Of a stretch of 64,000 nucleotides of DNA, positions 1 through 64,000 are shown piece after piece. Under the pieces are notes generated by a model, which saw only the letters and a list, made by a program, of their open reading frames with translations, did no database searches and was not told the origin of the DNA. Source of the stretch: a virus. Both the position numbers and the translations under genes were made by a program. The stretch lies in IMG/VR virus record IMGVR_UViG_3300028654_000009, one strand, 5' to 3'. How positions within the stretch are numbered: position 1 is the first letter of the stretch; each line of letters starts with the position of its first letter.

Positions 1-612
1 ACCTTGCCGGTCCTCGTCATCTACATTACTAGAGTATCGATCTCGTTCAGCCGGGTTGTTTAGATGGTTCAGCATGATGGCTATCTTTTCCTCGTAGTGC
101 TGAGGATGAAACGGGTTTTCCCCATGAGAGGTGTGTTCGTTTCGCGCAAACGTGAACCGATCAGCGTAAGTCCTATCTTGCGGAGGAATAGACAAATACA
201 GGTCACGGGCGGCCAACGCACGCATCCGAGGTCCCCCTATCTTCTCTTGGAGCCGGTTCATCAGCATGTGGAAGTTCTCATGCTGGACAGTGGCGACTGG
301 AGCCTTTGGCTCAGGAGCAGCTCCTCTGCTAAATCTCTCTCGCATCTGGTCGCCCAGGGCATAGCTCAAACGCCGTTGGGTGCCGGGTTCGGAAGCCATA
401 GACATCCCGGGCTGCGGAGGCATGAACTCTTCAGCGGCCAAGCGCTGAAGGGACATCCCCTCTCTTTTATCCTTAGGTATTGTTGCAGCGGCGCCCACCA
501 GTTTAGTGGCTACCGAGCGAGCGTTGTCGACAATAGGGGTCTCCCTCCGGTCGTCCGGGACACCCAGCTTGGGGAAGACAGGCGGTGGAGTTACTTTTGA
601 GAGCTTAGCCAT
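1..612 (-). CDS. Putative internal head protein with zincin (HExxH) metallopeptidase-like domain, partial (runs off window start)
   Basis: Not in ORF track. Manual translation from ATG 612 (MAKLSKVTPPPVFPK...) is open to base 1 and contains ATVQHENFHMLM plus downstream YEEKIA (gluzincin-like). Overlaps the stop of the upstream gene. Confidence 0.7.
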   Translation of the reverse strand, partial: MAKLSKVTPPPVFPKLGVPDDRRETPIVDNARSVATKLVGAAATIPKDKREGMSLQRLAAEEFMPPQPGMSMASEPGTQRRLSYALGDQMRERFSRGAAPEPKAPVATVQHENFHMLMNRLQEKIGGPRMRALAARDLYLSIPPQDRTYADRFTFARNEHTSHGENPFHPQHYEEKIAIMLNHLNNPAERDRYSSNVDDEDRQG

Positions 613-1831
613 TTTGCTTACCAAACTTAGCCCTTACGGCCTTGAGCCAGTTGACGCCTGAGTGGGCAGAATTGACTCTTTGATCGATCCCACTGCCCGG
701 CACCACATTGCCGCGTTTATCGAACTTAGCTCCTCTATCAAACCTGTCAGCAAACGCTTTTGACGCTTCTTTGATAGAGTCCCCAGGGACCTCTCTGTCC
801 TCTCCTTGATTAGCGTGAGGTCTTTTGTCTTTGACTGCTCCCCACGAAGCTTCATTGTTCACCCATTCCTTAGGCGGTTCCTGTTTGTGCGGCAATACAA
901 CCGAGGTTCTAACCTGGGAACGGAATTTTGCCGGCCGAACACCTGCGCGCCTGTCGATCCTATTCTCTAAATGGTTGGCAACGTTCTCCTGTCTTTGTGT
1001 TTCGCGATGCTCGAAGTCCGGATTGGATCGGCTATTGTGTTTGGTCGGCCGTGCATGATCGGTAAGATATTGTTGATGTTGCTCCACAGTCTTATCACTA
1101 GGAGTCGTCATGGCATGTGCTGTTTCGTGGGCGACATCGAAATCGTTACTGTAAGGCAATTTGTTGCCACTAGCGCGAGGGAACCCCTTGGAAGCAGAAA
1201 AAGATTTACCGGCAGAGCGCACCGGTTGCAGGCCGATTGAACGAGCATACTGAACTCTTCTTCGATCGGCATCAACCGGCGTGATGTTCGAGGTCTGTTC
1301 CCGCACGTTCTTGGACTTCTCTAGGTCTTCTTCGGCCTTCTCCACTTTCTCGTGTTCTTTCAGCTTGGTCTTGAGGTTCTCCAGACCTTCCATGAACATC
1401 GCAATGCGGTCGTCCTCGGGGGACTTCTCTTCTTCGTCTTCTTTGGTATGGAACAAAGAGTCCGAAGGGTGAGCTTTGAAGTCATACACCTTCGGTCCCG
1501 AGGTCTTGATGCGATCGACGATGTCCTGGTGGGGCTTATCGAAGGGGTCGAATCCCAGATGCTTGGCTGCAGCTGCGTACGCTTCACCGTGTTGCTTGGC
1601 CGCATCGTTTTCGCCGGCAGCATGAGCAGCGCGGATGCCCTGCAGGTGGTGAGCGGCGACATCGAGAGCGCGGTCCTTGAGGTAATGTTCGTGGGCCTTG
1701 GCTTCCGCAAGGTCTTTGGGCATCTTGTGCCTGAGTTCGAGAATGGCAGCGTGCGCTTCCAGCTCGGGCTCGTGGTCTTTGCTGTGGATTGGATACTTGT
1801 CCAACCAGGCGTGGTGCGATTCTTTAGCCAT
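605..1831 (-). CDS. Putative internal head protein, C-terminal HExxH metallopeptidase-like domain
   Basis: Start re-called at ATG 1831 (TAATG coupling with upstream stop). Contains VAHETAHAM...QRQENVA, with VEKA/LEKS motifs before the C-terminal domain. Confidence 0.65.
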   Translation of the reverse strand: MAKESHHAWLDKYPIHSKDHEPELEAHAAILELRHKMPKDLAEAKAHEHYLKDRALDVAAHHLQGIRAAHAAGENDAAKQHGEAYAAAAKHLGFDPFDKPHQDIVDRIKTSGPKVYDFKAHPSDSLFHTKEDEEEKSPEDDRIAMFMEGLENLKTKLKEHEKVEKAEEDLEKSKNVREQTSNITPVDADRRRVQYARSIGLQPVRSAGKSFSASKGFPRASGNKLPYSNDFDVAHETAHAMTTPSDKTVEQHQQYLTDHARPTKHNSRSNPDFEHRETQRQENVANHLENRIDRRAGVRPAKFRSQVRTSVVLPHKQEPPKEWVNNEASWGAVKDKRPHANQGEDREVPGDSIKEASKAFADRFDRGAKFDKRGNVVPGSGIDQRVNSAHSGVNWLKAVRAKFGKQNG

Positions 1832-2580
1832 TAGGAAGCCTTCCCCACATTCTTGAGCAGGACATAGACATCCTCCGGCGACCACTGCAATTCCAGAGCG
1901 AACCCTCCGTCGACCTTCGTCGCCTTCACTAATTTGGACAGGTCGGCCAGGCACGCGCACCCCGTAAACTCTGACTTCTGCACCTGGGACTTCCCACAGG
2001 TGGGACAGGCCTTCGATGCTTCCTTCTCTGAAAGCTTCAGCTTGGTCTTTTCAGGAGCTGCTGGTGGTTTCACGCTTGGGAGCTTGGGCGTCTTGGCTGC
2101 TGGCTTTGCGCTGGCCCCCGGGCCTGCCTTAGGCGCAATATTAGTAGCCGGCGTAGCGGCTGTCGCCGGGATCGCTCCAGCCGACACACCGGTCCCTGCC
2201 GCGCCGGCTTTCGTCTGGGCCTTCACTAGGGCAGCGAGCGTAAGCCCCAGCTTGTGAAGGGGCCCTGCCCCACCGGCAAGAGAAATAGCGGGCCCCTGAA
2301 GAGCCTTGCAAATGACGGCGACCGAATGTGCTTCGTCAGCGTTTGAAAACACGTAATCGACTTCATTGATATTGGCCACACCGCTGAAGCCTTCTTCCGA
2401 CTTTGAAATCACGAACTGCGTACAAGAATACTCCTGGCCCTGTCGCAAGGTCCGCAGAAACGAGGACGCGCTCTTTGCCAGAACAAAACCACCCACCTCG
2501 GACTCGGACTTTAGCAAAGGCTCAATGGCCTTCAGGCCTGAAGGGCCGAGAATTTCTAGCAAAAAGGTGCGCATGTTCAT
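1831..2580 (-). CDS. Hypothetical late/virion protein with Ala/Pro/Lys linker and C-terminal Cys cluster
   Basis: 249 aa. Multiple LLKS/LAKS/ISKS/LVKA motifs, CPTC...CAC, AATCT motif just upstream. Confidence 0.6.
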   Translation of the reverse strand: MNMRTFLLEILGPSGLKAIEPLLKSESEVGGFVLAKSASSFLRTLRQGQEYSCTQFVISKSEEGFSGVANINEVDYVFSNADEAHSVAVICKALQGPAISLAGGAGPLHKLGLTLAALVKAQTKAGAAGTGVSAGAIPATAATPATNIAPKAGPGASAKPAAKTPKLPSVKPPAAPEKTKLKLSEKEASKACPTCGKSQVQKSEFTGCACLADLSKLVKATKVDGGFALELQWSPEDVYVLLKNVGKAS

Positions 2581-2588
2581 AAAGATTG

Positions 2589-3449
2589 TTACCTTGGCCC
2601 AAATCCATCTTCTGCTGGTTGAGGTGCCGACCGCTTTTCGTCATTCTGGGTATTCAAGAACACGTACTCTCTCAAAACTCGAATGGCCTGTGGCATGCGC
2701 ACCGTCTTCCGCTCGCCCGTGAACGGGTCTTCCCACTGTGCCATCCTGATCTCGTGTTGCATCGAATCCACATACCAATACGGCCTGTACGTAAACCGAA
2801 TTCCGTACACCGAACCCTTCCCCGTTGTGGGGTCAACCATCGGACGCCGGGTCCCGCACCAATGCACGACTCCGTTGCGAACGTCGAAATCTGCGGCTTC
2901 GTTGTACCTGTTCCCGCGCGAGTCGACCAGGTCCAACACCTTGATGGCAGGGAACTGCAATCGGTCTTCGCCGGTCTGGTTCGCGTTGACCAGCTGCTGG
3001 TGCGTCACACACACAGACTCCTCTTTCAGAAAGAGGCGGTCCATCGGATTGAGATAAATCGGTTCCTGGGTCCCGTCATAGTGCCTCGGGAAAGTGATTT
3101 GGGCAGAAGCGTCGTTCATCTGTCCGTCTTCTGCGGACTTCTTGGACTTCGAATTGCCCGTAAAACATCCCGTAATCGCCCCCGCGCAGGTGTAGAGCAA
3201 GCCGTTCGACGAATCGGAGTTGTCGTCTTCGGGCCGACGCGAATCGAACTTGTCTACCAGCCCAACGGGGTTGGGCATGCCACGGTAATGCATAAATGTG
3301 AGACCGTGAGCCCTCAATGCCTCATCGAAGGCATCCAGGTCCCAAGCGATGGAAGAGTTGTCGAGGATATCGAAGGACTTTATCTCGCCACCCTGTAGGT
3401 TGCCCGAGGTGCCCGAGGGCTGTAAATTGCCGCCCTTCTTACCGGCCAC
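2589..3449 (-). CDS. Putative head-closure/neck structural protein
   Basis: 286 aa in the late operon. General resemblance (FDEALRAHG...YWYVDSMQHEIR) to neck proteins of SPO1/Twort-like myoviruses, judged by eye. Confidence 0.5.
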   Translation of the reverse strand: MAGKKGGNLQPSGTSGNLQGGEIKSFDILDNSSIAWDLDAFDEALRAHGLTFMHYRGMPNPVGLVDKFDSRRPEDDNSDSSNGLLYTCAGAITGCFTGNSKSKKSAEDGQMNDASAQITFPRHYDGTQEPIYLNPMDRLFLKEESVCVTHQQLVNANQTGEDRLQFPAIKVLDLVDSRGNRYNEAADFDVRNGVVHWCGTRRPMVDPTTGKGSVYGIRFTYRPYWYVDSMQHEIRMAQWEDPFTGERKTVRMPQAIRVLREYVFLNTQNDEKRSAPQPAEDGFGPR

Positions 3450-3750
3450 GTTGGGCCTCCTGGATTTGGCGGGTCAGCTCTTGATACTCGGGCAACAGGT
3501 CCTGGAAAAACTTCGGGTCGAACGATTCCGATTTTTGCACGTCAAAAACGATGTCTGGGTCAGCCTGCTCGGCCATGTACCGGCTCATCCCCGAGTGCGA
3601 GCTGGCGGCCAGGGTCTCGAAACCCGAAGACTTCGCCACCACCACCAGGTGGAGGCCTCCCTGCAGGGCAATCGCAATTACGGGGCGGCCCGAGGTCGTA
3701 TGTCCAATTTGCTTACGAGAAGAAATCTGATTCTGCGGGATTCTCACCAT
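3439..3750 (-). CDS. Hypothetical late protein
   Basis: 103 aa, overlaps downstream gene, preceded by TAATCT motif. Confidence 0.6.
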   Translation of the reverse strand: MVRIPQNQISSRKQIGHTTSGRPVIAIALQGGLHLVVVAKSSGFETLAASSHSGMSRYMAEQADPDIVFDVQKSESFDPKFFQDLLPEYQELTRQIQEAQRGR

Positions 3751-3763
3751 GGAAGATTAACAC

Positions 3764-3791
3764 TTGACAGGGTTTGATAGTCTGGTATCGT
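3764..3791 (+). promoter_or_regulatory. Sigma70-type promoter TTGACA-N16-TATCGT (extended TG)
   Basis: Consensus match, back-to-back with the late motif of the divergent gene. Confidence 0.6.
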
Positions 3792-3865
3792 TTCTTTACT
3801 CCTTCGGAGGTGAACGGCGACAGCGCGCTACTTCTGTACAGTGCGTCAGCGTCAAAAGAATCTTG

Positions 3866-3904
3866 AAAATAGTTTTTGACAACTCTCAAAAGAGGCCCTA
3901 TTGT
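3866..3904 (+). promoter_or_regulatory. Early promoter repeat copy 1 (TTGACA-N17-TATTGT), leaderless
   Basis: 26-bp AAAATAGTTTTTGACAACTCTCAAAA is identical at 3866, 5076 and 6421. ATG lies 7 nt after the -10. Confidence 0.85.
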
Positions 3905-3911
3905 TATTTTC

Positions 3912-4583
3912 ATGACGAAGACAAACAAGACCATCGGGACCTGCCAAGAGTGCTTCCGGGCTTACTGCCTCAACGGTGCGCTGCTCGTCAACCACGGCTT
4001 CAAGCGCCCTGGCGACGGCTACCTTTTGGGCCGCTGCGGTGGAGTGGACCAGGAGGCCTTCGAGCTGAGCTGCGAGCACACCAAGAAGATTGCCCAGCAC
4101 GTCAAGGACGTCGAGCTTCCTCGACTCCATGCAAAGCAGCTGACCATCCAGGAGGCCACCAGCTTCACGGTCGAGGCCAAGAAGTGGACCGGCAAGGGCA
4201 AGACCGGCTACGAGCCTATTACTGTGGTCCTGACCGTCGAGAACAAGTACGACCGCGCCACGGGCAAGGACTTCGACAGCCACAAGCGGTCCGCGCTGTT
4301 TCAGATCGAGCAACAGATCGCCTGCACCAAGAGCTACCTCAAGGACCTGGAGAAGTCCATCGCAGGCTGGGTTTACTCTCCTGAGAAGATCAAGGTCGAG
4401 AAGAAGGTTGTGAAGGCCCCTACTCTCCACGAGCGCCGCAAGCAGGGGTATGGGGCCCTCTGCCTCTCTCAGCGCAAGGGCCTCTGCTACGCGGCCCCTG
4501 GCGTGCAGCCGACCTGCCCGAAGTGCCTGCAGCTCAAGGCCAAATGGGCCCTGATCGCGGCGCAGCTGGGCACCGAAAAATAA
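3912..4583 (+). CDS. Early hypothetical protein with Cys/His zinc-binding motifs
   Basis: Start re-called to ATG 3912. CQEC...HG...C and LC...CPKC motifs. Confidence 0.75.
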   Translation: MTKTNKTIGTCQECFRAYCLNGALLVNHGFKRPGDGYLLGRCGGVDQEAFELSCEHTKKIAQHVKDVELPRLHAKQLTIQEATSFTVEAKKWTGKGKTGYEPITVVLTVENKYDRATGKDFDSHKRSALFQIEQQIACTKSYLKDLEKSIAGWVYSPEKIKVEKKVVKAPTLHERRKQGYGALCLSQRKGLCYAAPGVQPTCPKCLQLKAKWALIAAQLGTEK

Positions 4584-4597
4584 ACTATCAAAAGTTC

Positions 4598-4625
4598 TTG
4601 ACGGTATCGGGGACTCTGGTAGAGT
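4598..4625 (+). promoter_or_regulatory. Early promoter TTGACG-N16-TAGAGT (extended TG)
   Basis: Consensus match upstream of an AGGAG RBS and ATG 4668. Confidence 0.7.
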
Positions 4626-4667
4626 AATTCTTGTCCCGAACGAAACCCCTCTTCCAAGGAGCCCACC

Positions 4668-4838
4668 ATGAAGCCCGGACAGAAATTCGACTACTACGGA
4701 CAAATCGTCGAAATCGCCTCCGCCCCCCGCTGGGTGACCGGCGGCCAGGTCGTCGATGTCAAGTGGACACGCGACGGGAACGCATACTCGGGTACCGTCT
4801 GCGCCCGGGAGCTGCGGGCTATCAAGGAGGCGCTCTAG
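4668..4838 (+). CDS. Small early hypothetical protein (56 aa)
   Basis: Below ORF-track cutoff. MKPGQKFDYYGQIVEI...IKEAL*, with promoter and AGGAG RBS. Confidence 0.75.
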   Translation: MKPGQKFDYYGQIVEIASAPRWVTGGQVVDVKWTRDGNAYSGTVCARELRAIKEAL

Positions 4839-4841
4839 GCC

Positions 4842-5066
4842 ATGACCCAGAAGGAAATGCACTCGGCGCTTTGGGTGGCCCCAATCGGGTCTTACATCGT
4901 CGCCGAATGTGTCATAGGCGCGGCTCACGTCACCATGACTTTCGAGGGCTTCAAACAGAGCTACAAGGACGGAGTCCTGGAGCTTTACGACAGCCGGGCA
5001 AAAGCGAATTATCGGCTGAAACTCGAACATTTGCACGCTCTTCTGGTGGACGATTTCGTAGCTTGA
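4842..5066 (+). CDS. Small early hypothetical protein
   Basis: 74 aa, AAGGAGG upstream. Confidence 0.7.
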   Translation: MTQKEMHSALWVAPIGSYIVAECVIGAAHVTMTFEGFKQSYKDGVLELYDSRAKANYRLKLEHLHALLVDDFVA

Positions 5067-5075
5067 AGAATCTCA

Positions 5076-5113
5076 AAAATAGTTTTTGACAACTCTCAAA
5101 ATCGGAGTATCTT
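5076..5113 (+). promoter_or_regulatory. Early promoter repeat copy 2 (TTGACA-N16-TATCTT), leaderless
   Basis: Repeat copy. ATG 5120 is 6 nt after the -10, with no SD. Confidence 0.85.
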
Positions 5114-5119
5114 GAAGTC

Positions 5120-6427
5120 ATGGAAAACACGGCGCTGCTCACCTTCGAGATTCAGACGGGCGATTTCCGGGCCTTCACCTTCGAGTTTGCTAAGCTGGCC
5201 AAGAAGGCCGCCAAGCTCGGTGTCGCTGCCCCCACCTTCACCATCCTGAACGATGAGAAGGTCTATCCTGCGGAGTACGCCCAGTCCGGCCAGCTGATCC
5301 GCCCGGGTCGGGTGGTCAAGGTCATCGAGGTCTCAGGCCAGGCCCCGAAGATCGCCGGCTGGAACTTCATCGCCACCCTGCAGCACGAGGAGGCCGGCAA
5401 CATCGTCCGCCGCGTCCCCAACACCGAGAAGTTCGCGGTGGGCTTCGACCTTCGGTCTGCCAAGCCTTTCTGCAATCACTGCAACACCCTGCGCCGCCGG
5501 AACGACACCTACGTGGTGGCCAATGACGAAGGCCGCACCCTGCAGGTCGGCCGCAACTGCTTGAAGGATTTCACCGGCCACGATTCGCCGGAGGCCATTG
5601 CCCGCTGGGCTGAGCTGCTGAGCGCTTTCGAGGAATCTCACCGTGACGGTGGAGAGGGCGGTTTGGGGGGCTCTGGAGAGAACCACTCGGACCTGGTGTC
5701 CTACCTCGCTTACACTGTCCTGTTCATCCGTGAGATCGGCTGGATGAGCCGGACCAAGGCCCGCGAGTTCGGCAACGTCACTGCAACGGCCGATTCTGCC
5801 TGGAGCCACCGCTTCCCCTCCGACAAGCTGCGCCGCGACTACAGCAATGCCGGCCTCCCCTTCCCCACCCCGACGGACGCGGACGTCGAGAAGGCCAAGA
5901 AGTCCATCGAGGTGGCCGAGTCTTTCTTCGAGTCCGAGGAGGCCGCCGGGCGGGTGCTGGAGGATTACACGCACAACCTCCGGATCGTCATCGAGTGCAA
6001 CAGCGTGTCGTTCCGCTCGGCCGGCCTGGCCGCTTCCGTCGTCGCTTTCGCGGATCGCCAGCTGGGGATCGCGGTCGAGCGCAAGCAGGCTGCAGAGTCG
6101 CAGCATGTCGGCGAGATCGGGAAGCGCGAGACCTTCCTGCTGACGGTCAGCCGCATCACGGACATCGACGGCAACTACGGCACCACCCACCTCCACATCT
6201 TCAAGGACGAGAAGGGCAACGTTTTCAAGTGGTTCGCCTCGAATGAGCGGCTGGACGTGGGTGTCGCCTACCGGGTCAAGGGAACCGTCAAGGCGCACGA
6301 GGATTACAAAAATACCCGCCAAACGGTTCTGTCTAGGTGCTCCATCAATGAGCCTGAGAAGGCTCCGAAGGTCAAGAAGCCCCGCAAGGCGAAGGGCGAG
6401 GTCGTTTCGGAGGATTCCTCAAAATAG
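5120..6427 (+). CDS. Early phage protein with Zn motif and C-terminal OB-fold-like domain
   Basis: CNHC...QVGRNC. The C-terminal HVGEIGKR...KGTVKAH...QTVLSRC pattern is typical of OB-fold tails in phage proteins. Confidence 0.65.
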   Translation: MENTALLTFEIQTGDFRAFTFEFAKLAKKAAKLGVAAPTFTILNDEKVYPAEYAQSGQLIRPGRVVKVIEVSGQAPKIAGWNFIATLQHEEAGNIVRRVPNTEKFAVGFDLRSAKPFCNHCNTLRRRNDTYVVANDEGRTLQVGRNCLKDFTGHDSPEAIARWAELLSAFEESHRDGGEGGLGGSGENHSDLVSYLAYTVLFIREIGWMSRTKAREFGNVTATADSAWSHRFPSDKLRRDYSNAGLPFPTPTDADVEKAKKSIEVAESFFESEEAAGRVLEDYTHNLRIVIECNSVSFRSAGLAASVVAFADRQLGIAVERKQAAESQHVGEIGKRETFLLTVSRITDIDGNYGTTHLHIFKDEKGNVFKWFASNERLDVGVAYRVKGTVKAHEDYKNTRQTVLSRCSINEPEKAPKVKKPRKAKGEVVSEDSSK

Positions 6428-6458
6428 TTTTTGACAACTCTCAAAATCGGAGTACAGT
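6421..6458 (+). promoter_or_regulatory. Early promoter repeat copy 3 (TTGACA-N16-TACAGT), leaderless
   Basis: 34-bp identity with copy 2. ATG 6465 is 6 nt after the -10. Confidence 0.85.
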
Positions 6459-6464
6459 AAGCAC

Positions 6465-6707
6465 ATGTCAAACATCAATCCTTACGGCGTCGATTTCCAG
6501 GCCTTCACCGAGCGCCAGGCCGTTAGCTGGGCCTGCGGCACAATTCAGAAGTTCGCCCCATGGTTTCGGGTCGAGTCCGTCGAAGGCGGATGGACCCTCT
6601 TCTGGATCGGTCATGACCACGATCAGTGGGACGGGGGCGTGCTGGACCTCGCCGGCCTCGTCAAGGTCGCAAAGTCAATCATTGACGCCTGGAACAGCGT
6701 CAGCTAA
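6465..6707 (+). CDS. Small early hypothetical protein
   Basis: 80 aa, directly after the promoter. Confidence 0.75.
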   Translation: MSNINPYGVDFQAFTERQAVSWACGTIQKFAPWFRVESVEGGWTLFWIGHDHDQWDGGVLDLAGLVKVAKSIIDAWNSVS

Positions 6708-6730
6708 CCTCGTCCCCAAGGAGAACCCCC

Positions 6731-6970
6731 ATGAAGAAGCCCATGAAGAAGCCGCGCAAAATCACGACCTTTGAGGCAGAACTGATCGAAAAGGTGGAAC
6801 AAGCCGAAGAGCGCCTCGTGGGCGCCTCCAAAAGGTTTTCTGACGCTGTCGCGTTTGGTGGGGACGTTGACCGTCTCCGGGCACGGCTCGACGTCGCCCT
6901 GGCCGAATTCGAGAAGCTGTCCAGTTGCCTCGACGGTATCTTCCCCCTCGAACCGGGGGAGGTCCGCTAA
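6731..6970 (+). CDS. Small coiled-coil hypothetical protein
   Basis: 79 aa, AAGGAG RBS. Confidence 0.7.
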   Translation: MKKPMKKPRKITTFEAELIEKVEQAEERLVGASKRFSDAVAFGGDVDRLRARLDVALAEFEKLSSCLDGIFPLEPGEVR

Positions 6971-8289
6971 ACCACCCAGAGCTGGTTGATTGCACTGTCG
7001 GCGGCCGTGAACCCCATAGCCGCCTTCAGTGCGTCCAGGCGCTTTACGCACGCGCGGGGGTCAATCCCGAACCTCGACAGCGACTTATACAGCGCCTCCG
7101 TATCGAGCCCCTTGACCCACGTGGACAGCTCGACCTCAACCTGGTGGTTCACCCGGGGCATCGACTTAAGCTTCGCGTCAGGCGTGAAGTCCTTGAATTC
7201 AGCCGGGGCAAGAGCCCTGAGGTAGTACGGCGTAAACGAGCTTTTGTCGTGCGCCGGGTCGAAATTCTCGCCGGCAAAAGCCGAACCGTGGTCAATCAGC
7301 TTGACGTCGGCGCCCCGAAACATCGTGTTGCCGGCGTTGCTGTCAGCGTTCCCGAGGATGTAATCGACCGCCGCCCACTTATGAAGCGTGCCGTCATGGC
7401 GGTAAATCTGGAGGGCCTTCCTGGCAGCGTTCGGGTCCTGGGTTTTTAGCTTGTTGCCATCGACATAGTCGCCCGACAGCATTTTCTGGACCGCGTATTC
7501 GCGCCCGTCGATCATCAGCAGGTAGCACTCGGGGTAGTAGGCGCCAAGTCCCCAGGAGGCCACCACGTCGTAAAAAGCCGCTTCCCGGCGAGACTGGGTC
7601 GCCGAGGTGTCGCTCTCGCCGGCAGCCGGATTCTGGCGCCCCGACCCAGGCTTGAGCAGGTAGCGCCCGTGGTTTTCTTTGTCGTAAGCCACCAGGGTGC
7701 CCTTCGAGTGCTTCCCGCCGAGCTTGATGGGGGTTATCTCGTCCTCGGACGATGCCTGCGCTACGAGCTTGGCGAACTTGACGCCGCCCTCCGTCATTGC
7801 GGCCACGTCCTTGAATTTGACGGGCTCGGGGTCTTCCGACTTCTTCAGCCCAGAGAGCCGGAGGTAGTCTGCAAGGCCCTGGCGGGTTTCATCGCTGGGC
7901 TCCAGGCCGCAGGCCATGAGCGCAGCGTCCACCGGGTCGTCGTCGCAGTGGACCCTGGCGGCCCGGACCTCATCGGGTGAGGGGGTAACCCCCGAAAGGA
8001 ACGAAGCGGCCCGCAGGCAGTCAGCCAGGTTGGTTTCCTGGCCATGTAGCGCGTCCTCTAGGTTGCGCGGTGGAGTCACCTCGATGTCGCCAGAGGGCTC
8101 GTTCTCGACCCAAGCGGAATAAGCCTGGGCCTGGTCGAGGCCAGGCACCAGGACACTCACAGGCGCGTGCTGGCCGTACTTCCTTGTCAGCCAATGGTAA
8201 GCATGCAGGAGCTGTTCACGGACCTCGTCCTCGTCACCCTCGTAAGCGTGGGTGCAGTCCTGATAGTGCTGCTGGACGATGACTCGCAT
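6967..8289 (-). CDS. Putative head protein with C-terminal PI3/4-kinase-like (HipA/CtkA-like) kinase domain
   Basis: Start re-called to ATG 8289 (TAATG). YLLKPG, RREAAFY, DYILGNADSNAGN and LIDHGSAF motifs; LKKS precedes the kinase. Confidence 0.75.
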   Translation of the reverse strand: MRVIVQQHYQDCTHAYEGDEDEVREQLLHAYHWLTRKYGQHAPVSVLVPGLDQAQAYSAWVENEPSGDIEVTPPRNLEDALHGQETNLADCLRAASFLSGVTPSPDEVRAARVHCDDDPVDAALMACGLEPSDETRQGLADYLRLSGLKKSEDPEPVKFKDVAAMTEGGVKFAKLVAQASSEDEITPIKLGGKHSKGTLVAYDKENHGRYLLKPGSGRQNPAAGESDTSATQSRREAAFYDVVASWGLGAYYPECYLLMIDGREYAVQKMLSGDYVDGNKLKTQDPNAARKALQIYRHDGTLHKWAAVDYILGNADSNAGNTMFRGADVKLIDHGSAFAGENFDPAHDKSSFTPYYLRALAPAEFKDFTPDAKLKSMPRVNHQVEVELSTWVKGLDTEALYKSLSRFGIDPRACVKRLDALKAAMGFTAADSAINQLWVV

Positions 8290-8489
8290 TACTCGACCTC
8301 GACCGCCAGGTCCTGTGCGGTATGGATGCGTCGCAGCACGTCTTGGATGGAGGTGGGGTTGTGGCCGGCATTGCGCGGGTGTGTCATCGCCCAAGGAAAC
8401 TCCAAAAGAAGCTGGGCGACGATCTGCTCGGGCTCCCCCCGGAAGGTTTCGACTTCCTGAGACCAAATATTTGTAATCTTGACCGTCAT
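8289..8489 (-). CDS. Small protein paralogous to the N-terminal domain of the downstream kinase
   Basis: 66 aa, coupled on both sides. GEPEQIVAQLLLEFPW vs GDEDEVREQLLHAYHW. Confidence 0.7.
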   Translation of the reverse strand: MTVKITNIWSQEVETFRGEPEQIVAQLLLEFPWAMTHPRNAGHNPTSIQDVLRRIHTAQDLAVEVE

Positions 8490-11400
8490 TACTCTAACGC
8501 TCCCAGACTTTCGTACTCGGGCTGCTCGCCCTGCTCGCCCAGCGGGTCATACCATTTTTTATCTTTTGGTTTTCGGTACTGGTCAATATCTTGGAATCGC
8601 TTTTCTGCGTCCGCCATGACTTGCTTTTTGTTGAACCGATTTGTCTCAAACCCGGGGATGACCTCCTGGGCCCCCTCATTATAGTGCTCCGGAATCATAT
8701 TAGCATGCTCACGGAACTTGTCAAGCATTGCTCCCTTGTTTTTATCGAACCAATCCCAGGTCCCCTTCCATGCTTCCGGATTTTCTCCAGGCAATCCGCC
8801 CATAACCAAGGCGGCATTGTGAGTCAACAACCTAGAGTGATCCATAACGGGCCTATGTCCGCCATCGAACAGTCCCCCGTGGTCAATAGCCAACGGCAGA
8901 CCGTTAGGCTGGATCATCAGATTGTTGCTGTGGCGATCTGAGTTGCCCGTTAGATAGTCCATAATGGCAATCCGGCGCATGGCTTCACGTGCCTCCGGCC
9001 GATCGGCTACCCGGCCGGGCTCATAACCCGACCCCACATCACTGAAAGCTTGATGTAGCGACTTTACCCCAGGCTCCATATGTACGACCAAAGCGGGATT
9101 ATGGAGCCTCTCTTGAATATTGCCCTTCCCTCCCGGAATATTGAGCTGGGTGGCATGAACCTTTTGGTGAAGGTGCCCGATCCCGCCGGCATGGTACATG
9201 GCCTGATTGGTTAGCTCATTCCAGGCGGACAGGGGGGTTTGCTGGTTGCTGGCCGGCTTGACCATGTAGCGCTTGCCTCCGTGTTGATAAACGGCCTTGG
9301 GTTCGATATCGCCCTTACCGTCAGGCCCTCTCCCTTCCCACACCATGGTGGGCTCGTGCGTGTTGTTACTGTCGTTCAGGTTCTTCTCAAACGTGTTGAC
9401 GTCATTCTGGTGGGCAGCCGGATGGGCCTTCATCAGGCTGTTGTGAATCATCTTGGCTCCCAAGGTGGCATCGAAGCCCTGATGACCAAACACGCCCATC
9501 AGCTGGTCCTTCCCGCCCGCAAGGGCTTTGGACATCATTCCGTCGTCCCCAAGCAAAGGCTCCAGAGCGGCCTTCCATTTGGGGTCCCGTCCACGCCGAT
9601 GCTCTTCCACTCGCTTGTTGAGCCAGTTGATCCGTTTTTGGAAGCCAGCACGAAGGTTGTACTTCGCGCGCGGGTCGGTCACGTTCTCCAGGCGCTTCTC
9701 GAACGCTTCTTGGATAGGCAGCTTGTTTTCGTCGTACCAGGGCAGTACGTGGCGCGCGTCCCAAGAGTTCAAGCCCGGAATCTGATAGTCCCTGTCTTGG
9801 GGGAACGAACCTGGCCTGTTGTGGCCTGCGGCATAAGAAAATGCGCTGCCGTGATCAATCGCCAAAAGGGTCTTATCGGGCCTTACAAGGAGGTTTTCAC
9901 TGTGTCTGTCTTGATTGTCGATCAGGAAATCCATCAGCTGAATTTTGCGGATGTCCGCCTGGTTCGTAGGCAGGTGGTCCCTTTTGAATGAGGTGTTCCC
10001 AATATCCTTAGCCGGCTCCGCTCGGATTACCTGCGCTGGTACCATCCAATCGCCATACCCATGAGGGGCCGTGAAGGTTTCCTGGTGAAGCCTGCCGATA
10101 CCCGCAGCGTGGTACATAGCCTGGTTGGTGTTTTCCGCCCAGCCCGGCATGAACCCGTGTTTGCTGTAGGGCTTGACAATGAACTTCTGAGCCTTTGCGT
10201 AGCCCTTGACCGGCAGCTTATAGATCATCTTGGGATCGCCGCCCCTTGAAAGCTTATCTATTGTCTTGTCGGCATGGTCATAGATGCCCGAAGACCTCTC
10301 CGGCTTGACATGCGCAGCCATCCCTTGCCGATACGCCTCGACCGAATAATGGTGATGGGGCATAGGTTCTTCTGCTGCTGGATTGGAGAGATGGGGAGCC
10401 TTGACCTCTTCTGCGAAGTCGTTGGCGTTATCAATCACGGCCTTCGCCATACGCAGTTTAGGATACTTCGAATGCCCCCTGACTTTCTCGATGTGAGCCG
10501 CTGCCACCTGAATCGGAAGCGAAGGATCGTCCTGGGTGGCCTCTATCATGTGGTGGAGGTGCTCATCTGTCAGGCGAGGGTCCGCCATCAAGTCTTCATG
10601 ACGGTGAAACACAGGGTTTCCCTCGTGGTCGCGAGTGGAGTGTGCCAACACCCTCAATGCCAGGTTAGAAAGCGGGTGATAGAACGCGGTTTTGTAAACG
10701 TTGTGGTCGGGGTCGAGGATCGCGTTGGCTACGTCAGTTGGATCGGTCGAGTCCATCTTGAGAGCCAGCGAGCGTTCAATGGGGTCCGGGTGCTCAAGCA
10801 GGTGTGCAGCTTCAGAGGGCTCGTGTTTCTTGACATAGTCCTTGAGGTCTTTCTTCCCCTTCCAGCTGAACGCGGGTGTCTTGACCCGGTCGTTGATTCT
10901 TCCGTCTAGGGTGGCTTCGTCTTCTGCAAAAGCTTTTTCGTGTTCTTCGGGCGTAGCTAGTTGAGACTTATGCGGTCCCACAATAGTCTCCCAATGTGGG
11001 CTCTGATAGCCAGGCCCAGCAGGTTTGGTGGAATGTGAAAAATCGTTCTCTTTGGCCCATTGTGCGTTGTCTTCGGCGCGTGGGTGGACGGCGCCCCACA
11101 TCGGCAACATTGCGTGGATATCATTCTGGTGAATCCAGGCTGAAGTGATAGGCCCCTTGTACTCTCGCTTGAAATTATGGAGGATGCTGTACAGCTCTCC
11201 CGGAGGGGCGCCCACAATAGGCGTCCAGGAGGTTTTTCTGTCATGCGACACGTGCGCAGGGCCGACGGCGGATTGAGCTTCGGCAGGAGACATCGCCCGG
11301 TGCATAAGGAATGACCTGGTGCCGTCCGGGTGAACCTTGACTTGGGTTTTCCCAGAAAGCTTGTGGAGGCCCCTGACGCGCGCGGGGCCCTCCATTCTGG

Positions 11401-12523
11401 GGATATTCTCCCTGGTTGGGTCTTCCCTGAAACGCCTTTGATAATCCGGGTCAGAAGCGACTTGCCACCTTGCTACGGCCTGCTCGCCTTGGGGAGAAAG
11501 GTCTTGAAAGGGATCGTAGCTGGGGAGGGCTTTGTTTAGGCCAGCGCCGCTATGGGCGATCGCGTAGGGGCTGTCTCTCGGCAACCTCTCCAAATGGGCT
11601 CCCCCATTAGGGACCACGGCCGACACGGACCCTTCGTCTTCCGCTACATTCCGATAATAATAACCGCGCTTGGCGGCCCCTCTTTTTATGGCGCCCGCCA
11701 TATAACCGTTGGCCCTAAAGTCATCGTGGGCCGACATGGGAGTGTTCGACATAGGGCCCACGATCCTGACAGGGAAGATATCTGGCTTGTGGTTTGGCGA
11801 TATAGATGTCCCGTCTCCAAAGGTGGGCATCGCGGTAGCGTAATGATCTTCTGCCATAGGCCCGCTATTGTATCCGGTCCTCTGGACGCCCCTAGCTTGC
11901 AAGGTCTTGTGGCCGGCGAGCAAGGTCTTCCCATATTCTCTTGTGCCGTCCCAGCTGCCCTCTGCCGGAACACCGATTCTTGCATGCAAAGCCTGCTCTG
12001 CAGCCTTCCGGGTCCCGATATGCAGCCCCACTTTGCCGCCAACTAGCTCACCGCTCGGACTCCCATGCCACCACACCTTTTCCCTGTGGCCGTCGTTAGT
12101 GGCTTTGGCCAGGCCTTCGCCCTCTTCAACGCTGAACAACTGGCGCAGGAGGTTAGCCTCACCAGGAGGCCCTTCGAGGTTTTCCCACACGTCCCTGGGA
12201 ATGCCTTTGAGCACCGGAATCCACTTCCAGGCGCCATCCTTGACTTCCTCGTCAGGGTCATGGGTCGAATGGGCGTCACCTGAGCAGAGAGCCGAGAACA
12301 GGTGGATCATTGCGCCGGACGGATTAACTTCAGATTTGATATGCGTCAGTGACTTAGGGCGCAGGCCGGTCTCCTCGTACAGCTCCCTGGCGGCAGCTAC
12401 CGTTTTGTCTTCGCCCTCGTTGAGACCCCCACCTGGCATCGTCCAGGTGCCACGGTCGGAGCGCTTCCCGAGCAAAATCTCGCCTTTCCCGTTGGTGACG
12501 AGTATGAGAGAAACTTGCTTCAT
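8489..12523 (-). CDS. Polyvalent protein: Nudix + ART-like + ART-like + helical repeats + two PI3/4K/HipA-like kinase domains
   Basis: Nudix box GGGLNEGEDKTVAAARELYEETGL. ART-like WHGS...GLHIGT...YRNVAEDEGSVS and HRAMS...TSWT...WETIV. Kinase motifs NQDRHSEN...IDHG and NSDRHSNN...IDHG. Confidence 0.8.
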   Translation of the reverse strand: MKQVSLILVTNGKGEILLGKRSDRGTWTMPGGGLNEGEDKTVAAARELYEETGLRPKSLTHIKSEVNPSGAMIHLFSALCSGDAHSTHDPDEEVKDGAWKWIPVLKGIPRDVWENLEGPPGEANLLRQLFSVEEGEGLAKATNDGHREKVWWHGSPSGELVGGKVGLHIGTRKAAEQALHARIGVPAEGSWDGTREYGKTLLAGHKTLQARGVQRTGYNSGPMAEDHYATAMPTFGDGTSISPNHKPDIFPVRIVGPMSNTPMSAHDDFRANGYMAGAIKRGAAKRGYYYRNVAEDEGSVSAVVPNGGAHLERLPRDSPYAIAHSGAGLNKALPSYDPFQDLSPQGEQAVARWQVASDPDYQRRFREDPTRENIPRMEGPARVRGLHKLSGKTQVKVHPDGTRSFLMHRAMSPAEAQSAVGPAHVSHDRKTSWTPIVGAPPGELYSILHNFKREYKGPITSAWIHQNDIHAMLPMWGAVHPRAEDNAQWAKENDFSHSTKPAGPGYQSPHWETIVGPHKSQLATPEEHEKAFAEDEATLDGRINDRVKTPAFSWKGKKDLKDYVKKHEPSEAAHLLEHPDPIERSLALKMDSTDPTDVANAILDPDHNVYKTAFYHPLSNLALRVLAHSTRDHEGNPVFHRHEDLMADPRLTDEHLHHMIEATQDDPSLPIQVAAAHIEKVRGHSKYPKLRMAKAVIDNANDFAEEVKAPHLSNPAAEEPMPHHHYSVEAYRQGMAAHVKPERSSGIYDHADKTIDKLSRGGDPKMIYKLPVKGYAKAQKFIVKPYSKHGFMPGWAENTNQAMYHAAGIGRLHQETFTAPHGYGDWMVPAQVIRAEPAKDIGNTSFKRDHLPTNQADIRKIQLMDFLIDNQDRHSENLLVRPDKTLLAIDHGSAFSYAAGHNRPGSFPQDRDYQIPGLNSWDARHVLPWYDENKLPIQEAFEKRLENVTDPRAKYNLRAGFQKRINWLNKRVEEHRRGRDPKWKAALEPLLGDDGMMSKALAGGKDQLMGVFGHQGFDATLGAKMIHNSLMKAHPAAHQNDVNTFEKNLNDSNNTHEPTMVWEGRGPDGKGDIEPKAVYQHGGKRYMVKPASNQQTPLSAWNELTNQAMYHAGGIGHLHQKVHATQLNIPGGKGNIQERLHNPALVVHMEPGVKSLHQAFSDVGSGYEPGRVADRPEAREAMRRIAIMDYLTGNSDRHSNNLMIQPNGLPLAIDHGGLFDGGHRPVMDHSRLLTHNAALVMGGLPGENPEAWKGTWDWFDKNKGAMLDKFREHANMIPEHYNEGAQEVIPGFETNRFNKKQVMADAEKRFQDIDQYRKPKDKKWYDPLGEQGEQPEYESLGALE

Positions 12524-13368
12524 TACAAACTTCCGGTGAACATCCCCAAGCCCATCTGGCGCTGGAGTTTCTTGACCAAGAACTTCCGCTTATCCTGAAG
12601 GATCTTCAACCGATCGTTGAACAAATCAGGACCGGGAGTAGACTGACTCTGGGAAAGCCCATCGATGCTCAAGCTCGCCGAGGTGGACCTCGAATACGTG
12701 GTCGCGAGCATGGCTAGGACTTCCATAGCAGTGATGACGCCGATGAGCTGGTTCACCACGCGAGGAACCATCCCGTCCTTGAAGCCGGTCGTATAGATAA
12801 CCTCGAAGAACGAAGCAATCCAGGGGCGATGTCCGAAGATGGCCATAAACTGCGCTCCGTAGGGCCCTGTTCCAATCTGAGCATAGTTGTTCGTCTGCAG
12901 AGCGATCGTCAAAGGGATGAGATTGAGCTGTCCCTGGTGGAGGTAGCCCACGTCGATCCAGTCCAAGGGAATTGAGTAGATCGTCTGCTCGTTCGATGCA
13001 GTGATGGTGACGGCCTGCAGAGACTGAATAGGCCGATGTCTCAATTGCATGAACCCGAGAGACTCATACTCGGGCTTGTCGAAAGCGAGCTTCTCTTTGA
13101 ACTGCTTAGGGAAGATATCGAACCCGCCGTCGATCTCGGCCAGAGCTACAGCCTCAATGATATACTCCTTGAGTTCTTCCGGGCCTATGTACATGGGCTT
13201 ACCAGTACGCGGATCTTTGACTGCTGAGATAAGGGGAATGCCCCACAGGTGAAGGCGGATAACCTTCTCAGGGGTGATCAGCGGCTCGTGCTGGAGCCAT
13301 ACGCCCTCAATTTTGTTGATGTCGAAAATTTCACCGACACCGTCTTTGCTAGTCGTGTAATCGGCCAT
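12523..13368 (-). CDS. Putative head-tail adaptor/neck protein
   Basis: 281 aa. LRHRPIQS...YTTGF...SLSIDGLSQS pattern typical of adaptor proteins downstream of SPO1-like capsids. Confidence 0.6.
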   Translation of the reverse strand: MADYTTSKDGVGEIFDINKIEGVWLQHEPLITPEKVIRLHLWGIPLISAVKDPRTGKPMYIGPEELKEYIIEAVALAEIDGGFDIFPKQFKEKLAFDKPEYESLGFMQLRHRPIQSLQAVTITASNEQTIYSIPLDWIDVGYLHQGQLNLIPLTIALQTNNYAQIGTGPYGAQFMAIFGHRPWIASFFEVIYTTGFKDGMVPRVVNQLIGVITAMEVLAMLATTYSRSTSASLSIDGLSQSQSTPGPDLFNDRLKILQDKRKFLVKKLQRQMGLGMFTGSL

Positions 13369-13441
13369 TAAAGTCGCGCTCTTTTCTTGAGATTATCGGC
13401 AGCCCACAAGGGCTGCATGTTGGTGTAGTGGGAGGCCTTCA

Positions 13442-13852
13442 TTAGCAGTCGCTCCCGTCAGTAGCAGCCAAGATAGCAGCCTGAAGCACCGCGATTTTCT
13501 GATTGGCAGACTCGGTAAGAGTAATCCTGATCGACACCGTCCCTCGGATGGGGTCAGTGGCCAAGAGAGAAACCTTCCAAATCGAGGGGTCTTGAGCAAA
13601 CGGCTGAACGGCTGCTCGGTTGAACTTTTTATTGCTATCAATGTTCTGAAACTGGATCAGCATAGTCGCCCCTACGACCGGCATGTACCGGAGACCGGCA
13701 GGCTCCCAGCCCTTCGTCAAAGGGAGCTGATCCTTGTCAATCAGCTGGATGTAAACGTCAAAGGGGGTGCCCTCGAATACCTCCACCTGGGTGATGAATT
13801 CGAAGTGATTGATATCAGAAACGTTGCCCAGAAGGCGCGCGCCAAAGTTCAT
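13442..13852 (-). CDS. Hypothetical beta-rich virion protein
   Basis: 136 aa in the late operon. AATCT lies 6 nt upstream of the ATG. Confidence 0.6.
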   Translation of the reverse strand: MNFGARLLGNVSDINHFEFITQVEVFEGTPFDVYIQLIDKDQLPLTKGWEPAGLRYMPVVGATMLIQFQNIDSNKKFNRAAVQPFAQDPSIWKVSLLATDPIRGTVSIRITLTESANQKIAVLQAAILAATDGSDC

Positions 13853-13880
13853 GACCTTAGATTAGGCCGAATCTTGATTG

Positions 13881-14300
13881 ATGCGTTATGTCTTACCTTT
13901 GCTGGCGATCCTGCTGACGGCCTGCCCTCCCAAGGCACTTCCACAAGACCCCCAAATGGTCCAGGCGGTCCAGATTGCGTGGAGCTATTACAAGCTCCCA
14001 GGGAAGCCCCCTACGTACGTCCTGATGCAGGGCGCGGCCCTTACGTGCAGGAATAGCCCGGGCACAGAAATGGTTGGCTGGGGATGTAAGGGCGTGGTTC
14101 ACCCAGGCTGCACTTGCGTCGCCGGCACGGAAGACGGGGCGAGCTTTGCTATTGCTCGGGTGGATAATCAGCCGTGGCACACGACTGCAATTTGTCACGA
14201 AGCCCAGCACGCTGCTGTGGGCAACTACAACCATACGCAACCAGCCTGGGACAACCTGTTGCTCCCCTGCCAGGCCGCTCAGACTGCCGCCGGGCTCTAG
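13881..14300 (+). CDS. Cys-rich lipoprotein with HExxH motif
   Basis: Signal peptide with lipobox LTAC; CHEAQHAAVGNYNH. Confidence 0.65.
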   Translation: MRYVLPLLAILLTACPPKALPQDPQMVQAVQIAWSYYKLPGKPPTYVLMQGAALTCRNSPGTEMVGWGCKGVVHPGCTCVAGTEDGASFAIARVDNQPWHTTAICHEAQHAAVGNYNHTQPAWDNLLLPCQAAQTAAGL

Positions 14301-14842
14301 TCCTCTTCAGAACTCTTTCGGCTCTCCCAGAATTCTTCGAGTTCTCTGTCCCTTTCGGCCAACGTAGTTCCCAGTAGGTCATCGAGGGCGCCGTCATCAT
14401 AGGTGCCCGTTGCAAGTGCCTTCCCGAAGAATCCACTAACCTCATTTACGAACGCTGTTGGAGACAGCAGCTCCCTTGGGGTGGGCATGGTCCCGGGGCT
14501 GACGTGGTGGAGGCGTTCAAACTTCTCTCCTAGATCAAACCACCACTCAATCTCCTTGCCTAGGTCGATAGCAAGGATGATTTCGAGTTCCATCCCCTCA
14601 CTTATGGCCCCTCCGACGATATAAACAGCAACACGGTCAGAGGTTGCCAAATACGCCTGGGCGGCGATGATTCCTAGCTGTCTGTCCACTTCTTTGGTGT
14701 CGTCTAGAAATTGCGTGTAATACCCGTGTGGAGCAAAGGGCGCTCTCCCCATGCTCAGCTGGTGAGTTGCATACCGATGGCTCTTAAGGATGTTCCCCGA
14801 AACTTCGCCCCGCAGCCTGCTGCAAACGAATACCGTTTCCAT
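14297..14842 (-). CDS. Nucleoside 2-deoxyribosyltransferase-like (DUF4406-like) protein
   Basis: VFVCSRLRG...PFAPH...ISEGMELEI motif pattern. Confidence 0.65.
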   Translation of the reverse strand: METVFVCSRLRGEVSGNILKSHRYATHQLSMGRAPFAPHGYYTQFLDDTKEVDRQLGIIAAQAYLATSDRVAVYIVGGAISEGMELEIILAIDLGKEIEWWFDLGEKFERLHHVSPGTMPTPRELLSPTAFVNEVSGFFGKALATGTYDDGALDDLLGTTLAERDRELEEFWESRKSSEED

Positions 14843-15141
14843 CAGTTGAGGTTTGGGTTTGGAGGGATTTTGATCCCCTCTTTTTCGAGGGTCTTGATTG
14901 CAAGGTCGTTGGCGCGGCCGTACTGAACTCGGAAGGTGTCAACCAACACTTCACAAGGTAGACCAGAAAATCCAGCTGCGCGGGCGGCCGCAAGGACCAG
15001 AGAAAACAGCGCCAGGAGCGGGTTAGGAGAAATGTCGCCGGCCTTTTCAATCAACACGGAGGAGTTCACGCCGGCTGTCTTTTCCCAGCCTTCCGGTAGC
15101 AGATCCTCCAACGAGTGTTTCTCAGAATCGTCTTTAGGCAT
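14842..15141 (-). CDS. Hypothetical protein
   Basis: 99 aa, AATCT 6 nt upstream, coupled to the next gene. Confidence 0.6.
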   Translation of the reverse strand: MPKDDSEKHSLEDLLPEGWEKTAGVNSSVLIEKAGDISPNPLLALFSLVLAAARAAGFSGLPCEVLVDTFRVQYGRANDLAIKTLEKEGIKIPPNPNLN

Positions 15142-15180
15142 CTTCTAAGATTAGCATACAAATCAATGAATTACAAACGC

Positions 15181-15214
15181 AAAAGGCCCCTGCAGTTTCC
15201 AGCCTGCAGGGGCC
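15181..15214 (-). terminator. Rho-independent terminator
   Basis: 11-bp stem GGCCCCTGCAG/CTGCAGGGGCC followed by TTTT on the minus strand. Confidence 0.8.
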
Positions 15215-15244
15215 ACTAAAACCTACATGTATGACCTATAGGTT

Positions 15245-15892
15245 TTAGTATTGCTTCTCAAAATCAGAGAACACGTAACGAGGTGCGTTGGGGTAATTGT
15301 TGTTCTTCAGGAAGCCAATTTCCACAAACGAAGTGGGATTGTCGTTGCGACAGTCTCCGTAAGTTGGCTCCGGGAAACTGGGAAACAAATAGAAAGCATC
15401 GACGGACAGCGTGTAATATGTGTTAGGGTTGATTACATACACCGACCCGTCCGTGAAGTTGCAGGAACCAGAGCTAGCATACCATACAATCTGGAGCCCG
15501 GCAATCATAGGCAGACTGTAGTTGAACGCTCGCGGATCATAATTGCCCCACGCTCGCTCCATGTAAAAGCCACAGCTAGGGGTGTCAAGATTGTCCGAAG
15601 TGCGCTCATACAGGTACTTGTTGACACTCGAATCCCACCTAAGTTTGCTGTGTGTGGGACCGGTCAAAACGGGGGGAGAGGAAGTCCCTTCCCCGGTCCA
15701 GCTCGACTGGGTTCCGTCAGACTTCCAGTGATCCACGATACGGCAATAGCTGCTTTCCTTCTCCTGGGCAACTCCGACCTTGTCGGCAGCCAGCTGCGCG
15801 CTGAAATCCTTTGTGGTGGGAGCCTTGACGGGCTCGCCTCCACATGCTACCAATACCAAACCAACGATCATTGAGAGTGCTACTTTCTTCAT
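15245..15892 (-). CDS. Lipoprotein (moron-like, own promoter and terminator)
   Basis: MKKVALSMIVGLVLVAC lipobox, AAAGGA RBS, lower GC than flanks. Confidence 0.8.
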   Translation of the reverse strand: MKKVALSMIVGLVLVACGGEPVKAPTTKDFSAQLAADKVGVAQEKESSYCRIVDHWKSDGTQSSWTGEGTSSPPVLTGPTHSKLRWDSSVNKYLYERTSDNLDTPSCGFYMERAWGNYDPRAFNYSLPMIAGLQIVWYASSGSCNFTDGSVYVINPNTYYTLSVDAFYLFPSFPEPTYGDCRNDNPTSFVEIGFLKNNNYPNAPRYVFSDFEKQY

Positions 15893-15934
15893 TTCATTCC
15901 TTTCTGTTACGGGTTTTGGGTTCCTAAACGGGAT

Positions 15935-15962
15935 AGTTTAGCAGAGTTTTATTGAGTGTCAA
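15935..15962 (-). promoter_or_regulatory. Sigma70-type promoter TTGACA-N16-TAAACT
   Basis: Consensus match upstream of the lipoprotein gene. Confidence 0.75.
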
Positions 15963-15969
15963 GGGGGTT

Positions 15970-15989
15970 ATTACAGGGTACCCTGTAAT
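15970..15989. repeat. Perfect 20-bp palindrome ATTACAGGGTACCCTGTAAT
   Basis: Seen directly, 7 bp upstream of the -35 box. Confidence 0.85.
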
Positions 15990-15991
15990 GC

Positions 15992-16022
15992 AAAAGGCCC
16001 AGGAGGTTATCCTGGGCCTTTT
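15992..16022 (-). terminator. Rho-independent (bidirectional) terminator after the major capsid gene
   Basis: AAAAGGCCCAGGA-ggtta-TCCTGGGCCTTTT. Confidence 0.9.
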
Positions 16023-16051
16023 ATGGTCTAACTAACTAGTTACTTAGCTTA

Positions 16052-17443
16052 TTACAGCTGTCCGCGCAAGTTGTCGATCAGCACGTTCTTGCGGGGCTCC
16101 ACAACCGCCAAAGTCAAGAACCGCAGATGCGCCTCGGGGATGCTGAGGTCCGAGACCGCCAGCTTCACTCGGCTGTAAGGGGCAAGCTCCTTCAGCTCCA
16201 TGGTGTCGCCCTGGATGAGATAGCCCGTCACGAAGCCCGGGAGCTTATTCCCGAGGTCGAGGAAGGTGGTGTTACCCGACACCGCCGAGATAACCCGACC
16301 AACGAACTTGGCCGAGGAGGCCGCGCCGCCAGCGTTCGTGCGGTACACATTGTACCCGCGAACCGTACCAGAACCCGGAGGGGTGATGGTCAGGGTGATC
16401 TTGTCGTTCAGGTTGACCGAGGCCGACGCGATAGAGGCCGAAGCCGGGGACTCGCCGTTCTCGTTGAACGAGGTGACGTAGAAGGTGTAGACGCCAGCCG
16501 CGAGAGCCCCACCGGCGCTGTTGGCAATGCCGAGGGTAGGAGCGGTAGGAGAGTTGGCGCGGGTGCGAGCCGGCTTGCTCTTACCACGAAGGAACTGGCT
16601 GGCCTCGATGTTGACGGTACCACCAGAAACCCACTGCTTGCGGAGGTCGCCACCGGTCGAGTCCTGAGGGGACCCCGCGAGAATTACTCGCTCCTTGCCG
16701 ATAACCAGCTTGTTGTAAGCCGAGAGGACAATCGGGTCAACCAGAAGGCGGTTGGCAGTGCCGAAGTTGAGAGCGCTACGAACCGCCGCGTCCTCAACCT
16801 TGCCCTGGTCCAGGGTGCCGCCGCCCGAGAGAACCACAGAGTCGTCCGAGCCGAACTCTGAGAACATAAGGTCTCGGCTGTTGACCTGCATGTCGCTCTG
16901 ACGAACCTGGAGACCGAGCCCGTGAATGTTCGGGAGGGCCGGGACGGCGAAGGGATTGCCGTCGAACACGCCCGCGTTCGAGAAGTCGTCGATACCACGG
17001 AAGCTGTCGAACTCGATGTCGCCAGCGATCTTCTTGGCAGCGTCAGCAGCGGCGCGCTCGTCGCTCTTCTTGCCGTCAACAGTCGCCACCATCGTCGAAG
17101 CGATGGTCACCCGACGAACGTGGGAGTAGAATGCCATTGGCACCGTAACCCGCACGAAGTCCGAGGTCTCTTCCTGTCCGACCTGGCCTTCGAGCTGGGC
17201 AGACCCGCCGAAGATACCGTAGCTGAGCTGACGGTCGAACTGGTAGAGGGTGGCCTTGCAGGACGAGGTCCCCACGATCTTCTGGAGCTTGATGTGGCTC
17301 TCATCGAAAGTGACGTTGTTCATGACCGGGCTGCAGTCCTCGATTTGAAGGGCAGCACCCTGGGTCAGCGTACTGGGGGCTGCGTCATAGTTGCCAGCCT
17401 CCAACGCCTTCTTAAGTTCAGTAACGGCATCCATTGCGTTCAT
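16052..17443 (-). CDS. Major capsid protein (SPO1/Twort-like, with FN3-like insertion)
   Basis: 463 aa, strong codon bias. Short propeptide ending LKKA, then GAALQIE; FN3-like YTFYVTSFNENGES. Follows the scaffold and precedes a strong terminator. Confidence 0.9.
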   Translation of the reverse strand: MNAMDAVTELKKALEAGNYDAAPSTLTQGAALQIEDCSPVMNNVTFDESHIKLQKIVGTSSCKATLYQFDRQLSYGIFGGSAQLEGQVGQEETSDFVRVTVPMAFYSHVRRVTIASTMVATVDGKKSDERAAADAAKKIAGDIEFDSFRGIDDFSNAGVFDGNPFAVPALPNIHGLGLQVRQSDMQVNSRDLMFSEFGSDDSVVLSGGGTLDQGKVEDAAVRSALNFGTANRLLVDPIVLSAYNKLVIGKERVILAGSPQDSTGGDLRKQWVSGGTVNIEASQFLRGKSKPARTRANSPTAPTLGIANSAGGALAAGVYTFYVTSFNENGESPASASIASASVNLNDKITLTITPPGSGTVRGYNVYRTNAGGAASSAKFVGRVISAVSGNTTFLDLGNKLPGFVTGYLIQGDTMELKELAPYSRVKLAVSDLSIPEAHLRFLTLAVVEPRKNVLIDNLRGQL

Positions 17444-17485
17444 TTGTGTGTTCTCTCCTGATGGTTTTTGTTGTTGGGGCAGTTG

Positions 17486-18442
17486 TTAGGCGAGGAACTT
17501 GGCGATATCGTCAATTCCTGCGGACCCAACAACAAACTTGTTGATGAGGTCTCGGTCAGATTTGGCAAGCTTCGAAGAGGAGGTTGCCTTGTTGAGCTTC
17601 TCAATCACTTGCGACTTCGTAAGCGACCGGGGATCAACAGGGGCCTTCTCGGCCGGCTTATCGGTGGTACCAGGCTTGCTGATGTAGGAAATCCCAGCGA
17701 CAGACTTCCGCATGACCTGGCGCTTGGTCACCATATCGGTGATTGCCTTGATGGTCTCGGCCATGGCCACTTCCTGCTTGGCAAGCTGGTCGTCCTTCTC
17801 TTTGATCGACTTGCGCAGCTTGCTGATTTCAGACATCTGAGACTTGGCCATTCCGCCGTTCCCGTCATTGGGAGTCCCAGTGCTGATTTCGCCCTTGCCG
17901 ATTCCCGGCGGAGGACCGCCAGCTCCCGGCGGAGGACCGCCGGCCGAAGCCTCGGGGCCCGGGGGAGGGCCGGCCGATGCGTCAGGGCCCGGAGGGCCTG
18001 CAGAGGCCTCAGGACCGCCCGCCTCGGGGCCGCCACCCTGCGATTCCATCGCCATGAGGGCGGCGTGGGCTGCCATCAGGTGCATCTTCAGCTCTTCAGG
18101 CGGGAGCTTCATGTACTCGGCCTGGAGTGCTTCCGGAGTGGCGCCGGCATCTGTCGCCGGGTCCTGGCCGCCGTCTGGACCGCCGTCCATCGGGGGCGCT
18201 GAGCCCTCGGCAGAAGCGTCGGCAGAAGCGTCGGGAGCGCCAGAATCCTCGGGACCGGCGCTCGACTGCTCGCCCGGAGGTCCGTCAGTCGCGCTTCCGT
18301 CCGGAGTGGTCTCGGCAGTGGTCTCTTCGCCAGGGTCGGCCTTGGAAAGGGTCACTTCCTCCGTATCGGACTTGAGCATGACGGCGACATCGTTAGTCAC
18401 CTGCTCAAGCAACTTGTTGATTTGAGATTTCGAGAGCTTCAT
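17486..18442 (-). CDS. Capsid scaffolding protein
   Basis: Acidic Pro/Gly-rich and coiled-coil, directly upstream of the MCP. About 9 x-x-K-[AS] motifs (LSKS, MLKS, LSKA, MAKS, LRKS, MRKS, LTKS, LNKA, LAKS). Confidence 0.75.
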   Translation of the reverse strand: MKLSKSQINKLLEQVTNDVAVMLKSDTEEVTLSKADPGEETTAETTPDGSATDGPPGEQSSAGPEDSGAPDASADASAEGSAPPMDGGPDGGQDPATDAGATPEALQAEYMKLPPEELKMHLMAAHAALMAMESQGGGPEAGGPEASAGPPGPDASAGPPPGPEASAGGPPPGAGGPPPGIGKGEISTGTPNDGNGGMAKSQMSEISKLRKSIKEKDDQLAKQEVAMAETIKAITDMVTKRQVMRKSVAGISYISKPGTTDKPAEKAPVDPRSLTKSQVIEKLNKATSSSKLAKSDRDLINKFVVGSAGIDDIAKFLA

Positions 18443-18475
18443 TAGGTTGTCCTTCCTTGAGGGTTGGGACCCTAA

Positions 18476-18946
18476 TTAGGTGGTCGAGAGGGTGTTCCAG
18501 ATCGGAGCCCAGGTCGACTTCAGGTTACCTGCGATCATTGCGGTCGTCGAAGGCACGGTACCGTTGGCAGTCTGGTAGGTATTGATATAAGCGCCAGTGC
18601 GGCCCGCGTCGGCATAGAGCAGAGCGAGGTCGCCGAGGACATCGATATCTGCGCCAGCGCCCGAGGAGATATTCGACTCGGTGCAGACGTTGATGATGGT
18701 CGGGCAGTAGACCTGCGCGGCGTTGCCGAAGATGTCGGTGCTCACCGGCGCACTGGCCGGCGTGGTCTTCACAACAATGACCTTCTTACCGGCGGCCGGC
18801 GAAGAGTCAGAGCTGAGAACGGTGTAAGGATTCAAGTCGGTGTCGACGAAATCGTTCGAGACCGGATAGTTGGTCGCCAGACGCAGCTTGAGGTTTTCAA
18901 CCAGCTGCCGGTGAAGCGTCGCAACCTTGTAGTTCGTAGTGGCCAT
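18476..18946 (-). CDS. Putative capsid decoration/structural protein
   Basis: 156 aa, Thr/Ala-rich, GGAG RBS, first gene of the capsid operon. Confidence 0.5.
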   Translation of the reverse strand: MATTNYKVATLHRQLVENLKLRLATNYPVSNDFVDTDLNPYTVLSSDSSPAAGKKVIVVKTTPASAPVSTDIFGNAAQVYCPTIINVCTESNISSGAGADIDVLGDLALLYADAGRTGAYINTYQTANGTVPSTTAMIAGNLKSTWAPIWNTLSTT

Positions 18947-19017
18947 TTAGGGAATCTCCTTGAAAGTTTGAAGTGAGCCCCTCTAGGGGCGTTTCGGATA
19001 CAAACTTAGATTCCTAC

Positions 19018-19045
19018 TTGACACTGGCTACGAATAATGTATAAT
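19018..19045 (+). promoter_or_regulatory. Perfect-consensus promoter TTGACA-N16-TATAAT
   Basis: Direct match. ATG 19054 follows 8 nt later. Confidence 0.85.
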
Positions 19046-19053
19046 TAATGGTT

Positions 19054-19398
19054 ATGTTTGAAGACAAGACGTATGAGCCGGTCACCTTTGAAACCCAACT
19101 GGAGTGCGCAGGTTGCCGCCTGCTCAAACACCACACTTTGTTCCATCAATACAGGCGGGAACGACAAAGAGTTTTTGCTAGTCGATGCAAGGCTTGCCGA
19201 AGGGAAGACCGCATGACCAAGGTCTACCCGGAGGTCTGTGCCTGTTGCCTTCTCCATCGCCGCCTGGATAACAACCAACAGTGCAGAACCTGCAACTCTG
19301 AAGCTGGCCTGCGCGAATGCCGGGCCTGCAACAGGTTACTGCCCCTGTGGGCGTCGTTCTATGGCCGGAGCCGTAGGTGTAAGGAGTGTCGAAAATGA
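19054..19398 (+). CDS. Multi-CxxC zinc-finger protein
   Basis: Six CxxC motifs. Start re-called because the ORF-track ATG 19048 is too close to the -10. Confidence 0.65.
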   Translation: MFEDKTYEPVTFETQLECAGCRLLKHHTLFHQYRRERQRVFASRCKACRREDRMTKVYPEVCACCLLHRRLDNNQQCRTCNSEAGLRECRACNRLLPLWASFYGRSRRCKECRK

Positions 19399-20261
19399 GC
19401 GGCCGGCCTCCAGCGCTCGATCCGAAACATCTGGGCACCGTAATGGAGCTTTACGGCTCCGGGCTGGGAACTACCAAAATTGGAAAGCAACTAGGGGTAA
19501 GCTCCAGGGCGGTTCGCTACTTGATGAAACAGAGCGGCATCCCCCTCAGGAGGGATGATTTCGCCAAACTAGTTATCAATGACGGCTTCTTCGACGAAAT
19601 TGACACGCCAGAGAAGGCATATTGGCTGGGCATATTGATTACCGATGGGAATGTGTCTGGGACCCGAATAACGCTGAACCTGAAAGATCGGGAGCATCTG
19701 GTAAAGTTCGCTGAAGCTCTAGGAGGCGGCCAGACACTATCTATCAAAGCAAAACACAAACAAATGGAAGGTCGGGATGTGGTTTGCTTCAACCTCCAGT
19801 TTAGAAGCAAACACATGGCCGGAGCGCTGTCAAAATACGGGGTCGTCCCTCGCAAAAGTGCAACATCATACCCATGGAACGGTCCGGCTGAATTGATGCC
19901 ACACTTTTGGAGAGGGTGTGTGGACGGCGATGGGTGGATTACTGAGATAAAGCCAGGTAGGTTTGCTATTGGTCTGTGTGGAACAAAAGCGATGACACAA
20001 GCGTTCTCAGACTTTTCTTATTCTGTCACTGGGGTTGCTCACAAAATCAAAGCACAGGGCAACATTTTTGTTTGCAGCGTCGGCAGCATAGAGGTGGTCC
20101 GAAAGTTGGCAATTTGCCTGTATGGAAACCTAGATAAGGCTAGTAGCCTTGACAGAAAGCTGGATAAAGCTATTTTGGCGATGGGGGCTTTGGTCCAGCA
20201 ACCCCCGCCTGGGCGCCCGAAGAAGGCAAAGCCCCAGCTGGTGGGGCCCCAGAATCAATAG
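19395..20261 (+). mobile_element. Free-standing LAGLIDADG homing endonuclease
   Basis: N-terminal HTH, YWLGILITDG and FWRGCVDGDG motifs. ATGA coupling at 19395. Confidence 0.85.
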
Positions 20262-23200
20262 GCATAGGTCCTTCATGTCCTGGTACCAAACTGTGGACAA
20301 AATTCGGAGTTTTTTGAGGCGAGTACATTGCTTTCCGTTTTGTCCCCAAAACCTTGTTGAACAGGCTCGGTGCTGCAAACTTTTGCTCCTTTGCCATACC
20401 CAAAGCTTTGTCTGCTGTTTCGAAGTTGTGGCCGAGACCAAACGACATTGACAGCTTGTGCTGGCCATTGACCGGAGGAAGGGCTTCCAACCCGGCCTTT
20501 GCGTGTCGGATAAATTGCGCTGCGTGCTCGTGCGTAGGTGCCCAGAACGACATTTCGTCTCCTCCGCTGCGCCATGCCTTCCCCGTCCCCACCTTAGCCG
20601 CTGCATCACGAAACGCTCCGCCCATAGCCTTGATAGCACTGTCGCCAGCATCGTGACCGTGGATGTCGTTCACCTGCTTGAAGCTGTTCCCGTCAGCGGA
20701 CACCCAAACACCAGGCCGGTTCTCCTCGCGAAATTCCGACGCAGCCCTCTTGTTACCGATGCCCGGTATCATCGGGTCGCCGTAAAATCCATGAACCAGG
20801 GCTCTGGTAATCGGGTGGTCGTGCCCATGAATCTGACGTGCCTGAGCGATAGCCGTACGGTGATCGGGCACCGTAGGCTCGGGGGGCAGGTGTAGGGTCT
20901 CCTCGTCCTTCCTCATTTCGGAAGACATTTTCTTGTATCGCACAGTACCAATTCCGGTCTTGGCATTGTGTAAGATTAGCTGAAGTTCGCCCTCGGTCAA
21001 GGCGTGGCCGTCCATCGCTGCTCCATGCGGCCCAAACTCAATCGTGTGTGGCTTGACCATGCCCGGTCGGTGGAACTCGAACACCGAATTAGGCTTCGGC
21101 ATCGGCATTTTCATGACCGTCAGCTCTGGAACCGGATTGGGCTTCGCGACCTCGGTGGAGGGGGTCGTTTCGGTGACCGAGAAATTGGGACTCCACTTGA
21201 GGCCATGAAGCCCAGCGATAGCCGAAGCGTCCATCTTGCCCTCGGGAACCATTGCATGCAGAAGGCCGTGGTAGTCTTCCAGGTGGTGGACGACATCACG
21301 ACTGACCGAGAACCGGCCCGCCGGGTGAATTTTGTCGCCATGCTTGATGCCTACCGAATAGATAGTCGGCATATCAATTTTGGGCTCAATGGCGTCCGCA
21401 ATATCTTTCCTCAGGTCGATGAGAGCTGCTTCCATCTCCCTGGCCTTGGCCAAGAACTCCATGTTCTGGCCATTCCTCTCTCGATGCTCGGCAGCTTCGA
21501 GGAGCTTGGGGACCAAGTGGTGATAATACAAGAACTGAGCGGGGATCTCTCCGTACTTTTCCACATAGCTTTGGTGAACCAATGCCGTGCGCAAAGACGT
21601 TCCGGAATCGGGCTCGTCACTCTTCTGGACCGGATCAATCCAAGGCTTGATAGAGTCCCAAAATGGTTCATGGTGGGTCCCCGACTGCTTGCCCTTGTTG
21701 GTCATACCCACAAACTGCTCGTGCGGACGAATCGTAATCCAGTGTCGCCAGAAAGCAGGGAACAAGGCGTCCTTGGGGTCCTCGAACGTTGAACCCCACT
21801 TTGGGTGATTAAGAGTGTATTTTACGGCCGGGTGGTTCTTGGCGTACCAGTCGTTATACGGCCTCATTATGGTATCGATGTTGTTGGGGTTCCACAGCAT
21901 GTTCTTCAGGTAAGTGAGGGTCCGCTTATCTTTCATTACGTGCAGACCGAACATGTTGCGGATAAAGTGAGTATCAGGTACAACCGAGTCGCCACCACCC
22001 AACATCCCATAGGTGTAAAGACCAGTTTTGACCGCAAGACCCGGGACAGCGGTAAACGGAGACTCCCCTGGGTCAGGTTTACCCAGCAGTTTAGCTCGCT
22101 CACGCTTGGCCTCCCACAGTTGACCCTTGTGTTTGTTTCCCATTAGCTCGGAAACGGCGTCGAGGGCGTGATGACGGTGTCGGGATACCAGGTCGACGAG
22201 ACCGTGATGCAAAGAATGATAACGAGATAAGTTTTTGAATGACCCTTCCATCAGGGGAGTCGTGCCGGGCAGCTCGCCAGCATACCGACCAGCGGCCGTT
22301 GGGTCGCCTGGGAACTCTCCCCATTCATCGTGGCGAATACCGATACGGTTGCCCACATAATAGGCCGGGTTTGTAGCGAACGCTTCTTTACCGGTCTCGG
22401 GCAGCGTATTCGGAGAGTCCAATTCTCTGAATTTTGGCTCAATCGCCGAGAAGCCCGGATTTCTCGGATCAAGACCGGTGGCGTGCATGGCGTCCACAAG
22501 TCTAGCGTACTGTAGCTCCTGCACCGGGACCGGCCGATTCGGAGACAGCTGGGCAAACATCACGGCATGCATGATGACCTCTGGCGGTAACTTACCGGCC
22601 TTGATCAACTTATGAACCTTGCTCCAGTTGGTCATAGCAGTGTCCATGGCCTTTTCGACTTCTGGAGACTTCAACAATTTCTCATAATTCGCAGCCGATT
22701 CTGGGCCATCATCAGAGGGGAGATAGGCTTTGAAACTTCCCATGGGGGTCCGCAAAACGCCTTTTTTGGGATCAAAAGAGGGGTGTTTGACAGATGGATT
22801 GGGGCGTATTTTGGTTCCTCGGAAGGTGGCAGCCGTAAATTTTGGGGCCTTAGCTTCTTCCTGTTCACTGTCGTCGAAATCCTCAAGGATCGGCTTGTCG
22901 GGTTTCGGGGCCTCCGGGGGCGTCGCAGGCGCGTCGCCCTCTCGCTTAGCCAGAGACTTCTTTACGGTGTACGCCTCCGCGATGTCGGCAAAGTGATTGA
23001 GAAAATCGTCCGACACTTCCGGGAGCTTCGCCTTGGCAAACCCCATGAACTCGCTCCGCGTAAATTTTCGATTACCGAAATCTCGCAAAACAGCCTTGCA
23101 GGTATTCCTGATTCGGTCGTCTACGTGTTCCTTCTGGAGAGCGGCGCCTCCAGTGAGAGAAGATGGAGCCCCTCCACCCATGCCGGCCTCTATCGCCTTG

Positions 23201-23883
23201 CGCACAGTCGAAAGAACCATCGCAGACCGAAGCAAATTGAGAGAAGCCTCGGCCTTGGAATCAATGATTTCGACCTCGGTCTCGTACCCTGATAGTTGGG
23301 CGTACTCGGGGTCGATTATGGACGTGTTTTCAGACTTCTTGAAGCCTTCGGGGGCGTTGGGGTCGGATAGCAGAATGGTGTCGCAAGCTTTGAGACAGGG
23401 TTTGATAGTAATCGCGACTCTGCGGAAGATGCATTGCTTGATAGTGTTACCCTCTTTCTTGAGGGTAGAGCCTTCGATGCTAAACCGACACAGGATCTTC
23501 TCGTCATTGGCCACAGCGTCTCGAATTTGGGCGGCAACGGCCATGGCCTCGGCGTGTCCCGCTCCGTCATACAGACGGACTACCCCAAAAAGGTAGGGCA
23601 CTCTGACCTGGTCCCAGAATTTCTCTTGCTCTGTGGTCTCGCAATCTCCCTTCTTGAAGATTTTTTTAACATAGATGACACGGCCAATGGTTTCCTTACC
23701 AAAGCCAGTTTCGGCGTCAACGTGTTCCCAGTTAACGGTAGCTGTCCCCTCTTCTGCACTAGAAATATCAATACCGTCTAGCTCGACAGTCTCACCGCTG
23801 CTATCAATAAGTTCAGCACTGAAGATGCCTCCCAGCAACATCCCAGTTTTGGATTCTTTCGGCTGGTCTCTTGGATTGCTCAT
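20170..23883 (-). CDS. Prohead protease fused to HhH-GPD DNA glycosylase and GGDEF domain
   Basis: Protease DSSGE...VNWEH...FSIEG. Glycosylase VPGLAVKT...VVPDTHFIR. GGDEF DGNSFKQVNDIHGHDAGD...RSGGDEM. Located between MuF/portal and scaffold/MCP. Confidence 0.85.
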   Translation of the reverse strand: MSNPRDQPKESKTGMLLGGIFSAELIDSSGETVELDGIDISSAEEGTATVNWEHVDAETGFGKETIGRVIYVKKIFKKGDCETTEQEKFWDQVRVPYLFGVVRLYDGAGHAEAMAVAAQIRDAVANDEKILCRFSIEGSTLKKEGNTIKQCIFRRVAITIKPCLKACDTILLSDPNAPEGFKKSENTSIIDPEYAQLSGYETEVEIIDSKAEASLNLLRSAMVLSTVRKAIEAGMGGGAPSSLTGGAALQKEHVDDRIRNTCKAVLRDFGNRKFTRSEFMGFAKAKLPEVSDDFLNHFADIAEAYTVKKSLAKREGDAPATPPEAPKPDKPILEDFDDSEQEEAKAPKFTAATFRGTKIRPNPSVKHPSFDPKKGVLRTPMGSFKAYLPSDDGPESAANYEKLLKSPEVEKAMDTAMTNWSKVHKLIKAGKLPPEVIMHAVMFAQLSPNRPVPVQELQYARLVDAMHATGLDPRNPGFSAIEPKFRELDSPNTLPETGKEAFATNPAYYVGNRIGIRHDEWGEFPGDPTAAGRYAGELPGTTPLMEGSFKNLSRYHSLHHGLVDLVSRHRHHALDAVSELMGNKHKGQLWEAKRERAKLLGKPDPGESPFTAVPGLAVKTGLYTYGMLGGGDSVVPDTHFIRNMFGLHVMKDKRTLTYLKNMLWNPNNIDTIMRPYNDWYAKNHPAVKYTLNHPKWGSTFEDPKDALFPAFWRHWITIRPHEQFVGMTNKGKQSGTHHEPFWDSIKPWIDPVQKSDEPDSGTSLRTALVHQSYVEKYGEIPAQFLYYHHLVPKLLEAAEHRERNGQNMEFLAKAREMEAALIDLRKDIADAIEPKIDMPTIYSVGIKHGDKIHPAGRFSVSRDVVHHLEDYHGLLHAMVPEGKMDASAIAGLHGLKWSPNFSVTETTPSTEVAKPNPVPELTVMKMPMPKPNSVFEFHRPGMVKPHTIEFGPHGAAMDGHALTEGELQLILHNAKTGIGTVRYKKMSSEMRKDEETLHLPPEPTVPDHRTAIAQARQIHGHDHPITRALVHGFYGDPMIPGIGNKRAASEFREENRPGVWVSADGNSFKQVNDIHGHDAGDSAIKAMGGAFRDAAAKVGTGKAWRSGGDEMSFWAPTHEHAAQFIRHAKAGLEALPPVNGQHKLSMSFGLGHNFETADKALGMAKEQKFAAPSLFNKVLGTKRKAMYSPQKTPNFVHSLVPGHEGPMPIDSGAPPAGALPSSGAQAGVAGPKPPSPK

Positions 23884-23910
23884 GATATCCAACCAAGATT
23901 CGGCTGGAGC

Positions 23911-24114
23911 TTAATTCGTCTCGAAACGGACAGCCGAAACGACGCGCTGGATCTGGACGTCTTCGACATCACAAGGAGCCAGGTCGTTCTTCCCGATGAC
24001 ATCCGCCCATTCGTCAAGCTCTTCTGGAGGCGGCGGTCTGAAGTCGTCGGCCACTTGGATCTCGTAAACGGAAGTGGCCATCTCCTGGACTACTACACGG
24101 TAGGTCTTACTCAA
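23911..24114 (-). CDS. Small hypothetical protein
   Basis: Start re-called to TTG 24114 after a GGGGAG RBS. Confidence 0.55.
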   Translation of the reverse strand: MSKTYRVVVQEMATSVYEIQVADDFRPPPPEELDEWADVIGKNDLAPCDVEDVQIQRVVSAVRFETN

Positions 24115-24886
24115 CGTCTCCCCCTTCTCTTTGTTGTTTGTATTCGTCGTGGTCCTTGGACTTGAAAGTGACGAAACCGTTGCTATTAAAACCAAATCCG
24201 GGCATGAGGATGGTCATGCTGCACCTACAATTTGGGTGCAGGACGGTACAGGGATGATCGTCGCCCCGCTTCCAGTAGCCTGAGCCCACCTCGGACAGTT
24301 TCCACACCCTGGGGGTAGTCTGGTCCGGCAAAAGGAACAAGCTCGTGCAGTCTTCGCACCGAGACTTGTCCCTGACCGTCACCCAAAACACTGTCGGGTC
24401 TTGCTGGCTGGTAGCCGCAGCGATTTTTGAGATTCCGTCAAGAGTGCCCATATTCCGAGCGCGGGTGGACTCTGTATCGACGATTCGGCGCACGTCCGAC
24501 GTGACTTTACCCATGACCTCGCCAAGCTCGTCACCCAGAACCTGGTGAAAATTGGCGCTTTCGCCTTTGGCCTCAGCATCATGAAGGGTGGCCTGGACCG
24601 TGTGTACGATTTTGGCCTTCGCCAGCTCACGGTGAGCGTCGAGGTATTGTTCGGCGACGGATTTCAGGCTGTCCCGAAGCTTCTCCGAGGGAGTAAACCC
24701 TTCGCTCCTGGTGGCGTTGTCAAACAGCCCTGGGAGGCTCAGGGTGTCGTTGTGAAGCTTGACACCCACACGGATAGTCTTGTCCTTGCCTGGACCCAGG
24801 AAACGCTGTTTAGCCCTCTGGAATAGGCCGTCGATCGCCGCGTGAATGGCGTTGATGGCCTTCTTCGTGAGGATGAACCGAGGCAC
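24107..24886 (-). CDS. MuF / SPP1 gp7-like minor head morphogenesis protein
   Basis: RIVDTE...RCEDC...LHPNCRC signature. Confidence 0.85.
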   Translation of the reverse strand: MPRFILTKKAINAIHAAIDGLFQRAKQRFLGPGKDKTIRVGVKLHNDTLSLPGLFDNATRSEGFTPSEKLRDSLKSVAEQYLDAHRELAKAKIVHTVQATLHDAEAKGESANFHQVLGDELGEVMGKVTSDVRRIVDTESTRARNMGTLDGISKIAAATSQQDPTVFWVTVRDKSRCEDCTSLFLLPDQTTPRVWKLSEVGSGYWKRGDDHPCTVLHPNCRCSMTILMPGFGFNSNGFVTFKSKDHDEYKQQREGGDVE

Positions 24887-24887
24887 G

Positions 24888-25046
24888 TTACGGCTTCGGG
24901 GACTTCGAGACCTTGCTCTTGACCCAGCTCCACACCTTGGCCGGGAAGGCGAAGTTGTGCCAAATAGCTAGCGAAGAGAAGACCAGCAGGGCGCCGATGC
25001 AAGAGAAAAACCCGATGTAGATGAGAACGGTAAAAATTAGTTCCAT
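24888..25046 (-). CDS. Small single-pass membrane protein
   Basis: MELIFTVLIYIGFFSCIGALLVFSSLAIW, basic tail. AATCT lies 6 nt upstream of ATG 25046. Confidence 0.6.
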   Translation of the reverse strand: MELIFTVLIYIGFFSCIGALLVFSSLAIWHNFAFPAKVWSWVKSKVSKSPKP

Positions 25047-25091
25047 CACCAGAGATTGGGGGTGCGCCACAATGCGGCGTAAAATAAGTTC

Positions 25092-25119
25092 TTGACATCT
25101 GAGATTATTTTGATACTGT
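25092..25119 (+). promoter_or_regulatory. Early promoter TTGACA-N16-TACTGT, leaderless
   Basis: ATG 25126 is 6 nt after the -10. Confidence 0.8.
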
Positions 25120-25125
25120 TAGGAC

Positions 25126-25407
25126 ATGTCAAACAACGAATTTGCCCGGACCTCTGATGCCATTCGGGAATACGTTCGCGTCGTTGGAGCGGAAAGCCCC
25201 GACAGCCCCTGGATCGTGTCCCCGTACGATACCTGGGAGCGGAACCCCCACTATCAGGGTCCTGCGGTTCCCCACCCCGATGATTTCGACGACGAAGAGG
25301 CTCCGGCCTTCTTCATCAACCCGGCCCCCACTCCGGTTCCCTCTACGGACTACCCGGTCCCGGCCGGGCTCATCTTCGACCCGTTCGACAACGGAATTGA
25401 TTTTTAG
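25126..25407 (+). CDS. Early acidic Pro-rich hypothetical protein
   Basis: 93 aa; WIVSPYDTWERNPHYQGP. Confidence 0.75.
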   Translation: MSNNEFARTSDAIREYVRVVGAESPDSPWIVSPYDTWERNPHYQGPAVPHPDDFDDEEAPAFFINPAPTPVPSTDYPVPAGLIFDPFDNGIDF

Positions 25408-25409
25408 TC

Positions 25410-25613
25410 ATGGCCGGCTACACCGACTGCGCCTGCGACACCTGCTTCGAAATCGCCATTGGGAAGCAAGGGGAAGCCTTGTGCTGCCTGTGCGAGGAGG
25501 CTGGGTGCGACCCCTCAAGCGGGCTCTGCTACGTGGAGGAGGATTCCCAGGAAGAAATTGAGGAGGGGCTTATGAACCCCTACGGAAAGCTAATCTGTCC
25601 CAAAGGGGGCTGA
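25410..25613 (+). CDS. Small Cys-rich acidic protein
   Basis: CACDTC...LCCLC...GC...C. Confidence 0.7.
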   Translation: MAGYTDCACDTCFEIAIGKQGEALCCLCEEAGCDPSSGLCYVEEDSQEEIEEGLMNPYGKLICPKGG

Positions 25614-25792
25614 GGCGGAGCGTATAAAAGCGATTCCCCTTGCGCGTCCGAGAGCCATTCCAAAAGGAAGCGCTCTTTGCGACGCGCATCTCCGCGTGCG
25701 TTTTGTCCCAACATGCCTCGGGAGATGGCAGTCTCTATGGCGGCGTCGAGGCCCATTGACTTTACGACTTTGTCGAGGGCCTTGACCGTCAT
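25580..25792 (-). CDS. Hypothetical protein
   Basis: Start re-called to ATG 25792, right after the portal stop. Confidence 0.5.
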   Translation of the reverse strand: MTVKALDKVVKSMGLDAAIETAISRGMLGQNARGDARRKERFLLEWLSDAQGESLLYAPPQPPLGQISFP

Positions 25793-25794
25793 TA

Positions 25795-27918
25795 TTATTT
25801 CTTCTTGAAGTGCGCGGCCACGTCGAGAATCTCTTTTACGGCCGCCTTCGAGTCTTCCTCCCACCCGTCCATAAAGTGCTCGACAGTCTTGTTGTGTTGT
25901 GCTAAGAGCCGCCGCTTGTCCGGCGGGAGCTGCATCTCGTGCTTGCTCAGGGCGTCAAAGGCGATATCGATCGAGCGAGCCAGGTCCGAGGCTCCTGAAC
26001 CAGTCGCCCCTTGCCCCGAGGCGTCTGGGCTGGCCGCCGACTGCTGTTTCTGGGTGGGCTCTGGAGTGTTCTGGCCGCCGGCTGAAGGTCCCTGTGACGG
26101 GTCTCCCCCGCCTCCTGGCTGCCCTCCTGGGGCCCCTCCACCGCCGCCCCCATCCTGTGGGGGCCCGCCACCCTGGGCCTGCTGCTGCTGGGCCATCTGG
26201 GCCTGTTGCTGCGCTTGCTGTTGCTGGACCCACTGGAACCAGAATGGGTCTCTCACGTAGGCCAGATTGGGGTCCTTGCTGGCCCCCTCACGGCCGCAGA
26301 AGTGCTCCAGAATTTGGCCGACGGTGAAATACTGGTCGAGGTAGGTCTTGAACACCGGATTAAGCGGGATTGTGCCGCCCCATGCCTTGCCAACCGGCGG
26401 CTTCTCGACTCGCTCCGAGATGTCGTCATAGTTCATCCAGATCGACATGTCCTGCTGGGTCCGGACGGCTTCTTTCTCGGCGTTGTCGGATTCGAGACCG
26501 ACGAGCCTTACCGAGGCCTTCTTGGACAACTTAGGGTCGATGAGGGGGAACAGGTGCTGGTTGATGAAGTCTTCGAAATTCTTCAGCAGCGGCCGGATAC
26601 CGACATCCCGGGCCGCCGTCATTTTGTACTCGTTGTTGCTCTCCGACAGGGCCTGATTGTTGGTGCCCTTAGACAGATATGACCATCCAGGTAGTTCGTC
26701 TGGAGACATCATGAATGCAGTTAGGATTTCCCGAGCATTCAAATCGCACAGGTACTGAAACTCCATATCCTTCCCCCCGCCCGTATCGATAGGCTTCCAA
26801 TCAATACTTTCATCGACGCCACAACCAAACACTGGCATGCGCCACGAGTTATTGACGCTGTTGATGCTAGCGTTGAACTGTTGCTTGATATTGTGGATGA
26901 CCTGTGGGTTAGCATCCTCGGACGAAATCACCAGCATGCCGCGAGCGGCGCGGCCTGATTGAAAGTAGAGCTTGTTGTGTTGGGTCAGATTAATGTGCGT
27001 GGTCACCGCACTGATGATCGTGTCGATAGGCGTGACGGGATACCCGTCTAGCTCGACGTCTGGAACTGGGTAGCAGTTGTAGACCGACATCTCCTCGGCC
27101 GTGAACGCCTGCTTAGGAGTTCCTTCTACCACCTGTACATAGCAATAGTCGCCGGCCTCGTACTTCTCTTTCTCCAGCTTTTTGCCGGTGATTCTGCAAA
27201 GAAGGTGGTACGCGTCTTGGCGAACGGACTCTAGGCTATCCTGGTTGGAAGGAGCTGCGTCATAAATCGTTCCCGCATCGACGGCGACGAAGTGGTGGAA
27301 CTTTTTCTTGCCCGGAGAGTCCGGGTCATCGATCCAGACTTTTTCACAGGCGATTCGTCCGACGACCAAAGCGTTTCGGGCCTGGAGGGCCAGGAACTCG
27401 GAGAAAGTAGTAACCATATCTAGGCCCGTCGTTTCGCCACACAGGTTGAGTTTCTTGACGGCCCGGTCGATCTGGACATTGAATTCCTTTTTCTCCTCGG
27501 GCGACATCTTGTCCAGCTCGCCTGTATTCGCCTTGATGACGAACCCCGTAGAGAAACGGTCTTCACGGGGGCGCCCGAACGAACTGAGGTGGTTCTGGCG
27601 AGCCCTTACAATGTTTGAAACCAACGAGTCCTGGATTGCAATGCGCTTGAGCATTGCGTCCGGGATGAGTCGCATCTTGGCGCGGTAAACGCCACTGTAA
27701 GTATTATTGAGAGTCGGGTCGGTTTCGAACGATAGCCTTTCTACGCTATCATTACCCTGCCCGTTAAGGACGTTGAGGATCGATTTGGTGAGACTTGGCT
27801 TGTCCTCCCCTGTGCGAACGTACACCATTGACTTGGCCAGGTTCGCAGAAAGTTGCTCCTCGTTGAGCCCCAGTCCGTAAGTCAGGTTGGAGGTGGATTT
27901 TGGGGTTCGCCTTTTCAT
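25795..27918 (-). CDS. Portal protein
   Basis: 707 aa. YPVTPID...YFQSG...DMEFQ...MSPDEL...GIRPLL pattern; two genes downstream of the terminase; Q/G/P-rich tail. Confidence 0.9.
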   Translation of the reverse strand: MKRRTPKSTSNLTYGLGLNEEQLSANLAKSMVYVRTGEDKPSLTKSILNVLNGQGNDSVERLSFETDPTLNNTYSGVYRAKMRLIPDAMLKRIAIQDSLVSNIVRARQNHLSSFGRPREDRFSTGFVIKANTGELDKMSPEEKKEFNVQIDRAVKKLNLCGETTGLDMVTTFSEFLALQARNALVVGRIACEKVWIDDPDSPGKKKFHHFVAVDAGTIYDAAPSNQDSLESVRQDAYHLLCRITGKKLEKEKYEAGDYCYVQVVEGTPKQAFTAEEMSVYNCYPVPDVELDGYPVTPIDTIISAVTTHINLTQHNKLYFQSGRAARGMLVISSEDANPQVIHNIKQQFNASINSVNNSWRMPVFGCGVDESIDWKPIDTGGGKDMEFQYLCDLNAREILTAFMMSPDELPGWSYLSKGTNNQALSESNNEYKMTAARDVGIRPLLKNFEDFINQHLFPLIDPKLSKKASVRLVGLESDNAEKEAVRTQQDMSIWMNYDDISERVEKPPVGKAWGGTIPLNPVFKTYLDQYFTVGQILEHFCGREGASKDPNLAYVRDPFWFQWVQQQQAQQQAQMAQQQQAQGGGPPQDGGGGGGAPGGQPGGGGDPSQGPSAGGQNTPEPTQKQQSAASPDASGQGATGSGASDLARSIDIAFDALSKHEMQLPPDKRRLLAQHNKTVEHFMDGWEEDSKAAVKEILDVAAHFKKK

Positions 27919-27919
27919 T

Positions 27920-28897
27920 TTAGCCCGCCGTCAGAATGACCACGTTAGCTTTTTCGGTAGACCGATTTTTGATAGAGAGCGAGTAGCAGGTCCCCCACTT
28001 TACATAAATTCCCGTCAGGTCATCGTTTGCCGGGGCGATCGGGTCAAGGCGTTCGGTTTCAGCGGTGTTCCCGTTGGACTTGATTGCCACAGACTGGTCC
28101 GTTTCGATGCAGACAAAACGCTTGCTCCCCGAGTAGGCGATCAGCCCGGCCACGCCTGGAACAGCGGTCTCGATAGCAACCGGAACCGTAGAGATGAACT
28201 CCACGAAGGTTGATGTCACAGCAGCGGCGATGTAGCTTCCGGTCGTGCTGGGAGAGAAGCCTGCCGATATATCAAAAGTATCGCCAACCTGTAGGCCGGC
28301 AGAAGAGTAAGCCAGGAATTGAGAATTTAGGGTCACGGGAACGGTCTCCGAAACTCCGGTGAAAATGCTGCCCGTCGCGCGCGAAAGGGTTAGCGTAGTG
28401 GCAGTCGCGGCCAGCACGTTCCATTCCCCTTCGTTCATGGGGTCAAACAGGTGGGGGTCTCCGGTATTGATACCGGGGATGAAGACGTTGTCTCCGACCA
28501 CCACCGCCCCAAACACGGCACCTGCCGAATGGGTAACGGTTACGGTCTGATTAGTGTTCAGGGTGATCGTGACATTCCCACCTGCCAAGGTAAGGTTTCG
28601 GTCGGTACGAAAGTTAGGGGCAGCTCCGGTGCCGGTAAACGCCAATCGATACCGACCATCGCCCAAAGGCGATGCAATGATAGAGAACTGGGACGAGCTA
28701 TTGATAGTCAGAGCCACCAGTGTCGAGAAAATCACCTTCTCTTGAAGAGGCTGCAAAACGGTTGTAGTTGAGTGAGGAAGGTCTACATCAAGACCTTGCA
28801 AGGGTCTCTTCCAGTCAATCAAACGCCTCATCGGGTTGTTGTTTGGCTGAGAGTCTGTGTATGCCAAAGCTTGTAGAGACAGATTGAGAGTGGGCAT
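27920..28897 (-). CDS. Beta-rich putative virion protein
   Basis: 325 aa, Thr/Val/Gly-rich, between terminase and portal, AATCT upstream. Confidence 0.55.
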   Translation of the reverse strand: MPTLNLSLQALAYTDSQPNNNPMRRLIDWKRPLQGLDVDLPHSTTTVLQPLQEKVIFSTLVALTINSSSQFSIIASPLGDGRYRLAFTGTGAAPNFRTDRNLTLAGGNVTITLNTNQTVTVTHSAGAVFGAVVVGDNVFIPGINTGDPHLFDPMNEGEWNVLAATATTLTLSRATGSIFTGVSETVPVTLNSQFLAYSSAGLQVGDTFDISAGFSPSTTGSYIAAAVTSTFVEFISTVPVAIETAVPGVAGLIAYSGSKRFVCIETDQSVAIKSNGNTAETERLDPIAPANDDLTGIYVKWGTCYSLSIKNRSTEKANVVILTAG

Positions 28898-28921
28898 GGT
28901 CTTCCCGTAAGATTACCTTGC

Positions 28922-30979
28922 TTAGCCCAGGTCCCAGCTCAGCTTCCCGGTCTTCCCAGTCTTGCTGTTGGCCCCCTGTCCGGAGGACTTTTTCTTCTTT
29001 CCTGGCTTCTGGGACGAACTTTCTTCCTCGCCGTAATAGCTAAACACGGAACTGCCGTCCGGATTCTCAATACGCATTGGAGGCCTCCCGACCGTGGACA
29101 CTTCCTCCTCCATGCCTCCTGTCTTGGAGGCGACGTAATTCCGCATCCAGTCCGCGTGCGGTTTAGGAGTTGTTTCAGCTTGGGCTTTCTCGTTCGAGAC
29201 CGCCAGACCGCCGTCCATGCTAAACACGTTCATCACGATATACCGGACACAGTCCGCGCCGTCATCGTTATCCTCGGAAGGGATGTTGGTGGGTTTCCCG
29301 GCTGCGTCGTTTTTCCAGTGGTATTCGACGATGCTTCTGATGAAAGCTTCCATGTGTTGGTCGTCATCAATATCCAAAACGAAGAACAACTCGGGCTCGT
29401 CTGTGCCTGGGTTGAGTTTTTTCCTGACGATATTGATACCGCTTACCACAGAACCTGGCTTCTTGGACCAATTCTGTATCTTCCAGCCATTCTTGCGGAA
29501 CATCTTGTTCATCTTCGGGTCAGCCGTGTCTGGGTAGATTTTTGCCTCCCAGTCTTTGTACGGCTCAGAGACCTCAAGCATCTGGTCGGGGTCAAGCCCC
29601 GGCATCATGATTGCGTTCGTGATGAACTGACGAGCGCCGTCCTTGAAACCCAGGCCGAAGGCGAAATTGTGGGTAGACCCCCAGTCGATTCCGCCATTCC
29701 ACTCCACATCTCTCTGAGCCATGGCGGCCATAAACATGGCCTTGGTGTAAAGCCTCGGCTCGATCCCTTCTGGCAGCTCTCCGAAAACCTTCTCGTAGGC
29801 CTCGGCGGGGGTAAGAACATGTTTTTTGCGGTCGAACCGATGATATATCAAACCGGTCGAGGCTGGCTTAAGACAGAGGAGCTGGGCGATACCCATCTCT
29901 ATGCTGTTGACTTTGATAAGCTGGTCTTGGACGTGTTTGATAGGCTTGAGGAACTTTGATGTGTTCGTTTGTCTGGTAGCCAGATTCCCCTTGCATGCAG
30001 AGAACAGCTTGCAATTGGTCATACAGCCGGAATAGGCCATGTCCTCGGTGTATGACTCCTTCTGTTTGAAGGTGAACGAATTGTAGGTATCCTCGTCCAC
30101 CGTACTACGCTCCTGTGTAGAGCGAAACACCTTCAATTTTGGCAAATCCGGGCGGTGGCGCTTGGGAGGACACGCCTCGGTCACGTCAAGGATGTTGAAG
30201 TGCTTTATCTTGAGCCCGGTCTTGTCGGCGTTGTTGATTTCGTCCTGAACGATGCCGAATGCCGTTTTCCTGGTGGAGGTCAGAATGGTTAGCGGGGGGA
30301 CCTTGACACCATCCCTTCTGGTCAACGGCGTAGGAATATTCTTCGCTTCTTCGTAAGCCTTGATGTTGACGATGATGTCAATCTCATCAAGACACAGAAG
30401 GGGTGAGTGCTTCCCGTTTGTCGAGGTGATGGTTGCGACTACGATTTCTGCCTGGTTCTCTACCCTGAAGTAGCCAGAGTGCTCACGCTCAGGGAGCGAA
30501 AGGAATTCCTTTTCGGTCAACACCAGGCCCCCTGGGTTTACGGGCCGGTACAGGATTACACCCGTTTTCCTTTTGGAGTCTCCAGCAACAAACCCTCGGA
30601 GATGTTGCCTCGACAAAAACTTCTTCAAGTATTTTTGGGCGTTGGTGCTCTGCTCCTCGATGGCCGCGAGGTGGACCACAGAGATATCAAGATGGAACAA
30701 GGCCAGGACCTCTACCACGGACTGGGTGAGCGTTTTCCCGGCATCACGGGCAGAATAATACAACACACGCGGGGCCTCATCGCCGGTTGCGGTGTTGGGG
30801 TCATAGTGAGCGAAATGGGAATATGTCGCCCAAGCCATATCAAGCGGTGTCGTGTTGGAATCCGGGTCTACAATAGCGTCCGGAAGCTCAAGGTCCAGGT
30901 GGACGTAAATCCAGTCCTTGAGTTCCTCCCGCGTATTGCAAATCGTGAATATCGACTCGCGCATCTCGGGGTCGAGCAT
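28922..30979 (-). CDS. terL: Terminase large subunit
   Basis: Walker A ARDAGKT, Walker B LCLDEID, motif III STR, nuclease GGIDWG...DDGAD. Confidence 0.9.
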   Translation of the reverse strand: MLDPEMRESIFTICNTREELKDWIYVHLDLELPDAIVDPDSNTTPLDMAWATYSHFAHYDPNTATGDEAPRVLYYSARDAGKTLTQSVVEVLALFHLDISVVHLAAIEEQSTNAQKYLKKFLSRQHLRGFVAGDSKRKTGVILYRPVNPGGLVLTEKEFLSLPEREHSGYFRVENQAEIVVATITSTNGKHSPLLCLDEIDIIVNIKAYEEAKNIPTPLTRRDGVKVPPLTILTSTRKTAFGIVQDEINNADKTGLKIKHFNILDVTEACPPKRHRPDLPKLKVFRSTQERSTVDEDTYNSFTFKQKESYTEDMAYSGCMTNCKLFSACKGNLATRQTNTSKFLKPIKHVQDQLIKVNSIEMGIAQLLCLKPASTGLIYHRFDRKKHVLTPAEAYEKVFGELPEGIEPRLYTKAMFMAAMAQRDVEWNGGIDWGSTHNFAFGLGFKDGARQFITNAIMMPGLDPDQMLEVSEPYKDWEAKIYPDTADPKMNKMFRKNGWKIQNWSKKPGSVVSGINIVRKKLNPGTDEPELFFVLDIDDDQHMEAFIRSIVEYHWKNDAAGKPTNIPSEDNDDGADCVRYIVMNVFSMDGGLAVSNEKAQAETTPKPHADWMRNYVASKTGGMEEEVSTVGRPPMRIENPDGSSVFSYYGEEESSSQKPGKKKKSSGQGANSKTGKTGKLSWDLG

Positions 30980-30982
30980 GTC

Positions 30983-31657
30983 TTACTTCTCCGAAGCCTT
31001 CTTTTGAGCAGCCAGCTCCGCGATTCTCTTGGTGGCTGCCGAAGGCGTTCTTACGAAAGTCTCAAGCGGAGGCAGCTCATCGTCCGAGCGCTCGCTGGAT
31101 GGCGGGGACTTTTTGTTGTCCTGTCCAGTCAAAGTAGAAATGAGAGCGGCCAGTTCTCTAAGCTGCGTGATGGTCGCTCGATCGGTTGCGCCTTTGAGGC
31201 CTTCCTGGGCTGGCGCCAAGAAAGTCACGTCGCCTGTCTGGAGGTATTTTGCTAGGTTGTCTCGATGCTGCTTATTGATAGCCGCCATCATGTCCGCAGC
31301 CAGCTGAACCCCCTCCGTGATCGCCATGACCGCCCTGGTCTTCGCGCGTTCCACCGCAGTCGACTGCCACTCTTCTCTGCGGGCGTTCCAATCTCCCTGA
31401 ACCGCTGCATAAACGAGCTGTCCCAGGCTGATGGTAGGGTTGAGGGCTCGGATTTCGGCGAAGGTCTTGCCGTGCAAGAAGAGGTTGAAAATTTTCTCTG
31501 CTACCGAATCCGACAAAGGGAAGCTCGAACTCTCGCCCCTGCTCTTCTTCTCCAAAAAGTAGTCTAAAGCGTACCTCTCAGCTGGCCTTAACCAGTCAAG
31601 GTGGCTATCGGCGCTTTTTTCTAGCTGCAGGCTTTCGTTTTTTGGTTGGTTTGACAT
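30983..31657 (-). CDS. Putative terminase small subunit
   Basis: HTH-like then helical protein immediately upstream of terL; start uncertain (31657 or 31711). Confidence 0.5.
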   Translation of the reverse strand: MSNQPKNESLQLEKSADSHLDWLRPAERYALDYFLEKKSRGESSSFPLSDSVAEKIFNLFLHGKTFAEIRALNPTISLGQLVYAAVQGDWNARREEWQSTAVERAKTRAVMAITEGVQLAADMMAAINKQHRDNLAKYLQTGDVTFLAPAQEGLKGATDRATITQLRELAALISTLTGQDNKKSPPSSERSDDELPPLETFVRTPSAATKRIAELAAQKKASEK

Positions 31658-32000
31658 TGAGTTCGGGAGCCGGTCCCGATTCGAAGATTGGGGCGCCGTT
31701 GTATTTGACACATAGCTTCCAGCTGTCCCCTAACAGCGTGCGCACCCACTTCCACAAATTCTGAAAAGAAGTCTTCGAAGGGGGCTTGGCTGGAGGGCCC
31801 GTCCAGTCGTATTGGACGAGCTTTTCGCTCACGTCCAGGACGGCTTCGGCCTTGTCGATCTTGGGCATCACACAGAATGGCCAGGAACGAAGTTGAAGCG
31901 CCTGGGCCTCGTGAAGAGCGCCCGTCCTCTCGAATAGGTCACGCAAAAGGATGAGCTGCTCCTTGGGCGTTAGCTGAGCCTTCCCAGGAATCTTATCCAT
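31605..32000 (-). CDS. Hypothetical protein with basic C-terminal tail
   Basis: 131 aa, coupled in the operon. Confidence 0.65.
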   Translation of the reverse strand: MDKIPGKAQLTPKEQLILLRDLFERTGALHEAQALQLRSWPFCVMPKIDKAEAVLDVSEKLVQYDWTGPPAKPPSKTSFQNLWKWVRTLLGDSWKLCVKYNGAPIFESGPAPELNVKPTKKRKPAARKKRR

Positions 32001-33000
32001 TGCGTTTCATCCTTTCATTTATGGCATTCTTGAGCTTGTCAATAGGAGATCCGAAGGGCGGGACGAAGGACGTTGTGAACTTCTCGAAGCTGGCCTCCAC
32101 CCCTAGAGACTCAGACACCTCAGTCCGGCGGGCTTTTTCGATAAACAGCCGGGTCTTGCAACCTGGGAACCTGGCCCGCAAATGATTCTGGCGCTCGCGG
32201 ACGTGGGTGGGGGTCCCGTAAATCGAAAACCGAATGTCGTCCGTGGCTCGGACTCCGTCCAAATGGTCGTCGTCCAGAATCGGGGCGTCTGGGCGATCGT
32301 CATAGGCCCAAATCATGCGGCAGACCTTGCCGGTAGCGTATGAGGAATCCCATGTAAGGGAATCAACAGAATGCTCCACCAGGCTGATGAATTTGAACTC
32401 GTTGGCATCAGTCTTGGTCATCCATCGAGGCGAACCGACATATGTCACCTGCCCAACGTCCTGGCGCTTGTGAATGTGACCGGAAATTACTTTCTTGAAC
32501 GGGAGCGACCCCGGGTCAACGCCATCTTTTGCGTAAAATGAATCGTGATACTGTGCTCCGTAGAAGGTCTGATGGCAGAGCAACGTGTGCGGGTGGCCTT
32601 CGCTCTCATACAGAGCTAGGGCGGCTCGCAAAAAGTCCACAGGGTCTGGATAGTACGGCATGGCCGCTATACCGGGGTACAGCAGCTGCGGGACGTCCAC
32701 GGTCTTGATGTTTGGGTGGGCGATCATGGCGTGCGGGAACTGGCTCGTGGGAGACACGAGGTCGTGGTTCCCTACCAATGCCACCACCTGGGTTACGGCC
32801 TGCAGATTCGTAAACCACCTCGACCAAAATTCAACGCCCCTCGTGTCTATGATGTTGTGGGAATGGTATTGGTCACCCATGAACACCACAGATTCGATCT
32901 GGCGGGCGCACACGGTTTCGTAAATGAAGCCCAGCAGAGCCTCACAATCCTTCTGGTGCTCGGGGGTGTAGTGCGGGTCCCCGATTAGAAGACTGAGCAT
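31993..33000 (-). CDS. sbcD: Mre11/SbcD (T4 gp47-like) nuclease
   Basis: GDPH, GDQYH, GNHD, CHQ, GHIH and YVGSP motifs. Confidence 0.85.
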   Translation of the reverse strand: MLSLLIGDPHYTPEHQKDCEALLGFIYETVCARQIESVVFMGDQYHSHNIIDTRGVEFWSRWFTNLQAVTQVVALVGNHDLVSPTSQFPHAMIAHPNIKTVDVPQLLYPGIAAMPYYPDPVDFLRAALALYESEGHPHTLLCHQTFYGAQYHDSFYAKDGVDPGSLPFKKVISGHIHKRQDVGQVTYVGSPRWMTKTDANEFKFISLVEHSVDSLTWDSSYATGKVCRMIWAYDDRPDAPILDDDHLDGVRATDDIRFSIYGTPTHVRERQNHLRARFPGCKTRLFIEKARRTEVSESLGVEASFEKFTTSFVPPFGSPIDKLKNAINERMKRNG

Positions 33001-33296
33001 GGCTTTACGGCTCGGATTTCGCTCGCCGGGACGAAGATGAATTCGCCTTGGACTCCCTCTGCGGTCAAACGCTTCTTCGACTCCGGCTGGTTCCGCAATT
33101 CAGGGTTGACGTAAATGACTGCGCCGGCTTTCAGCTCAGGGTATGCGTCATTCCCGGGCTTGAAATCGAGCACGACCTCCAGCGTGGCCAAAGCCCCGGT
33201 AGAGATAGCGAAACCTTTAGCGGGGTCAGGCTTCGTGATCACGAAAGGTCTACAAGCAACCACGTTGTTTGTCGTATAGATAGCGTTTCGGTCCAT
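32985..33296 (-). CDS. groES: Divergent GroES-like co-chaperonin
   Basis: 103 aa, aligns by eye to GroES: NNVVACRP/KGFAIS/LEVV/ELKAGAVIYV/EFIFVPASEIRAV. Confidence 0.6.
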   Translation of the reverse strand: MDRNAIYTTNNVVACRPFVITKPDPAKGFAISTGALATLEVVLDFKPGNDAYPELKAGAVIYVNPELRNQPESKKRLTAEGVQGEFIFVPASEIRAVKPCSVF

Positions 33297-34384
33297 TATT
33301 CCTCCTGATTGGTTTCTGGGATGACGCCCTTGAGCCGCAAAATCTTCCGCTCGAACACAGACAACGTTTCGATGGCCTTCGCCAGCGTGAAGCTAAGCTC
33401 GGCTCGCTCCATCTGGACGTCCGGGCGCACGTCTTCTCCGGCGTCCATCATCAACCCGCCCTGACGAAGACCGCTATTCCCCGTTGACATGGCACGAGAA
33501 GAATGTCCGCTTGCATAGTCGCCAGTCGAAATCACGCTGGCAGCGGCCATGAGGTCGGCTATCTCGCCTGTCGTGGTCCTATTCTTTTCGGGAGTCTCGT
33601 GGTTCACGAAGTCCGCCATATCTGAAAAATCATTTGACATCTGCCTGCTGTTGAATTTGTTGGCCCGATAGAGCTTTCGCTTGTCGCTCGGGTAGAAATG
33701 GATTACGGTCTCGGAATACGCATCGATCACGTTGCCCGTCATTCGCCCAATCGCCACGGGAGCGAACACGTCAGGGGCATCTGAGGGAACAAACTTGTCT
33801 ACCGCCGCTATCAGCCCCTCTGAAGAAATCTGAATCATATCCAGGAACGACAGATGGGACTTTGGCATCTTGTTCCAGAAGATTTTGCTGCGCGAGATGG
33901 CCAAGGGTAGATTCGTCTCTACGATTTTGGTCCTTAGCAGCCCGATTTTTTCGTACAGCTCTACCAGCTGGGGGACCTCCCGAAGCTCTGGGCTGCGCAT
34001 CACGAAAGTGGCGAACGGGAAATTGATTTTGAAGAACAATAGCTGGCGCCAGGCCTTGGATTTAATTGCCAGAGAGATGCTCTCGGTAAAGGTCGACTGT
34101 CGCTCACGGAAGTACGGGCGAGCCGTCAGGACGTTCTTCTTCACGTCGACAAAGTAATCACAAAAAGGAGCGTAAGCGCTCCGCCCCTGGTCTCGTTCAA
34201 TCAGGGCCAGCTTGAATTCGTTCTCCAGCCGGCACAGCTCAAGAATATTCGCCTCCCTCGCTATCGAGGCCTTCTTGCCCTTGGCTCCCCCGTGGCCCTT
34301 AATCAGCTGCTCAAGGTCAGAAGCGAACGAACGGAAATGTTCGTGTGCGATATCGTCCATATCAATATGAGTGTTACGCGACAT
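33296..34384 (-). CDS. Phage sigma70-family sigma factor (region 4 truncated)
   Basis: Region 2: IVETNLPLAIS...DMIQISSEGLIAAVDKF. Ends shortly after LSVFERKILRLKG. Confidence 0.8.
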   Translation of the reverse strand: MSRNTHIDMDDIAHEHFRSFASDLEQLIKGHGGAKGKKASIAREANILELCRLENEFKLALIERDQGRSAYAPFCDYFVDVKKNVLTARPYFRERQSTFTESISLAIKSKAWRQLLFFKINFPFATFVMRSPELREVPQLVELYEKIGLLRTKIVETNLPLAISRSKIFWNKMPKSHLSFLDMIQISSEGLIAAVDKFVPSDAPDVFAPVAIGRMTGNVIDAYSETVIHFYPSDKRKLYRANKFNSRQMSNDFSDMADFVNHETPEKNRTTTGEIADLMAAASVISTGDYASGHSSRAMSTGNSGLRQGGLMMDAGEDVRPDVQMERAELSFTLAKAIETLSVFERKILRLKGVIPETNQEE

Positions 34385-35882
34385 TGATTACCTTGGTCTG
34401 CTTTCTGGGGAAGACGGAATCAAAAATCCGGCGGCGCTCCTCGGCGTGTTTCCTGAGGACACCGATGTTATCGATCCCGTAGTCCACGTAGTTGAACTTG
34501 TTTTTTCCAGGAGGCTTCCTGGTCCCCCGCCCAATACTTTGCCGAATCCGGTTCTCAGAGGTCAACCCGATCAGGTCGTAAATTACGGTAGGAGTCTTGA
34601 TATCTGTTCCGATTCCGATACAGGAAGTGCCCACCAGAATATCTAGCTCTCCAGCGTCGAATTTAGATACCAACTCCATCGGGTCGGACTTGAAGAACTC
34701 CTCGGGAATCTCTTTACGCTGGACAGCGTTCAGACCTCCGTGAGCGAAACCCACCCGCAACTCCTTGATGAATGGGTACAGTCGTGGGAATTGGGAAACC
34801 TCGTCAATCAGCACGAGCGGCTTGTAGCCCTTTACCATCCCCTTGTGGACCAAATTGGCGACATGGGGGTAAATCAGCGGGTTGGCGTGCAGGTGCTCCC
34901 GATTCATCTTGATAGCGTCTGTAGAGTAGAACGACGAATCGGAGTACACCATAAACTGGACGAAGTTAGGTTCGGCCAGGTAGCCTCCGTCCACGGCTTG
35001 CTCCAGGCTCATCTCGTAAACGATTCGACCGATGATCCCCTCCAGCACGAGGTCGAGGCCGTCATGTCGTTCCGGGGTCCCCGAGAACGAAAACCGATAT
35101 GGAGCCTCGCTCAGCAGCTCTACGGCGATCTTCGAGACCGACTCGGCAGGGATGAGGTGGCACTCGTCAAAAGCCACCACCGGCTTCGCCCTAAGCTTCT
35201 CCTCGTGTTCGGAGCCCTTCTCGATCATCATCAAGGACTTAGAGACCGCAACCACAAAGTGTTTGGAGCTTTCCTTTTTGCCGCCGAAGAACTTGCCCAC
35301 CTTGCCTACACCGAAGTGGTGGACCATGTCGGAGTAAAGCTGGTTCGCGATCGACAGGGTCGGAGTCACAATCACCGCAGGGAGCCCCAGAGCGAGCAGG
35401 ATGCGATTGATCACCAGACTCTTGCCGGACCCCGTGGGAAGCGAAACGGCCCCGTGGCGCGCAGCCAGGAGTGCTTCCATGGCGCCCTGTTGGTAGGGGC
35501 GCGGCTCGTACGGCTGGTGGGCCAGTTTTATGGCCCTGGCGCCTGGCATCGGGAAATCGGCGATAACCGGCTCGCCGTACTTTTCGGACAACCGCTGGGC
35601 CAAGCCGGCGTGGGTCCAATACCCGCTCGCATCCTGGAACACGCAGGTCTTGTTCACCTCCGAGGCCAGCTGGCGGATTTTGTCGTTCAGCGCTTCGAGC
35701 CCGTGTTTCTTGACAAACCAATGGCTTTGGAGTTTGTCGTCGGGGAGTTTCGACACCCGACGCCACACGCCAAGCTCGTACTGAATCTTGCTGTCTTTGT
35801 ACGCCAATAGCCTGCGAACGTCATCAATGTCAATCGATAACGGCAGGCGACAGACGGTAGGACTCTCTAAGACAAGCGGCAC
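34374..35882 (-). CDS. Superfamily 2 helicase (UvsW-like)
   Basis: PRPYQ, PTGSGKS, DECH, SGT and QSIGRGTR motifs. Confidence 0.9.
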   Translation of the reverse strand: MPLVLESPTVCRLPLSIDIDDVRRLLAYKDSKIQYELGVWRRVSKLPDDKLQSHWFVKKHGLEALNDKIRQLASEVNKTCVFQDASGYWTHAGLAQRLSEKYGEPVIADFPMPGARAIKLAHQPYEPRPYQQGAMEALLAARHGAVSLPTGSGKSLVINRILLALGLPAVIVTPTLSIANQLYSDMVHHFGVGKVGKFFGGKKESSKHFVVAVSKSLMMIEKGSEHEEKLRAKPVVAFDECHLIPAESVSKIAVELLSEAPYRFSFSGTPERHDGLDLVLEGIIGRIVYEMSLEQAVDGGYLAEPNFVQFMVYSDSSFYSTDAIKMNREHLHANPLIYPHVANLVHKGMVKGYKPLVLIDEVSQFPRLYPFIKELRVGFAHGGLNAVQRKEIPEEFFKSDPMELVSKFDAGELDILVGTSCIGIGTDIKTPTVIYDLIGLTSENRIRQSIGRGTRKPPGKNKFNYVDYGIDNIGVLRKHAEERRRIFDSVFPRKQTKVINVA

Positions 35883-35889
35883 GATATGT

Positions 35890-35918
35890 ATCGTACCACA
35901 CGATTAACCGGATTTCAA
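35890..35918 (-). promoter_or_regulatory. Promoter TTGAAA-N17-TACGAT (extended TG), leaderless
   Basis: GTG 35882 is 7 nt after the -10. Confidence 0.65.
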
Positions 35919-36133
35919 GCCTTCTTACGCTCGAAACGTCGTCCGATCTGTTCGTACTCGATATACAGGTGAGCGCCGCAGGTGACGCACACGTGCTTCT
36001 CCTGATTGCCGACCGAGGAGCCTACCCTCTCGGTCTTTTGATGGGTGCAGCCCCACGCTTCGGTGGGAAGCTCCCTCTTGGCCTTTGCGCTGTGTCCCAG
36101 GTCTCGTACCCCTTGCTTCGTAAACTTGCTCAT
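35915..36133 (-). CDS. Small Zn-ribbon protein
   Basis: Start ATG 36133 (ATGA overlap); CTH...CVTC. Confidence 0.6.
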   Translation of the reverse strand: MSKFTKQGVRDLGHSAKAKRELPTEAWGCTHQKTERVGSSVGNQEKHVCVTCGAHLYIEYEQIGRRFERKKA

Positions 36134-37365
36134 GATTTCTGTTTCTCCAGTTGTTTTTGTTCCGCTATGTATGCTTCCCACTCTGGCGCTGTTCTGTATC
36201 CAGGCATCCGGCACCCAGGCATCCACCTCAAATGCGCGTTACCACTCAGTACCGCAGTTTTGAAAGCGTCAACGAATTTATCCGCCTCCGCCTGGACTTG
36301 CTCCTCGGTCATTGAGAGTTTACAGTGAAAATTCAAATGGTCAAACATTGTTTTTGACACACCTCTGATACCGAACTCTCCGATAAATCCTGTGGTGATT
36401 CTGCCAGAGCGAGTTTCGTGACCGCCCCACAGATCAAGGGGGTGCTGGTCTCGAAAGTCCCCTTTTTGGAACCTCGGGTCTTCGCGGTGGCCCAACCCCA
36501 CCCACACATCAGGCGCCGACAAGGCGATTGGCACCTTCCAGTCGTCCTCTTGCCACCCTGGGAGCCACGAGCAAAAGCCTCGAACGTAGTCGACAGCGTC
36601 AGGGTTCTTTTTCGCAGCTTTCGCCCGGTCGTACCGGTACATGGCCACGGCCCCCCAAAACTGCAAGCGGGCTACATCGTCTTCGAGCTTGATGTGGCGC
36701 TTCCAAAACTGCTCGGCTTCCTGCTTGGTGGCTGGCAGCTCCTTGTGGCGGAAGTTTGGGTAGATATTCCAGTAGGCATCGAACCAGGCCTGATCCTCGG
36801 CCGAAAGCGCCAGGGAAGACTTTACCATCCAATGCTCGAACACGTTGTCCGTTTCCAAAACGAAATCCATGCTATAAACCTTCTTGAGGCCGAAGGATGG
36901 GTCGTTACTGCACTTTATGTAGCATTCACAGGTGTTTTTGACAACATCTAGGTTATACCGAGACACAGCCCCGAGGAAGGCGGTAAGGCACCTGGAGCGT
37001 TTTTTGAGGTACCCACTCGCCGGCCACTCAGCAAACAGCCGCTCGAAAGCTTCAATATTGGGGTCCGCTGCCTTCGGCAAAGGGGCCTGCAATCGCTCTA
37101 CAGCCTCGTTGTACTCTTCTTGGGTGTTCGGGGGCAGGACGACCGATTCGGCGCCCCAGGGCTCGTCTGCGCGTTCTCCGCGCATGATGGCGGGCTTCTG
37201 GCCCGCACGAACAACGATTCGTTTCTGTGCCTGCAGGTCCGAAAGAATCTGGGCCACCTCGGAACGTGAAAGGCTGTACTCTTTGGCAAGAGTAACCTCG
37301 GACACCCGAGCTATTTCGAGCCCGTCTGGTAAAATACACTCAAACAATTCCTGAGCGGAGGTCAT
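36130..37365 (-). CDS. Putative replication initiator / replisome organizer
   Basis: N-terminal wHTH and two copies of the phage Rep-C motif (FERLFAEWP...; FDAYWNIYP...K.EA..FW). Confidence 0.55.
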   Translation of the reverse strand: MTSAQELFECILPDGLEIARVSEVTLAKEYSLSRSEVAQILSDLQAQKRIVVRAGQKPAIMRGERADEPWGAESVVLPPNTQEEYNEAVERLQAPLPKAADPNIEAFERLFAEWPASGYLKKRSRCLTAFLGAVSRYNLDVVKNTCECYIKCSNDPSFGLKKVYSMDFVLETDNVFEHWMVKSSLALSAEDQAWFDAYWNIYPNFRHKELPATKQEAEQFWKRHIKLEDDVARLQFWGAVAMYRYDRAKAAKKNPDAVDYVRGFCSWLPGWQEDDWKVPIALSAPDVWVGLGHREDPRFQKGDFRDQHPLDLWGGHETRSGRITTGFIGEFGIRGVSKTMFDHLNFHCKLSMTEEQVQAEADKFVDAFKTAVLSGNAHLRWMPGCRMPGYRTAPEWEAYIAEQKQLEKQKS

Positions 37366-37865
37366 TGAGACTCCTCGACGGCAAGCAGCTCTGACATATC
37401 AAACCGCAACTTAAGAGGAGGCTTCCTCCCTGTAAACATATCTGGCACACCCTCAATCGCTCGAACACGCAGGGTTTTGGGACATATCTTCCAAATCTTT
37501 TCGGTCAAACCGATGGTCACCGCGCTGGTTTTTTCCGCCACCTCCGGGACGAATTCCGCCTGCCCATCACTATCAATCATCGTGGAAAGATAAAGCATTA
37601 GCCATCGACCGGCCGGGGACAGCTTCAGGTCTTTGAGTCGTGAAAAGAGAAACAATGGGACCCTGGGCAAGGGGACTTGGGGAGGTAGCTCTCGTAACGG
37701 CCCCTTATAAGTCGCCGTGCTTACACCGACTATCTTGGCCACCTCCCTTATTGGCAATTGGGTCTGCAACTGAACTATCGCGGCTAACCGGGCTCCAGGA
37801 GAAGTTGGCCAAGACTCATTGGCCTTGCGCATTAAACTGTAACTCAAAAACGGTTTCTGTATCAT
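37362..37865 (-). CDS. HTH DNA-binding protein
   Basis: IREVAKIVGVSTAT. Start re-called to ATG 37865 after the promoter. Confidence 0.6.
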   Translation of the reverse strand: MIQKPFLSYSLMRKANESWPTSPGARLAAIVQLQTQLPIREVAKIVGVSTATYKGPLRELPPQVPLPRVPLFLFSRLKDLKLSPAGRWLMLYLSTMIDSDGQAEFVPEVAEKTSAVTIGLTEKIWKICPKTLRVRAIEGVPDMFTGRKPPLKLRFDMSELLAVEESQ

Positions 37866-37872
37866 GCCAAAG

Positions 37873-37901
37873 AGTCTATCACGGGCAACAAAAAGGGTCA
37901 A
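37873..37901 (-). promoter_or_regulatory. Promoter TTGACC-N17-TAGACT (extended TG), leaderless
   Basis: ATG 37865 is 7 nt after the -10. Confidence 0.7.
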
Positions 37902-38253
37902 GAGTCTTGTTTTAGTGTACCGTATCCAAAACATCAGAGCCACTGCAGCTTTTGTATTAGACTGTGGCGCCTTTTGTTGTAGCGGCCATTTTCCGCATAT
38001 AAGGAACGCGCGCGTCAGATCCGGATCTAATTAAGACTACCTCAGAACTCAGAGACTATAAAGGCTCCCTTGAATTCCGAGGACTTTTTTTTTGAATTTT
38101 TCTGGGGAAGTCCAAGTGTGCGAAAATTCACATACAGTCCCTTTCCGAGCAAAAACTCCGACCCCCAAAATGATGGGCGCGCTGCCGTGCGTCAGCGTCA
38201 TTTTGATATCTGTTTTCCAGGATTGGCGGGAAATATTTTCTGCAAAGTGGGGC
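37902..38253. other. Non-coding divergence region, candidate replication origin
   Basis: Largest intergenic gap, at the strand switch; palindromes and A/T tracts; adjacent to Rep-like genes. Confidence 0.4.
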
Positions 38254-38282
38254 TTGCGGCTGACACGGGGCTCTGGTATACT
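38254..38282 (+). promoter_or_regulatory. Promoter TTGCGG-N17-TATACT (extended TG), leaderless or near-leaderless
   Basis: ATG 38291 is 8 nt after the -10, with no SD. Confidence 0.7.
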
Positions 38283-38290
38283 CAACACCT

Positions 38291-40129
38291 ATGGCTTCTA
38301 CTATCAAATCCCATGCCGCGTTCAAGACCGTTCTTCCCAAGGGTGACAAGCTAGACAGAAAAATTCTGGACACCCTGAAAACCGTAGCCGAAGTGGTCGG
38401 TGGAACGCTGGGGCCGTGCGGTCGCCCGGTGCTAATCGAGCGCTCCGAAGACGGTATCCCGCCCGTCGTGACCAAAGACGGCGTGACCGTGTTTCGGGCT
38501 CTCGGCTTCGAGGACGCCACCTCCCAGTGTTTGCTGGAGGTCACCCGCGATGCCTCGGTGAGAACGGCCGATAGCGCTGGAGACGGAACGACCACAGCCA
38601 CCATTCTGGCTGAAGCTTTTGTGCGGCACACCCTGCAGTATTGCAAGGACCACAAGAGCCTCTCACCCGCGAAGGTGGTGCGAGAAATCCAGGCGACGTT
38701 CCAGAACGTCATGAGGCCGGAGCTGGAACGACTGGCCGTGAAGTATTCGCTCGACGATGAGGGACTACAGGGGCTCTGGAACGTGGCGAACATTTCCGCC
38801 AACGGAGACTCCGCCCTGGCCGACGCCGTCATCGATTGCTATCAAATCTGCGGAGACGACGGCAATATCACCGTCGCCGACGGCAACGATGGACAGGGTT
38901 CTCGGTACGAGCCTGAGAAAATCGAAGGGTATCCTATTGCTATGGGGTACGAGTCTTCGTGCGGCCGGCTGTTTCCGATTTTCATCAACCGCCAGGACAC
39001 CCAGCAGTGTGTGTTGGACCGGCCGATTTTTATCCTGTACTTCGGGCGGTTGAACGAAAGCCAGTCCGCGATTGACCTTCTCAACCAGATTCAAACGGCG
39101 TGGGAAAACCATGAACTTGCTACCCCCAATGTCGTGTTCGTGGCGACGGGGTTTTCTGACCAGGTGGTGGCAGATTTCGCCGGCAACTGGCTGAACGGTG
39201 AGGCCATCAACGTGTTTCCTCTGGCCTGTCCCGACAGCCCCCAAACCAACGGGTCGCGGAATTTCATGGACGACCTTGCGGCCGTCACGGCTGCCACAGT
39301 CTTCGACCCGATCACCAAGAAGCTGGAGACAGCGACGCTAGGGGACCTGGGGAACATCGAGCTGAAGGGCGTAGAGAACCCTGAAACGTTGGAGACGAAG
39401 TACACCTGGGAGCCCCGGGGCGTCAAGCATTTTGAGTGCTCGCGCTATCGCAGCTCAATCGTGGGCTTTGCAGACGAAGAAATCTTGATTGCCCGCCAGG
39501 ATGTCGTTCGCGCGCGGGCTGAGCACGAGTCTTCCACGCTGGATGCCGTTTGGACTCGCGAACGGCTGGCCAAGTTGACGGGAGGTATCGCTCGGCTCAA
39601 GGTGATGGGCAGCTCAGGTGCCGATATCTCCGAGCGTCGCGACCGAGCCGACGACGCGATTTGCGCTGTCCGGGGCGCAATCAAGTATGGCACCCTCGTG
39701 GGCGGTGGTTGGGCTCTTGCTCGGCTGGCTATGGTGTTGCCTCAGTCCGAGGTCAACAGCGCGATCCTGCGGCCGGCGCTTTTGCGCCCGGCGGAGACGC
39801 TGTTCGCCAACGCTGGGTTTTCTACGGAAGAGAGCCGAGGTTTGATACTGCCCGTACTCGCGTCCACGGAGCACGGCGACCCGAACCAGGCCGTGGTGTA
39901 CGACCTGAATTCTGGGCGCCACGTAAGAGGCCTGGCGGCCGGGCTGCTCGATTCGTATTCTGCGGTGTTTGAGGCTCTGAAGAACTCCATTTCGCTGGCG
40001 TCGCTGTTGGGCACCCTTGGAGGGACCATCGTTCACCCTCGCGACAAGTCATTCGACATGCAGGACGCCAAAGACGCAGCTGAATTTGCAAGAATGATGA
40101 GCGTCAACCCGGCTGACGAACGGCCGTAA
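38291..40129 (+). CDS. groEL: Phage chaperonin GroEL
   Basis: TLGPCG, VTKDGVTV, AGDGTTTA, RERLAKLTGG and VGGG motifs. Confidence 0.95.
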   Translation: MASTIKSHAAFKTVLPKGDKLDRKILDTLKTVAEVVGGTLGPCGRPVLIERSEDGIPPVVTKDGVTVFRALGFEDATSQCLLEVTRDASVRTADSAGDGTTTATILAEAFVRHTLQYCKDHKSLSPAKVVREIQATFQNVMRPELERLAVKYSLDDEGLQGLWNVANISANGDSALADAVIDCYQICGDDGNITVADGNDGQGSRYEPEKIEGYPIAMGYESSCGRLFPIFINRQDTQQCVLDRPIFILYFGRLNESQSAIDLLNQIQTAWENHELATPNVVFVATGFSDQVVADFAGNWLNGEAINVFPLACPDSPQTNGSRNFMDDLAAVTAATVFDPITKKLETATLGDLGNIELKGVENPETLETKYTWEPRGVKHFECSRYRSSIVGFADEEILIARQDVVRARAEHESSTLDAVWTRERLAKLTGGIARLKVMGSSGADISERRDRADDAICAVRGAIKYGTLVGGGWALARLAMVLPQSEVNSAILRPALLRPAETLFANAGFSTEESRGLILPVLASTEHGDPNQAVVYDLNSGRHVRGLAAGLLDSYSAVFEALKNSISLASLLGTLGGTIVHPRDKSFDMQDAKDAAEFARMMSVNPADERP

Positions 40130-40144
40130 GTGGAGAGGATTAGG

Positions 40145-40414
40145 TTGCCGCTCTTCAAACTGCGCTGTGGTCGGTGCGAGAAAGAAAAGAAGGTCATGCG
40201 TGACAGCCCTCCCAAGGAGTGTTGCCCTTGCGGTGGAGAATTCCAGCGGGCTGGGAATGGGCCTTCTTCCCAGGTGGTGGAGAGACTGGACAACGGCCTG
40301 ATGCCCAAGCCGCTGGAGCGCTTGGTGGACGCCGAACGCTTGCACCAAGAGCGTGCGGACAACGCCGAGTCGGGCGCGGGACGCACGCAGGGGCTGCGCG
40401 GTCGAGATGTCTAA
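40145..40414 (+). CDS. FmdB-family zinc-ribbon protein
   Basis: (M)PLFKLRCGRC...CCPCGG; TTG start after GGAGAGG. Confidence 0.7.
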   Translation: MPLFKLRCGRCEKEKKVMRDSPPKECCPCGGEFQRAGNGPSSQVVERLDNGLMPKPLERLVDAERLHQERADNAESGAGRTQGLRGRDV

Positions 40415-42551
40415 CGTTCGCCTTAAAAAGCTGTACGGGGGCCGCTTCAGGTCTTTCAAGCAGCCTTTTTCCATCGACCTCCCCGATACGGGGATGGTAC
40501 TGATCTCTGGCTTGAACCAGGATACCGGAGACCCGAGCGGGGCCGGGAAGTCTTCCCTCGTTCTGGCGATTTCGTACCTGTTCGGCGGCTGCCCTTTTCC
40601 TGGAACGGAGCTTCAGAACAGCGAAGACGACGAGCCCTTCCTGGTTGGTGCCGTTTTAGAGAATGAGCACGGCCAGTGGACCGTAGAGAGGCAGAAGGGC
40701 CTGCGCATTACGCCGCCCGGTGGCCCGACGATGAAGGGGAAGATAGCCGAAGTCGAGCTAGATGCTTTGTTCGGCATGGACGAGAAGACCCGAGCCATCA
40801 CCACCTATCGGGGCCAGAACGAGGACGGGCTATTTATCTCGATGCCTGACGCCGCGAAGAAGGAATTTCTTTCTTCCGTGCTGGGGCTCGAAGTGTTTTC
40901 GAGCATTGCTGAAGAGGCTTCTGCTAAGGCCAAGTTTTTACTTCAAGAACAGTCGAAGCAAACTGGCGTTCTGGAGGAGGCTACGCGGTCGTTGAGCCTG
41001 GACGAACAGGAAGTCCGACCGATAGACGAACTACAGGCCGAGTCTGCATCCTTGGCTGGACTGATTGAGCAGCTCGATTTGGCCAAGACCGAAAATCAAA
41101 GCCAGCTGGAGGAGCAGGACCGACGCTGGGAAGAAATCTACCAAAAGATTCAAGAGACCCAAGCCGCCATCGTGGCCAAGACCGCCAAGGTAAAAGCCAA
41201 AGCGCAAGAAAAGCGAGACGCCCTGAACGTTGCGTGGCGTGAAGCCTTTGTGACCGTTGAATCTGACTCCATCAATGCTCTGCTCAACGAAAGAACGATG
41301 GTTCAAAAAGACCTGGCCGAGGCGGCCAAGGAAGACACCCAGGCTTCTCAGGCTCATGAACGCAAGCGCGCCGACATCAGGACCAAAATCGCCTTGCTCG
41401 GGGTCAAGGTAAGAAAAATTCCCGAGGTCGAGGCGAGCATCAATACCCTGGACGCCGACATAAAAGCCCTAGAGGCAAACGTCTGCTCGACGTGTAGCCA
41501 ACCCTGGCTGACGGACAGTTTGCCTGGAATACTGGCTGGCAAAAAACTCGAACTGGAGGACAACAAGAAAGCTCTCCAGGCCCTTTTGGTTGAGAAAGAC
41601 CTGTGTTCTGAACTCTCTGGCCAGTTGAAGTCCATGTCTGATTGGCCTCCGAGTGAAAAGGCGCTGTCCCTGCAGGGGCGCCTGGATGGGCTGACGAAAT
41701 GCCTCGAAGTAGAAAGCAAAGCTGTTGCCGGGGTGACTGCGGCCAAGGCCAAAAAGGTGAAAGAAGATATCGCCGCTTTGGATGAAAAGGAAACTCAGGT
41801 CATCGGCTCGCAAACAGCTCCGCTCAATGAGCAGTTGGCGCTGCTTACGGCAGAAAAGACCGCTCTGAGTAAGACGCTGGCTGACGGAGGGCGACTGAAA
41901 TGCTCCCTCATTGATAAGGCCTCGGTTCTGCAAGCTCAGAAAGCGGGCATAGACCACCGCATCGAAGCGCACAAGGTACAGCAGAAGCTGTTGCTCAAGA
42001 AACGGGAGAGAGTAAGCGCTCTTCAACTTGCGGCTGACCAGCTGGCAGAAGAACTCCACCTTGAGCAGGACGTCGCTGCTTTGGTGGGGAAGAACGGATT
42101 CCTGAATGTGATTTTCGACGACGTCCTGGCGGAGGTGGCTGCTTCCACCAACGAGATTTTGGCTGGCATCGCCAACGTCAGACATATCGTGGTCAGCTTT
42201 GATACAGAGGACCCCACCAGGATCGTCCCGATGGTGTCGGTCAGCGGAGAATCTCGTCCCCTTCGTTCGTATCTGAGCGGAGGTCAACAGTCGGCCGTCA
42301 AGCTCGCCCTGGACCTCGGGCTCGGAGCGGTGGTGGCGAAACGTCGGGGCCGGTACCCAGGATTTCTGGTGTTGGACGAGAGTTTCGATGGGCTCGGCCC
42401 CGTTGCCCAAGAGAGCTGTCTCGAAGTCCTTTCTGCCGCTTCCAAAGACAGATTGATATTCGTCATTCAACACGCCGATCGGTTTGCTGGCATGTTCGAC
42501 GAGGTAATTCACGTCAAGTTCGTTGACGGAGAATCGTTTATCGGCTCATGA
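40407..42551 (+). CDS. sbcC: Rad50/SbcC (T4 gp46-like) ATPase
   Basis: GAGKSS, coiled coil with CSTC hook, LSGGQ, LDE, H-loop QH. Confidence 0.9.
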   Translation: MSNVRLKKLYGGRFRSFKQPFSIDLPDTGMVLISGLNQDTGDPSGAGKSSLVLAISYLFGGCPFPGTELQNSEDDEPFLVGAVLENEHGQWTVERQKGLRITPPGGPTMKGKIAEVELDALFGMDEKTRAITTYRGQNEDGLFISMPDAAKKEFLSSVLGLEVFSSIAEEASAKAKFLLQEQSKQTGVLEEATRSLSLDEQEVRPIDELQAESASLAGLIEQLDLAKTENQSQLEEQDRRWEEIYQKIQETQAAIVAKTAKVKAKAQEKRDALNVAWREAFVTVESDSINALLNERTMVQKDLAEAAKEDTQASQAHERKRADIRTKIALLGVKVRKIPEVEASINTLDADIKALEANVCSTCSQPWLTDSLPGILAGKKLELEDNKKALQALLVEKDLCSELSGQLKSMSDWPPSEKALSLQGRLDGLTKCLEVESKAVAGVTAAKAKKVKEDIAALDEKETQVIGSQTAPLNEQLALLTAEKTALSKTLADGGRLKCSLIDKASVLQAQKAGIDHRIEAHKVQQKLLLKKRERVSALQLAADQLAEELHLEQDVAALVGKNGFLNVIFDDVLAEVAASTNEILAGIANVRHIVVSFDTEDPTRIVPMVSVSGESRPLRSYLSGGQQSAVKLALDLGLGAVVAKRRGRYPGFLVLDESFDGLGPVAQESCLEVLSAASKDRLIFVIQHADRFAGMFDEVIHVKFVDGESFIGS

Positions 42552-43093
42552 AAAAGACGTGCTCTAAATGTAAAATTTCTCAAGATGAAACGGAGTTTTA
42601 CCGCCATCGCGCTCAATGTAAGAAGTGTAAGAGAAAGTACCAAAAATATTATCAAGAAAATAATATCGTGCGGTATGAAGAATACCAAAAGGAGTATAAA
42701 GCAGCGAATAAATCTTCTAGAGCAGCGAATCAAAAGGAGTATCACAGAAATAAAATGGAATCAGATCCAGTCTATAGGACTAAAAGGAACATCCGTCACA
42801 GATTCCGTCAAGCACTTAAAGGCGGATTCAAGTATGGCTCGTCCGTCAAATTGCTTGGCTGCACCGTACAGGAAGTGTGGGACCATCTTTGTTTCTTGCT
42901 CCTTCCAGGAATGACTCCGGACCACCACCCTTTGACAGGAAATTCGAAGAATGGCTGGCACATTGACCACATCGTTCCTTTAGACAGTTTTGATCTTGAG
43001 GACCCGATTCAACTAGCAAAAGCTTGGCACTATACCAACCTACAACCCCTCTGGGCTATTGACAATTTCAAGAAGGGGAGTAAAACAGGGACC

Positions 43094-43122
43094 TTGACAT
43101 TGAACCAGTGTCCGGTTAAACT
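43094..43122 (+). promoter_or_regulatory. Internal promoter TTGACA-N17-TAAACT
   Basis: Followed by GAGGAG RBS and ATG 43148. Confidence 0.7.
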
Positions 43123-43147
43123 TCTTTCAACAACCGAGGAGATCACA

Positions 43148-43393
43148 ATGGCCCTGACTATTAAAGACATTAGAACGATCCAGGACTTCGCTCGCAAGCG
43201 GTTTGTCGGGCAGCCGGCCCGCGCTCGCCTTGAAGAAACTGGCGAGGCGCTCTCGCCAAGCGAGTTGGCAACCATTGCCAACATAGAGGCAACTCTGAAT
43301 TTTCTCTCCGAGAAGGGTGTCCTTCAAAACGCTGACCGATTCGGTGTGGAATTCCGCACTATTGATTCGGAAGTCATCGACGCAATCGCATAG
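43148..43393 (+). CDS. Hypothetical protein (81 aa) nested in frame at the end of the HNH ORF
   Basis: MALTIKDIRTIQDF...; own promoter and RBS, higher GC than the HNH part. Confidence 0.7.
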   Translation: MALTIKDIRTIQDFARKRFVGQPARARLEETGEALSPSELATIANIEATLNFLSEKGVLQNADRFGVEFRTIDSEVIDAIA

Positions 43394-43403
43394 AAAGGGA
43401 ACA

Positions 43404-43733
43404 ATGGCCGACAAGAAGGAAAAGCAGTACAAGAAGTTTCAGACACTGGACGAGGAGTGGCGCACCAACGCTTTGACGAAGTCCGAGCCTGACCTGAACA
43501 AGGCGATTCGCGATGTGGCCGTGCAGTCCATCGTGCTTGAGCTGGCGAAGGAAGCTGACCAGGACCTGGCCGCTGCCAAGGAGGCCGTGAAGACTGCTTC
43601 CGAGCAGTACAAGGAGGGCAAGAAGCGTCACTCTATTGAGATCGAGTTCCTGGTGGAGTGTCTTCGTTCGCGAGGCGCGAACATTCCTTCGATCGACGAG
43701 TTTTTGGAGGGAGTGAAGGCCGACCTGGTTTAA
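43404..43733 (+). CDS. Coiled-coil hypothetical protein
   Basis: Start re-called to ATG 43404. Confidence 0.7.
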   Translation: MADKKEKQYKKFQTLDEEWRTNALTKSEPDLNKAIRDVAVQSIVLELAKEADQDLAAAKEAVKTASEQYKEGKKRHSIEIEFLVECLRSRGANIPSIDEFLEGVKADLV

Positions 43734-43754
43734 TCGAGAAGGTAATCTGTGGGG

Positions 43755-44078
43755 ATGCCGCTGATTACCCCGACGAAGCAGACGCTGAAACGCTATGGCT
43801 TGTCGCTTGAAGAATGGCAGGCCATGGCGGAGAAGTACAATCATGCGTGTGCAATTTGTAAGACTGAGCCCAAGAAGGGGCGCCTTCACATCGACCACGA
43901 ACACGTGAAGGGATGGAAAAAGATGGCACCATCTGAACGCAAAAAACATGTAAGGTGCCTTGCATGTTTCCGATGCAATGTGTCGTTTATAGGCCGTGGA
44001 ATAACAATTGCTCGGGCACAGGCCGTTGTTGACGTACTCGCAGAATATGCTTTGAAGCACCCAGGAAGGACTATTTAA
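43755..44078 (+). CDS. Recombination endonuclease VII-like resolvase
   Basis: YGLSLEEW...CAIC...LHIDHEH...CFRCN; AATCT 6 nt upstream. Confidence 0.85.
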   Translation: MPLITPTKQTLKRYGLSLEEWQAMAEKYNHACAICKTEPKKGRLHIDHEHVKGWKKMAPSERKKHVRCLACFRCNVSFIGRGITIARAQAVVDVLAEYALKHPGRTI

Positions 44079-45121
44079 TGGCAACAGATGACGGCTGGTC
44101 GTTCAGCGATTACGGATTGGCGGAAGAACCGCCGCAGCAACATTTTGCTCCGGAGTTTCCGCCACACCGATTCCCGGAGGTCGAGCCTGAGGAGGCTTAT
44201 AACCCTCTGCAGCATGAATCGGCCCTCGACCAGGAGATGTCCGAAGCTGAGCGTCGCCTTCACAAGGCCTCTCTTTACCGTCAGTTTTTGACAGGTAACG
44301 TATTCTCTGGAGACCAGGACCAAGAGACGCTGGAGGTAGAGGCGGAGTTCCGAGAGTTCGCTAGGTTCCGTCTGGGGAAGCTGTTGGGGATCTCTTCGAA
44401 CAAAGCCGACCCCACAACTGGCTTCAGCGAAGCGGACGTCAAGGTCCTGCGGTTCCTGATAGAGAGCGTGATGGACAACGCAAAGGTTCGAGCGTCTTTG
44501 GGTCTCGGCGGGGCGCCGGCAACAAAGCGCCCCAAGCCCGAGCTGACGAAGCATGTGGTCCAGCCACAAAACCCCACCTTGCGGCCCCGCCCCCAGCCGG
44601 AGAGCGCAAGGCCGCGCCAGCAACAGAACGTCCGGCAACAGCCCCAATCGCAGCCCCAGCAGACTCCTCCCCCCAAGCGACCCCAGGGTCCCCTGCGGAC
44701 CCAGCCGCCCGCCCAGCAGCAGCCCAAGAAGGACTGGAGCGTGGCCCTTCCGGACGACACCCTGATTCAGGAGAACGGACGGACCTTCAAGGCGAAGTGG
44801 GTCCAGATGGGGCAACACGAGTACGGAGACGCCGTGGCCGCCCGCCTGGAAAAGCTGCAGCCGGGAGAAGCAACAAGGCTGTCAAACGGGATTCAGGTAG
44901 TGAAGACGGAGGGGGAAGAGTTTTTCAAGGTGGTGCTTCGGGACCTGACACCGCAGGTGAAGGGTGAGGGAGGGTTCCCTACTCCAACAGCGGCTCAGTT
45001 GTCAATGGCTACTCAAAATATAGCTGCCGAGCAGGTGCAGAACTTCGCCCCGAGCGGTAGCGGGGGCGGCATGACTGGTCGCGCTGCCTCAATCGTTGCA
45101 CAAGTATTTGCAGAGGAATAA
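44078..45121 (+). CDS. Hypothetical protein with Pro/Gln-rich linker
   Basis: 347 aa, coupled. Confidence 0.7.
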   Translation: MATDDGWSFSDYGLAEEPPQQHFAPEFPPHRFPEVEPEEAYNPLQHESALDQEMSEAERRLHKASLYRQFLTGNVFSGDQDQETLEVEAEFREFARFRLGKLLGISSNKADPTTGFSEADVKVLRFLIESVMDNAKVRASLGLGGAPATKRPKPELTKHVVQPQNPTLRPRPQPESARPRQQQNVRQQPQSQPQQTPPPKRPQGPLRTQPPAQQQPKKDWSVALPDDTLIQENGRTFKAKWVQMGQHEYGDAVAARLEKLQPGEATRLSNGIQVVKTEGEEFFKVVLRDLTPQVKGEGGFPTPTAAQLSMATQNIAAEQVQNFAPSGSGGGMTGRAASIVAQVFAEE

Positions 45122-45508
45122 ATGAACAAGGAAGAATTGGTCCAGCAGCTACATAACGCCCAGGTCGAGGTTGCTCGACAGGCTCCCCCAATTGGTGAAG
45201 GAGCAACTACGGTTAAGGTCGACCTCGCAAAGGCGATGGAAACGCCTCGTGAGAGAATCAAGCCATGTTTGCCTGAGGGGTATCGGTACCCCCAGAAATA
45301 CGAGTTTGGCACACGCACCGAAGGGTTGTCGGCTGAGTGTGTCGCCGTCGGGGAGCACATCAACGAACAGAAGTTCAAGGCCACCCCTATCGAGGAGAAG
45401 GTCGAAAGTTTGACGGCCCAAGTGGCGATGTTGAGTCAACGGGTAGCAGATTTGACGGTGTTTGTGGCCAAGATCAATCACAATAACAACAAAAAGGAGA
45501 CCGAATAA
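45122..45508 (+). CDS. Hypothetical protein
   Basis: 128 aa, coupled. Confidence 0.65.
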   Translation: MNKEELVQQLHNAQVEVARQAPPIGEGATTVKVDLAKAMETPRERIKPCLPEGYRYPQKYEFGTRTEGLSAECVAVGEHINEQKFKATPIEEKVESLTAQVAMLSQRVADLTVFVAKINHNNNKKETE

Positions 45509-46155
45509 TGTCCGCAGGTTCCAGTATGCGTCGTGGGGTCGAGGCCGCCCAGAATCAGGCCCTCAAGAAGCCGTCCGCAGTCGAGCGTCTTGACAATCTC
45601 GAAGCCGCTTTCAAGCAGCTCGTGGAGTCCATCAACGAGAACTTCAAGGCAGACCGTCAGGTTCGCGAGTCCATCGTGAAGACCCTTAATGCGGTCACCG
45701 ATTTGGTGGGCGAGGAAAAGGTTCAGGCTAAGCTCCAGGAGCGCGACCTGGCAGAGCTGGAGAAGCGGGCTGACGATGCCGAGCAAGCGCTCGACAAGCT
45801 GGTGACCGACGGCCGAGTCGTCGAGTCTCTGTCGTTCTCGGACAAGACGGTTGTCATCAAGGTTCGGCAGCTGAAGGACGGCGTGGTGATGCCTCCTCGC
45901 CACCTGATTCTCCCCCCAGACGGACTCACCGAAGAGGTCCGCAACCTTCTCCCCGGCACCTCTGCTGGAGAGTCTCTGAGCCTGGCTGACGGAACCACGG
46001 TCGAGATCCTGGCCCTGTTCGAGGCCGTTGAGGTTCCCGCTGAGACTCCCGTCGAGGTTGCTCACCCGGACGCGATTATCCCGCCGGCTGTCGGGACTAC
46101 CGATTTTGTGGAGGTCAAGGCCCCGATTGAGGTTACGGAAGTAAAGGCGGAATAG
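45508..46155 (+). CDS. Hypothetical acidic coiled-coil protein
   Basis: 215 aa, AAGGAG RBS. Confidence 0.7.
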   Translation: MSAGSSMRRGVEAAQNQALKKPSAVERLDNLEAAFKQLVESINENFKADRQVRESIVKTLNAVTDLVGEEKVQAKLQERDLAELEKRADDAEQALDKLVTDGRVVESLSFSDKTVVIKVRQLKDGVVMPPRHLILPPDGLTEEVRNLLPGTSAGESLSLADGTTVEILALFEAVEVPAETPVEVAHPDAIIPPAVGTTDFVEVKAPIEVTEVKAE

Positions 46156-46157
46156 TC

Positions 46158-47714
46158 TTGGCCGGGACCAAGAAGCCACAGCGCGCGCCTGAGTGTCCGC
46201 GCTGTGGTAAGGTCATGGGCAAGAACGGGTTCGAGAGGGACGGGAAACAGAAGTGGAGGTGCTTCAAGGGTTCCAATTCTGGAGACGGCGCTAGAGGCGA
46301 AATCTGCTATTCTGGCGTCAATGTGGCGGCTGACGATCCCAAGAAAGCTCCTGCGGACTTCAAGCTGCAACTGTCGGGGAATTTGTTTGTCATTACGGGT
46401 GCCCAAAATGGCACCCCTGTGGTCGGAGAGTTCCTAGAAACTTTGAAGGTCGTGGCCGGCGCTCGGAAGGCCCAGCTGGTGGTCGTTCCGATGCGATATC
46501 GAAACCCGACGTCTACTTGGACAGCTTCCCAGGCTGGAGACGAAGTGTGGGCCGAAGAGGTTATTCCTTACTTGTGCAACCAGCGCCGCGTTTTAAGCAA
46601 GCACTTGGTTTTGCTGGGGGACGCAAAGGTGCAGCCTACGGCGACGGACCCTACTGCGGGCTTTGACGGCGTCACAGGAGAGAAATCGGCCATCCTGGCT
46701 CACACCAAGGTGGCTCTTCGGTCTGTGCCGCAGTTGGCAAGCCATGGTGGCCCCAAAATCATGGTCACGACTGGCTCTGTCACCAGAGCCAACTACACAG
46801 ACAGCCGCGCCGGGGCCCTTGGAGAGTTCCACCATAGCCTGGCCGCCGTTATCGTAGAGATCACCGGGTCAGGCGGGTTTCACATCAGGCACCTTCACTG
46901 GGACCCTAAGCGGAAATCGGTCGTTGACCTGGACGTGGAATACTTTGCCAGTGGGAAAGTCACGAAAGCCCCTCGGGCTCTCGCTTTGATATGCGGCGAT
47001 CTGCACGTTGGCTCTGTTGACCCAGGCGTGGAGAAGGCCACCTTCGGAAAAGGAGGCATGATGGAGCGTCTCCGACCTCTAAACCTCGTCCTTCACGACA
47101 CCTTTGATGGGATTAGCGTCAACCCTCACATGGTCAATCCTTTTGAGAAGCTGCGGAGGCAAAATTCTAAGCTCTCCAACGTTCGAGAGGAAGTCCAACG
47201 GTGTATTTCATACGTTCGCGAAGTCACGCCCGAAGACTGTACGGCAGTCGCTGTGGCAAGCAATCATGATTCGTTCCTGTCTAGGTGGGTCGCGACTAAC
47301 GACTGGCGCACGGACCCAGAGAACGCTGAATACTACCTGGAATTGGCACACAAGATGGTGAAGCGGGGTACCGGGAACGCTGTAGCGATTGCCTTTGAAG
47401 GCTCAGGAATTCACATACTGTCTCCGGACGAGTCTTTCCGCCTTGCAGGAATCGAGCTAGGGATGCACGGCCATTTGGGCCCAAATGGCGCCAAGGGGTC
47501 TCTGAAGAATCTTTCGAAGATCGCCCAGAAGTCGGTAACAGGCCACTCTCATACGGCCGGCATCATTGGTGGAGCGATCGCGGTGGGAACCTCCACGACA
47601 TTGAGACTTGGCTATAACGTGGGTCCTTCTTCTTGGGGACAGGCCCATTGTTTGCTGTTGGCGAACGGCAAGAGGCAGCTCGTTTTCATCGTCGATGGTA
47701 AGTGGCGTATTTGA
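46158..47714 (+). CDS. T5 A1-like metallophosphoesterase nuclease with N-terminal Zn ribbon
   Basis: FVITGAQNGTPV, GDLH, SNHD, HGHLGPNG and GHSH motifs. Confidence 0.7.
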   Translation: MAGTKKPQRAPECPRCGKVMGKNGFERDGKQKWRCFKGSNSGDGARGEICYSGVNVAADDPKKAPADFKLQLSGNLFVITGAQNGTPVVGEFLETLKVVAGARKAQLVVVPMRYRNPTSTWTASQAGDEVWAEEVIPYLCNQRRVLSKHLVLLGDAKVQPTATDPTAGFDGVTGEKSAILAHTKVALRSVPQLASHGGPKIMVTTGSVTRANYTDSRAGALGEFHHSLAAVIVEITGSGGFHIRHLHWDPKRKSVVDLDVEYFASGKVTKAPRALALICGDLHVGSVDPGVEKATFGKGGMMERLRPLNLVLHDTFDGISVNPHMVNPFEKLRRQNSKLSNVREEVQRCISYVREVTPEDCTAVAVASNHDSFLSRWVATNDWRTDPENAEYYLELAHKMVKRGTGNAVAIAFEGSGIHILSPDESFRLAGIELGMHGHLGPNGAKGSLKNLSKIAQKSVTGHSHTAGIIGGAIAVGTSTTLRLGYNVGPSSWGQAHCLLLANGKRQLVFIVDGKWRI

Positions 47715-47745
47715 AACGCCCCAGTTGCGTGTCCGAAACCGCCCG

Positions 47746-47774
47746 TTGCGTAAACTACCCAGCTCTGCTATACT
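47746..47774 (+). promoter_or_regulatory. Promoter TTGCGT-N17-TATACT (extended TG), leaderless
   Basis: GTG 47781 is 6 nt after the -10. Confidence 0.7.
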
Positions 47775-47780
47775 TATCCG

Positions 47781-48173
47781 GTGATTGCAGAAGCTGAGCT
47801 TGTAGAAGGTATCAAAAAGACGTACGCAACGATACAGACGTTGTCGTCGAAGCTTGACCGCAGCCGGGCTGTTCTTACCAAACACGGAGCGATTTTACTG
47901 TCCGCCGAGGCTAATTTGGCGTCGGTAAAAAGTGACGCACGCGAGACACTCAACTCGGAGGTCATAGACCTGGGGCGCTACAAAAGTTGCCGCAAGCAAA
48001 TTGCGGATATAGGTGCCTTCATCGACGAAATCCGAATCAATATCGGCAACGCTGCAGTCGAGGTGGAAGGCACCAGACAACAACTGGAGGGCGCCAAAGC
48101 TCTGTATTCTGAGTTGGTGAAAACCTTAGAGAACCCAAAACTTGCGACCGTACTTCCGATGGAGCGTCCATGA
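47781..48173 (+). CDS. Coiled-coil hypothetical protein
   Basis: 130 aa. Confidence 0.65.
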   Translation: MIAEAELVEGIKKTYATIQTLSSKLDRSRAVLTKHGAILLSAEANLASVKSDARETLNSEVIDLGRYKSCRKQIADIGAFIDEIRINIGNAAVEVEGTRQQLEGAKALYSELVKTLENPKLATVLPMERP

Positions 48174-48370
48174 GCGATGAGCGTCTAACTGCAGATCCCG
48201 ATTTCATCTTGTTGAAGCGTTTCGGATACAGCATTCAAAAGCTTGAACAGAGATACCCGGACGGCTGTCCGGCGCATATCATCGCCCCGGCGCTGGGCCT
48301 CACCGAGGAAGAGCTTGTGGCCAAACACGAAGAGATCGTCGTCAAGCTTCGCGCCCTGATGGGAGCATAA
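48170..48370 (+). CDS. Stand-alone sigma region-4-like HTH protein
   Basis: HIIAPALGLTEEELVAKHEEIVVKLR resembles sigma70 region 4.2. Confidence 0.5.
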   Translation: MSDERLTADPDFILLKRFGYSIQKLEQRYPDGCPAHIIAPALGLTEEELVAKHEEIVVKLRALMGA

Positions 48371-50166
48371 TGAGCTTCAAGGCGTTTTCGACTCCACACT
48401 GTCACCCCCTTTCTCTCGACTCTGGAGCCACCCCTGCTGCGTTTGCAAAGCGTGAAGTGGAGCTAGGCTCCGGAAGTATCACCTGCACCGATCACGGGTC
48501 ACTGGCAGCAGCTTATGAGGTCACGAAGCTTGCCAAGAAGCACAACCTGCTGCCCTGTGTGGGGCTCGAAGCGTACGTGCGTGACGACAATTGCCCAATC
48601 CTTGGGAGCCTTGGGGTCGCAAAGACAGACACTATCCCCAAAGGAATGGACAAGGAGGCCTGGCTTGCCGAACATCCTGACGGTTCGTACTTCGAGTATT
48701 CCAAATACCAACACCTGACCCTGGGGTTTCGGGACTACGCCGCGTACCTTACCGGCGTTCGCCTGCTGTCTGACGCCGACGCCCGAGCCGAGCGGCATGG
48801 GTCCGAGCTGAAGCCATTGTTCGCCTGGGACCAAATCGAAGAGCTGGCCTCAAAAAATGTAACGGCGACTTCGTCCTGTTTGATAGGGATGGTTGGGCGC
48901 TTTCTGTTGGAGCACAACAACGAGGACGCGGCAGAGGCATACTTCGATCGACTCAATCACTTGTTCAAGGGCCGATTCTACGTGGAGGTCTTCCCTCACG
49001 AGTGTACCCACAACTGGACCAACAAGGTGTTTTTGGAAGTGGAGGCTCCCGAGGGGAAGCGTCGCCTCCCTTTCCATACCGGGAAGAAGCTGCGTACCAA
49101 CAGAAACGAGCCCAAGGGCATTTCTGCAGAGGACCTGGCAGCGGTGTTCAAAGGTGGTGGTTACCAGACCCTGCATGAGATTTGCCACTACCGGAAGTGG
49201 GAAGCCCTCCCGGCTCCTGTGAAATTGTTGAGCGTCGAGCGTATCGAGGGCTTCATCGAGAATGAATGCGACCCTTACGGGAATACGGACGTCCAGATCA
49301 ACGTCAACAAATTCGTCCTTAGGCTTGCAGAGAAGTACAACGTGCCGGTTCTGCCTTCTGACGATAGCCACCTCGCGACACCTGACGAGAAGAGCGTCCA
49401 GGACGTTCGTTTAGCGCAGCAGGGCGATTGGCGCTTTCACAAGGCGTACTATCGGATGTCGTCTGACGACGCTTACCCTTATTTTAGGGACAAATTGGGT
49501 ATCTCGCCCAAACAGTTTGAGAGTTGGATTGACAACTCCCACGAGTGGGCCCAGGGGTTCAAGGGGTTCAAGTTCGACGGAACCCCAAGCCTCCCCAAGA
49601 AGTTCTATCCCTCTGACACTCTGGCTCACCTGAAGGCTTTAATTCAAAAGCATGGGAAGTTCCCACGAGGCGATAAAAGGTACGTGGAGCGTCTCAAAAA
49701 AGAAATTGAGATGGTTCACAGGAACGGGAAGATTGACCTCCTGCCGTACTTCTTCAGCGCAGAGGAGTGTACGCGGCTGTATTCCAATCAGGGCATGCTG
49801 ACCGGATTTGCTCGTGGCTCTGCAGGGGGTTTGTTGATTTCGTATCTGCTGGACATCACCCAGCTGGACCCGATTCGGTATGAACTGTCAATGGAGCGTT
49901 TTTTGACTACTGACCGTGTTCTGTCGGGGAAGCTCCCAGACATCGACCAAGACCTTACGTCCCGCGAGCTGTTGGTAGGCCAAGAGACGGAAGTGGTTGA
50001 ATTTGAAGCAGAGGATGGTACACTCCACATCCTGCCCGAGTGGTTCAAAGTGGAGACGGACCAGGGGCTAATGACTGTCAGAGAGGCCAAGGAGAAGGAC
50101 GCGGACGTCTACCCTTGGTGGCTGGAGAAAGAAATAGATGAGAATCAGGAAAATCCACCGGGCTAG
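48370..50166 (+). CDS. dnaE: DNA polymerase III alpha, N-terminal part (PHP + palm start)
   Basis: HCH...TDHG...GLEAY...SDDSH, ARGSAGG, ERFL, LPDIDQD. Confidence 0.9.
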   Translation: MSFKAFSTPHCHPLSLDSGATPAAFAKREVELGSGSITCTDHGSLAAAYEVTKLAKKHNLLPCVGLEAYVRDDNCPILGSLGVAKTDTIPKGMDKEAWLAEHPDGSYFEYSKYQHLTLGFRDYAAYLTGVRLLSDADARAERHGSELKPLFAWDQIEELASKNVTATSSCLIGMVGRFLLEHNNEDAAEAYFDRLNHLFKGRFYVEVFPHECTHNWTNKVFLEVEAPEGKRRLPFHTGKKLRTNRNEPKGISAEDLAAVFKGGGYQTLHEICHYRKWEALPAPVKLLSVERIEGFIENECDPYGNTDVQINVNKFVLRLAEKYNVPVLPSDDSHLATPDEKSVQDVRLAQQGDWRFHKAYYRMSSDDAYPYFRDKLGISPKQFESWIDNSHEWAQGFKGFKFDGTPSLPKKFYPSDTLAHLKALIQKHGKFPRGDKRYVERLKKEIEMVHRNGKIDLLPYFFSAEECTRLYSNQGMLTGFARGSAGGLLISYLLDITQLDPIRYELSMERFLTTDRVLSGKLPDIDQDLTSRELLVGQETEVVEFEAEDGTLHILPEWFKVETDQGLMTVREAKEKDADVYPWWLEKEIDENQENPPG

Positions 50167-52543
50167 TTCCCCGCGCCCTGAAGAAGGAGCTATCAAGCCT
50201 TGGTTCCCGGGCTGGTTTCATGAACGCTTCGGGGACCATATCGCGCAAATCAGCGTAGACACGACTCTCAAAATGAGGTCGGCCGTGAAGGACGTGTCGC
50301 GTGCTAGGCACGGGTATGTGGCCGACGACGTTGAAAAACTAGCCGCAAAATTCCTGACGCCCCCGATGGGGATTTCGGATCATCGTTTCGCTTTAGGTGA
50401 CGATAGCGAGGATGAAGGACGAATGCTCGGGTCTTCTGTGCCAGGGCATGTGGGCAGCGATGCTGCCCTTATCGAGTACATTCGACGCTATCCTGAGGAG
50501 TGGGGAGTTGTCCAGAAGGCTTTGGGTTTGCCTCGCAACAAAGGCAAGCATGCCTCGGCGTACGTTTTGGCTAACCGTCCGATCAAGACATTCATCCCCC
50601 TGACGACCGTCACGGGTGAGCAGGTCACAGCGTTCACGGCGGCCCCTGTCGAGGCGGCTGGCGGAGTTAAGATGGACTATTTGGTGGTCTCCCAAATTAA
50701 GGACATCCAAGACGCTATCAGGATTGTTCAAGGACGGCATGGAGGTGAGCCGACCACCCAAGTTCTGAACGGGATTCCTGTCCCGCCACAGCGCCTGGTC
50801 CCTTTGCCGGCCGGCGGGTATGCAGACATCGCAGACCTCCCTCCCGACCCATCTGTGTTCAAAGAGATCGCTCTGAGTCGCACCGATACCGTGTTCCAGT
50901 TGAACACCCCGGCAGCAAAGAAATGGCTCGAACATTTTTCTCATCAACGCCCCGATGGCTCTTATGTTATCGACAGCGTCAAGGCTATCGCTGACTTTAC
51001 GGCCCTCGACCGACCGGGACCCCTGGACGCATTCGTCATCAATCCTGACTGGGACGGGCCGCCCGACCACCAGGACGCGCGACATAACATGCTCGTCGAA
51101 TATGCTCGCAGAAAGCGTGGGGCGACACCTTCGCCAGAGATTCAGCCGATCATGGAAAAGATGCTTCCTGAGACGGCGGGCATCTTGATTTATCAGGAGC
51201 AGGTCCAGCGGGTGTACCAAGAGCTGACGGGCTGTACCGGTGTAGAGGCTGAGGGGTTCAGGGCAGCCGTGGCCAAGAAACAAAAGGAAGATGTCGATAA
51301 GGCTTACCCGTTTTTTATGGCCGCTGCCGAGAAACAGATTGGCAAAGAGAATGCCCAGCAATTGTGGGACGCCATCGAGACGTTCTCCGCCTACGGTTTC
51401 AACAAGGCCCACGCTACGGCGTACGCCCTTACTGCCTATGCCTGTGCGTGGCTTAAGTTCCATTATCCTTTGGAGTGGTGGACGGCGGTCCTGGGCAACG
51501 CTACCAAAAAAGCTATCAACGAAAAGTTCTGGCCCTATTGCCACAAATTCGTTTTGCTACCCGACATCCGGTTGTCGGGGCACGATTGGCAGATAGAGGG
51601 CGACAAAATCCGAGCCCCGCTGTCTCTTCTCAATGGAGTAGGCGAGAAAGCGTTCGAGCAGCTGTGCAAGTATGCCCCTTACGATTCCATCCTGGATTTC
51701 GCCAAGGCGATTAAGAAGCACCAAGACTCCAACCCGAAGGCGCGCGAACGCAAGGTAAAGGGCGAGGACCGAACAGAGACGGTGGAAGGCCCCGGGCTTT
51801 CTTCTATTCATCGTTCGACGGTGTACCGAATGATAGTCGCAGGGACCATGTCTTCTCTCTTCCCACAAAATTACACTGTCGGCGAGTGTATCGCCGCGTA
51901 TGACGCCGCCATGACCGAAGTGTTTGGTAAGAAGTATACGAAGACCAAGAAGGCCGTGTTCCCCACACTCGACACCTACGGCCGCTATCAAATCAAAAAG
52001 GAGGTGCTGCCAACGTATGGCGAAGACCTTCGCGTTTTGGTAGTGAAGGCCGGCCTTCCTGCGTATCTCAAACTATACGACGGGAAGAGATTGAGATTCA
52101 GCTGGGTCAAATGGAGCAGGACGCATTATCGAGAAATTGAGACCGAAGACCCCGTCATTGGTTGGGAGAGACTGGAGTCCCTCGTGGAGGCAACTACCGT
52201 TCCTCCTGGCGGTTTCTCGTGCGCAGTTGTTTGCTATGTAGACGCACGGGAGTTTATCAATTACGGACCAAACAAATCTAAGAGAGGTTTGAAGTTGCAT
52301 GTAGACGTGGGAGGTGGTAGACTGGAGTCTGTCTTGTGGCCCAGAGGCGATAAGGGCCTGCCGCCGGGAGCCAATAATCTTGAGCCCGGCTGCATAGCGG
52401 TTCTTGCTCTCGAACGGAACGACTCCACGAGGGGGTTCAACGTGAGAGCTTTTGAAGTAATTCGTGCACCACAAAAACTGAAGGAGGAAGATGTCGACGC
52501 CAAAGATAGCGGACCTGCTGACCACAATCCAGCAAGCAAATAA
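50138..52543 (+). CDS. dnaE: DNA polymerase III alpha, C-terminal part
   Basis: KHASAYV, VKMDYL, RPGPL, IYQEQ, YGFNKAHATAY, HhH and OB tail. Confidence 0.9.
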   Translation: MRIRKIHRASSPRPEEGAIKPWFPGWFHERFGDHIAQISVDTTLKMRSAVKDVSRARHGYVADDVEKLAAKFLTPPMGISDHRFALGDDSEDEGRMLGSSVPGHVGSDAALIEYIRRYPEEWGVVQKALGLPRNKGKHASAYVLANRPIKTFIPLTTVTGEQVTAFTAAPVEAAGGVKMDYLVVSQIKDIQDAIRIVQGRHGGEPTTQVLNGIPVPPQRLVPLPAGGYADIADLPPDPSVFKEIALSRTDTVFQLNTPAAKKWLEHFSHQRPDGSYVIDSVKAIADFTALDRPGPLDAFVINPDWDGPPDHQDARHNMLVEYARRKRGATPSPEIQPIMEKMLPETAGILIYQEQVQRVYQELTGCTGVEAEGFRAAVAKKQKEDVDKAYPFFMAAAEKQIGKENAQQLWDAIETFSAYGFNKAHATAYALTAYACAWLKFHYPLEWWTAVLGNATKKAINEKFWPYCHKFVLLPDIRLSGHDWQIEGDKIRAPLSLLNGVGEKAFEQLCKYAPYDSILDFAKAIKKHQDSNPKARERKVKGEDRTETVEGPGLSSIHRSTVYRMIVAGTMSSLFPQNYTVGECIAAYDAAMTEVFGKKYTKTKKAVFPTLDTYGRYQIKKEVLPTYGEDLRVLVVKAGLPAYLKLYDGKRLRFSWVKWSRTHYREIETEDPVIGWERLESLVEATTVPPGGFSCAVVCYVDAREFINYGPNKSKRGLKLHVDVGGGRLESVLWPRGDKGLPPGANNLEPGCIAVLALERNDSTRGFNVRAFEVIRAPQKLKEEDVDAKDSGPADHNPASK

Positions 52544-53189
52544 TACGATTGCAACTCCGGTAGAGACGGTTCACCGGACCATCGCTGCTGGCCACCAGAT
52601 GCGGCAGCAGGACGCCCGGGATGCGCTCCCGGGGCTCAAGAAGCAGCTGACCGAGCTAACCGTTCCGGAGCGTCTGTTCGCTCTTTATGCTACCGGGTCG
52701 ACCGCTGGCACCGAGGCTTTTCTGTCGGCCAACGGCGGAGTGGTGCTGTCAGTCGACCGTTTCTGGCTCGACCTGGCCGACCAGGTGCAGCTGGGCCCGG
52801 ACCACATGGTCCGCACCACCGAGCACTTCATTTTGTTCCGGGCTCTGGAGAACAAGGGCAAGGACCTGGAGATCGGGAAGACAACCGTGCCCGATTACCG
52901 AGAAGCAATCTGTAACACGCTACCGGAGCTGGCAGCATGGGTTCGTGACCGTGCTCTTTCTGCCGGCAATACGGCGCACAACTATCAATTCCTCTTGAAT
53001 CAAATCTTGGAGCAGGTCATCGCAGGCGATATCGACGGTAAGAAAATTCCGGTACTCATCGTAGGCAATACTTCACCCCAGGAACAAGCATCTCTTTCAT
53101 CTCTCTTCGCAAAGACGGGGGCTCATCATTTCGATGAGGACTTCGTCCCCAAACTTAACACCATCACAGACCTCTTTCGCAAACTGTAA
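52491..53189 (+). CDS. Hypothetical protein
   Basis: 232 aa, AGGAGG RBS. Confidence 0.7.
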   Translation: MSTPKIADLLTTIQQANNTIATPVETVHRTIAAGHQMRQQDARDALPGLKKQLTELTVPERLFALYATGSTAGTEAFLSANGGVVLSVDRFWLDLADQVQLGPDHMVRTTEHFILFRALENKGKDLEIGKTTVPDYREAICNTLPELAAWVRDRALSAGNTAHNYQFLLNQILEQVIAGDIDGKKIPVLIVGNTSPQEQASLSSLFAKTGAHHFDEDFVPKLNTITDLFRKL

Positions 53190-53197
53190 AGCCCACA

Positions 53198-53404
53198 ATG
53201 CCGTCGTCCATTAACGATGATGAAACCTACAAACGCCTTCGCGAGAGAGAGGTTTCTCTAGGCAAGCAAAAGCTCAAACTTATGCGCTCGCTGGCCACGC
53301 TGGCTGGCGCTCGTCAAGCTATGGAGAACCTATCCCCAGACCTTGAGAAGGCCAGAAAAGATGTCTTTGATTACACCTACCTGTTCAACAACTACAACGA
53401 ATAA
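53198..53404 (+). CDS. Small hypothetical protein
   Basis: 68 aa. Confidence 0.55.
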   Translation: MPSSINDDETYKRLREREVSLGKQKLKLMRSLATLAGARQAMENLSPDLEKARKDVFDYTYLFNNYNE

Positions 53405-53442
53405 CTCTCTTCGCAAACGTCCCGAAAACTGAAAGGAAACAC

Positions 53443-54561
53443 ATGGCAAACGATATCGATAACGAGCTACCAGAAGGATTCGCCGAGGCCTCTTACGGCG
53501 CCGGCAAGTACGAGACTTTTGCTCTGAAGCCCGACTCCACCTTGGTGGTGCGCATCCTCCCGCCGATGAAGTCGCTGATCAAGTCCCGCGATTACGGAGC
53601 ATTTTGGTACACCCACTTCATGAAGGGGACCGACCAGCGCAACCCAGACAAGATCAAGACGTACCCCGTTCTTGGTATCGAGGAGCGGGATTTCCGCAAA
53701 GGCGGCATCATCATCAAGCAGGACCCGCTGGTCGAGGCTCGTCGTCCTTACCTGGACAAGATCGACGCCATCACCGCCTCTGGCAAGGAGAAGGGGTTGT
53801 CCAAGGAAGAGATCAGGAAGGCCGTAGCCCCCTACCGGGAGTGGCTTGAGGACCACGGGTACAGCGGCAAGTGGCATCTGTACGCCATCAACAAGTCAGG
53901 CCAGTTCGGCATTCTGCGTATCAGCAACCGGCTGATGAAGGAGCTTCGGGCCGAGGTCAAGAAGCTCATCGCCCGCGAGATCAATCCCATGGGGGTAAAG
54001 GGCGTGTTCTGGTCGTTCACTCGTACGGGAAACGGATTCCAGGACGCTGATAAGGTTGTCCCGAATCGCATCGTCAACCCTGGCGATGGCAGCGAGCGGC
54101 TCGACTTCCATACCCTCACCGCAGAAATCGGTCGGGCAGCTCTGGAGGCCCTCCCGGATTTGGAGGAAGAGAAGGCTCGCATCTCGTACTCTATCGAGAT
54201 CATGGAGGCCCTTGCTAAGGACTCGTCTCCAGAGAACGTCGCGCATCTCTTGAACCGTACCGATTCTCGGGACCAGGCTGATTCTAATGTTCCCGCCGAG
54301 TCGAGCCGTCAAGAGGACGACGAAATCCCGGCTGGAGTTGCGGCGAGCAGCCCTACTCCTCCGCAGGAGAAGGCCGCCGAGCCGGCTCCGGCTGAGCCGA
54401 CCGAAGAGGACGAAGAGGCCGCGCTGCAAGCACAGCTGGCAGCCCTCAAGGCCAAGAAGGCCGCCAAGGCCAAGCCCGTTGCCAGGCCTGCGGCCAAGCC
54501 CGAGCCGCCGAAGGCTCCGCCGGTCGATGACGACGGCCTAGACAGCGTCTTCGAAAGCTAA
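53443..54561 (+). CDS. ssb: Single-stranded DNA-binding protein (gp32-like)
   Basis: VVRILPP N-terminal motif, acidic tail DDDGLDSVFES, located upstream of recA. Confidence 0.7.
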   Translation: MANDIDNELPEGFAEASYGAGKYETFALKPDSTLVVRILPPMKSLIKSRDYGAFWYTHFMKGTDQRNPDKIKTYPVLGIEERDFRKGGIIIKQDPLVEARRPYLDKIDAITASGKEKGLSKEEIRKAVAPYREWLEDHGYSGKWHLYAINKSGQFGILRISNRLMKELRAEVKKLIAREINPMGVKGVFWSFTRTGNGFQDADKVVPNRIVNPGDGSERLDFHTLTAEIGRAALEALPDLEEEKARISYSIEIMEALAKDSSPENVAHLLNRTDSRDQADSNVPAESSRQEDDEIPAGVAASSPTPPQEKAAEPAPAEPTEEDEEAALQAQLAALKAKKAAKAKPVARPAAKPEPPKAPPVDDDGLDSVFES

Positions 54562-54566
54562 AACCC

Positions 54567-55154
54567 ATGGGGATTGAATCCGGCAAACATACTTACGTCG
54601 TCCCGGCTGGGGACGGCGTAAGGCCCCCCATTGTAATCGATTTGAAGAAGGTGGCCATCGCCGAGGCCCGGCTTCAGGACGTGGCCATTGTCAATAAGCA
54701 GACCGCCTCGGAGTTGTTGTCGACGTACAATGATGTCTGGCTAAAGCTGCAAGAGAATTGCACCAAGCTTGGGTTTGAACGTGACGAGGCGAAAAACGCC
54801 GTTGGCCGGACTCGCGCCGAAGCTCTGCTGGGCTGCAACGACGACACCTTCAAGAAGATGGGGCACGCCAAAGGCTCTGCAGACCTCAGGAACGCGGTCG
54901 TGGATCTTGACCTGGATGTCAAGGCAGCAGAGGACCGCCTGAACCAAATCAAGGCCGTGTTGGCGTTCCTGGAGGCCAAGGCTAAGGCCTTCGAAAACGC
55001 TTACAACTCAGTCAAGGCGTTGGTTCGCGGACAGGGCGAAGGAGGAGTGTCGGCCCCGGTGCCTCTGCGGGCGGGCGCCGCCAATCCGCACAATGACCCT
55101 CCAGAGGAAAGAAGCTCCCTTCCACCAGGTTTCGCTGACGTAATTTACAAGTAG
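54567..55154 (+). CDS. Putative recombination mediator (UvsY-like helical protein)
   Basis: All-helical, lies between SSB and RecA. Confidence 0.4.
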   Translation: MGIESGKHTYVVPAGDGVRPPIVIDLKKVAIAEARLQDVAIVNKQTASELLSTYNDVWLKLQENCTKLGFERDEAKNAVGRTRAEALLGCNDDTFKKMGHAKGSADLRNAVVDLDLDVKAAEDRLNQIKAVLAFLEAKAKAFENAYNSVKALVRGQGEGGVSAPVPLRAGAANPHNDPPEERSSLPPGFADVIYK

Positions 55155-55164
55155 AAAGGAACGA

Positions 55165-56307
55165 ATGGCTAACAAGTGGGTTAAGCAGTTGCGCCAGCTC
55201 GAAGGCGCAGTGACACATTACCGGGACCCGTACGCTTCTGTGATTCGGAGTCCAAGCCCGTCTGTAAACTGGCTCTTTGCCAACACGCACGGACTGCCAC
55301 GCGGTTACTCGATGCTTCTTTGGGGCGAGCCCAAGGCTGGAAAGTCCCTGTTGTCGAATTCAATGACGGGACAGCTCATGCGCGACGACCCAGAGGCCAT
55401 CGTGGTGAAGATCGACACCGAGTTCCGAGACGGAGGTCAGGTCACCACGCAAGTGGCGAAGGGGTTTGGAATTGACCTTGACCGTTATGTCGTCATTGAG
55501 GCGAACGACCCGAGCCACGTGTTCGACCAAATTAAGGATCAAATCGGTCCTATGGTCGAAGCCGGGGCTCCCATCGGGATGATTATCATCGACTCAATCA
55601 CAGGTGTGCAAGGGCGGCAGGAAGCGGTTAGCGTTAAGGGTATCCAGGGGCGGACTTTCGGTGACCACGCTCAAACGGTCCAGATTGGCCTGAAGAGCAT
55701 CCTTCCTATCCAGCGGAAGGGCAAAATCTCACTGGTCGTTTGTGCCCATGCCCGTGCCGAGATGGACCAGGCGGAAATCATGCGAGGGAACAAGACCAAG
55801 GCTGCGGCCTCGTTCGGTGTTCTTCATCACTGCGAATACTTCATCCACGTAGAGCGCAACAAGACGAAGGCCGGGCGTACTGCGGAGGACGGGACCGAGT
55901 TTATCGACGAGTCGAAGCAGGACATGGCCGACACGGGCGAGAAGACGGGCCACAAGATTCGCGTGTGGATGCAGAATTCGTCGATGGGCGGGACCGACCG
56001 TGTCGGGGAATTCACGGTTGATTACAAGCGCGGCATTATCAATCAGCACGAAGAGTTGTTCAAGCTAGGGTACCGCCAGCATATCATTGAGCGTCCGAAC
56101 CTGAAGACGTACGTTATCAATGGCAAATCTTTCAACGGAAAGGTTGCATGTTTGTCCGGAATACGCGATACTCCAGAGCTGCAGGAGTTCATCAAGAACG
56201 CTTTGTTGCTGGCCGAGAAGGAAGACCGCGTGTTGGTCAAATCGGCCCCTGAAGCTCTTGCAGAAGGAGAGAAAGATGAATCCGAGACTGAGGACACCAA
56301 CGAGTAA
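55165..56307 (+). CDS. recA: RecA/UvsX recombinase
   Basis: GLPRG...GEPKAGKS, IDTE, IIIDS. Confidence 0.85.
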   Translation: MANKWVKQLRQLEGAVTHYRDPYASVIRSPSPSVNWLFANTHGLPRGYSMLLWGEPKAGKSLLSNSMTGQLMRDDPEAIVVKIDTEFRDGGQVTTQVAKGFGIDLDRYVVIEANDPSHVFDQIKDQIGPMVEAGAPIGMIIIDSITGVQGRQEAVSVKGIQGRTFGDHAQTVQIGLKSILPIQRKGKISLVVCAHARAEMDQAEIMRGNKTKAAASFGVLHHCEYFIHVERNKTKAGRTAEDGTEFIDESKQDMADTGEKTGHKIRVWMQNSSMGGTDRVGEFTVDYKRGIINQHEELFKLGYRQHIIERPNLKTYVINGKSFNGKVACLSGIRDTPELQEFIKNALLLAEKEDRVLVKSAPEALAEGEKDESETEDTNE

Positions 56308-56596
56308 CAAGCAGGCGCTGCAAGATATACCTTCTGGGGTGCCGTTCCAGTTCTATTTTGGGGGACCAGAAGTGTTCGAAGCTCTGGACCAATACCGAGA
56401 GGCCTCGAAAGGGGCCGTCTTCAGAGCGTACAAGCAGGTCGGCGTGTTTGATAGCGACGGTGAAATATGGGCCGTAAACCCATTGGTAGCTAACCGGTTC
56501 GAGCGTCCCGGGCGAGAAGTGATTGTTCTCGAAAAGGACGAGTACGGTAACCCGATGGAGGTGGAGGTCCCGAAGGCGTCGAAAGTCTCTCGATGA
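56276..56596 (+). CDS. Hypothetical protein
   Basis: Start re-called to ATG 56276 after AAGGAG. Confidence 0.6.
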   Translation: MNPRLRTPTSNKQALQDIPSGVPFQFYFGGPEVFEALDQYREASKGAVFRAYKQVGVFDSDGEIWAVNPLVANRFERPGREVIVLEKDEYGNPMEVEVPKASKVSR

Positions 56597-57564
56597 TTCG
56601 CAGAGAGATTGACCCGGAACGGTTGTTTGATTGGCTGAAGAATTCTTCAATCGAGCATCGGACGATTGCAAAATCGTTCGTGTTCAAGTGCCCTCGGTGT
56701 CACCGCGACACGGTCTACATGTATCGCCAGAGCGGGTACTTCACCTGTCAAGCCTGCACCGACCAGGGGAAGCCGTTTCGGGGGGCACCGGAATTCTTGT
56801 TTCGGGAGCTGGTGGCCCTGACCCTTCAGGACCTACGCGAGCTTTTGTATGATAGCCCAGACGCCGCTATCAAGCTCGAAGCCAGCCTAATCGACGACCA
56901 GGACGAAGAAGACGAGGTGGGTGAGGCCTTACCCCTGGAAGAATCGTGGCCGCTTCACTGTGTTGAGCTAATAGAGAAAGAGGCTGCCCCTGGGGTGGAG
57001 TATCTCGCTTCGCGCGGAATCCCAATTGAACTGGCGGAGGCGTATCAGATTCGGTACTCGTTCAAGGAGCGTTCGATTGCCTTCCCGATGTTGGTCTCGG
57101 GAAAGCTGTATGGGTGGCAGTACCGAATCATTGGTAGTCCTTCCAAGTTTAGACCGAAGTCGAAAAACAGTGACGGACTCCCCCGGCACAGATTTGTTTT
57201 GTTCGGGGACCTGCTTCGCGGCTGCGAACGTGCTATACTGTGTGAGGGTCCTGTGGACGCCATCAAAGCGGGGCCTGGTGGGGTTTGCACCATGGGGAAG
57301 ATGGTGAGCCAGCAGCAGGTGGACCAGGTGCTGTCGTGGGGCGTCAAGGAGGTGTGTGTTGCACTGGACCCTGATGCGGCGTCGGATGTCGGGGCTCTGA
57401 TATCGAAATTGAAAGGGGTGCGGGTGACGAAGGTGGAGCTGCCTTCCCGTGCAGACGGAGAGAAAGCTGACCTAGGAGCGCTATCGTTCGAGGAAGCACG
57501 TAATTCCGTGCGAGCAGCCAAGCCGTGGAATCTAGGCATGGTCAATGTTTATCTGAAAGGCTAA
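56593..57564 (+). CDS. dnaG: DNA primase
   Basis: Zn finger CPRC/CQAC, YLASRGI, TOPRIM CEGPVDA...LDPDA. Confidence 0.9.
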   Translation: MIRREIDPERLFDWLKNSSIEHRTIAKSFVFKCPRCHRDTVYMYRQSGYFTCQACTDQGKPFRGAPEFLFRELVALTLQDLRELLYDSPDAAIKLEASLIDDQDEEDEVGEALPLEESWPLHCVELIEKEAAPGVEYLASRGIPIELAEAYQIRYSFKERSIAFPMLVSGKLYGWQYRIIGSPSKFRPKSKNSDGLPRHRFVLFGDLLRGCERAILCEGPVDAIKAGPGGVCTMGKMVSQQQVDQVLSWGVKEVCVALDPDAASDVGALISKLKGVRVTKVELPSRADGEKADLGALSFEEARNSVRAAKPWNLGMVNVYLKG

Positions 57565-59034
57565 GTGGCTGAAAAAGACAACATAGCATTCAGTGTCCGC
57601 CAGCAACAAGCTGTTTTCGGACACGCCCTCGTGGGTCCAGAGCTGTGGGACCAGTTGGAGCAGTTCGGGGTATCGAAGTCGTGGATTGCGGACGCAGCCC
57701 TGCAGGAGCTGTGGGACCACATCGCCAGGTTTCGCAAGTATTACGCCCGCCCACCAGGCCCCGAGGAGCTAGTCGAATTTGTAGCTGCCAAAGACCCAGA
57801 CCTACGGCCGGCGATGTCTCGCCAGGTTACAGCATGCATCACCTCGGCAAACGACATCGCCCTAGACATCCTGACGAAGAATCTCTCGTCCTGGGCCAAA
57901 TCACGGGTGATCGCCGACAAAATTACCAACATCGCCAAGCTGTACAATGCTGGCGAGCACGAAGCCGCAGCCAAGCTGTACGAACAGGGCTCTGTTGACC
58001 TTGAGCGTATCCGAAGCATGTCCGGGACCAAGCCAGATAAGATGGAGGACGCCATTATCCGTTTCGACGGCGAGGCAGCGCGCCGGCTAGAGGACGCAAA
58101 CAACCTGACGCCTTATGGTGTCACGTTCTTGGACGACTGTTTGGGCGGCATCATTCCCAACGATTTGGTGCTTTTCGGGGCTCGCACCTCCGTGGGGAAG
58201 ACCGAGCTGCTCAAAATCATCGCCCAGCACAACGCCAAACAGAAACGACGGGTGGCGTTTTTCGCGCTCGAAGCGGAAGAGGCTGAAATCGAGCGGCGAA
58301 TAAAATTTGGGCTACTCGGACGGCGCCTTCGAGGAGATGAACAGTCACTGGCGGGCTTCAACTATGCAGACTGGCGCATGGGGCGGTTGGAAAAGAGGCT
58401 GGCGAAGTTCTCTAAGTCAGTAGAGGAAGAGTTTCACGACACGTACAACACGCTGAAGACGTACTACCGTATCAAAAACGACTTCGGTCTCCCAGACCTC
58501 GACAGAGAGGTCTTGAAAATCTTTGACGAGACAGAGCTTATTATCATCGACCACCTCCAGTATTTTGACAGTGACGGAAAGAACGAAAACCACGACATGA
58601 AAATGCTCGTGAAAAAGCTGAGACACCTTGCCCTCGGACTCGGGAAGCCGATTCTAGCTATCTCCCATCTCCGGAAGGACTCCGGACAGACTCTCGCTCC
58701 AGGCCTAGACGACTTCCACGGCTCTTCAGACATCACGAAAATCGCGACCACAGCCATCATGCTGGCTCCAGCTTGGGGGTTTTCGGCCGGGGATATCAGA
58801 GCCAACGGCTCTCCCACTTTCATTCGGATTGTCAAAAACCGTCTTGGTTCCGATCGGGTGGCGACAACCGGCGTGGCATTTTATGACCGAGCCGAGGGTA
58901 CGTACACTCCCTATTACGCTCTAGGTAGGTTTAATGCTCATGATACCTTGTGGAAGGCTCAGAAAGAGAACTTTCCAATCTGGGCCGACGGGCACCACCT
59001 ACTCAAGAGCGCTAACGACGTCACAGAAGGATAG
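57565..59034 (+). CDS. dnaB: Replicative helicase DnaB-like
   Basis: GARTSVGKT, ALE, IIIDHLQ, GSSDI and KNR motifs. Confidence 0.9.
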   Translation: MAEKDNIAFSVRQQQAVFGHALVGPELWDQLEQFGVSKSWIADAALQELWDHIARFRKYYARPPGPEELVEFVAAKDPDLRPAMSRQVTACITSANDIALDILTKNLSSWAKSRVIADKITNIAKLYNAGEHEAAAKLYEQGSVDLERIRSMSGTKPDKMEDAIIRFDGEAARRLEDANNLTPYGVTFLDDCLGGIIPNDLVLFGARTSVGKTELLKIIAQHNAKQKRRVAFFALEAEEAEIERRIKFGLLGRRLRGDEQSLAGFNYADWRMGRLEKRLAKFSKSVEEEFHDTYNTLKTYYRIKNDFGLPDLDREVLKIFDETELIIIDHLQYFDSDGKNENHDMKMLVKKLRHLALGLGKPILAISHLRKDSGQTLAPGLDDFHGSSDITKIATTAIMLAPAWGFSAGDIRANGSPTFIRIVKNRLGSDRVATTGVAFYDRAEGTYTPYYALGRFNAHDTLWKAQKENFPIWADGHHLLKSANDVTEG

Positions 59035-59042
59035 GAGGACTT

Positions 59043-59645
59043 TTGAAGAGCGAATCAGAAGAGGCCGAGCATGATTCTCATGACACGTCACCCGTTCCCG
59101 TAGAAATAGCAGACATCGAGCTGCGCGAAATTTACGTGCTCGATAGCGTCTCGAATTCTATGGCTGTCGCCATCACAAAGAGTCTTAGGAGAATGGAGGC
59201 GGAAGACCCCGACCTCCCAATCACTATCGTAATAAACTCCTGCGGAGGCGAGGATGGGGCCGGATGGGCCATCTTCGATGCCATCCAGATGTGCACACCC
59301 TTGGTGATCGGGCATGTAATCGGGAACTGTTTTTCGATTGCAACTTTGATACTGCAGGCGTGCGACGTCAGGGCTCTTTCAAAGCATTGTCGATTTATGG
59401 TTCACTGCGGGTCGGTTAGTTACTCGGGCCCCCATCAATACATCGGCCCCTACATCAATGAGTCCAACCTGCTAAATGACCAATATTACACGACAATGGC
59501 GCAGCGAGCTAAGATGAAACCCGCCGTCTTCCGTAGGATGTGTGAAAAGGAGACGTTCCTGTCCGCCGTGGAGGCCGTGGAGGCCAATCTTGCTGACACG
59601 GTCATCCTCCCCCGCCCCCGAAAACGCCTCAAGAAAGTTGTTTAA
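59043..59645 (+). CDS. clpP: ClpP-like serine protease
   Basis: INSCGG, CFSIA, FMVH, ETFLSAVEAVEANLAD. Confidence 0.85.
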   Translation: MKSESEEAEHDSHDTSPVPVEIADIELREIYVLDSVSNSMAVAITKSLRRMEAEDPDLPITIVINSCGGEDGAGWAIFDAIQMCTPLVIGHVIGNCFSIATLILQACDVRALSKHCRFMVHCGSVSYSGPHQYIGPYINESNLLNDQYYTTMAQRAKMKPAVFRRMCEKETFLSAVEAVEANLADTVILPRPRKRLKKVV

Positions 59646-59646
59646 C

Positions 59647-60276
59647 ATGCTCAATATCAGCACCTTCACCTCCCACAAAACCGCCATCCTAATCGTTCTC
59701 GGAGTCGTGCTGGTCGCGGTCCCGAGCTTCCTTGCCGGACGGCATTTTGCTCCAGTCGATGTTCGGACTGTAGAGACCACCAAGACTATTGAGACCCGTC
59801 ACGAGCTGCAGACCATCGTTCAAAAGGTCGACATCGAGGAGTTGAAGAAGGCGATTTCGCAGATTCAGATCAAGAACAATGTCGTCACACAGCGGGTCAT
59901 CGAATACCACGCCGACGGCACCAAAGAGGTCAAGGAAACGGTAGTCAACAAGACCGAGACTGACAAGAAGACCGATACTTCTTCGGAAAAGAAGACTGAC
60001 GATCAGGCGACCACCAACACCAACGTGACAGACAACAAGCAGGTCGAGACCTCGAAGATGGTGGAGCAACTACGCAAGCCCAACTGGGGGCTGGCGGCGC
60101 AGGTGGGATTGAACCTTCTTCATCCTATCGACGGGATCGGGAACGTTATCCCCGGCGTCCCCAAGCCAATGGTTCTGCGCTTGGTGCTGGAGCGTCGATT
60201 GTTCGGTGGCCTGTATGGCCAGGCCTGGACGGACTCCCATCTTGATGCTGGCGTTGGTTTGCGTTTAGGGTGGTAA
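59647..60276 (+). CDS. Membrane-anchored protein with C-terminal amphipathic beta strands
   Basis: N-terminal TM, Thr/Lys-rich middle, ends LDAGVGLRLGW. Start re-called to ATG 59647. Confidence 0.7.
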   Translation: MLNISTFTSHKTAILIVLGVVLVAVPSFLAGRHFAPVDVRTVETTKTIETRHELQTIVQKVDIEELKKAISQIQIKNNVVTQRVIEYHADGTKEVKETVVNKTETDKKTDTSSEKKTDDQATTNTNVTDNKQVETSKMVEQLRKPNWGLAAQVGLNLLHPIDGIGNVIPGVPKPMVLRLVLERRLFGGLYGQAWTDSHLDAGVGLRLGW

Positions 60277-60525
60277 GTGACCAGGAAGTACAAATGCGTC
60301 GACATGATCGGCGCCAAACGCCACATCGTGGTGCTGACCGACGACCCTTCCACACCTGACCAGAAAGAGGCTCGCCGACAGGCGTTCCTTCAGTTGGTCT
60401 TTGTGGATGGGCTCTTCCAGGGGCTGTTGAATTGCGGGCCTTTGCCGTTTGAGACTTTGAGAATGCAGCACAACGGCCAGGCCTGGTTCGTCGAGATGGA
60501 AAATACAGAAAGGGACACACAATGA
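60277..60525 (+). CDS. Hypothetical protein
   Basis: 82 aa, coupled. Confidence 0.6.
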   Translation: MTRKYKCVDMIGAKRHIVVLTDDPSTPDQKEARRQAFLQLVFVDGLFQGLLNCGPLPFETLRMQHNGQAWFVEMENTERDTQ

Positions 60526-61082
60526 GCGATATCGTTTGCACAGCATGTACGGTCAAGACTGCCAAGAAGGCTCCTGTTTATGAGATTTACGATGCTCACG
60601 GTGTCCCCAGCACCGTTGACGAGGTTTTGTTCCACAGCCGAGAGTCGTGGGCCTCTGTGGTCCATTATTTTGGCTCCGAGCCTCCCACGAACATCTTCCT
60701 CACTCACCCTCGGGTTCCTGGGGCAAAGTTCCGGGCTTCGATTCAGACCGTAGTCGAAGAGAACGACAAGGTGTTCGACGGGACCGAGAAGCAAGCCTTG
60801 AAGGCTGGCTGGGTCGAGAATGAGTTTGGCTGGGTCTGCAAGGAGTGCGCAGGGACCGAGTTCGAAATCGGCGGTTCGGCCGATGACGAAGAAGGCAACA
60901 CCCTCAAGGCGGCCTTCGTGTCCGCGACTTCTGCCGAGCTGGTGGACGGGGAGGAACAGCTTGAGCACAGCAATGGTAAGCTCGCGGCCCCTACCGAGAA
61001 AGCAAAGAAGGAAAAAGTCAAGAAGCTGGTTGAGAAAATCGTCGAGGAAGAGCCCTCGATCGACATCGAAGAGGCGGAGTAA
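60522..61082 (+). CDS. Acidic protein with two CxxC motifs
   Basis: CTAC...CKEC. Confidence 0.65.
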   Translation: MSDIVCTACTVKTAKKAPVYEIYDAHGVPSTVDEVLFHSRESWASVVHYFGSEPPTNIFLTHPRVPGAKFRASIQTVVEENDKVFDGTEKQALKAGWVENEFGWVCKECAGTEFEIGGSADDEEGNTLKAAFVSATSAELVDGEEQLEHSNGKLAAPTEKAKKEKVKKLVEKIVEEEPSIDIEEAE

Positions 61083-61084
61083 CT

Positions 61085-61423
61085 ATGACCAGCGACCCCG
61101 ACGAGATGCTCGAAGACCTTATGCGCGACGGCGAGGTGATGATCGTTTCTATCAGTCCCTCACCAACAAACGCGGGCCTTGTCGAGGTGCAGCTGGCGGT
61201 AATCTGTAGTGACGTTTTTGCGTGGGGGTCTTCGGACTGTGAGCCGGTGTCGTTTTCCGAGCTACCAGAGGTGTATTTGGCCTGGCGCAAGGATAGGAAT
61301 TATGGCACAATGCTTTGGGCGTGCAGGAAGAGGAACCGCCGACCCCAGCAAGCGTGGGAACGAAAACTGAAGGACTCGGGGCACTGGTCTAACGAGTTTG
61401 AATCACTACCGAAAGAGGGATAG
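61085..61423 (+). CDS. Hypothetical protein
   Basis: 112 aa. Confidence 0.65.
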   Translation: MTSDPDEMLEDLMRDGEVMIVSISPSPTNAGLVEVQLAVICSDVFAWGSSDCEPVSFSELPEVYLAWRKDRNYGTMLWACRKRNRRPQQAWERKLKDSGHWSNEFESLPKEG

Positions 61424-61430
61424 GGATAAC

Positions 61431-63170
61431 ATGTTTGAGCCAAAGGGTCTGGGATTGGAGATTTTTCAGAAGCGTTATCGGGCACACCCAGACGAAACCT
61501 GGGCCATGGCCTGCAAGCGTGTCGCTGCGTTCGTGGCTTCTGCCGAGGACGGAGCTGCCCAGGTGCAGTACAGCGAGAAATTCAACTCCATCCTGGTGGA
61601 AGGCCTTTTCGCTCCTGGTGGGCGCATTATGTACGGCTCCGGGCGCCCCCGAGGTCAGCTATTGAACTGTTTCGTCATCCCTACGGCTGATAGCCGCGAA
61701 GGGTGGGGGCGCCATCTGTCGGACACGGTGATTATTTCTGGCACGGGCGGAGGAATCGGCACGAATTTCTCTCCGATTCGACCCAAGGGCGCTCCCATTC
61801 ATGGGACCGGCGGCTACGCCACAGGCCCCGTAAGCTCTATGCGCATGCAAAACGCTGCCGGCGAGGAAATCAAGGCCGGTGGTGGGCGCCGAACAGCTCT
61901 CATGAGCGCATTGGAGCACGACCACCCAAGCATTTTTGAGTTCCTGGACGCAAAACTCGACCTCGGTCAGCTCAACAACGCCAACGTGTCAGTGATTTTC
62001 GACAAAGACCCAGAGCTTTTCTTCGCAGCGGTAACGAATGACGAAAAGGTTCCCTTGACGTTTGGCGGGCGCGTGATTGCGGAGGTTCCGGCCCGCGAAA
62101 TTTGGGACAAAATCGTCAAGAACGCACTGAAGTGTGGTGAGCCTGGCGTTCTCAATGGCTATCTGGCCAACAAAACCAACAATGCGTGGTATTCGGACAA
62201 GCTTGTGTGTACGAACCCTTGCGGTGAAATCTGGCTCGCCCCGTACGATTGCTGCTGTCTGGGGGCGTTGGTGCTCCCCCGCTTTGTTCACTCCGGAGGG
62301 GTCGATTACGCGGCCCTGGGCGAGGTGGTGAACACCGCCGTTCGTTTTCTGGACAACGTCCTGACCGTCAATACGTACCCGCTGTCCGAAATCAAGGAGC
62401 AGTGTTCGTCTCTTCGACGGATCGGGCTCGGCGTGATGGGGCTCCACGACATGCTCCTGATGCTCGGCCTCAAGTACAACACCGACAAGGCCCTAGAGCT
62501 GGTCGATAAGGTGATGGGGTTCATCAAGAACAGAGCTTACGAGGCCTCGATCGACTTGGCCAAAGAGAAGGGGTCGTTCCCGAAGTTCAATCCCGAGCTG
62601 TTTTTGCGTTCTGGCTTTGCCAAGACCCTGAAGCCCTCCGTTCGCTCGAAGATTCGAGAGTTCGGGATCAGGAACGTGGCCCTGTTGACGGTGGCCCCTA
62701 CTGGAACCACCTCGATGGTCCAAGGGGTGACTTCAGGGATTGAGCCAATGTTTGCGCCCGCCTATCGTCGCAAGTTCCGAGATACGGACAACACCCTCAA
62801 GGAGGAGATCGTGATCCATCCCCTCTTGCGGGAGTACATCGAGGCCGGCCGAAGCGTCAAGCATTTTCAGGGCGCCCACGAGCTGAAGCTGCGCGAACAC
62901 TGCGAGATGCAGCGGGTGGTCCAAAAGCACCTTGACAACGCCTGCTCGAAGACAATCAACTTGCCCCCGGGCACGACCGCAGAGGAGCTGTCCGAGCTGT
63001 ATATGGAATTCCTGCCAGACCTGAAGGGAATAACCGTCTATCCGGACGGGAGCAGAGAGGACCAGCCCTTGACCCCGATTTCCCTTGAGGACGCAATCAA
63101 GCATGCCAAGAATGCGGTGGAAGCTGACATCGAGGGCGGGCGGTGCAAGTCTGGGGTTTGCGAGATTTAA
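61431..63170 (+). CDS. nrdJ: Class II (adenosylcobalamin-dependent) ribonucleotide reductase
   Basis: PGGRI, LNCF, TNPCGEI, APTGT, SKTINL, C-terminal CKSGVC. No ATP cone and no adjacent NrdB. Confidence 0.85.
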   Translation: MFEPKGLGLEIFQKRYRAHPDETWAMACKRVAAFVASAEDGAAQVQYSEKFNSILVEGLFAPGGRIMYGSGRPRGQLLNCFVIPTADSREGWGRHLSDTVIISGTGGGIGTNFSPIRPKGAPIHGTGGYATGPVSSMRMQNAAGEEIKAGGGRRTALMSALEHDHPSIFEFLDAKLDLGQLNNANVSVIFDKDPELFFAAVTNDEKVPLTFGGRVIAEVPAREIWDKIVKNALKCGEPGVLNGYLANKTNNAWYSDKLVCTNPCGEIWLAPYDCCCLGALVLPRFVHSGGVDYAALGEVVNTAVRFLDNVLTVNTYPLSEIKEQCSSLRRIGLGVMGLHDMLLMLGLKYNTDKALELVDKVMGFIKNRAYEASIDLAKEKGSFPKFNPELFLRSGFAKTLKPSVRSKIREFGIRNVALLTVAPTGTTSMVQGVTSGIEPMFAPAYRRKFRDTDNTLKEEIVIHPLLREYIEAGRSVKHFQGAHELKLREHCEMQRVVQKHLDNACSKTINLPPGTTAEELSELYMEFLPDLKGITVYPDGSREDQPLTPISLEDAIKHAKNAVEADIEGGRCKSGVCEI

Positions 63171-63172
63171 GC

Positions 63173-63200
63173 TTGACATCCCGGCGGGATGCGGTATTGT
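63173..63200 (+). promoter_or_regulatory. Promoter TTGACA-N16-TATTGT, leaderless
   Basis: ATG 63207 is 6 nt after the -10. Confidence 0.8.
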
Positions 63201-63206
63201 CTTCCC

Positions 63207-64000
63207 ATGACACCCGAGAGACCCGAGCTGGAAGTCCAGAAGTTCCTCCGCAAGAACCATAACCGAGACGGGCTTAACGCCCTGCATGAAACGTACGCAA
63301 TCGATTTCAAGCGGCACAACGAGCACCCGAACCTGGTGCTGCTGAAGTACAACATGATCGATTCCCCCATGGGGGAGAAGATCGTCCAGGAGTGTCGCGG
63401 GCTGATTCTCGACTCCGAAAACAACTGGGAGGTCGTGGCCTTCCCGTTCGAGAAGTTCTTCAATCTGGGAGAGTCTCACGCCGCCAAAATCGATTGGTCT
63501 CAGGCCGTGGCCGAGGAGAAGGTGGATGGCTCCATCATCACGCTGTACCACTACGCCGGCAAGTGGCATGTGTCGACGTCTGGCGTGCCGGACGCTTTGT
63601 GTTCTCCCGCCCTGGACTACCTGACGTTTGCCGAGTTGTTTTGGGCGTCCCTGCAGAACGGACCTATCGCACGCGAAGAATTTTGCGAAAAGCTGTGTGA
63701 AAATTACACGTACGTCTTCGAGCTGACAACCCCCTACAATCGAGTGGTAGTGCGTCATGCTGACAGCAGAGTCACTCTTCTGGGGGTTAGGAACCGAATT
63801 AACTTCCATGAGGAGCCCCTGATCGATATGGGCTCCATCGGAGCCTGGGCGCTCGGCGTAGAGAGAGTCAAGCAGCCCGAGCGGCTTAGCGCTTTCCGTG
63901 GTCCAGAAGACGTGGTAGCGTACGTCCGGAATATGAACCAAGGGGCCGAGCTGACCGACGAGGGCTTCGTGGTTGTGGATTACAGCCGCAGGAACGCCAC
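63207..64000 (+). CDS. T4 Rnl1-like RNA ligase, partial
   Basis: Not in ORF track (no stop within the window). MTPERPELEV...ECRGLIL...FEKFFN...EKVDGS...FEL...EGFVV. Confidence 0.9.
   Translation, partial: MTPERPELEVQKFLRKNHNRDGLNALHETYAIDFKRHNEHPNLVLLKYNMIDSPMGEKIVQECRGLILDSENNWEVVAFPFEKFFNLGESHAAKIDWSQAVAEEKVDGSIITLYHYAGKWHVSTSGVPDALCSPALDYLTFAELFWASLQNGPIAREEFCEKLCENYTYVFELTTPYNRVVVRHADSRVTLLGVRNRINFHEEPLIDMGSIGAWALGVERVKQPERLSAFRGPEDVVAYVRNMNQGAELTDEGFVVVDYSRRNA

Follow-up and report, generated by a model that had tools for sequence, protein, structure and literature searches.

Introduction

In phage T4 the proteins that are cleaved are single enzymes, which lose a short targeting peptide from their N-terminus. 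The T4 prohead protease, gp21, cuts at I/L-x-E (PMC12991175). In phage SPN3US the prohead protease processes packaged ejection proteins and, apart from self-cleavage of the protease, all identified cuts remove N-terminal propeptides and do not release separate enzymes (PMC10052503). Polyvalent proteins, which occur in phages and conjugative elements, have been proposed to be cut by zincin metallopeptidase (MPTase) domains of their own (PMC5512222).

Here we analyse a window of 64,000 nucleotides from virus record IMGVR_UViG_3300028654_000009, and within it a 1344-aa open reading frame, P0001, found on the minus strand exactly where an earlier note on this DNA had placed it. We propose, with a probability of about 0.6, that P0001 is a virion-associated polyvalent effector of an Mx1-like myophage that is cleaved in the prohead. 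Polyvalent proteins are already a known kind; their dissection by a prohead protease would be the new part.

Gene neighbourhood and modular organisation of P0001

The ATG start codon of P0001 overlaps the stop codon of the 281-aa gene upstream, and the P0001 gene lies within the head-to-tail structural module of the phage, in a locus whose synteny extends to Mx1 and three metagenomic relatives. The phage is large and uncultured and is a relative of Myxococcus phage Mx1, to whose capsid protein (MCP) its own is 58% identical. In Mx1 as in this phage, the module also contains scattered non-structural genes: thymidylate synthase, dNMP kinase and a DUF7768/deoxyribosyltransferase-like gene.

Table 1. 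Features of P0001 and of the head genes considered with it; ↓ marks a predicted cut.
Feature	Coordinates	Strand	Evidence
Whole polyvalent-protein ORF, P0001	8489..12523	-	1344 aa; 63 homologues
281-aa gene upstream of P0001	12523..13368	-	TAATG overlap, translationally coupled; near-neighbour upstream conserved in relatives
Module 1, Nudix hydrolase, res 1-140	12104..12523	-	Pfam PF00293 E 7.8e-17; PDB NUDT15/RppH; intact Nudix box res 32-53
J1, L-A-K↓A (K140), predicted cleavage site	12101..12112	-	pLDDT<50 segment; 36 homologue HSP end-points, bins 130-149
Module 2 (A), probable ART-fold domain, res 141-331	11531..12103	-	Invariant H153 G154 H168 Y290 N292 E295 S301; structural neighbours
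J2, L-N-K↓A (K331), predicted cleavage site	11528..11539	-	pLDDT<50 linker; start of homologue P0032
Module 3 (B), second probable ART-fold domain, res 332-566	10826..11530	-	R-S-E-like R409, S432, E512; structural neighbours
Relaxed junction motif, V-K-K↓H (K566)	10823..10834	-	39 HSP end-points, bins 550-579
Module 4, helical domain, res 567-694	10442..10825	-	Invariably accompanies kinase 1 in homologues
J3, M-A-K↓A (K694), predicted cleavage site	10439..10450	-	Gap-rich variable linker; homologue conservation
Module 5, kinase 1, res 695-999	9527..10441	-	Pfam PF00454; IVKP 782, DRHSEN 872, IDHG 889
J4, M-S-K↓A (K999), predicted cleavage site	9524..9535	-	975-1020 gap between HSP end-point clusters
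SLMKA (K1032), rejected candidate	9425..9436	-	Start of kinase-2 module
Module 6, kinase 2, res 1000-1344	8492..9526	-	PF00454 best stretch 1182-1219; DRHSNN 1196, IDHG 1213
MCP, 463 aa	16052..17443		
MCP N-terminal L-K-K↓A then LEAG, MCP res 10-13	17405..17416	-	Same element in Mx1, L002-L004, SP-10
Scaffold-like protein, 318 aa, between protease and MCP	17486..18442	-	9 [LM]xK[AS] vs 0.59 expected
Putative prohead protease domain, first ~185 aa of 1240-aa P0065	23338..23892	-	Invariant N-x-E-H (H57), R-x-S-I-x-G (S138)

The N-terminal Nudix domain and the two kinases at the C-terminal side, both recognised in the earlier note, are borne out by the profile searches. The PF00293 match covers residues 5-104 (62 bits against a gathering threshold of 21.1), and the Nudix box, G-x5-E-x7-R-E-U-x-E-E-x-G-U, is intact. 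PF00454 reaches 57 bits in two stretches (cut-off 27.1); DRHxxN, the catalytic loop, and IDHG, with the metal-binding D-x-G, are intact in each of the two PI3/PI4-kinase-like domains. The beta-3 Lys is present in the IVKP of kinase 1 and in MVKP, the matching position in the translation of kinase 2, and kinase 2 weakly matches the catalytic loop of Vps34. Since phosphoinositides are not typical bacterial lipids, a protein or a small molecule seems a more likely substrate of these domains than a phosphoinositide.

Between the Nudix domain and the kinases, the earlier note had described an HGS-type and an R-S-E-type ART-like module, the latter with HEAT-like repeats. The structural neighbours of the AF2 models of modules A and B belong nearly all to the ART superfamily, at modest Z (<=4.8): RES, MbcT, ParT, PARP, DT and Arr for module A, which is modelled at pLDDT 85-94, and CNFy D4, TreTu/TreX, ExoS, VIP2, C2-I, pertussis and Scabin for module B. 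Module A has H153 (of WHGS), Y290 and E295 in an H..Y..E order, which is an order in the alignment only, and the conserved residues of module B fit R..S..E, with E-H-E or E-K-E in its relatives. Neither module matches a family in Pfam, NCBIfam or PHROG, and module A, which is widespread (467 representative clusters), also has no PDB sequence match. The identification of module A with ART-PolyVal (PF18760) was tried and rejected, as none of 40 members matches Pfam and the hhalign probability against the ART-PolyVal domain of P0020 is 0.2%; module B is not ART-PolyVal either. The ART-like assignment agrees with the fold neighbours and with the H/Y/E and R/S/E residues but with no sequence family, and on the models A and B are probably ART-fold domains of two families without a name. 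The region described as HEAT-like repeats is shown to be a helical domain; it has no family match in P0001, and a weak HEAT match appears only in the relative P0039.

With six modules in a phage structural module, P0001 falls within the 2-15 unrelated effector domains of polyvalent proteins, and its homologues carry PBECR5, ART-PolyVal, InPase and GNAT domains above Pfam cut-offs, in shuffled order. By domain repertoire and location P0001 is an Aravind-type polyvalent protein, as had already been claimed. Domain searches found no peptidase domain in P0001 or its homologues, and no capsid-targeting signal was identified in P0001.

Motifs at the module junctions

Five [LM]-x-K-A sites occur in P0001, at K140 (GLAKA, ~12106), K331 (GLNKA, ~11533), K694 (RMAKA, ~10444), K999 (MMSKA, ~9529) and K1032 (SLMKA, ~9430), none of them more than a few bases away from where it was first reported. 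The accompanying claim that they mark domain boundaries holds for four of the five; the exception, K1032, was rejected as a site because its Lys is unconserved and lies within a conserved H..L...HP element of the kinase. The V-K-K↓H sequence at K566 provides a sixth border, absent from the earlier note: six homologues start near it, at query ~571, and K↓H variants recur at the junctions of homologues.

Several observations place these motifs in linkers. End-points of homologue HSPs on P0001 cluster at 130-149, 550-579, 960-979 and 1020-1029, and three of the five motifs fall in the 6% of the protein marked as linker independently by homologue end-points and by pLDDT (p about 2e-3). The mapping of AF2 boundaries against the motifs that had been suggested earlier covers J1 and J2, both of which lie in linkers with pLDDT<50. 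In module-B homologues L-x-K-[AKG] stands directly before a conserved LP.[YF][ND]P, and J4 matches J3 in the duplicated kinase module, at a rough offset.

The number of [LM]xK[AS] sites in P0001 itself exceeds that in shuffled sequences modestly (5 against 1.33 expected, p=0.012). Across the family set of 63 homologues, the strict motif is found at J1 in 30 of 44 (4.0 expected), at J3 in 30 of 53 (6.5 expected; relaxed form in 48, with 15.8 expected) and at J4 in 20 of 51 (6.6 expected; relaxed form in 39, with 16.8 expected), and it is depleted inside domains (0-2 against 5-7.6 expected). Each module starts just after a motif, and the flanks of the motif are unconserved at the protein level. 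Two homologues, P0005 and P0022, have only relaxed junction variants such as K↓H and no overall excess of the strict motif. As the homologues, like the scaffolds considered below, are related, these junction motifs are partly inherited and not independent.

These data bear on whether P0001 is a virion protein at all. It could instead be expressed late and work in the cytoplasm as a multi-enzyme that serves nucleotide/NAD housekeeping or the control of superinfection, the motif excess being a coincidence; the p of only 0.012 for P0001 alone would permit this, and the thymidylate synthase, dNMP kinase and DUF7768/deoxyribosyltransferase-like genes interspersed in the module here and in Mx1 would agree with it. 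Such a role is nevertheless very unlikely in view of the junction-specific conservation in 63 homologues, the depletion inside domains, the translational coupling to a conserved gene of the structural module and the polyvalent domain repertoire of the family.

Scaffold, capsid protein and protease

The same motif is concentrated in the head genes. Genome-wide, the three proteins most enriched in [LM]xK[AS] are the scaffold-like protein (p 1.4e-8) and two polyvalent proteins. Mx1 replicates this (scaffold, 4 against 0.68; Nudix polyvalent protein, 7 against 1.58), and the scaffolds of L002-L004 have 6 sites where ~0.6-0.9 are expected, so that the five related scaffolds together hold 31 against 3.4, an excess of about 9-fold. 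An unbiased scan of all X1-x-X3-X4 patterns in these five scaffolds ranks LxKS, MxKS and LxKA at the top, whereas [LM]xE[AS], [LM]xR[AS] and [IV]xK[AS] are flat, as is the motif in reverse. A Herelleviridae scaffold-like protein has an excess of hydrophobic-x-K-S (7 against 1.17). The five phages and SP-10 all carry L-x-K↓A-[LM]-E-A-G at the N-terminus of the MCP, and P0065 has this same element just after its own catalytic domain.

A rather unlikely alternative is that P0001 stays an uncleaved 150-kDa multi-enzyme, in the manner of N4 vRNAP-type and plasmid polyvalent proteins, and that [LM]xK[AS] is a conserved linker feature: it might cap a helix, act as a signal for docking or capsid targeting to which the scaffold/protease system binds, or be a joint inherited when cassettes recombine. 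Iyer et al. 2017 (PMC5512222) describe several polyvalent proteins as being packaged or transferred without processing, and the motif travels with module starts, as cassette inheritance predicts. A structural or recombination joint would, however, leave unexplained the pattern-specific excess in the scaffolds, the MCP N-terminal site and the site behind the protease domain, and the unconserved flanks of the motif also argue against it.

The N-terminal part of P0065 is, by homology to an annotated relative, a putative prohead (capsid maturation) His/Ser protease of the HK97/T4/herpesvirus-assemblin type. Aligned by hhalign with the procapsid protease of SP-10 (Herelleviridae), it gives a probability of 85.7% (E 5.4e-6, 168 columns), with the catalytic motifs in register (NWEH with NYDH, RFSIEGS with GFSIEGK), and the Mx1 orthologue of P0065 is annotated as a prohead protease. 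The domain has no Pfam, PHROG or PDB sequence match at normal thresholds, one homologue matches phrog_1028 (E 0.002), and the AF2 model (pLDDT 41) is too low for use. Because Pfam gives no match, the assignment depends on a relative that is annotated, not biochemically tested.

As the motif at most of the joints in P0001 is the one that crowds the scaffold and marks the MCP N-terminus, the head-maturation protease probably cuts P0001. Another Lys-directed protease, of phage or host, might do so outside the prohead, in the cytoplasm or after ejection, the scaffold sites being shared with a different enzyme; processing after injection has been proposed for some polyvalent proteins (Iyer et al., PMC5512222). 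We consider this improbable, since no other peptidase domain was found in P0001 or its homologues and since the enzyme indicated by the sites in the scaffold and at the MCP N-terminus is the maturation protease, whose place of action is the interior of the prohead. The earlier note had proposed a polyprotein cut by the prohead protease into about five enzymes. Its reading of the motifs as cleavage sites has strong, though indirect, support in the conserved junction motif, the motif in scaffold and MCP and the protease homology; its number of products has not, and six are more likely than five because K1032 is rejected and K566 is added.

Proposed mechanism

We propose that P0001 would be expressed late, in translational coupling to a structural gene, and taken into the prohead, where the His/Ser maturation protease would cut it after Lys in the [LM]-x-K↓[AS] linkers and probably at V-K-K↓H too. 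About six products would result: Nudix (~15 kDa), ART-fold A (~20), ART-fold B (~26), helical (~15), kinase 1 (~35) and kinase 2 (~38). Leaving the capsid together with the DNA, they would modify molecules of the host as soon as infection begins. The modules behave as cassettes between protease sites and are shuffled among related phages. We infer the packaging, the actual cleavage, the ejection and all substrates, that of the Nudix domain included.

The chances are even that this extends to a general scheme in Mx1-like phages, in which the maturation protease doubles as a polyprotein processor and the effector modules, the two unnamed ART-fold families among them, would be exchangeable cassettes with an [LM]-x-K↓[AS] site at either end. 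If so, any enzyme placed between two sites would automatically be packaged, freed in the head and injected. As the specificity is after Lys, the ends so produced would look like those left by trypsin, and standard virion proteomics, which uses trypsin, would hardly distinguish the two.

Comparison with known systems

To our knowledge, Herelleviridae have no polyvalent cargo protein. Their head module (SPO1/SP-10-type) resembles the one described here in its homologous procapsid protease, its distantly related MCP and the L-x-K↓A-L-E-A-G element; a literature search found no experimental cleavage specificity for this lineage. Mx1 (OR576727.2) has a 'NUDIX hydrolase' of 1479 aa and a 'kinase' of 619 aa at an orthologous locus, which is syntenic and likewise follows the 281-aa gene. 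Only the Nudix region aligns with P0001 by tblastn (36% identity), the middle modules are different, and in Mx1 the last kinase has a gene of its own.

P0001 shares with the polyvalent proteins of PMC5512222 the many unrelated effectors in one polypeptide, their shuffling, the ART/kinase/GNAT/PBECR repertoire, the linkage to head genes and the predicted co-injection with DNA. It differs in that it has no peptidase domain and its junctions carry the motif of a separate prohead protease, unlike the MPTase scheme, and in that its kinases match PI3_PI4_kinase, whereas a truncated S/T/Y kinase is described there. In the giant phages SPN3US, phiKZ and 201phi2-1, many packaged ejection and inner-body proteins are cut by the prohead protease at a short conserved motif, some of them at more than one site (PMC10052503, PMC5694885), which resembles the processing predicted for P0001, but in SPN3US the motif is another one and there is no modular enzyme string. 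The predicted sites of P0001 resemble those of T4 gp21 in a hydrophobic P3 and a charged P1, and in T4, too, the motif is shared with the scaffold and the MCP; moreover, T4 Alt is an ART packaged in the head and delivered with the DNA, and P0001, with its predicted packaging, carries two modules that are probably of the ART fold. It differs from T4 in having Lys at P1 and in the placement of the sites, which separate five or six enzyme modules from one another; P0001 would thereby be a true polyprotein.

Gene neighbourhood and modules of P0001

The window is phage DNA, and its source genome is one 132-kb contig. The ATG of P0001, the 1344-aa protein considered here, overlaps the stop codon of the upstream 281-aa gene (TAATG). 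The major capsid protein (MCP) shares 58% sequence identity with its counterpart in the Myxococcus phage Mx1 (OR576727.2), whose gene order matches that of the window: a 'putative prohead protease' (~1239 aa), a scaffold-like gene, the MCP, a 281-aa gene, a 1479-aa 'NUDIX hydrolase' and a 619-aa 'kinase'. When the region was compared with phage records by megablast, none matched, and tblastn matches of P0001 were limited to the Nudix genes of Mx1 and one Vibrio phage. A DUF7768 gene within the head module is kept there in L002 and L003, two of the three metagenomic relatives (L002-L004) that were obtained via P0001 homologues.

Features of the window, following the minus strand from the terminase gene to P0001 and the gene directly downstream
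Feature	Position	Strand	Remark
Large terminase	28922-30979	-	
Portal	25795-27918	-	
MuF-like minor head gene	24107-24886	-	
Protease protein P0065	20170-23892	-	1240 aa; GGDEF domain at its end
Scaffold-like protein	17486-18442	-	318 aa; low complexity; between protease and MCP
MCP	16052-17443	-	
Several small genes		-	between MCP and 281-aa gene
DUF7768 / nucleoside 2-deoxyribosyltransferase-like gene	14297-14842	-	
281-aa gene	12523-13368	-	
P0001	8489-12523	-	1344 aa
Module A of P0001	~11576-12082	-	residues ~148-316
499-aa gene	6967-8466	-	third kinase paralogue

P0001 is a polyvalent protein, a kind already known. Its 63 homologues (775-2278 aa) have the Nudix and kinase modules in common, and the middle region is exchanged for PBECR5, ART-PolyVal, InPase, GNAT and other domains; such module swapping is the defining behaviour of polyvalent proteins (Iyer et al. 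2017, PMC5512222). The Nudix domain and two kinases claimed in the earlier note are borne out by Pfam matches to NUDIX (residues 5-104, E 7.8e-17) and, in two stretches, to PI3_PI4_kinase (57 bits against a cut-off of 27.1), by an intact Nudix box (residues 32-53) and by the D-R-H-x-x-N and I-D-H-G motifs kept in both kinases. The Nudix domain has sequence similarity to NUDT15 and RppH, and its candidate substrates are ADP-ribose, NAD-capped RNA or signalling nucleotides. In the 499-aa paralogue, I-D-H-G is retained and the catalytic loop is degenerate (G-N-A-D-S-N-A-G-N versus G-N-S-D-R-H-S-N-N), so that, judged by its motifs, it may be a pseudokinase. Its true start is probably further inside the long ORF, because the first ~70 residues resemble read-through; the equivalent slot is occupied by a 440-444-aa gene in the relatives (two of the three have a recorded PI3_PI4_kinase hit) and by the 619-aa gene in Mx1.

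The same note had also claimed two modules resembling ADP-ribosyltransferases (ARTs). Support for this comes from predicted structure and not from sequence families, as residues 141-694 (modules A and B and the helical domain) gave no Pfam, PHROG or NCBIfam match. A PDB sequence search with the module A profile found nothing, and Foldseek of the A+B model against PDB and BFVD had no hit with E<=0.001; of the structural comparisons, only an exhaustive one with VIA-align was informative. The modelled neighbours of module A are RES/MbcT/ParT toxins, tankyrase/PARP, diphtheria toxin, Arr and AcrIF11, and those of module B are CNFy domain 4, KptA/Tpt1, TreTu/TreX, ExoS, VIP2, C2-I, iota-like toxin, pertussis, Scabin and HopU1. 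By hhalign, module A showed no relation to module B or to ART-PolyVal. Module A, a domain of ~170 residues with invariant H153, G154, H168, Y290, N292, E295 and S301, appears to be a domain family that has no name and merits description: an exhaustive search gave at least 467 representative clusters, almost all matching via this module, which stands alone in proteins of ~190-280 aa, is embedded in proteins of up to 4564 aa and retains 50-70% identity across proteins of 190 to >4500 residues (members P0068-P0213). Module B (residues ~332-557) has only a handful of relatives; H408-R409, S432-W433-x-P435, S461-A462-W463 and E512 are invariant, and P0001 has H-W-E where the relatives show E-H-E or E-K-E. 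Both modules may have new NAD-dependent activities that modify the host or counter its defences.

A Lys-containing motif at the module junctions

P0001 contains [LM]-x-K-A at K140, K331, K694, K999 and K1032, and all five motifs lie at the nucleotide positions reported in the earlier note. That they mark domain boundaries holds for the first four but not for K1032. Mapping of the modelled domain boundaries, which the note had proposed, places K140 and K331 in the two linkers predicted with pLDDT<50, which are also shuffling borders; K694 is found where the helical domain gives way to kinase 1, in a stretch rich in gaps, and K999 within the 975-1020 gap between the kinases. K1032 (SLMKA) was rejected as a site because it falls within the conserved H..L...HP element that opens the kinase module, whereas conservation does not extend to its Lys; kinase 1, compared by eye, has G-M-A-A at the corresponding place. 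A relaxed form, V-K-K↓H (the arrow marks the predicted cut), occurs at K566, the border of module B and the helical domain, and K↓H variants are frequent at homologue junctions.

The end-points of homologue HSPs cluster at residues 130-149, 550-579, 960-979 and 1020-1029, six homologues start at position ~571 and one at ~329, and the module borders are therefore defined independently of the motifs. P0001 alone has a modest excess of the motif (5 versus 1.33 expected, p 0.012), and three of the five occurrences fall in the 6% of its sequence independently called linker (p ~2e-3). Comparison of homologous sequences gives much stronger evidence. At the equivalents of K140, K694 and K999, random windows of the same proteins lead one to expect the strict motif [LM]-x-K-[AS] in 4.0, 6.5 and 6.6 homologues; it was found in 30/44, 30/53 and 20/51, and the relaxed motif in 41/44, 48/53 and 39/51. 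Motifs inside folded domains, named beforehand as evidence against processing, are scarce: within the Nudix, helical and kinase cores of the homologues the strict motif is depleted (0-2 versus 5-7.6 expected). The linker sequences that flank the motifs are not conserved. A longer element, W-L-x-x-G-F-x-D-L-x-K-[GSK], precedes differing modules in several relatives (P0003, P0005, P0020 and P0068), which points to a longer sequence for recognition or for marking cassette boundaries.

The same motif in the head module

Genome-wide, the strongest enrichment of the motif is in the scaffold-like protein (9 versus 0.59 expected, p 1.4e-8), followed by a neighbouring 1770-aa polyvalent protein and then P0001. 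The scaffold-like proteins of Mx1 (4 versus 0.68 expected) and of L002-L004 (6 each versus 0.6-0.9 expected) are likewise enriched. When every X1-x-X3-X4 pattern of the five scaffolds was ranked without bias, LxKS, MxKS and LxKA led, and [LM]xK[AS] occurred 31 times against 3.4 expected. Helical or heptad periodicity might produce such an excess, and the control patterns [LM]xE[AS], [LM]xR[AS], [IV]xK[AS] and the reversed pattern were none of them above expectation in these scaffolds; periodicity is therefore not the cause. At residues ~10-16, every MCP examined has the element L-x-K↓A-[LM]-E-A-G. The 1770-aa ORF (G000:C1, ~5.7-11 kb before the window start) has 8 strict motifs versus 1.72 expected, of which three resemble the GNAT element R-G-x-G-L-G-K-A and are therefore probably in-domain false positives.

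The N-terminal ~185 residues of P0065, the putative protease domain, contain invariant N-x-E-H and R-x-S-I-x-G and align with a protein of Bacillus phage SP-10 that is annotated as its procapsid protease (probability 85.7%, E 5.4e-6), with the catalytic motifs in register. Searches with this domain against Pfam and PHROGs, and a profile search of the PDB, gave nothing usable except for one homologue that matched phrog_1028 (E 0.002); the AF2 model of the domain has a pLDDT of 41. Directly after the catalytic domain, at residues ~228-255, P0065 has V-R-K↓A-I-E-A-G and then a segment that copies the MCP N-arm. This copy, with the pattern [RK]-K-A-[LI]-E-A-G ... A-P-S-S-L-T-G-G-A-A-L-Q-K-E, also forms the C-terminus of stand-alone protease homologues (P0214-P0216) and of the SP-10 protease (L005:4518-5261), and may mimic the N-arm for docking to the capsid. 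SP-10 belongs to the Herelleviridae, and its head module, a distant relative, has in common with that of the window both the MCP element (N-L-N-K↓A-L-E-A-G) and an excess of hydrophobic-x-K-[AS] in the scaffold-like protein (7 versus 1.17 expected) and the protease (6 versus 0.62 expected; AB605730.1, 4518-7371). The predicted specificity may thus extend to SPO1-like phages. A literature search found no experimental data on cleavage after Lys in SPO1-like or Mx1-like phages.

Discussion

We propose that P0001 enters the prohead, where it would be cut after K140, K331, K694 and K999, and probably also after K566, to give predicted products of ~15, 20, 26, 15, 35 and 38 kDa that would be ejected with the DNA; the substrates of all modules are likewise ones that we infer. 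Should the maturation protease really cut at the junction motifs, a simple rule would account for the delivery by large phages of a cocktail of separate host-takeover enzymes from one gene. The modules would then bring their own release sites, which would explain the free shuffling of polyvalent proteins. The proposal predicts hydrophobic-x-Lys↓Ala/Ser cleavage specificity for a protease lineage that this phage has in common with the Herelleviridae-type head module. Since the predicted cuts follow Lys, they would be hard to detect by ordinary tryptic proteomics; Mx1 grows on Myxococcus xanthus, and the prediction is therefore open to direct test. Further leads are the predicted specificity for cleavage after Lys and the two putative ART-fold families that lack a Pfam, NCBIfam or PHROG model.

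Parts of this proposal have precedents. Packaging of ART and Nudix domains in heads has already been predicted (PMC9503650), and prohead proteases are known to process proteins packaged in T4 and SPN3US (PMC10052503). What would be new is a capsid-internal polyprotein with junctions that bear the prohead protease's own motif. The layout of a hydrophobic P3 and a charged P1 residue parallels the I/L-x-E motif of T4 gp21 (PMC12991175). The protease of Felix O1 is reported to be of the ClpP/S49 type and its MCP to be unprocessed, so this phage is no guide to specificity here. In SPN3US, all identified cleavages, protease self-cleavage aside, remove N-terminal propeptides (PMC10052503), which differs from the cuts predicted between the modules of P0001. 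Iyer et al. (PMC5512222) explained the processing of polyvalent proteins by metallopeptidase domains built into them, whereas in P0001 the junctions carry the predicted motif of the prohead protease.

Follow-up and report, generated by a model that had tools for sequence, protein, structure and literature searches.

Why would a phage encode a predicted second-messenger synthase among the genes that build its head? The question is raised by a GGDEF domain in the window, the whole 64,000-nucleotide stretch of DNA analyzed here, which an earlier note had described from the letters alone as a phage-borne, unregulated cyclic di-GMP (c-di-GMP) synthase. The phage origin was upheld, as the window belongs to a 132-kb IMG/VR virus record (IMGVR_UViG_3300028654_000009) whose sole cultured relative is Myxococcus phage Mx1.

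The GGDEF domain and its active site

The domain lies near the C terminus of a 1240-residue open reading frame (ORF), in which the first ATG is at 23883 (Table 1). The ORF has 146 homologues of about the same length, carried on contigs of up to ~180 kb. The region marked as GGDEF in the earlier note, 20380-20780, corresponds to amino acids (aa) 1038-1171 and to the Pfam core; it is encoded on the minus strand, which the note had left unstated, and the strings quoted there are all in the ORF (SADGNSFK, aa 1065-1072; VNDIHGHDAGD, 1074-1084; VGTGKAWRS, 1101-1109; RSGGDEM, 1108-1114). Pfam, PHROGs, and NCBIfam recognized only this part of the protein, with PF00990 scoring 36.4 bits against a cutoff of 23.8 over aa 1053-1157 and domain model TIGR00254 scoring 27.6, below its cutoff of 37.4. 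Matches found by phmmer were solved diguanylate cyclases, namely GcbC (5euh, E 8e-8), PA0575, and WspR. An AlphaFold2 (AF2) model of aa 810-1240 had a mean pLDDT of 89.6, and its aa 1010-1210 superposed on SiaD (Z 17.7, rmsd 2.3, 155 residues), WspR (Z 17.2), and PleD (Z 16.2), with rmsd values of 2.3-3.3 over 144-159 residues across the three. Every top Foldseek match to the aa 810-1240 model in the PDB was a diguanylate cyclase; for this combined beta/GGDEF model, both the Foldseek and the VIA lists are filled by GGDEF matches. As modeled, the domain has the GGDEF/class III cyclase palm fold, followed by a C-terminal extension that is itself conserved (P1196, H1200, S1201, G1205, E1207, and G1208).

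By sequence, these domains form a distinct phage GGDEF clade. Among 1.8 billion proteins, 269 clusters fell within E<=1e-10 and 2265 within E<=1e-3, the ~270 clusters being counted at 50% identity. The catalytic, guanine-reading, and GGDE residues that the earlier note had listed as intact are retained here and in 90-100% of 198 clade members. The metal-binding Asp, D1067 (PleD D327), is kept in 98%, the guanine readers N1075 and D1084 (PleD N335 and D344) in 99% and 90%, R1108 in 94%, and the G-G-D-E positions in 94-100% (D1112, 100%; E1113, 96%), with GGDEM in this protein against a clade consensus of GGDEF. Phosphate-binding residues K1072, K1168, and K1171, the counterparts of PleD K332, K442, and R446, are kept in 71%, 99%, and 92%, K1171 being a Lys one residue closer than the canonical Arg.

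In feedback-inhibited cyclases, an RxxD inhibitory site (I-site) five residues upstream of GG[DE]EF mediates feedback inhibition by the product. Its reported absence was confirmed by a residue-by-residue alignment in which the R-P-A-D of GcbC falls on K1100-V-G-T-G1104, and it is missing across the clade, where positions 1101-1104 have the consensus V/G/T/G. Because all catalytic and guanine-specific residues are kept and the RxxD site is missing, the domain is predicted to synthesize c-di-GMP without feedback. That it is a working nucleotide cyclase we regard as very probable; that its product is c-di-GMP we regard as probable.

Head-module context and candidate cleavage sites

PHROG matches give the order of the surrounding genes as terminase, portal, MuF, protease, scaffold, and major capsid protein (MCP). 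The N-terminal 1000 residues of the ORF had no match in the PDB by single sequence or profile, and since sequence searches came back empty, structure comparison was needed for its protease and glycosylase-like modules. The N-terminal domain matched T4 gp21 (5jbl; VIA Z 10.0, 123 residues, rmsd 2.8) and the VZV protease (VIA Z 8.9), and its top 17 Foldseek matches were herpesvirus assemblins (prob 0.91-0.99). With His57 and Ser138 invariant and His113 present in at least 90% of 85 sequences, the model identifies it as a prohead maturation protease of the T4 gp21/assemblin fold, sitting between the portal/MuF and scaffold/MCP genes. There follows a copy of the capsid protein's N-terminal arm, disordered in the model, whose VRKA aligns with the LKKA of the MCP; tblastn with the MCP also matched the arm-copy part of the polyprotein in two related loci (L019 and L020). 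The helical middle module resembles the Thermotoga maritima 8-oxoG glycosylase 3n0u (VIA Z 14.0, 207/209 residues, rmsd 3.2), with OGG1, Mag1, EndoIII, and MutY as the next matches. The full order is thus gp21-like prohead protease, capsid N-arm mimic, HhH-GPD glycosylase-like module, beta-rich domain, and GGDEF domain.

Table 1. Features of the polyprotein gene and neighboring head genes, in window coordinates
Feature	Position	Strand	Details	Basis
Putative prohead-protease polyprotein ORF ending in GGDEF domain (P0001)	20170..23892	-	1240 aa, TTG start	
Predicted prohead (capsid maturation) protease domain	23365..23838	-	aa 19-176	AF2 model, VIA, Foldseek
Copy of capsid protein N-terminal arm	23119..23229	-	aa 222-258; opens with VRKA	Direct comparison with MCP
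Helical middle module, HhH-GPD DNA-glycosylase-like fold	21475..22830	-	aa 355-806	VIA structure comparison
Junction helix	21388..21462	-	aa 811-835; LAKA (21442-21453), LRKD (21403-21414)	Alignment, motif count
Beta-rich domain	20935..21366	-	aa 843-986; two beta3-alpha units, ~150 residues	AF2 model, alignment
Disordered linker	20875..20919	-	aa 992-1006; MRKD (20905-20916) at clade-conserved [DE]-L-x-K-[ASD]-[ED] position	pLDDT <50
GGDEF domain	20263..20865	-	aa 1010-1210; D1067, K1072, N1075, D1084, R1108, G1110-G-D-E1113, K1168, K1171	Pfam, alignment, AF2 model
Low-complexity Pro/Gly/Ala tail	20173..20262	-	aa 1211-1240	Low confidence in model
Major capsid protein (MCP)	16052..17443	-	LKKA at aa 10-13, near N terminus	PHROG 752, E 1e-45
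Putative scaffold	17486..18442	-	318 aa; 9 copies of [LMVI]-x-K-[AS]	Motif count vs shuffles
MuF-like minor head protein	24107..24886	-	Upstream in same head module	PHROG match
Portal	25795..27918	-	Upstream in same head module	PHROG match

The association with head genes extends to relatives. Fusion of the module to the protease gene, or a place directly downstream of that gene, is seen at more than 30 related loci, between the portal and capsid genes; in Mx1 and ~26 IMG/VR loci, it has, without exception, the protease gene on one side and the scaffold/MCP genes on the other. When unfused, it is at most the next gene but one after the protease, and it was present in 5/5 testable nonfused relatives as well as Mx1. 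This position is constant across relatives down to ~31% identity, and in a FastTree phylogeny of 85 protease-plus-middle-module sequences, the fusion state needs only two or three changes. Some phages have a protease protein that ends early or ends in a PI3/PI4-kinase-like domain, which raised the possibility that the kinase replaces GGDEF as cargo; this was ruled out, as a separate beta-GGDEF gene is kept just downstream, and the kinase-like domain is extra cargo.

The earlier note had also stated that the cyclase has no sensor domain. This stands for REC, PAS, GAF, and transmembrane inputs, but a conserved beta-rich domain always accompanies GGDEF, fused or stand-alone: the two occur together in 141/141 aligned relatives, including ~36 stand-alone proteins. 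The beta-rich domain is modeled at pLDDT 84-97, except for a loop at aa 910-929 (~71-74), and is a candidate targeting propeptide, dimerizer, or regulator. On either side of it lie unstructured linkers. At the first, where pLDDT falls below 50 (aa 806-814), the junction helix marks the boundary at which the shorter relatives stop and the stand-alone GGDEF proteins start.

Both linkers share a short motif with the capsid and scaffold proteins. The MCP N terminus keeps L-x-K-A in 23/23 related loci, and the scaffold in the window carries nine copies of [LMVI]-x-K-[AS] where 1.07 are expected, a count reached in 0/2000 shuffles; in 23 relatives, the density of the motif in the scaffold is 6.8-30 per 1000 residues. 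These MCP and scaffold sequences lead us to infer that the motif is the cut site of the head protease. In the polyprotein family, it is enriched 20 to 60 times in the two linkers flanking the beta-rich domain. The strict motif occurs at the junction helix in 86/105 relatives (32 per 1000 residues) and at the aa 992-1006 linker in 97/141, or 124/141 for the loose form, with a density at the latter of 22 per 1000 residues compared to 0.5 in the beta-rich domain and 1.0 in the GGDEF domain. It is also found in 25/36 stand-alone beta-GGDEF proteins. In the protein studied here, the second linker has MRKD, with Asp at P1', rather than the strict form, which makes release of a bare GGDEF domain less certain in this case.

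Proposed delivery, timing, and product

The constant place of the module among the head genes, its fusion to the protease, and the presence of the motif on MCP, scaffolds, and linkers together argue well for packaging and cleavage, and the protein is probably present in the procapsid and cut there. Indirectly, the first two observations and the motifs in the linkers also favor the injection proposed in the earlier note. On balance, we lean toward a model in which the GGDEF domain is packaged, cut from the polyprotein, ejected, and active in the host as a feedback-free c-di-GMP synthase. The 1240-residue protein would be made late and enter the procapsid through its protease domain and capsid N-arm mimic, and the protease would then cleave at sites of the [LMVI]-x-K-[AS] type in the capsid protein, in the scaffold, and in the polyprotein to which it belongs. 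Cleavage would free either a ~47-kDa piece containing the beta-rich and GGDEF domains or a ~27-kDa GGDEF piece, to be retained in the head. At the next infection, this piece would be ejected with the DNA, refold, presumably dimerize, and make c-di-GMP from GTP without product feedback, disturbing behavior that the host controls through c-di-GMP. Delivery into the next host and activity there are the more tentative part of the model. Somewhat more tentative still is its extension to the group, by which Mx1-like large soil phages would keep as a core head gene a capsid-stored precursor of a feedback-free cyclase, with the beta-rich domain as its targeting propeptide, fired in along with the DNA. 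Constitutive activity and action in the first minutes of infection, both suggested in the earlier note, are likewise inferences; the effects that it proposed on motility, pili, or nucleotide immunity are speculative. No EAL phosphodiesterase was found in the 132-kb record, a weak negative because the record is only ~80% complete.

As the gene is late and structural, the enzyme could instead act in the cell that produces it. The uncleaved polyprotein, or the module where encoded separately, would then make cytoplasmic c-di-GMP during assembly, and cleavage or packaging would only end or dispose of the activity. It counts against the delivery model that GGDEF enzymes function in dimeric form and that no dimerizing element was recognized in the sequence. 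A GGDEF domain on its own generally depends on a partner for dimerization. The polyprotein state could supply such a partner (cf. the WspR constructs 3i5b and 3i5c), perhaps through oligomerization of the protease domain. Location in a late structural operon fits action during assembly, as does the lack of a physical link to the protease in the many relatives that encode the module separately. Such action, however, offers no evident reason for motifs of the capsid-protease type in exactly two disordered linkers, stand-alone forms included, or for a constant slot between protease and scaffold across such distant relatives, and we consider it unlikely.

Less likely again is an active palm-type cyclase with another product, be it cGAMP, c-di-AMP, a linear dinucleotide, or some other oligonucleotide, that would jam or preempt CBASS or type III CRISPR. 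The clade is far from cellular cyclases, with ~25% identity to solved ones, enzymes of altered specificity exist among GGDEF proteins (PMC6456294), and interference with host nucleotide signals has been proposed by Iyer et al. (PMC5512222). In 83% of the clade, the residue that directly follows the conserved Asn is Lys, where the canonical N-R-R motif has the first of its two Arg; if this is the cross-dimer Arg described in PMC6456294, the product spectrum could differ. Hypr GGDEF cGAMP synthases have Ser or Thr at the guanine Watson-Crick position, as with S348 of GacA, where substitution of Asp yields a pure diguanylate cyclase (PMC6456294). As the earlier note had argued from its GHxxGD motif, Asp1084 places the protein in the canonical GTP-specific state; Asn occupies this position in 8% of the 198 members, but both guanine readers are otherwise kept at the frequencies given above. 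Neither the C module nor the middle module of the ORF matched any PADLOC model, the defense-system cyclase models included.

A mainly structural or regulatory function inside the head, whether as a component of the core or inner body or as a GTP- or c-di-GMP-binding element that times protease activation, with catalysis secondary or vestigial, is improbable. In its favor, the module is found almost universally among the core head genes rather than as an accessory, and one 338-residue relative (L089) keeps the module position and an L-G-K-S-E linker but no longer has the catalytic Glu or other signature residues (GGDGF, FW, and GW replacing GGDEF, FK, and GH), which suggests that the module also has a role with no need for catalysis. 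Degenerate members are few, however, and the conservation of catalytic and substrate-binding positions through deep divergence looks like selection on activity.

Known systems and significance

Canonical GGDEF cyclases (PleD, WspR, SiaD, GcbC, and DgcB; PF00990) share with the phage domain the fold (Z 16-18), the metal Asp, the guanine-reading Asn and Asp, the R-x-GGDE motif, the C-terminal Lys pair, and the specificity Asp. The phage domain differs in being without RxxD and the usual input domains and in having a phage-specific beta-rich domain, a C-terminal extension, and Lys after the conserved Asn; moreover, it is encoded in a head module and fused to a prohead protease. A named counterpart is in Mx1 (OR576727.2), where the genes from portal to capsid come in the same order and include those for WNM70322 ("putative prohead protease," 1239 aa), WNM70323 (hypothetical, 150 aa), and WNM70324 ("nucleotide cyclase," 243 aa), with 36.6% identity over 93% of the query. 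There, separate genes that follow the one for the protease encode the module, in contrast to the single ORF here. The paper announcing the Mx1 genome does not comment on these three proteins (PMC10720576).

That GGDEF domains occur in phage-delivered proteins is already known as a prediction: Iyer, Burroughs, Anand, de Souza, and Aravind reported them in 2017 in a few polyvalent proteins (PMC5512222). Polyvalent proteins of phages and conjugative elements are likewise multienzyme, have their genes next to those for packaging, and are predicted to be carried into the cell with the DNA (PMC5512222). In contrast, the N-terminal protease here is predicted to be the phage's own maturation protease, and the GGDEF module is core and clade-wide, with its own candidate cleavable linker motif. 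Similar in architecture are the T4 Alt and internal proteins processed by gp21 and the gp245 substrates of SPN3US and phiKZ, which also combine a head-protease fold, a short motif on capsid, scaffold, and cargo, and an N-terminal segment of 100 to 250 residues before the cargo. For those phages, it is documented that N-terminal propeptides direct proteins into the prohead, that the head protease cleaves these propeptides off, and that head proteins are ejected into the cell (PMC10052503). In comparison, the parallel steps here are predicted from sequence, the putative site is Lys-based (L-x-K, then A or S) rather than Glu-based, and the cargo would be a second-messenger synthase.

Phages degrade or sequester host signaling nucleotides, and in one case a phage peptide activates a host cyclase. 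A cyclase carried in the virion would be a new route, raising a second messenger within seconds of DNA entry, independently of transcription, so that host c-di-GMP would be set before any phage gene is expressed. If the model is true, it would give the first example of a second-messenger synthase delivered by virions; our search found, among the papers it covered, no experimentally studied phage-encoded or virion-borne diguanylate cyclase. The module is a core head gene, is conserved over deep divergence, and has an intact active site, so it probably matters to these phages rather than being carried as a passenger. Type IV pili, exopolysaccharide, and development are under the control of c-di-GMP in Myxococcus xanthus, and Mx1 on this host provides a cultivable test system. 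The family also offers a candidate Lys-specific cut-site code for head proteases and a natural, input-free predicted cyclase scaffold. Should the enzyme instead act late in the cytoplasm, make a different product, or serve a structural role, a well-defined new phage GGDEF clade would be left, of more modest interest.

Phage YIP peptides are described as activating the host cyclase YfiN (PMC8085984, cited in PMC11461919), so that c-di-GMP is likewise raised by a phage, but through small peptides acting on a host enzyme rather than a phage-borne predicted synthase. Bordetella phages FP1, CN1, CN2, and MW2 and related Pseudomonas siphophages carry stand-alone genes annotated "diguanylate-cyclase GGDEF domain protein," whose products are ~30% identical over 75% of the domain. 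These proteins of ~156 residues are encoded in the early/replication region, far from head genes, with no beta-rich domain or protease link, and represent a different way to deploy a GGDEF domain.

Identity and active site of the GGDEF domain

The interval 20380-20780, described in an earlier note as a phage GGDEF domain, lies on the minus strand and encodes aa 1038-1171 of a 1240-aa ORF. The four strings quoted there were all found at aa 1065-1114, and the assignment was borne out by Pfam (GGDEF, 36.4 bits versus a gathering score of 23.8), by PDB sequence matches, and by superposition of an AlphaFold2 model. NCBIfam matches to the ORF were diguanylate-cyclase models only, and phmmer against PDB sequences returned GcbC, PA0575, WspR, DosC, and SadC. 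In a model of aa 810-1240 built from an alignment of 141 relatives (mean pLDDT, 89.6), the GGDEF domain superposed on SiaD, WspR, and PleD with Z scores of 17.7, 17.2, and 16.2, and every top Foldseek match of the C-terminal part in the PDB was a diguanylate cyclase. Beyond the GGDEF core lies a conserved extension that the model places against the domain with high confidence; its residues P1196, H1200, S1201, G1205, E1207, and G1208 are at least 90% conserved in the 141 sequences.

When aa 1000-1240 were compared with 1.8 billion cluster representatives, 88 clusters matched at E<=1e-30. Because 269 matched at E<=1e-10 and only 2265 at E<=1e-3, the sequences form a distinct clade far from ordinary cellular GGDEF proteins. 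Active-site residues are retained here (the metal-binding, guanine-reading, and signature ones as the earlier note had read them) and across an alignment of 198 clade members: metal-binding D1067 (98%), guanine-reading N1075 (99%) and D1084 (90%; Asn in 8%), signature R1108 (94%), the G-G-D-E residues (94-100%), and phosphate-binding K1168 (99%) and K1171 (92%). An N-terminal D-x-x-x-x-G-x-G-N-K, the equivalent of D-x-L-T-G-L-x-N-R, is also conserved. The proposed lack of an RxxD I-site held as well; the R-P-A-D of GcbC aligns to K1100...G1104, where the clade consensus is V/G/T/G.

D1084, the second Asp-type specificity residue and the one at the GHxxGD position, is in the state canonical for GTP-specific enzymes. 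The Hypr enzyme GacA has Ser there, which permits ATP, and a Ser-to-Asp change gives a pure diguanylate cyclase (PMC6456294). Lys occupies the first Arg position of the canonical N-R-R in 83% of the clade, and if this is the cross-dimer Arg site of that study, product preference could differ. No dimerizing element was recognized. Clade-specific His and Glu residues (H1117, E1122, H1123, H1145, and H1200) might form a metal site.

A polyprotein in the head module

In a model of aa 1-830 (pLDDT, 84), aa 19-176 adopt a capsid-maturation protease fold (Z, 10.0 to T4 gp21 and 8.9 to varicella-zoster virus protease) whose top 17 Foldseek matches were all herpesvirus assemblins (prob 0.91-0.99), with His57 and Ser138 invariant in 85 sequences. 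Next comes a segment that closely copies the N-terminal ~38 residues of the major capsid protein (MCP) from a shared x-K-A motif onward (polyprotein VRKA, MCP LKKA); this arm may serve for docking or as a decoy. In two related loci (L019 and L020) the protease gene was likewise matched by tblastn with the MCP. The helical middle module contains an HhH-GPD DNA-glycosylase-like fold at aa ~390-741 (Z, 14.0 to the Thermotoga maritima 8-oxoG glycosylase Tm1821 over 207/209 residues) with the signature P-G-L-A-V-K-T ... V-P-D-T-H-F-I-R. Because a protease fold, a capsid-arm copy, and a glycosylase-like fold precede the beta-rich and GGDEF domains, the protein is a polyprotein. Several relatives have the middle module interrupted at query positions ~452-463 by 330-650 inserted residues, with a Pfam intein match in one of them (P0054); interruption at this place suggests a functionally important site.

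Features of the polyprotein, its neighbors, and related loci
Feature	Position	Strand	Remarks
Polyprotein ORF	20170-23892	-	1240 aa; TTG start, first ATG at 23883
MCP N-arm copy	23119-23229	-	aa 222-258
Middle module	21475-22830	-	aa 355-806
Helix	aa 811-835	-	AlphaFold2 model
Beta-rich domain	aa 843-986	-	AlphaFold2 model
Linker, disordered	aa 992-1006	-	AlphaFold2 model
GGDEF domain	aa 1010-1210	-	AlphaFold2 model
Extension after GGDEF core	20263-20330	-	aa ~1188-1210
Putative scaffold	17486-18442	-	318 aa; Pro/Gly/Ala/Glu-rich
MCP N terminus	17330-17443	-	first ~38 residues
181-aa ORF	14297-14842	-	PHROG for nucleoside 2-deoxyribosyltransferase, E 2e-10; between capsid and tail-fiber-like genes
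Tail-fiber-like gene	12523-13368
1344-aa ORF	8489-12523	-	near head module; several [LM]-x-K-A motifs
PI3/PI4-kinase-like domain (some add DUF6321)	L087 7001-10585		also P0047, P0055, P0039, P0048, P0104, P0111, P0112
Degenerate beta-GGDEF protein	L089 9745-10761		338 aa
Bare GGDEF, annotated diguanylate cyclase	KY000220.1 (L086) 8953-9423		156 aa; early/replication region

The window is part of a 132-kb IMG/VR virus record (~80% complete), and its minus strand carries, in order, large terminase, a 325-aa protein, portal, a MuF-like protein, the polyprotein, a 156-aa protein, the putative scaffold, and the MCP. The only cultured relative, Myxococcus phage Mx1 (169.6 kb, 55.5% GC), has the same gene order with the module split into a "putative prohead protease," a 150-aa protein, and a "nucleotide cyclase." Without exception in ~26 IMG/VR loci and several contigs from metagenomes, the protease gene stands on one side of the beta-GGDEF (C) module and the scaffold/capsid genes on the other. 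Protease genes encode the protease with both middle and C modules, as here, with the C module, or with the middle module, to which a PI3/PI4-kinase-like domain may be added; fusion state changes only two to three times on a tree of 85 sequences. Every non-fused case that could be tested (5 loci and Mx1) has a separate beta-GGDEF gene downstream, at most one gene from the protease gene. This places it among the core genes of the head module, not among exchangeable accessories. The kinase-like domain follows the middle module in many relatives, some adding DUF6321, and these relatives still keep the separate GGDEF gene. In the metagenome contig with P0104, the portal gene holds an intein with a LAGLIDADG endonuclease and a neighboring gene also matches LAGLIDADG; head-module genes of this group seem prone to intein invasion.

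Candidate protease motifs and a proposed route into the host

A motif of the form [LMVI]-x-K-[AS] recurs in head proteins, at MCP residues 10-13 here and at the same place in 23/23 related loci. The putative scaffold has nine copies, all [LM]-x-K-[AS], compared with 1.07 expected (0/2000 shuffles reached nine), and densities of 6.8-30 per 1000 residues were seen in the scaffolds of relatives, consistent with a scaffold chopped into small peptides. Terminase and other non-head proteins showed no excess. The GGDEF module has it mainly in two stretches that lack structure: its density per 1000 residues is 32 at the junction preceding the beta-rich domain and 22 in the beta-GGDEF linker, compared with 0.5 in the beta-rich and 1.0 in the GGDEF domain. 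The linker logo is [DE]-L-x-K-[ASD]-[ED]; 97/141 sequences have the strict motif there and 124/141 a loose form, including 25/36 stand-alone proteins. Shorter protease proteins end immediately before the junction, and stand-alone proteins start ~12 residues after its conserved L-R-K. Since the window polyprotein has LAKA and LRKD at the junction and only MRKD in the linker, its sequence favors release of a 47-kDa beta-GGDEF piece over release of a bare GGDEF domain. Linker motifs fit a head-protease substrate, and a cytoplasmic enzyme would have no obvious reason to keep them.

This pattern mirrors T4 and SPN3US/phiKZ, where the protease cleaves off the 20-254-residue N-terminal propeptides that direct proteins to the prohead, and where ejection carries many internal head proteins into the cell (PMC10052503). 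In the best-supported account, the polyprotein would be incorporated into the procapsid and cleaved at L-x-K sites, the cyclase piece would stay in the head, and it would then be ejected with the DNA, making c-di-GMP without feedback inhibition. Computation supports this account as far as the motif statistics; cleavage at the motif, packaging, ejection, dimerization, the product, and the consequences are inferred, and the effects on motility, pili, or immunity raised in the earlier note are speculation. The cyclase, as a late gene product, may instead be active in the producing cell. There are also hints that the module has a role without need for catalysis, as the protein of one relative (L089) keeps its head-module position and an L-G-K-S-E linker motif while its signature has degenerated to GGDGF, FW (in place of FK), and GW (in place of GH).

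Our literature search found no paper on this head-module family and none testing a virion-borne cyclase; the family would join two established types of protein, GGDEF cyclases and head cargo processed by a protease. GGDEF domains were described in a small number of phage polyvalent proteins by Iyer et al. (2017), who suggested that they interfere with nucleotide signals of the host (PMC5512222), and BFVD contains a few further phage GGDEF proteins. Databases also annotate small stand-alone GGDEF genes in early regions of ~60-kb Bordetella and Pseudomonas siphophages, including the 156-aa bare domain, a deployment different from the head-module family and apparently unstudied. The host cyclase YfiN is a known target of activating phage peptides (PMC8085984, as cited in PMC11461919).

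Follow-up and report, generated by a model that had tools for sequence, protein, structure and literature searches.

A prohead protease that carries a self-cleaved C-terminal module is known already. HK97 gp4/gp5 (MEROPS S78) offers the same protease family as the one described here and a Lys|Ser specificity like that predicted here. The HK97 protease is reportedly encapsidated via its C-terminal part and later destroys itself; its tail is thought to bind the delta (scaffold) domain of the major capsid protein (MCP), and we know of no imitation of the MCP arm in it. HK97 has neither a separate scaffold nor a cargo, whereas the phage studied here has both. Herpesvirus pUL26 (assemblin) has the same fold, with an N-terminal protease and a self-cut release site just behind the catalytic domain, but what follows the protease there is the scaffold, which ends in a tail that binds the MCP. 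In our phage, the scaffold is a separate gene without similarity to the protease module and the putative handle imitates the MCP; the two architectures are analogous only. In Salmonella phage SPN3US, gp245 removes its own C-terminal propeptide (64 aa), which is apparently needed for loading into the prohead (PMC7411985). This autocatalytic loss of a C-terminal piece, linked to prohead loading, is the likeness to our protease; gp245 differs in belonging to the T4 gp21-type family, in cutting after Glu and in having no fused cargo, and resemblance of its propeptide to the MCP has not been reported. The T4 capsid-targeting sequence of the internal proteins and Alt is likewise a short cleavable tag; it brings enzymes into the head, where the protease releases them for injection. 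That tag is N-terminal, ~10-20 aa long, ends in L/I-x-E, is discarded and is common to several proteins, whereas the one considered here is internal, has the cut at its front end, mimics a segment that the capsid retains and is found once outside the MCP.

The stretch of viral DNA that we analyzed, called the window below, is 64,000 nucleotides long (IMG/VR record IMGVR_UViG_3300028654_000009) and comes from an uncultured relative of Myxococcus phage Mx1 with a genome of 132 kb. With the Herelleviridae, this phage shares a homologous MCP, an S78 protease, a hydrophobic-x-Lys|Ser/Ala site and a copy of the capsid arm within the protease. Herelleviridae MCPs are cut at K24|S25 in phage 812/K and at K23|S24 in the Listeria A511-type Cps (the SPO1 MCP is gp6.1), giving propeptides of 23-24 aa, compared with a predicted 12 aa in the window phage. 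Their proteases have ~250 aa and end ~50 aa past the copy, whereas the window polyprotein has 1240 aa, with a ~55-aa linker before the copy, a different helical domain after it and ~900 aa of cargo behind. New in the window are this helical domain, a second candidate cleavage site and the cargo behind the arm copy, with its putative cyclase. In the part of the literature that we covered, we found no mention of the arm duplication.

The peptides on which the original prediction was based appear solely in the minus-strand translation of their coordinates. A plus-strand reading of both ranges gave unrelated peptides and was dropped; the genes lie on the minus strand. The polyprotein runs from protease through linker, arm copy and helical domain to cargo, and the features of the locus are as follows.

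20170..23892, minus strand: protease polyprotein ORF, 1240 aa; start TTG at 23892, with an ATG at 23883.
23344..23856, minus strand: S78-type (assemblin-fold) prohead serine protease domain, aa ~13-183; conserved His/Ser, hhalign, AF2/Foldseek.
23194..23205, minus strand: predicted self-cleavage site V230-R231-K232|A233; homologous to the MCP site.
23128..23199, minus strand: copy of the MCP N-arm, polyprotein aa 232-255; alignment and profile search.
22936..23121, minus strand: helical C-terminal domain of the protease module, ~65 aa, aa 258-319; conservation, AF2.
22954..22965, minus strand: second candidate cleavage site V310-K311-K312|S313; motif conservation in relatives, predicted cargo release.
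20173..22953, minus strand: cargo, aa 314-1240; Pfam GGDEF, mid-domain common with Mx1.
16052..17443, minus strand: MCP, 463 aa, SPO1/Twort type, HK97 fold; phrog_752, AF2 model.
17408..17443, minus strand: predicted MCP propeptide, 12 aa, ending L10-K11-K12|A13; invariant residues, alignment.
17339..17410, minus strand: MCP N-arm peptide, aa 12-35, the original of the copy; alignment.
17486..18442, minus strand: scaffold-like protein, 318 aa; 9 hydrophobic-x-K-[AS] sites, synteny with Mx1.
25795..27918, minus strand: portal protein, marker of the head module; Pfam Phage_portal 1.6e-11.

Direct sequence searches of Pfam, PHROG and the PDB with the window protease domain gave no match, and the family was therefore assigned by profile-profile and fold comparison. 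A profile of 13 Mx1-like domains matched one of 8 Herelleviridae-type proteases in hhalign (98.4%, E 4.6e-15), and the homologue from phage CP-51 matches PF04586 (1e-7, 32.7 bits against a cut-off of 21). The AF2 model has pLDDT >88 over aa 10-180, and the PDB matches listed by Foldseek are all herpesvirus proteases, the best being 2pbk_A with a modest E of 1.6e-3 (probability 1.00, TM 0.39). Both catalytic residues, His57 at 23722-23724 and Ser138 at 23479-23481 (counting from the TTG at 23892), are the same in all 20 proteases of the alignment, which spans both clades. Homology, catalytic residues and predicted fold thus agree that the domain is a peptidase of the S78, HK97 type with an assemblin-like fold. 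The polyprotein is collinear with the 'putative prohead protease' of Mx1 (WNM70322.1) over aa 18-844, at 38% identity.

The MCP is equally recognizable, with a phrog_752 match of 1.1e-45 and an AF2 model that superimposes on the SPO1 capsid protein (9vel_A; Z 30.8, rmsd 4.7 over 391 residues by VIA-align) and on that of phi812 (5lii; Z 23.2). The Felix O1 MCP belongs to a different MCP family. The window MCP has a single hydrophobic-x-K-[AS] site, L10-K11-K12|A13, of which L10, K12 and A13 are invariant across 30 MCPs (L-x-K-A); K12 aligns with K24|S25 of phage 812 and K23|A24 of SPO1. The cut itself is predicted, being carried over by homology from Herelleviridae with an MCP ~25% identical. 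In the PDB, chain 9row_B of a phage 812-type MCP starts at S25, directly after V-V-K24, and in 9vel_A, from the SPO1 capsid, the model begins at ~residue 28, five residues past the aligned K23. Since the one chain begins right after the site and the following residues are ordered in the other, the peptide is the retained N-arm. Two elements of the original prediction, that the peptide starts at a predicted cleavage site and that it is the capsid protein's N-terminal arm, are borne out by these structures together with the invariant Lys and the SPO1 alignment; what is copied is the start of the mature N-arm.

The resemblance that had been reported between the two peptides, 16 of 24 residues identical, was confirmed by our own count of protease aa 232-255 against MCP aa 12-35, and similarity between the copies extends over 23-37 residues. 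Ala, Gly and Ser abound in the peptide, and the genome has a high GC content. In Smith-Waterman alignment, the MCP segment scored 69 against the polyprotein, compared with 39 for the next-best ORF of the genome and 48 for the best of 20 shuffled queries. A profile made independently, from the MCP peptides of 13 other genomes only, was searched against all six reading frames of the complete 132-kb genome. It recovered the MCP with E 1e-15 and the copy in the protease with E 1.6e-4, and the third match had E 0.5; in this search, the MCP and the protease were the only carriers of the peptide. At the DNA level, the two 72-nt stretches have 42 bases in common (58%), and of the 16 identical residues just 4 are encoded by one codon in both copies, synonymous sites being scrambled. 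With so few bases and codons in common behind 16 identical residues, the likeness is maintained at the protein level, and it is on the protein sequence of the duplicated peptide that selection acts.

That the duplication may be a family-wide trait of SPO1-like proteases had been suggested at the outset, and it was found in every SPO1/Twort-type phage tested as well as in the Mx1-like genomes. It is present in 14 nonredundant Mx1-like genomes, in 8 Bacillus/Lysinibacillus-type (Spounavirinae-like) genomes (cultured CP-51, SP-10 and LysYB1 plus five IMG/VR loci), and in phage 812, Listeria WIL-1 and phiEF24C; the hosts of the Herelleviridae among these are Bacillus, Staphylococcus, Listeria and Enterococcus. 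Among related genomes, it is seen wherever both genes are visible, in at least 25 genomes of two very distant clades and with exactly two copies per genome. In all 25+ relatives examined, the copy lies past the catalytic domain and is preceded by hydrophobic-x-K|[AST]. Similarity is only partial and near noise level in L037 and L052, which form a third group at greater distance, with a phrog_1028 protease that has a long C-terminal extension. Alignment of protease and MCP peptides across phages, the check for covariation proposed with the original prediction, indicated that the copy tracks its cognate MCP in two phage sets. Cognate pairs in the Mx1-like set have on average 16.36 of 24 residues identical, against 14.77 for noncognate pairs (2 of 100,000 permutations as high); the corresponding values in the Bacillus/Lysinibacillus-type set are 16.62 and 14.75 (485 of 100,000). 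Some states private to one genome occur in both of its copies, such as Trp3 and Thr21 in L026 and Leu5 in L015.

What follows the copy bears on the fate of the cargo. A helical domain of ~65 aa, predicted by AF2 as helices with pLDDT 80-89 and without a match in Pfam or PHROG, is kept in all Mx1-like proteases, including those of L004 and L022, which have only 313-318 aa and no cargo and still retain both peptide and helical domain. The second site, hydrophobic-K-K|S, is at aa 310-313. Mx1 has it, as do 8 of the 11 other relatives that bear a cargo; 3 of the 12 with cargo lack it, and so do L004 and L022 and the proteases of Herelleviridae-like type. The peptide had been expected to become the new N-terminus of the cargo portion. 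It does begin at the cut site, as that view has it, but the helical domain and then the second Lys|Ser site intervene before the cargo. Because a conserved Lys|Ser site stands behind the helical domain, it seems probable from the sequence that the enzymatic cargo is cut free from the arm copy at this second site and does not retain the copy.

The cargo itself is made of a Pro/Ala/Glu-rich linker, a ~480-aa domain without assigned family (aa ~355-845) that is common to Mx1, and a putative, divergent GGDEF-type cyclase domain (aa 1053-1157, 20422-20736), the motif of which reads GGDEM at 20551-20565. The latter matches Pfam PF00990 (5.5e-9; it scores 36.4 bits, the cut-off being 23.8) and diguanylate cyclases in the PDB with values down to 4e-7; the NCBIfam and PDB matches lie below family cut-offs. 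The cargo of Mx1 and most relatives has a PI3/PI4-kinase-like domain.

A cassette of cut site and N-arm, with a site of the type cleaved by S78 head proteases, is thus common to MCP and prohead protease across the SPO1/Twort/Mx1-type phages. We propose that it serves in self-cleavage and as a docking handle, with cargo release at the second site, a reading that we consider somewhat better than an even prospect. In the window phage, the copy is probably both the self-release site of the protease and its docking handle, placed before ~900 residues of enzyme cargo. Before cleavage, the arm copy and helical domain would form a handle for the partner of the MCP arm, be it a neighboring MCP or the scaffold, and the protease with its fused cargo would thereby be coassembled like a capsid subunit. 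SPN3US gp245, with its propeptide apparently needed for prohead loading, is one precedent; another is D3 Prohead 1, where the N-arm is disordered over its ~24 leading residues, next to the cut site (PMC12749128). Inside the prohead, the protease would then cut itself at K232|A233, freeing the catalytic domain from the C-terminal module, and cleavage at K312|S313 would set the ~900-aa enzymatic cargo free inside the head, presumably to be delivered along with the DNA. This reading assumes that the copy finds a free docking site, although in the completed lattice the MCP itself fills every site that binds the arm. More tentatively, the arm copy and helical domain may be a portable, self-excising capsid-loading handle throughout the Herelleviridae and Mx1-like phages that sets the copy number of the protease and accepts interchangeable injected enzymes; we think this broader proposal possible, with the chances rather against it.

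The likeness could also be explained if the partner common to both peptides were the protease itself. The peptide would then be an extended substrate or pseudosubstrate, the P′ side of which is read by a groove or exosite, and would promote efficient self-cleavage or auto-inhibition with no docking to the shell. Both copies start exactly at the conserved cut site, as this would demand, and covariation is equally expected from coevolution with the catalytic domain or substrate groove. AF2 predicts the peptide region to be flexible in protease and MCP alike, as substrates are (both copies have pLDDT <55, at 44-54 for the one in the isolated protease model), and places neither copy confidently in the two models. 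SPN3US gp245 is a precedent for a C-terminal piece removed by the protease itself. However, the scaffold-like protein speaks against a role in recognition. Its gene is syntenic with the Mx1 ORF preceding the MCP, and it has 9 hydrophobic-x-K-[AS] sites where 1.09 are expected, a number that 0 of 2000 shuffles reached; the scaffolds of phage 812 and EF24C have 7 such sites against 1.2 expected and 6 against 0.86, respectively. This enrichment, with the N-terminus of the mature phage 812 MCP, is the indirect basis on which we predict that the window protease cleaves after Lys. None of the 9 window sites is followed by an arm-like P′ sequence, which argues that the protease does not need the arm to recognize a site, nor 23 P′-side residues merely to cut it. 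Furthermore, a likeness over 23-37 residues far exceeds the usual footprint of a protease, the corresponding residues of SPO1 are ordered in the capsid, implicating a lattice contact to preserve, and AF2 does not put the peptide into the active site, although this last is weak evidence. On balance, we judge the substrate explanation unlikely. A separate candidate, homology of the C-terminal module of the protease to the C-terminus of the scaffold in the style of lambda C/Nu3, was rejected, as no similarity was seen in the window or in CP-51.

It is very improbable that the 24-mer is a T4-style leader, cut after the Glu of Leu/Met-Gln-x-Glu in the manner of the T4 gp21 L-x-E site and then discarded. 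Such a leader would account for the terminal Glu of the peptide, which is invariant in 30 MCPs and nearly so in the proteases. However, the SPO1 capsid chain includes the stretch through and past the aligned Glu, the PDB chain of the mature phage 812 MCP has its first residue at the front of the peptide and not at its end, and the protease is of the S78/HK97 type, with Lys|Ser as the known site. HK97 gp5, for instance, is cut at K103|S104. A general targeting leader would also be found on more than the two proteins of the genome that carry the peptide, and the window peptide does not have the N-terminal position, removal at L/I-x-E and occurrence in several proteins that mark T4-type capsid targeting. 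Finally, a resemblance without function, due to chance and low complexity or to recent duplication or gene conversion, might be suspected for a peptide of this composition in a GC-rich genome, but is scarcely credible given the independent-profile match with no third hit, the conservation across two distant clades, the covariation with the cognate MCP in permutation tests and the divergence of the DNA copies, which rejects recent gene conversion.

How a protease enters proheads that have a separate scaffold is poorly understood, and a handle that mimics the capsid arm would, if true, be a simple and testable answer. It would then cover a large family; the CP-51 protease by itself matches 762 phage records, among them the therapeutic Staphylococcus Kayvirus and the Listeria P100/A511 groups. 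Foreign proteins might also be loaded into capsids of this kind with the module, which would lend itself naturally to use as a tag. In Mx1-like phages, such a handle would account for the packaging and release of large enzyme cargos that can be exchanged, here a putative nucleotide cyclase and elsewhere a kinase-like domain.

The original prediction held that the protease polyprotein carries a copy of the major capsid protein's (MCP's) N-terminal arm, and the likeness proved to be beyond chance. Read on the plus strand, both coordinates give unrelated peptides; the minus strand yields the two peptides of the prediction:

23128-23199, minus strand: arm copy, aa 232-255 of the 1240-aa polyprotein (ORF 20170-23892; by translation)
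17339-17410, minus strand: MCP N-arm peptide, aa 12-35 of the 463-aa MCP (ORF 16052-17443; by translation)

The peptides are identical at 16 of 24 residues. In local alignment, the MCP segment scored 69 against the polyprotein, compared with 39 for the next ORF of the genome and 48 for the best shuffled query. Independently, a profile made only from the MCP peptides of 13 other genomes, run against all six reading frames of the complete 132-kb genome, recovered the protease copy (E 1.6e-4) besides the MCP itself (E 1e-15), and nothing further below E 0.5. The two 72-nt stretches share 42/72 bases, and the same codon is used for 4 of the 16 identical residues, which argues that the likeness is kept by selection at the protein level; recent copying between the MCP and protease genes is ruled out by this divergence of DNA and codons. 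In that they are kept alike, the two peptides are homologous.

The window lies within a 132,208-bp IMG/VR viral contig, and among cultured phages Myxococcus phage Mx1 is closest to it (MCP 58% identical, protease region 36% identical). The 463-aa protein is an SPO1/Twort-type MCP; it matches phrog_752 (1.1e-45), and its AF2 model matches the solved capsid proteins of SPO1 (9vel_A, Z 30.8) and phi812 (5lii, Z 23.2). The portal, minor head protein, scaffold-like protein, and MCP genes flank the polyprotein in the usual order, including:

25795-27918, minus strand: portal
17486-18442, minus strand: scaffold-like protein, with a long Pro/Gly/Ala/Glu-rich middle

Between portal and polyprotein lies a 259-aa ORF (24107-24886, minus strand), syntenic with an Mx1 hypothetical gene; its PHROG matches are to the C-terminal portions of portal, "head morphogenesis," and minor head proteins. 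The MCP has an inserted domain (aa 298-404; 16232-16552, minus strand), probably a decoration domain of Ig/FN3-like type in common use, since PHROGs labelled "esterase/lipase" and "head closure Hc3" match it as well.

The peptide was also taken to start at the predicted cleavage site, and the structures of relatives bear this out. MCP residues Leu10, Lys12, and Ala13 are invariant in 30 diverse relatives. The PDB has phage 812-type MCP chains of two lengths, 463 aa (5lii) and 439 aa (9row_B); the latter starts at Ser25, directly behind Val-Val-Lys24, and Lys24 aligns with Lys12 here. The corresponding bond in Listeria phage WIL-1 is Lys23-Ser24, the one reported for A511 Cps. In the SPO1 capsid chain, the model covers 434 residues (~28 to 462), beginning five residues past the aligned Lys23 and including the remainder of the shared peptide. 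Given these chains, the peptide begins at the maturation cut and is kept on the mature subunit as an N-arm, seen ordered in a solved relative. The mature phage 812 chain and the SPO1 chain contradict the other reading, in which the peptide would be cut off behind the invariant Glu as happens at the L-x-E site of T4. The distribution of hydrophobic-x-Lys-Ala/Ser motifs independently supports a Lys cut site. The motif occurs once in the MCP, at the maturation site, but nine times in the scaffold-like protein (1.09 expected; none of 2,000 shuffles reached nine) and nine times in the polyprotein (3.55 expected; P ~0.01). The scaffolds of phages 812 and phiEF24C have a like excess, and hydrophobic-x-Lys precedes every protease copy. 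The scaffold-like protein looks built for shredding by the head protease.

The suggestion that the arm copy might be a family-wide trait of SPO1-like proteases also held. Mx1 carries the same pair (19/24 identical), and each IMG/VR relative with both genes visible has exactly one MCP copy and one protease copy. The duplication extends to Herelleviridae of four subfamilies (Bacillus phages CP-51 and SP-10, Lysinibacillus phage LysYB1, Staphylococcus phage 812, Listeria phage WIL-1, and Enterococcus phage phiEF24C), where the likeness spans 35 to 45 residues (scores of 97 to 125, against shuffled maxima of 39 to 51). In both clades taken separately, the protease copy resembles its cognate MCP more than it does the MCPs of other genomes: 16.36 versus 14.77 identities of 24 in 14 Mx1-like genomes (2 of 100,000 permutations) and 16.62 versus 14.75 in eight Bacillus/Lysinibacillus-type genomes (485 of 100,000). 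Such an excess is not expected from paralogues in independent drift. Some states private to one genome appear in both copies (Trp3 and Thr21 of the peptide in one relative, L026; Leu5 in another, L015). At the level of sequence, this co-variation shows MCP arm and protease copy to be co-evolving. Arm similarity is partial and near noise in a third, distant group (L037:1732-3402 and L052:8443-9897). There, the protease (~500 aa, phrog_1028) has a long extension at its C terminus and lies directly upstream of the MCP gene with no separate scaffold gene between them, suggesting a protease-scaffold fusion; in L037, DUF5661 follows right behind the protease domain.

Neither Pfam and PHROGs nor a sequence search of the PDB recognized the N-terminal ~180 aa of the polyprotein. 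They are nevertheless an S78/HK97-type prohead serine protease of assemblin fold. A profile of 13 Mx1-like domains matched one of eight Herelleviridae-type proteases (98.4%, E 4.6e-15), and the CP-51 homologue matches Peptidase_S78; His57 and Ser138 are invariant in both clades. The AF2 model (pLDDT >88 over aa 10-180) found, among the Foldseek matches listed, herpesvirus proteases only (best 2pbk_A, E 1.6e-3, probability 1.00). The AF2 model and an alignment of 20 proteases give the layout as far as the helical domain; the rows below it complete the polyprotein:

aa ~13-183: protease domain
between protease domain and cut site: variable linker, low confidence
V230-R-K232/A233: predicted cut site, before the arm copy
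aa 232-255: arm copy (pLDDT 44-54)
aa 258-319: helical domain (pLDDT 80-89)
V310-K-K312/S313: second candidate site, where the helical domain ends
behind the second site: Pro/Ala/Glu-rich linker
aa ~355-845 (21358-22830, minus strand): ~480-aa domain common to Mx1
aa 1053-1157 (20422-20736, minus strand): divergent GGDEF-type domain, putative nucleotide cyclase, motif GGDEM at 20551-20565

In the relative L003, a ~100-aa insertion (L003:3600-3916) lies in the linker between protease domain and arm copy.

The arm copy had been proposed as the new N terminus of the cargo, and this stands only in part. A predicted cut site does precede it, but two cargo-less relatives (L004 and L022), with proteases of only 313 to 318 aa, still have arm peptide and helical domain, so this cassette is part of the protease rather than of the cargo. 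Moreover, the second candidate site closes the helical domain. Mx1 has this site, as do 8 of 11 other relatives with cargo, whereas both cargo-less proteases and the five Herelleviridae-like ones lack it.

We infer that the protease would cut its own chain at K232/A233, that arm copy and helical domain would serve as a handle, binding the partner of the MCP arm and bringing the protease and its fused parts into the assembling shell, and that cutting at K312/S313 would then free the cargo. We lean somewhat towards this docking and release. The main rival, which we consider rather unlikely, is co-evolution of both peptides with the groove of the protease itself, as extended substrate or inhibitory pseudosubstrate. 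The scaffold sites are numerous, yet have no arm-like sequence behind the Lys; the 23 to 37 conserved residues are thus not needed for recognition by the enzyme, which favors a role in binding and not in cutting alone. Docking and release is made plausible by SPN3US gp245, which cuts off its own C-terminal propeptide, apparently needed for incorporation (PMC7411985), and by D3 Prohead 1, in which the initial ~24 residues of the N-arm, adjacent to the cut site, are disordered (PMC12749128), so that surfaces for arm binding could be free before maturation.

Prohead proteases loaded via a C-terminal part and then self-freed are a known kind. SPN3US gp245 is likewise apparently loaded via a C-terminal part that it removes, and herpesvirus pUL26 likewise has a self-cut release site. 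HK97 gp4 reportedly, in work of Duda and colleagues from 2013, is loaded via its C-terminal part and cuts itself free. A full-text literature search, covering few subscription journals, found no description of a module starting with an imitation of the MCP cut site and arm, nor of Mx1-like phages with large exchangeable enzymes behind such a module and a second site; this silence is weak evidence.

As for the cargo, the polyprotein is 38% identical to that of Mx1 over aa 18-844, and the ~480-aa domain had no family match in Pfam, PHROG, NCBIfam, or PDB sequence searches. The GGDEF-type domain would be a virion-packaged cyclase. In its place, a PI3/PI4-kinase-like catalytic segment of ~100 aa ends the polyprotein in Mx1 (L001:5003-8722) and most relatives (L010, L011, L013, L014, L015, L017, L020, and L003), with Pfam E values between 2.5e-7 and 1.2e-4 that lie at or near the gathering score; Mx1 and L003 have a homologous cyclase-like protein encoded separately, downstream of the polyprotein. 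Given different enzymes at the same terminal position and the cyclase as a gene of its own elsewhere, the end of this otherwise collinear polyprotein is a site at which cargo modules are swapped.
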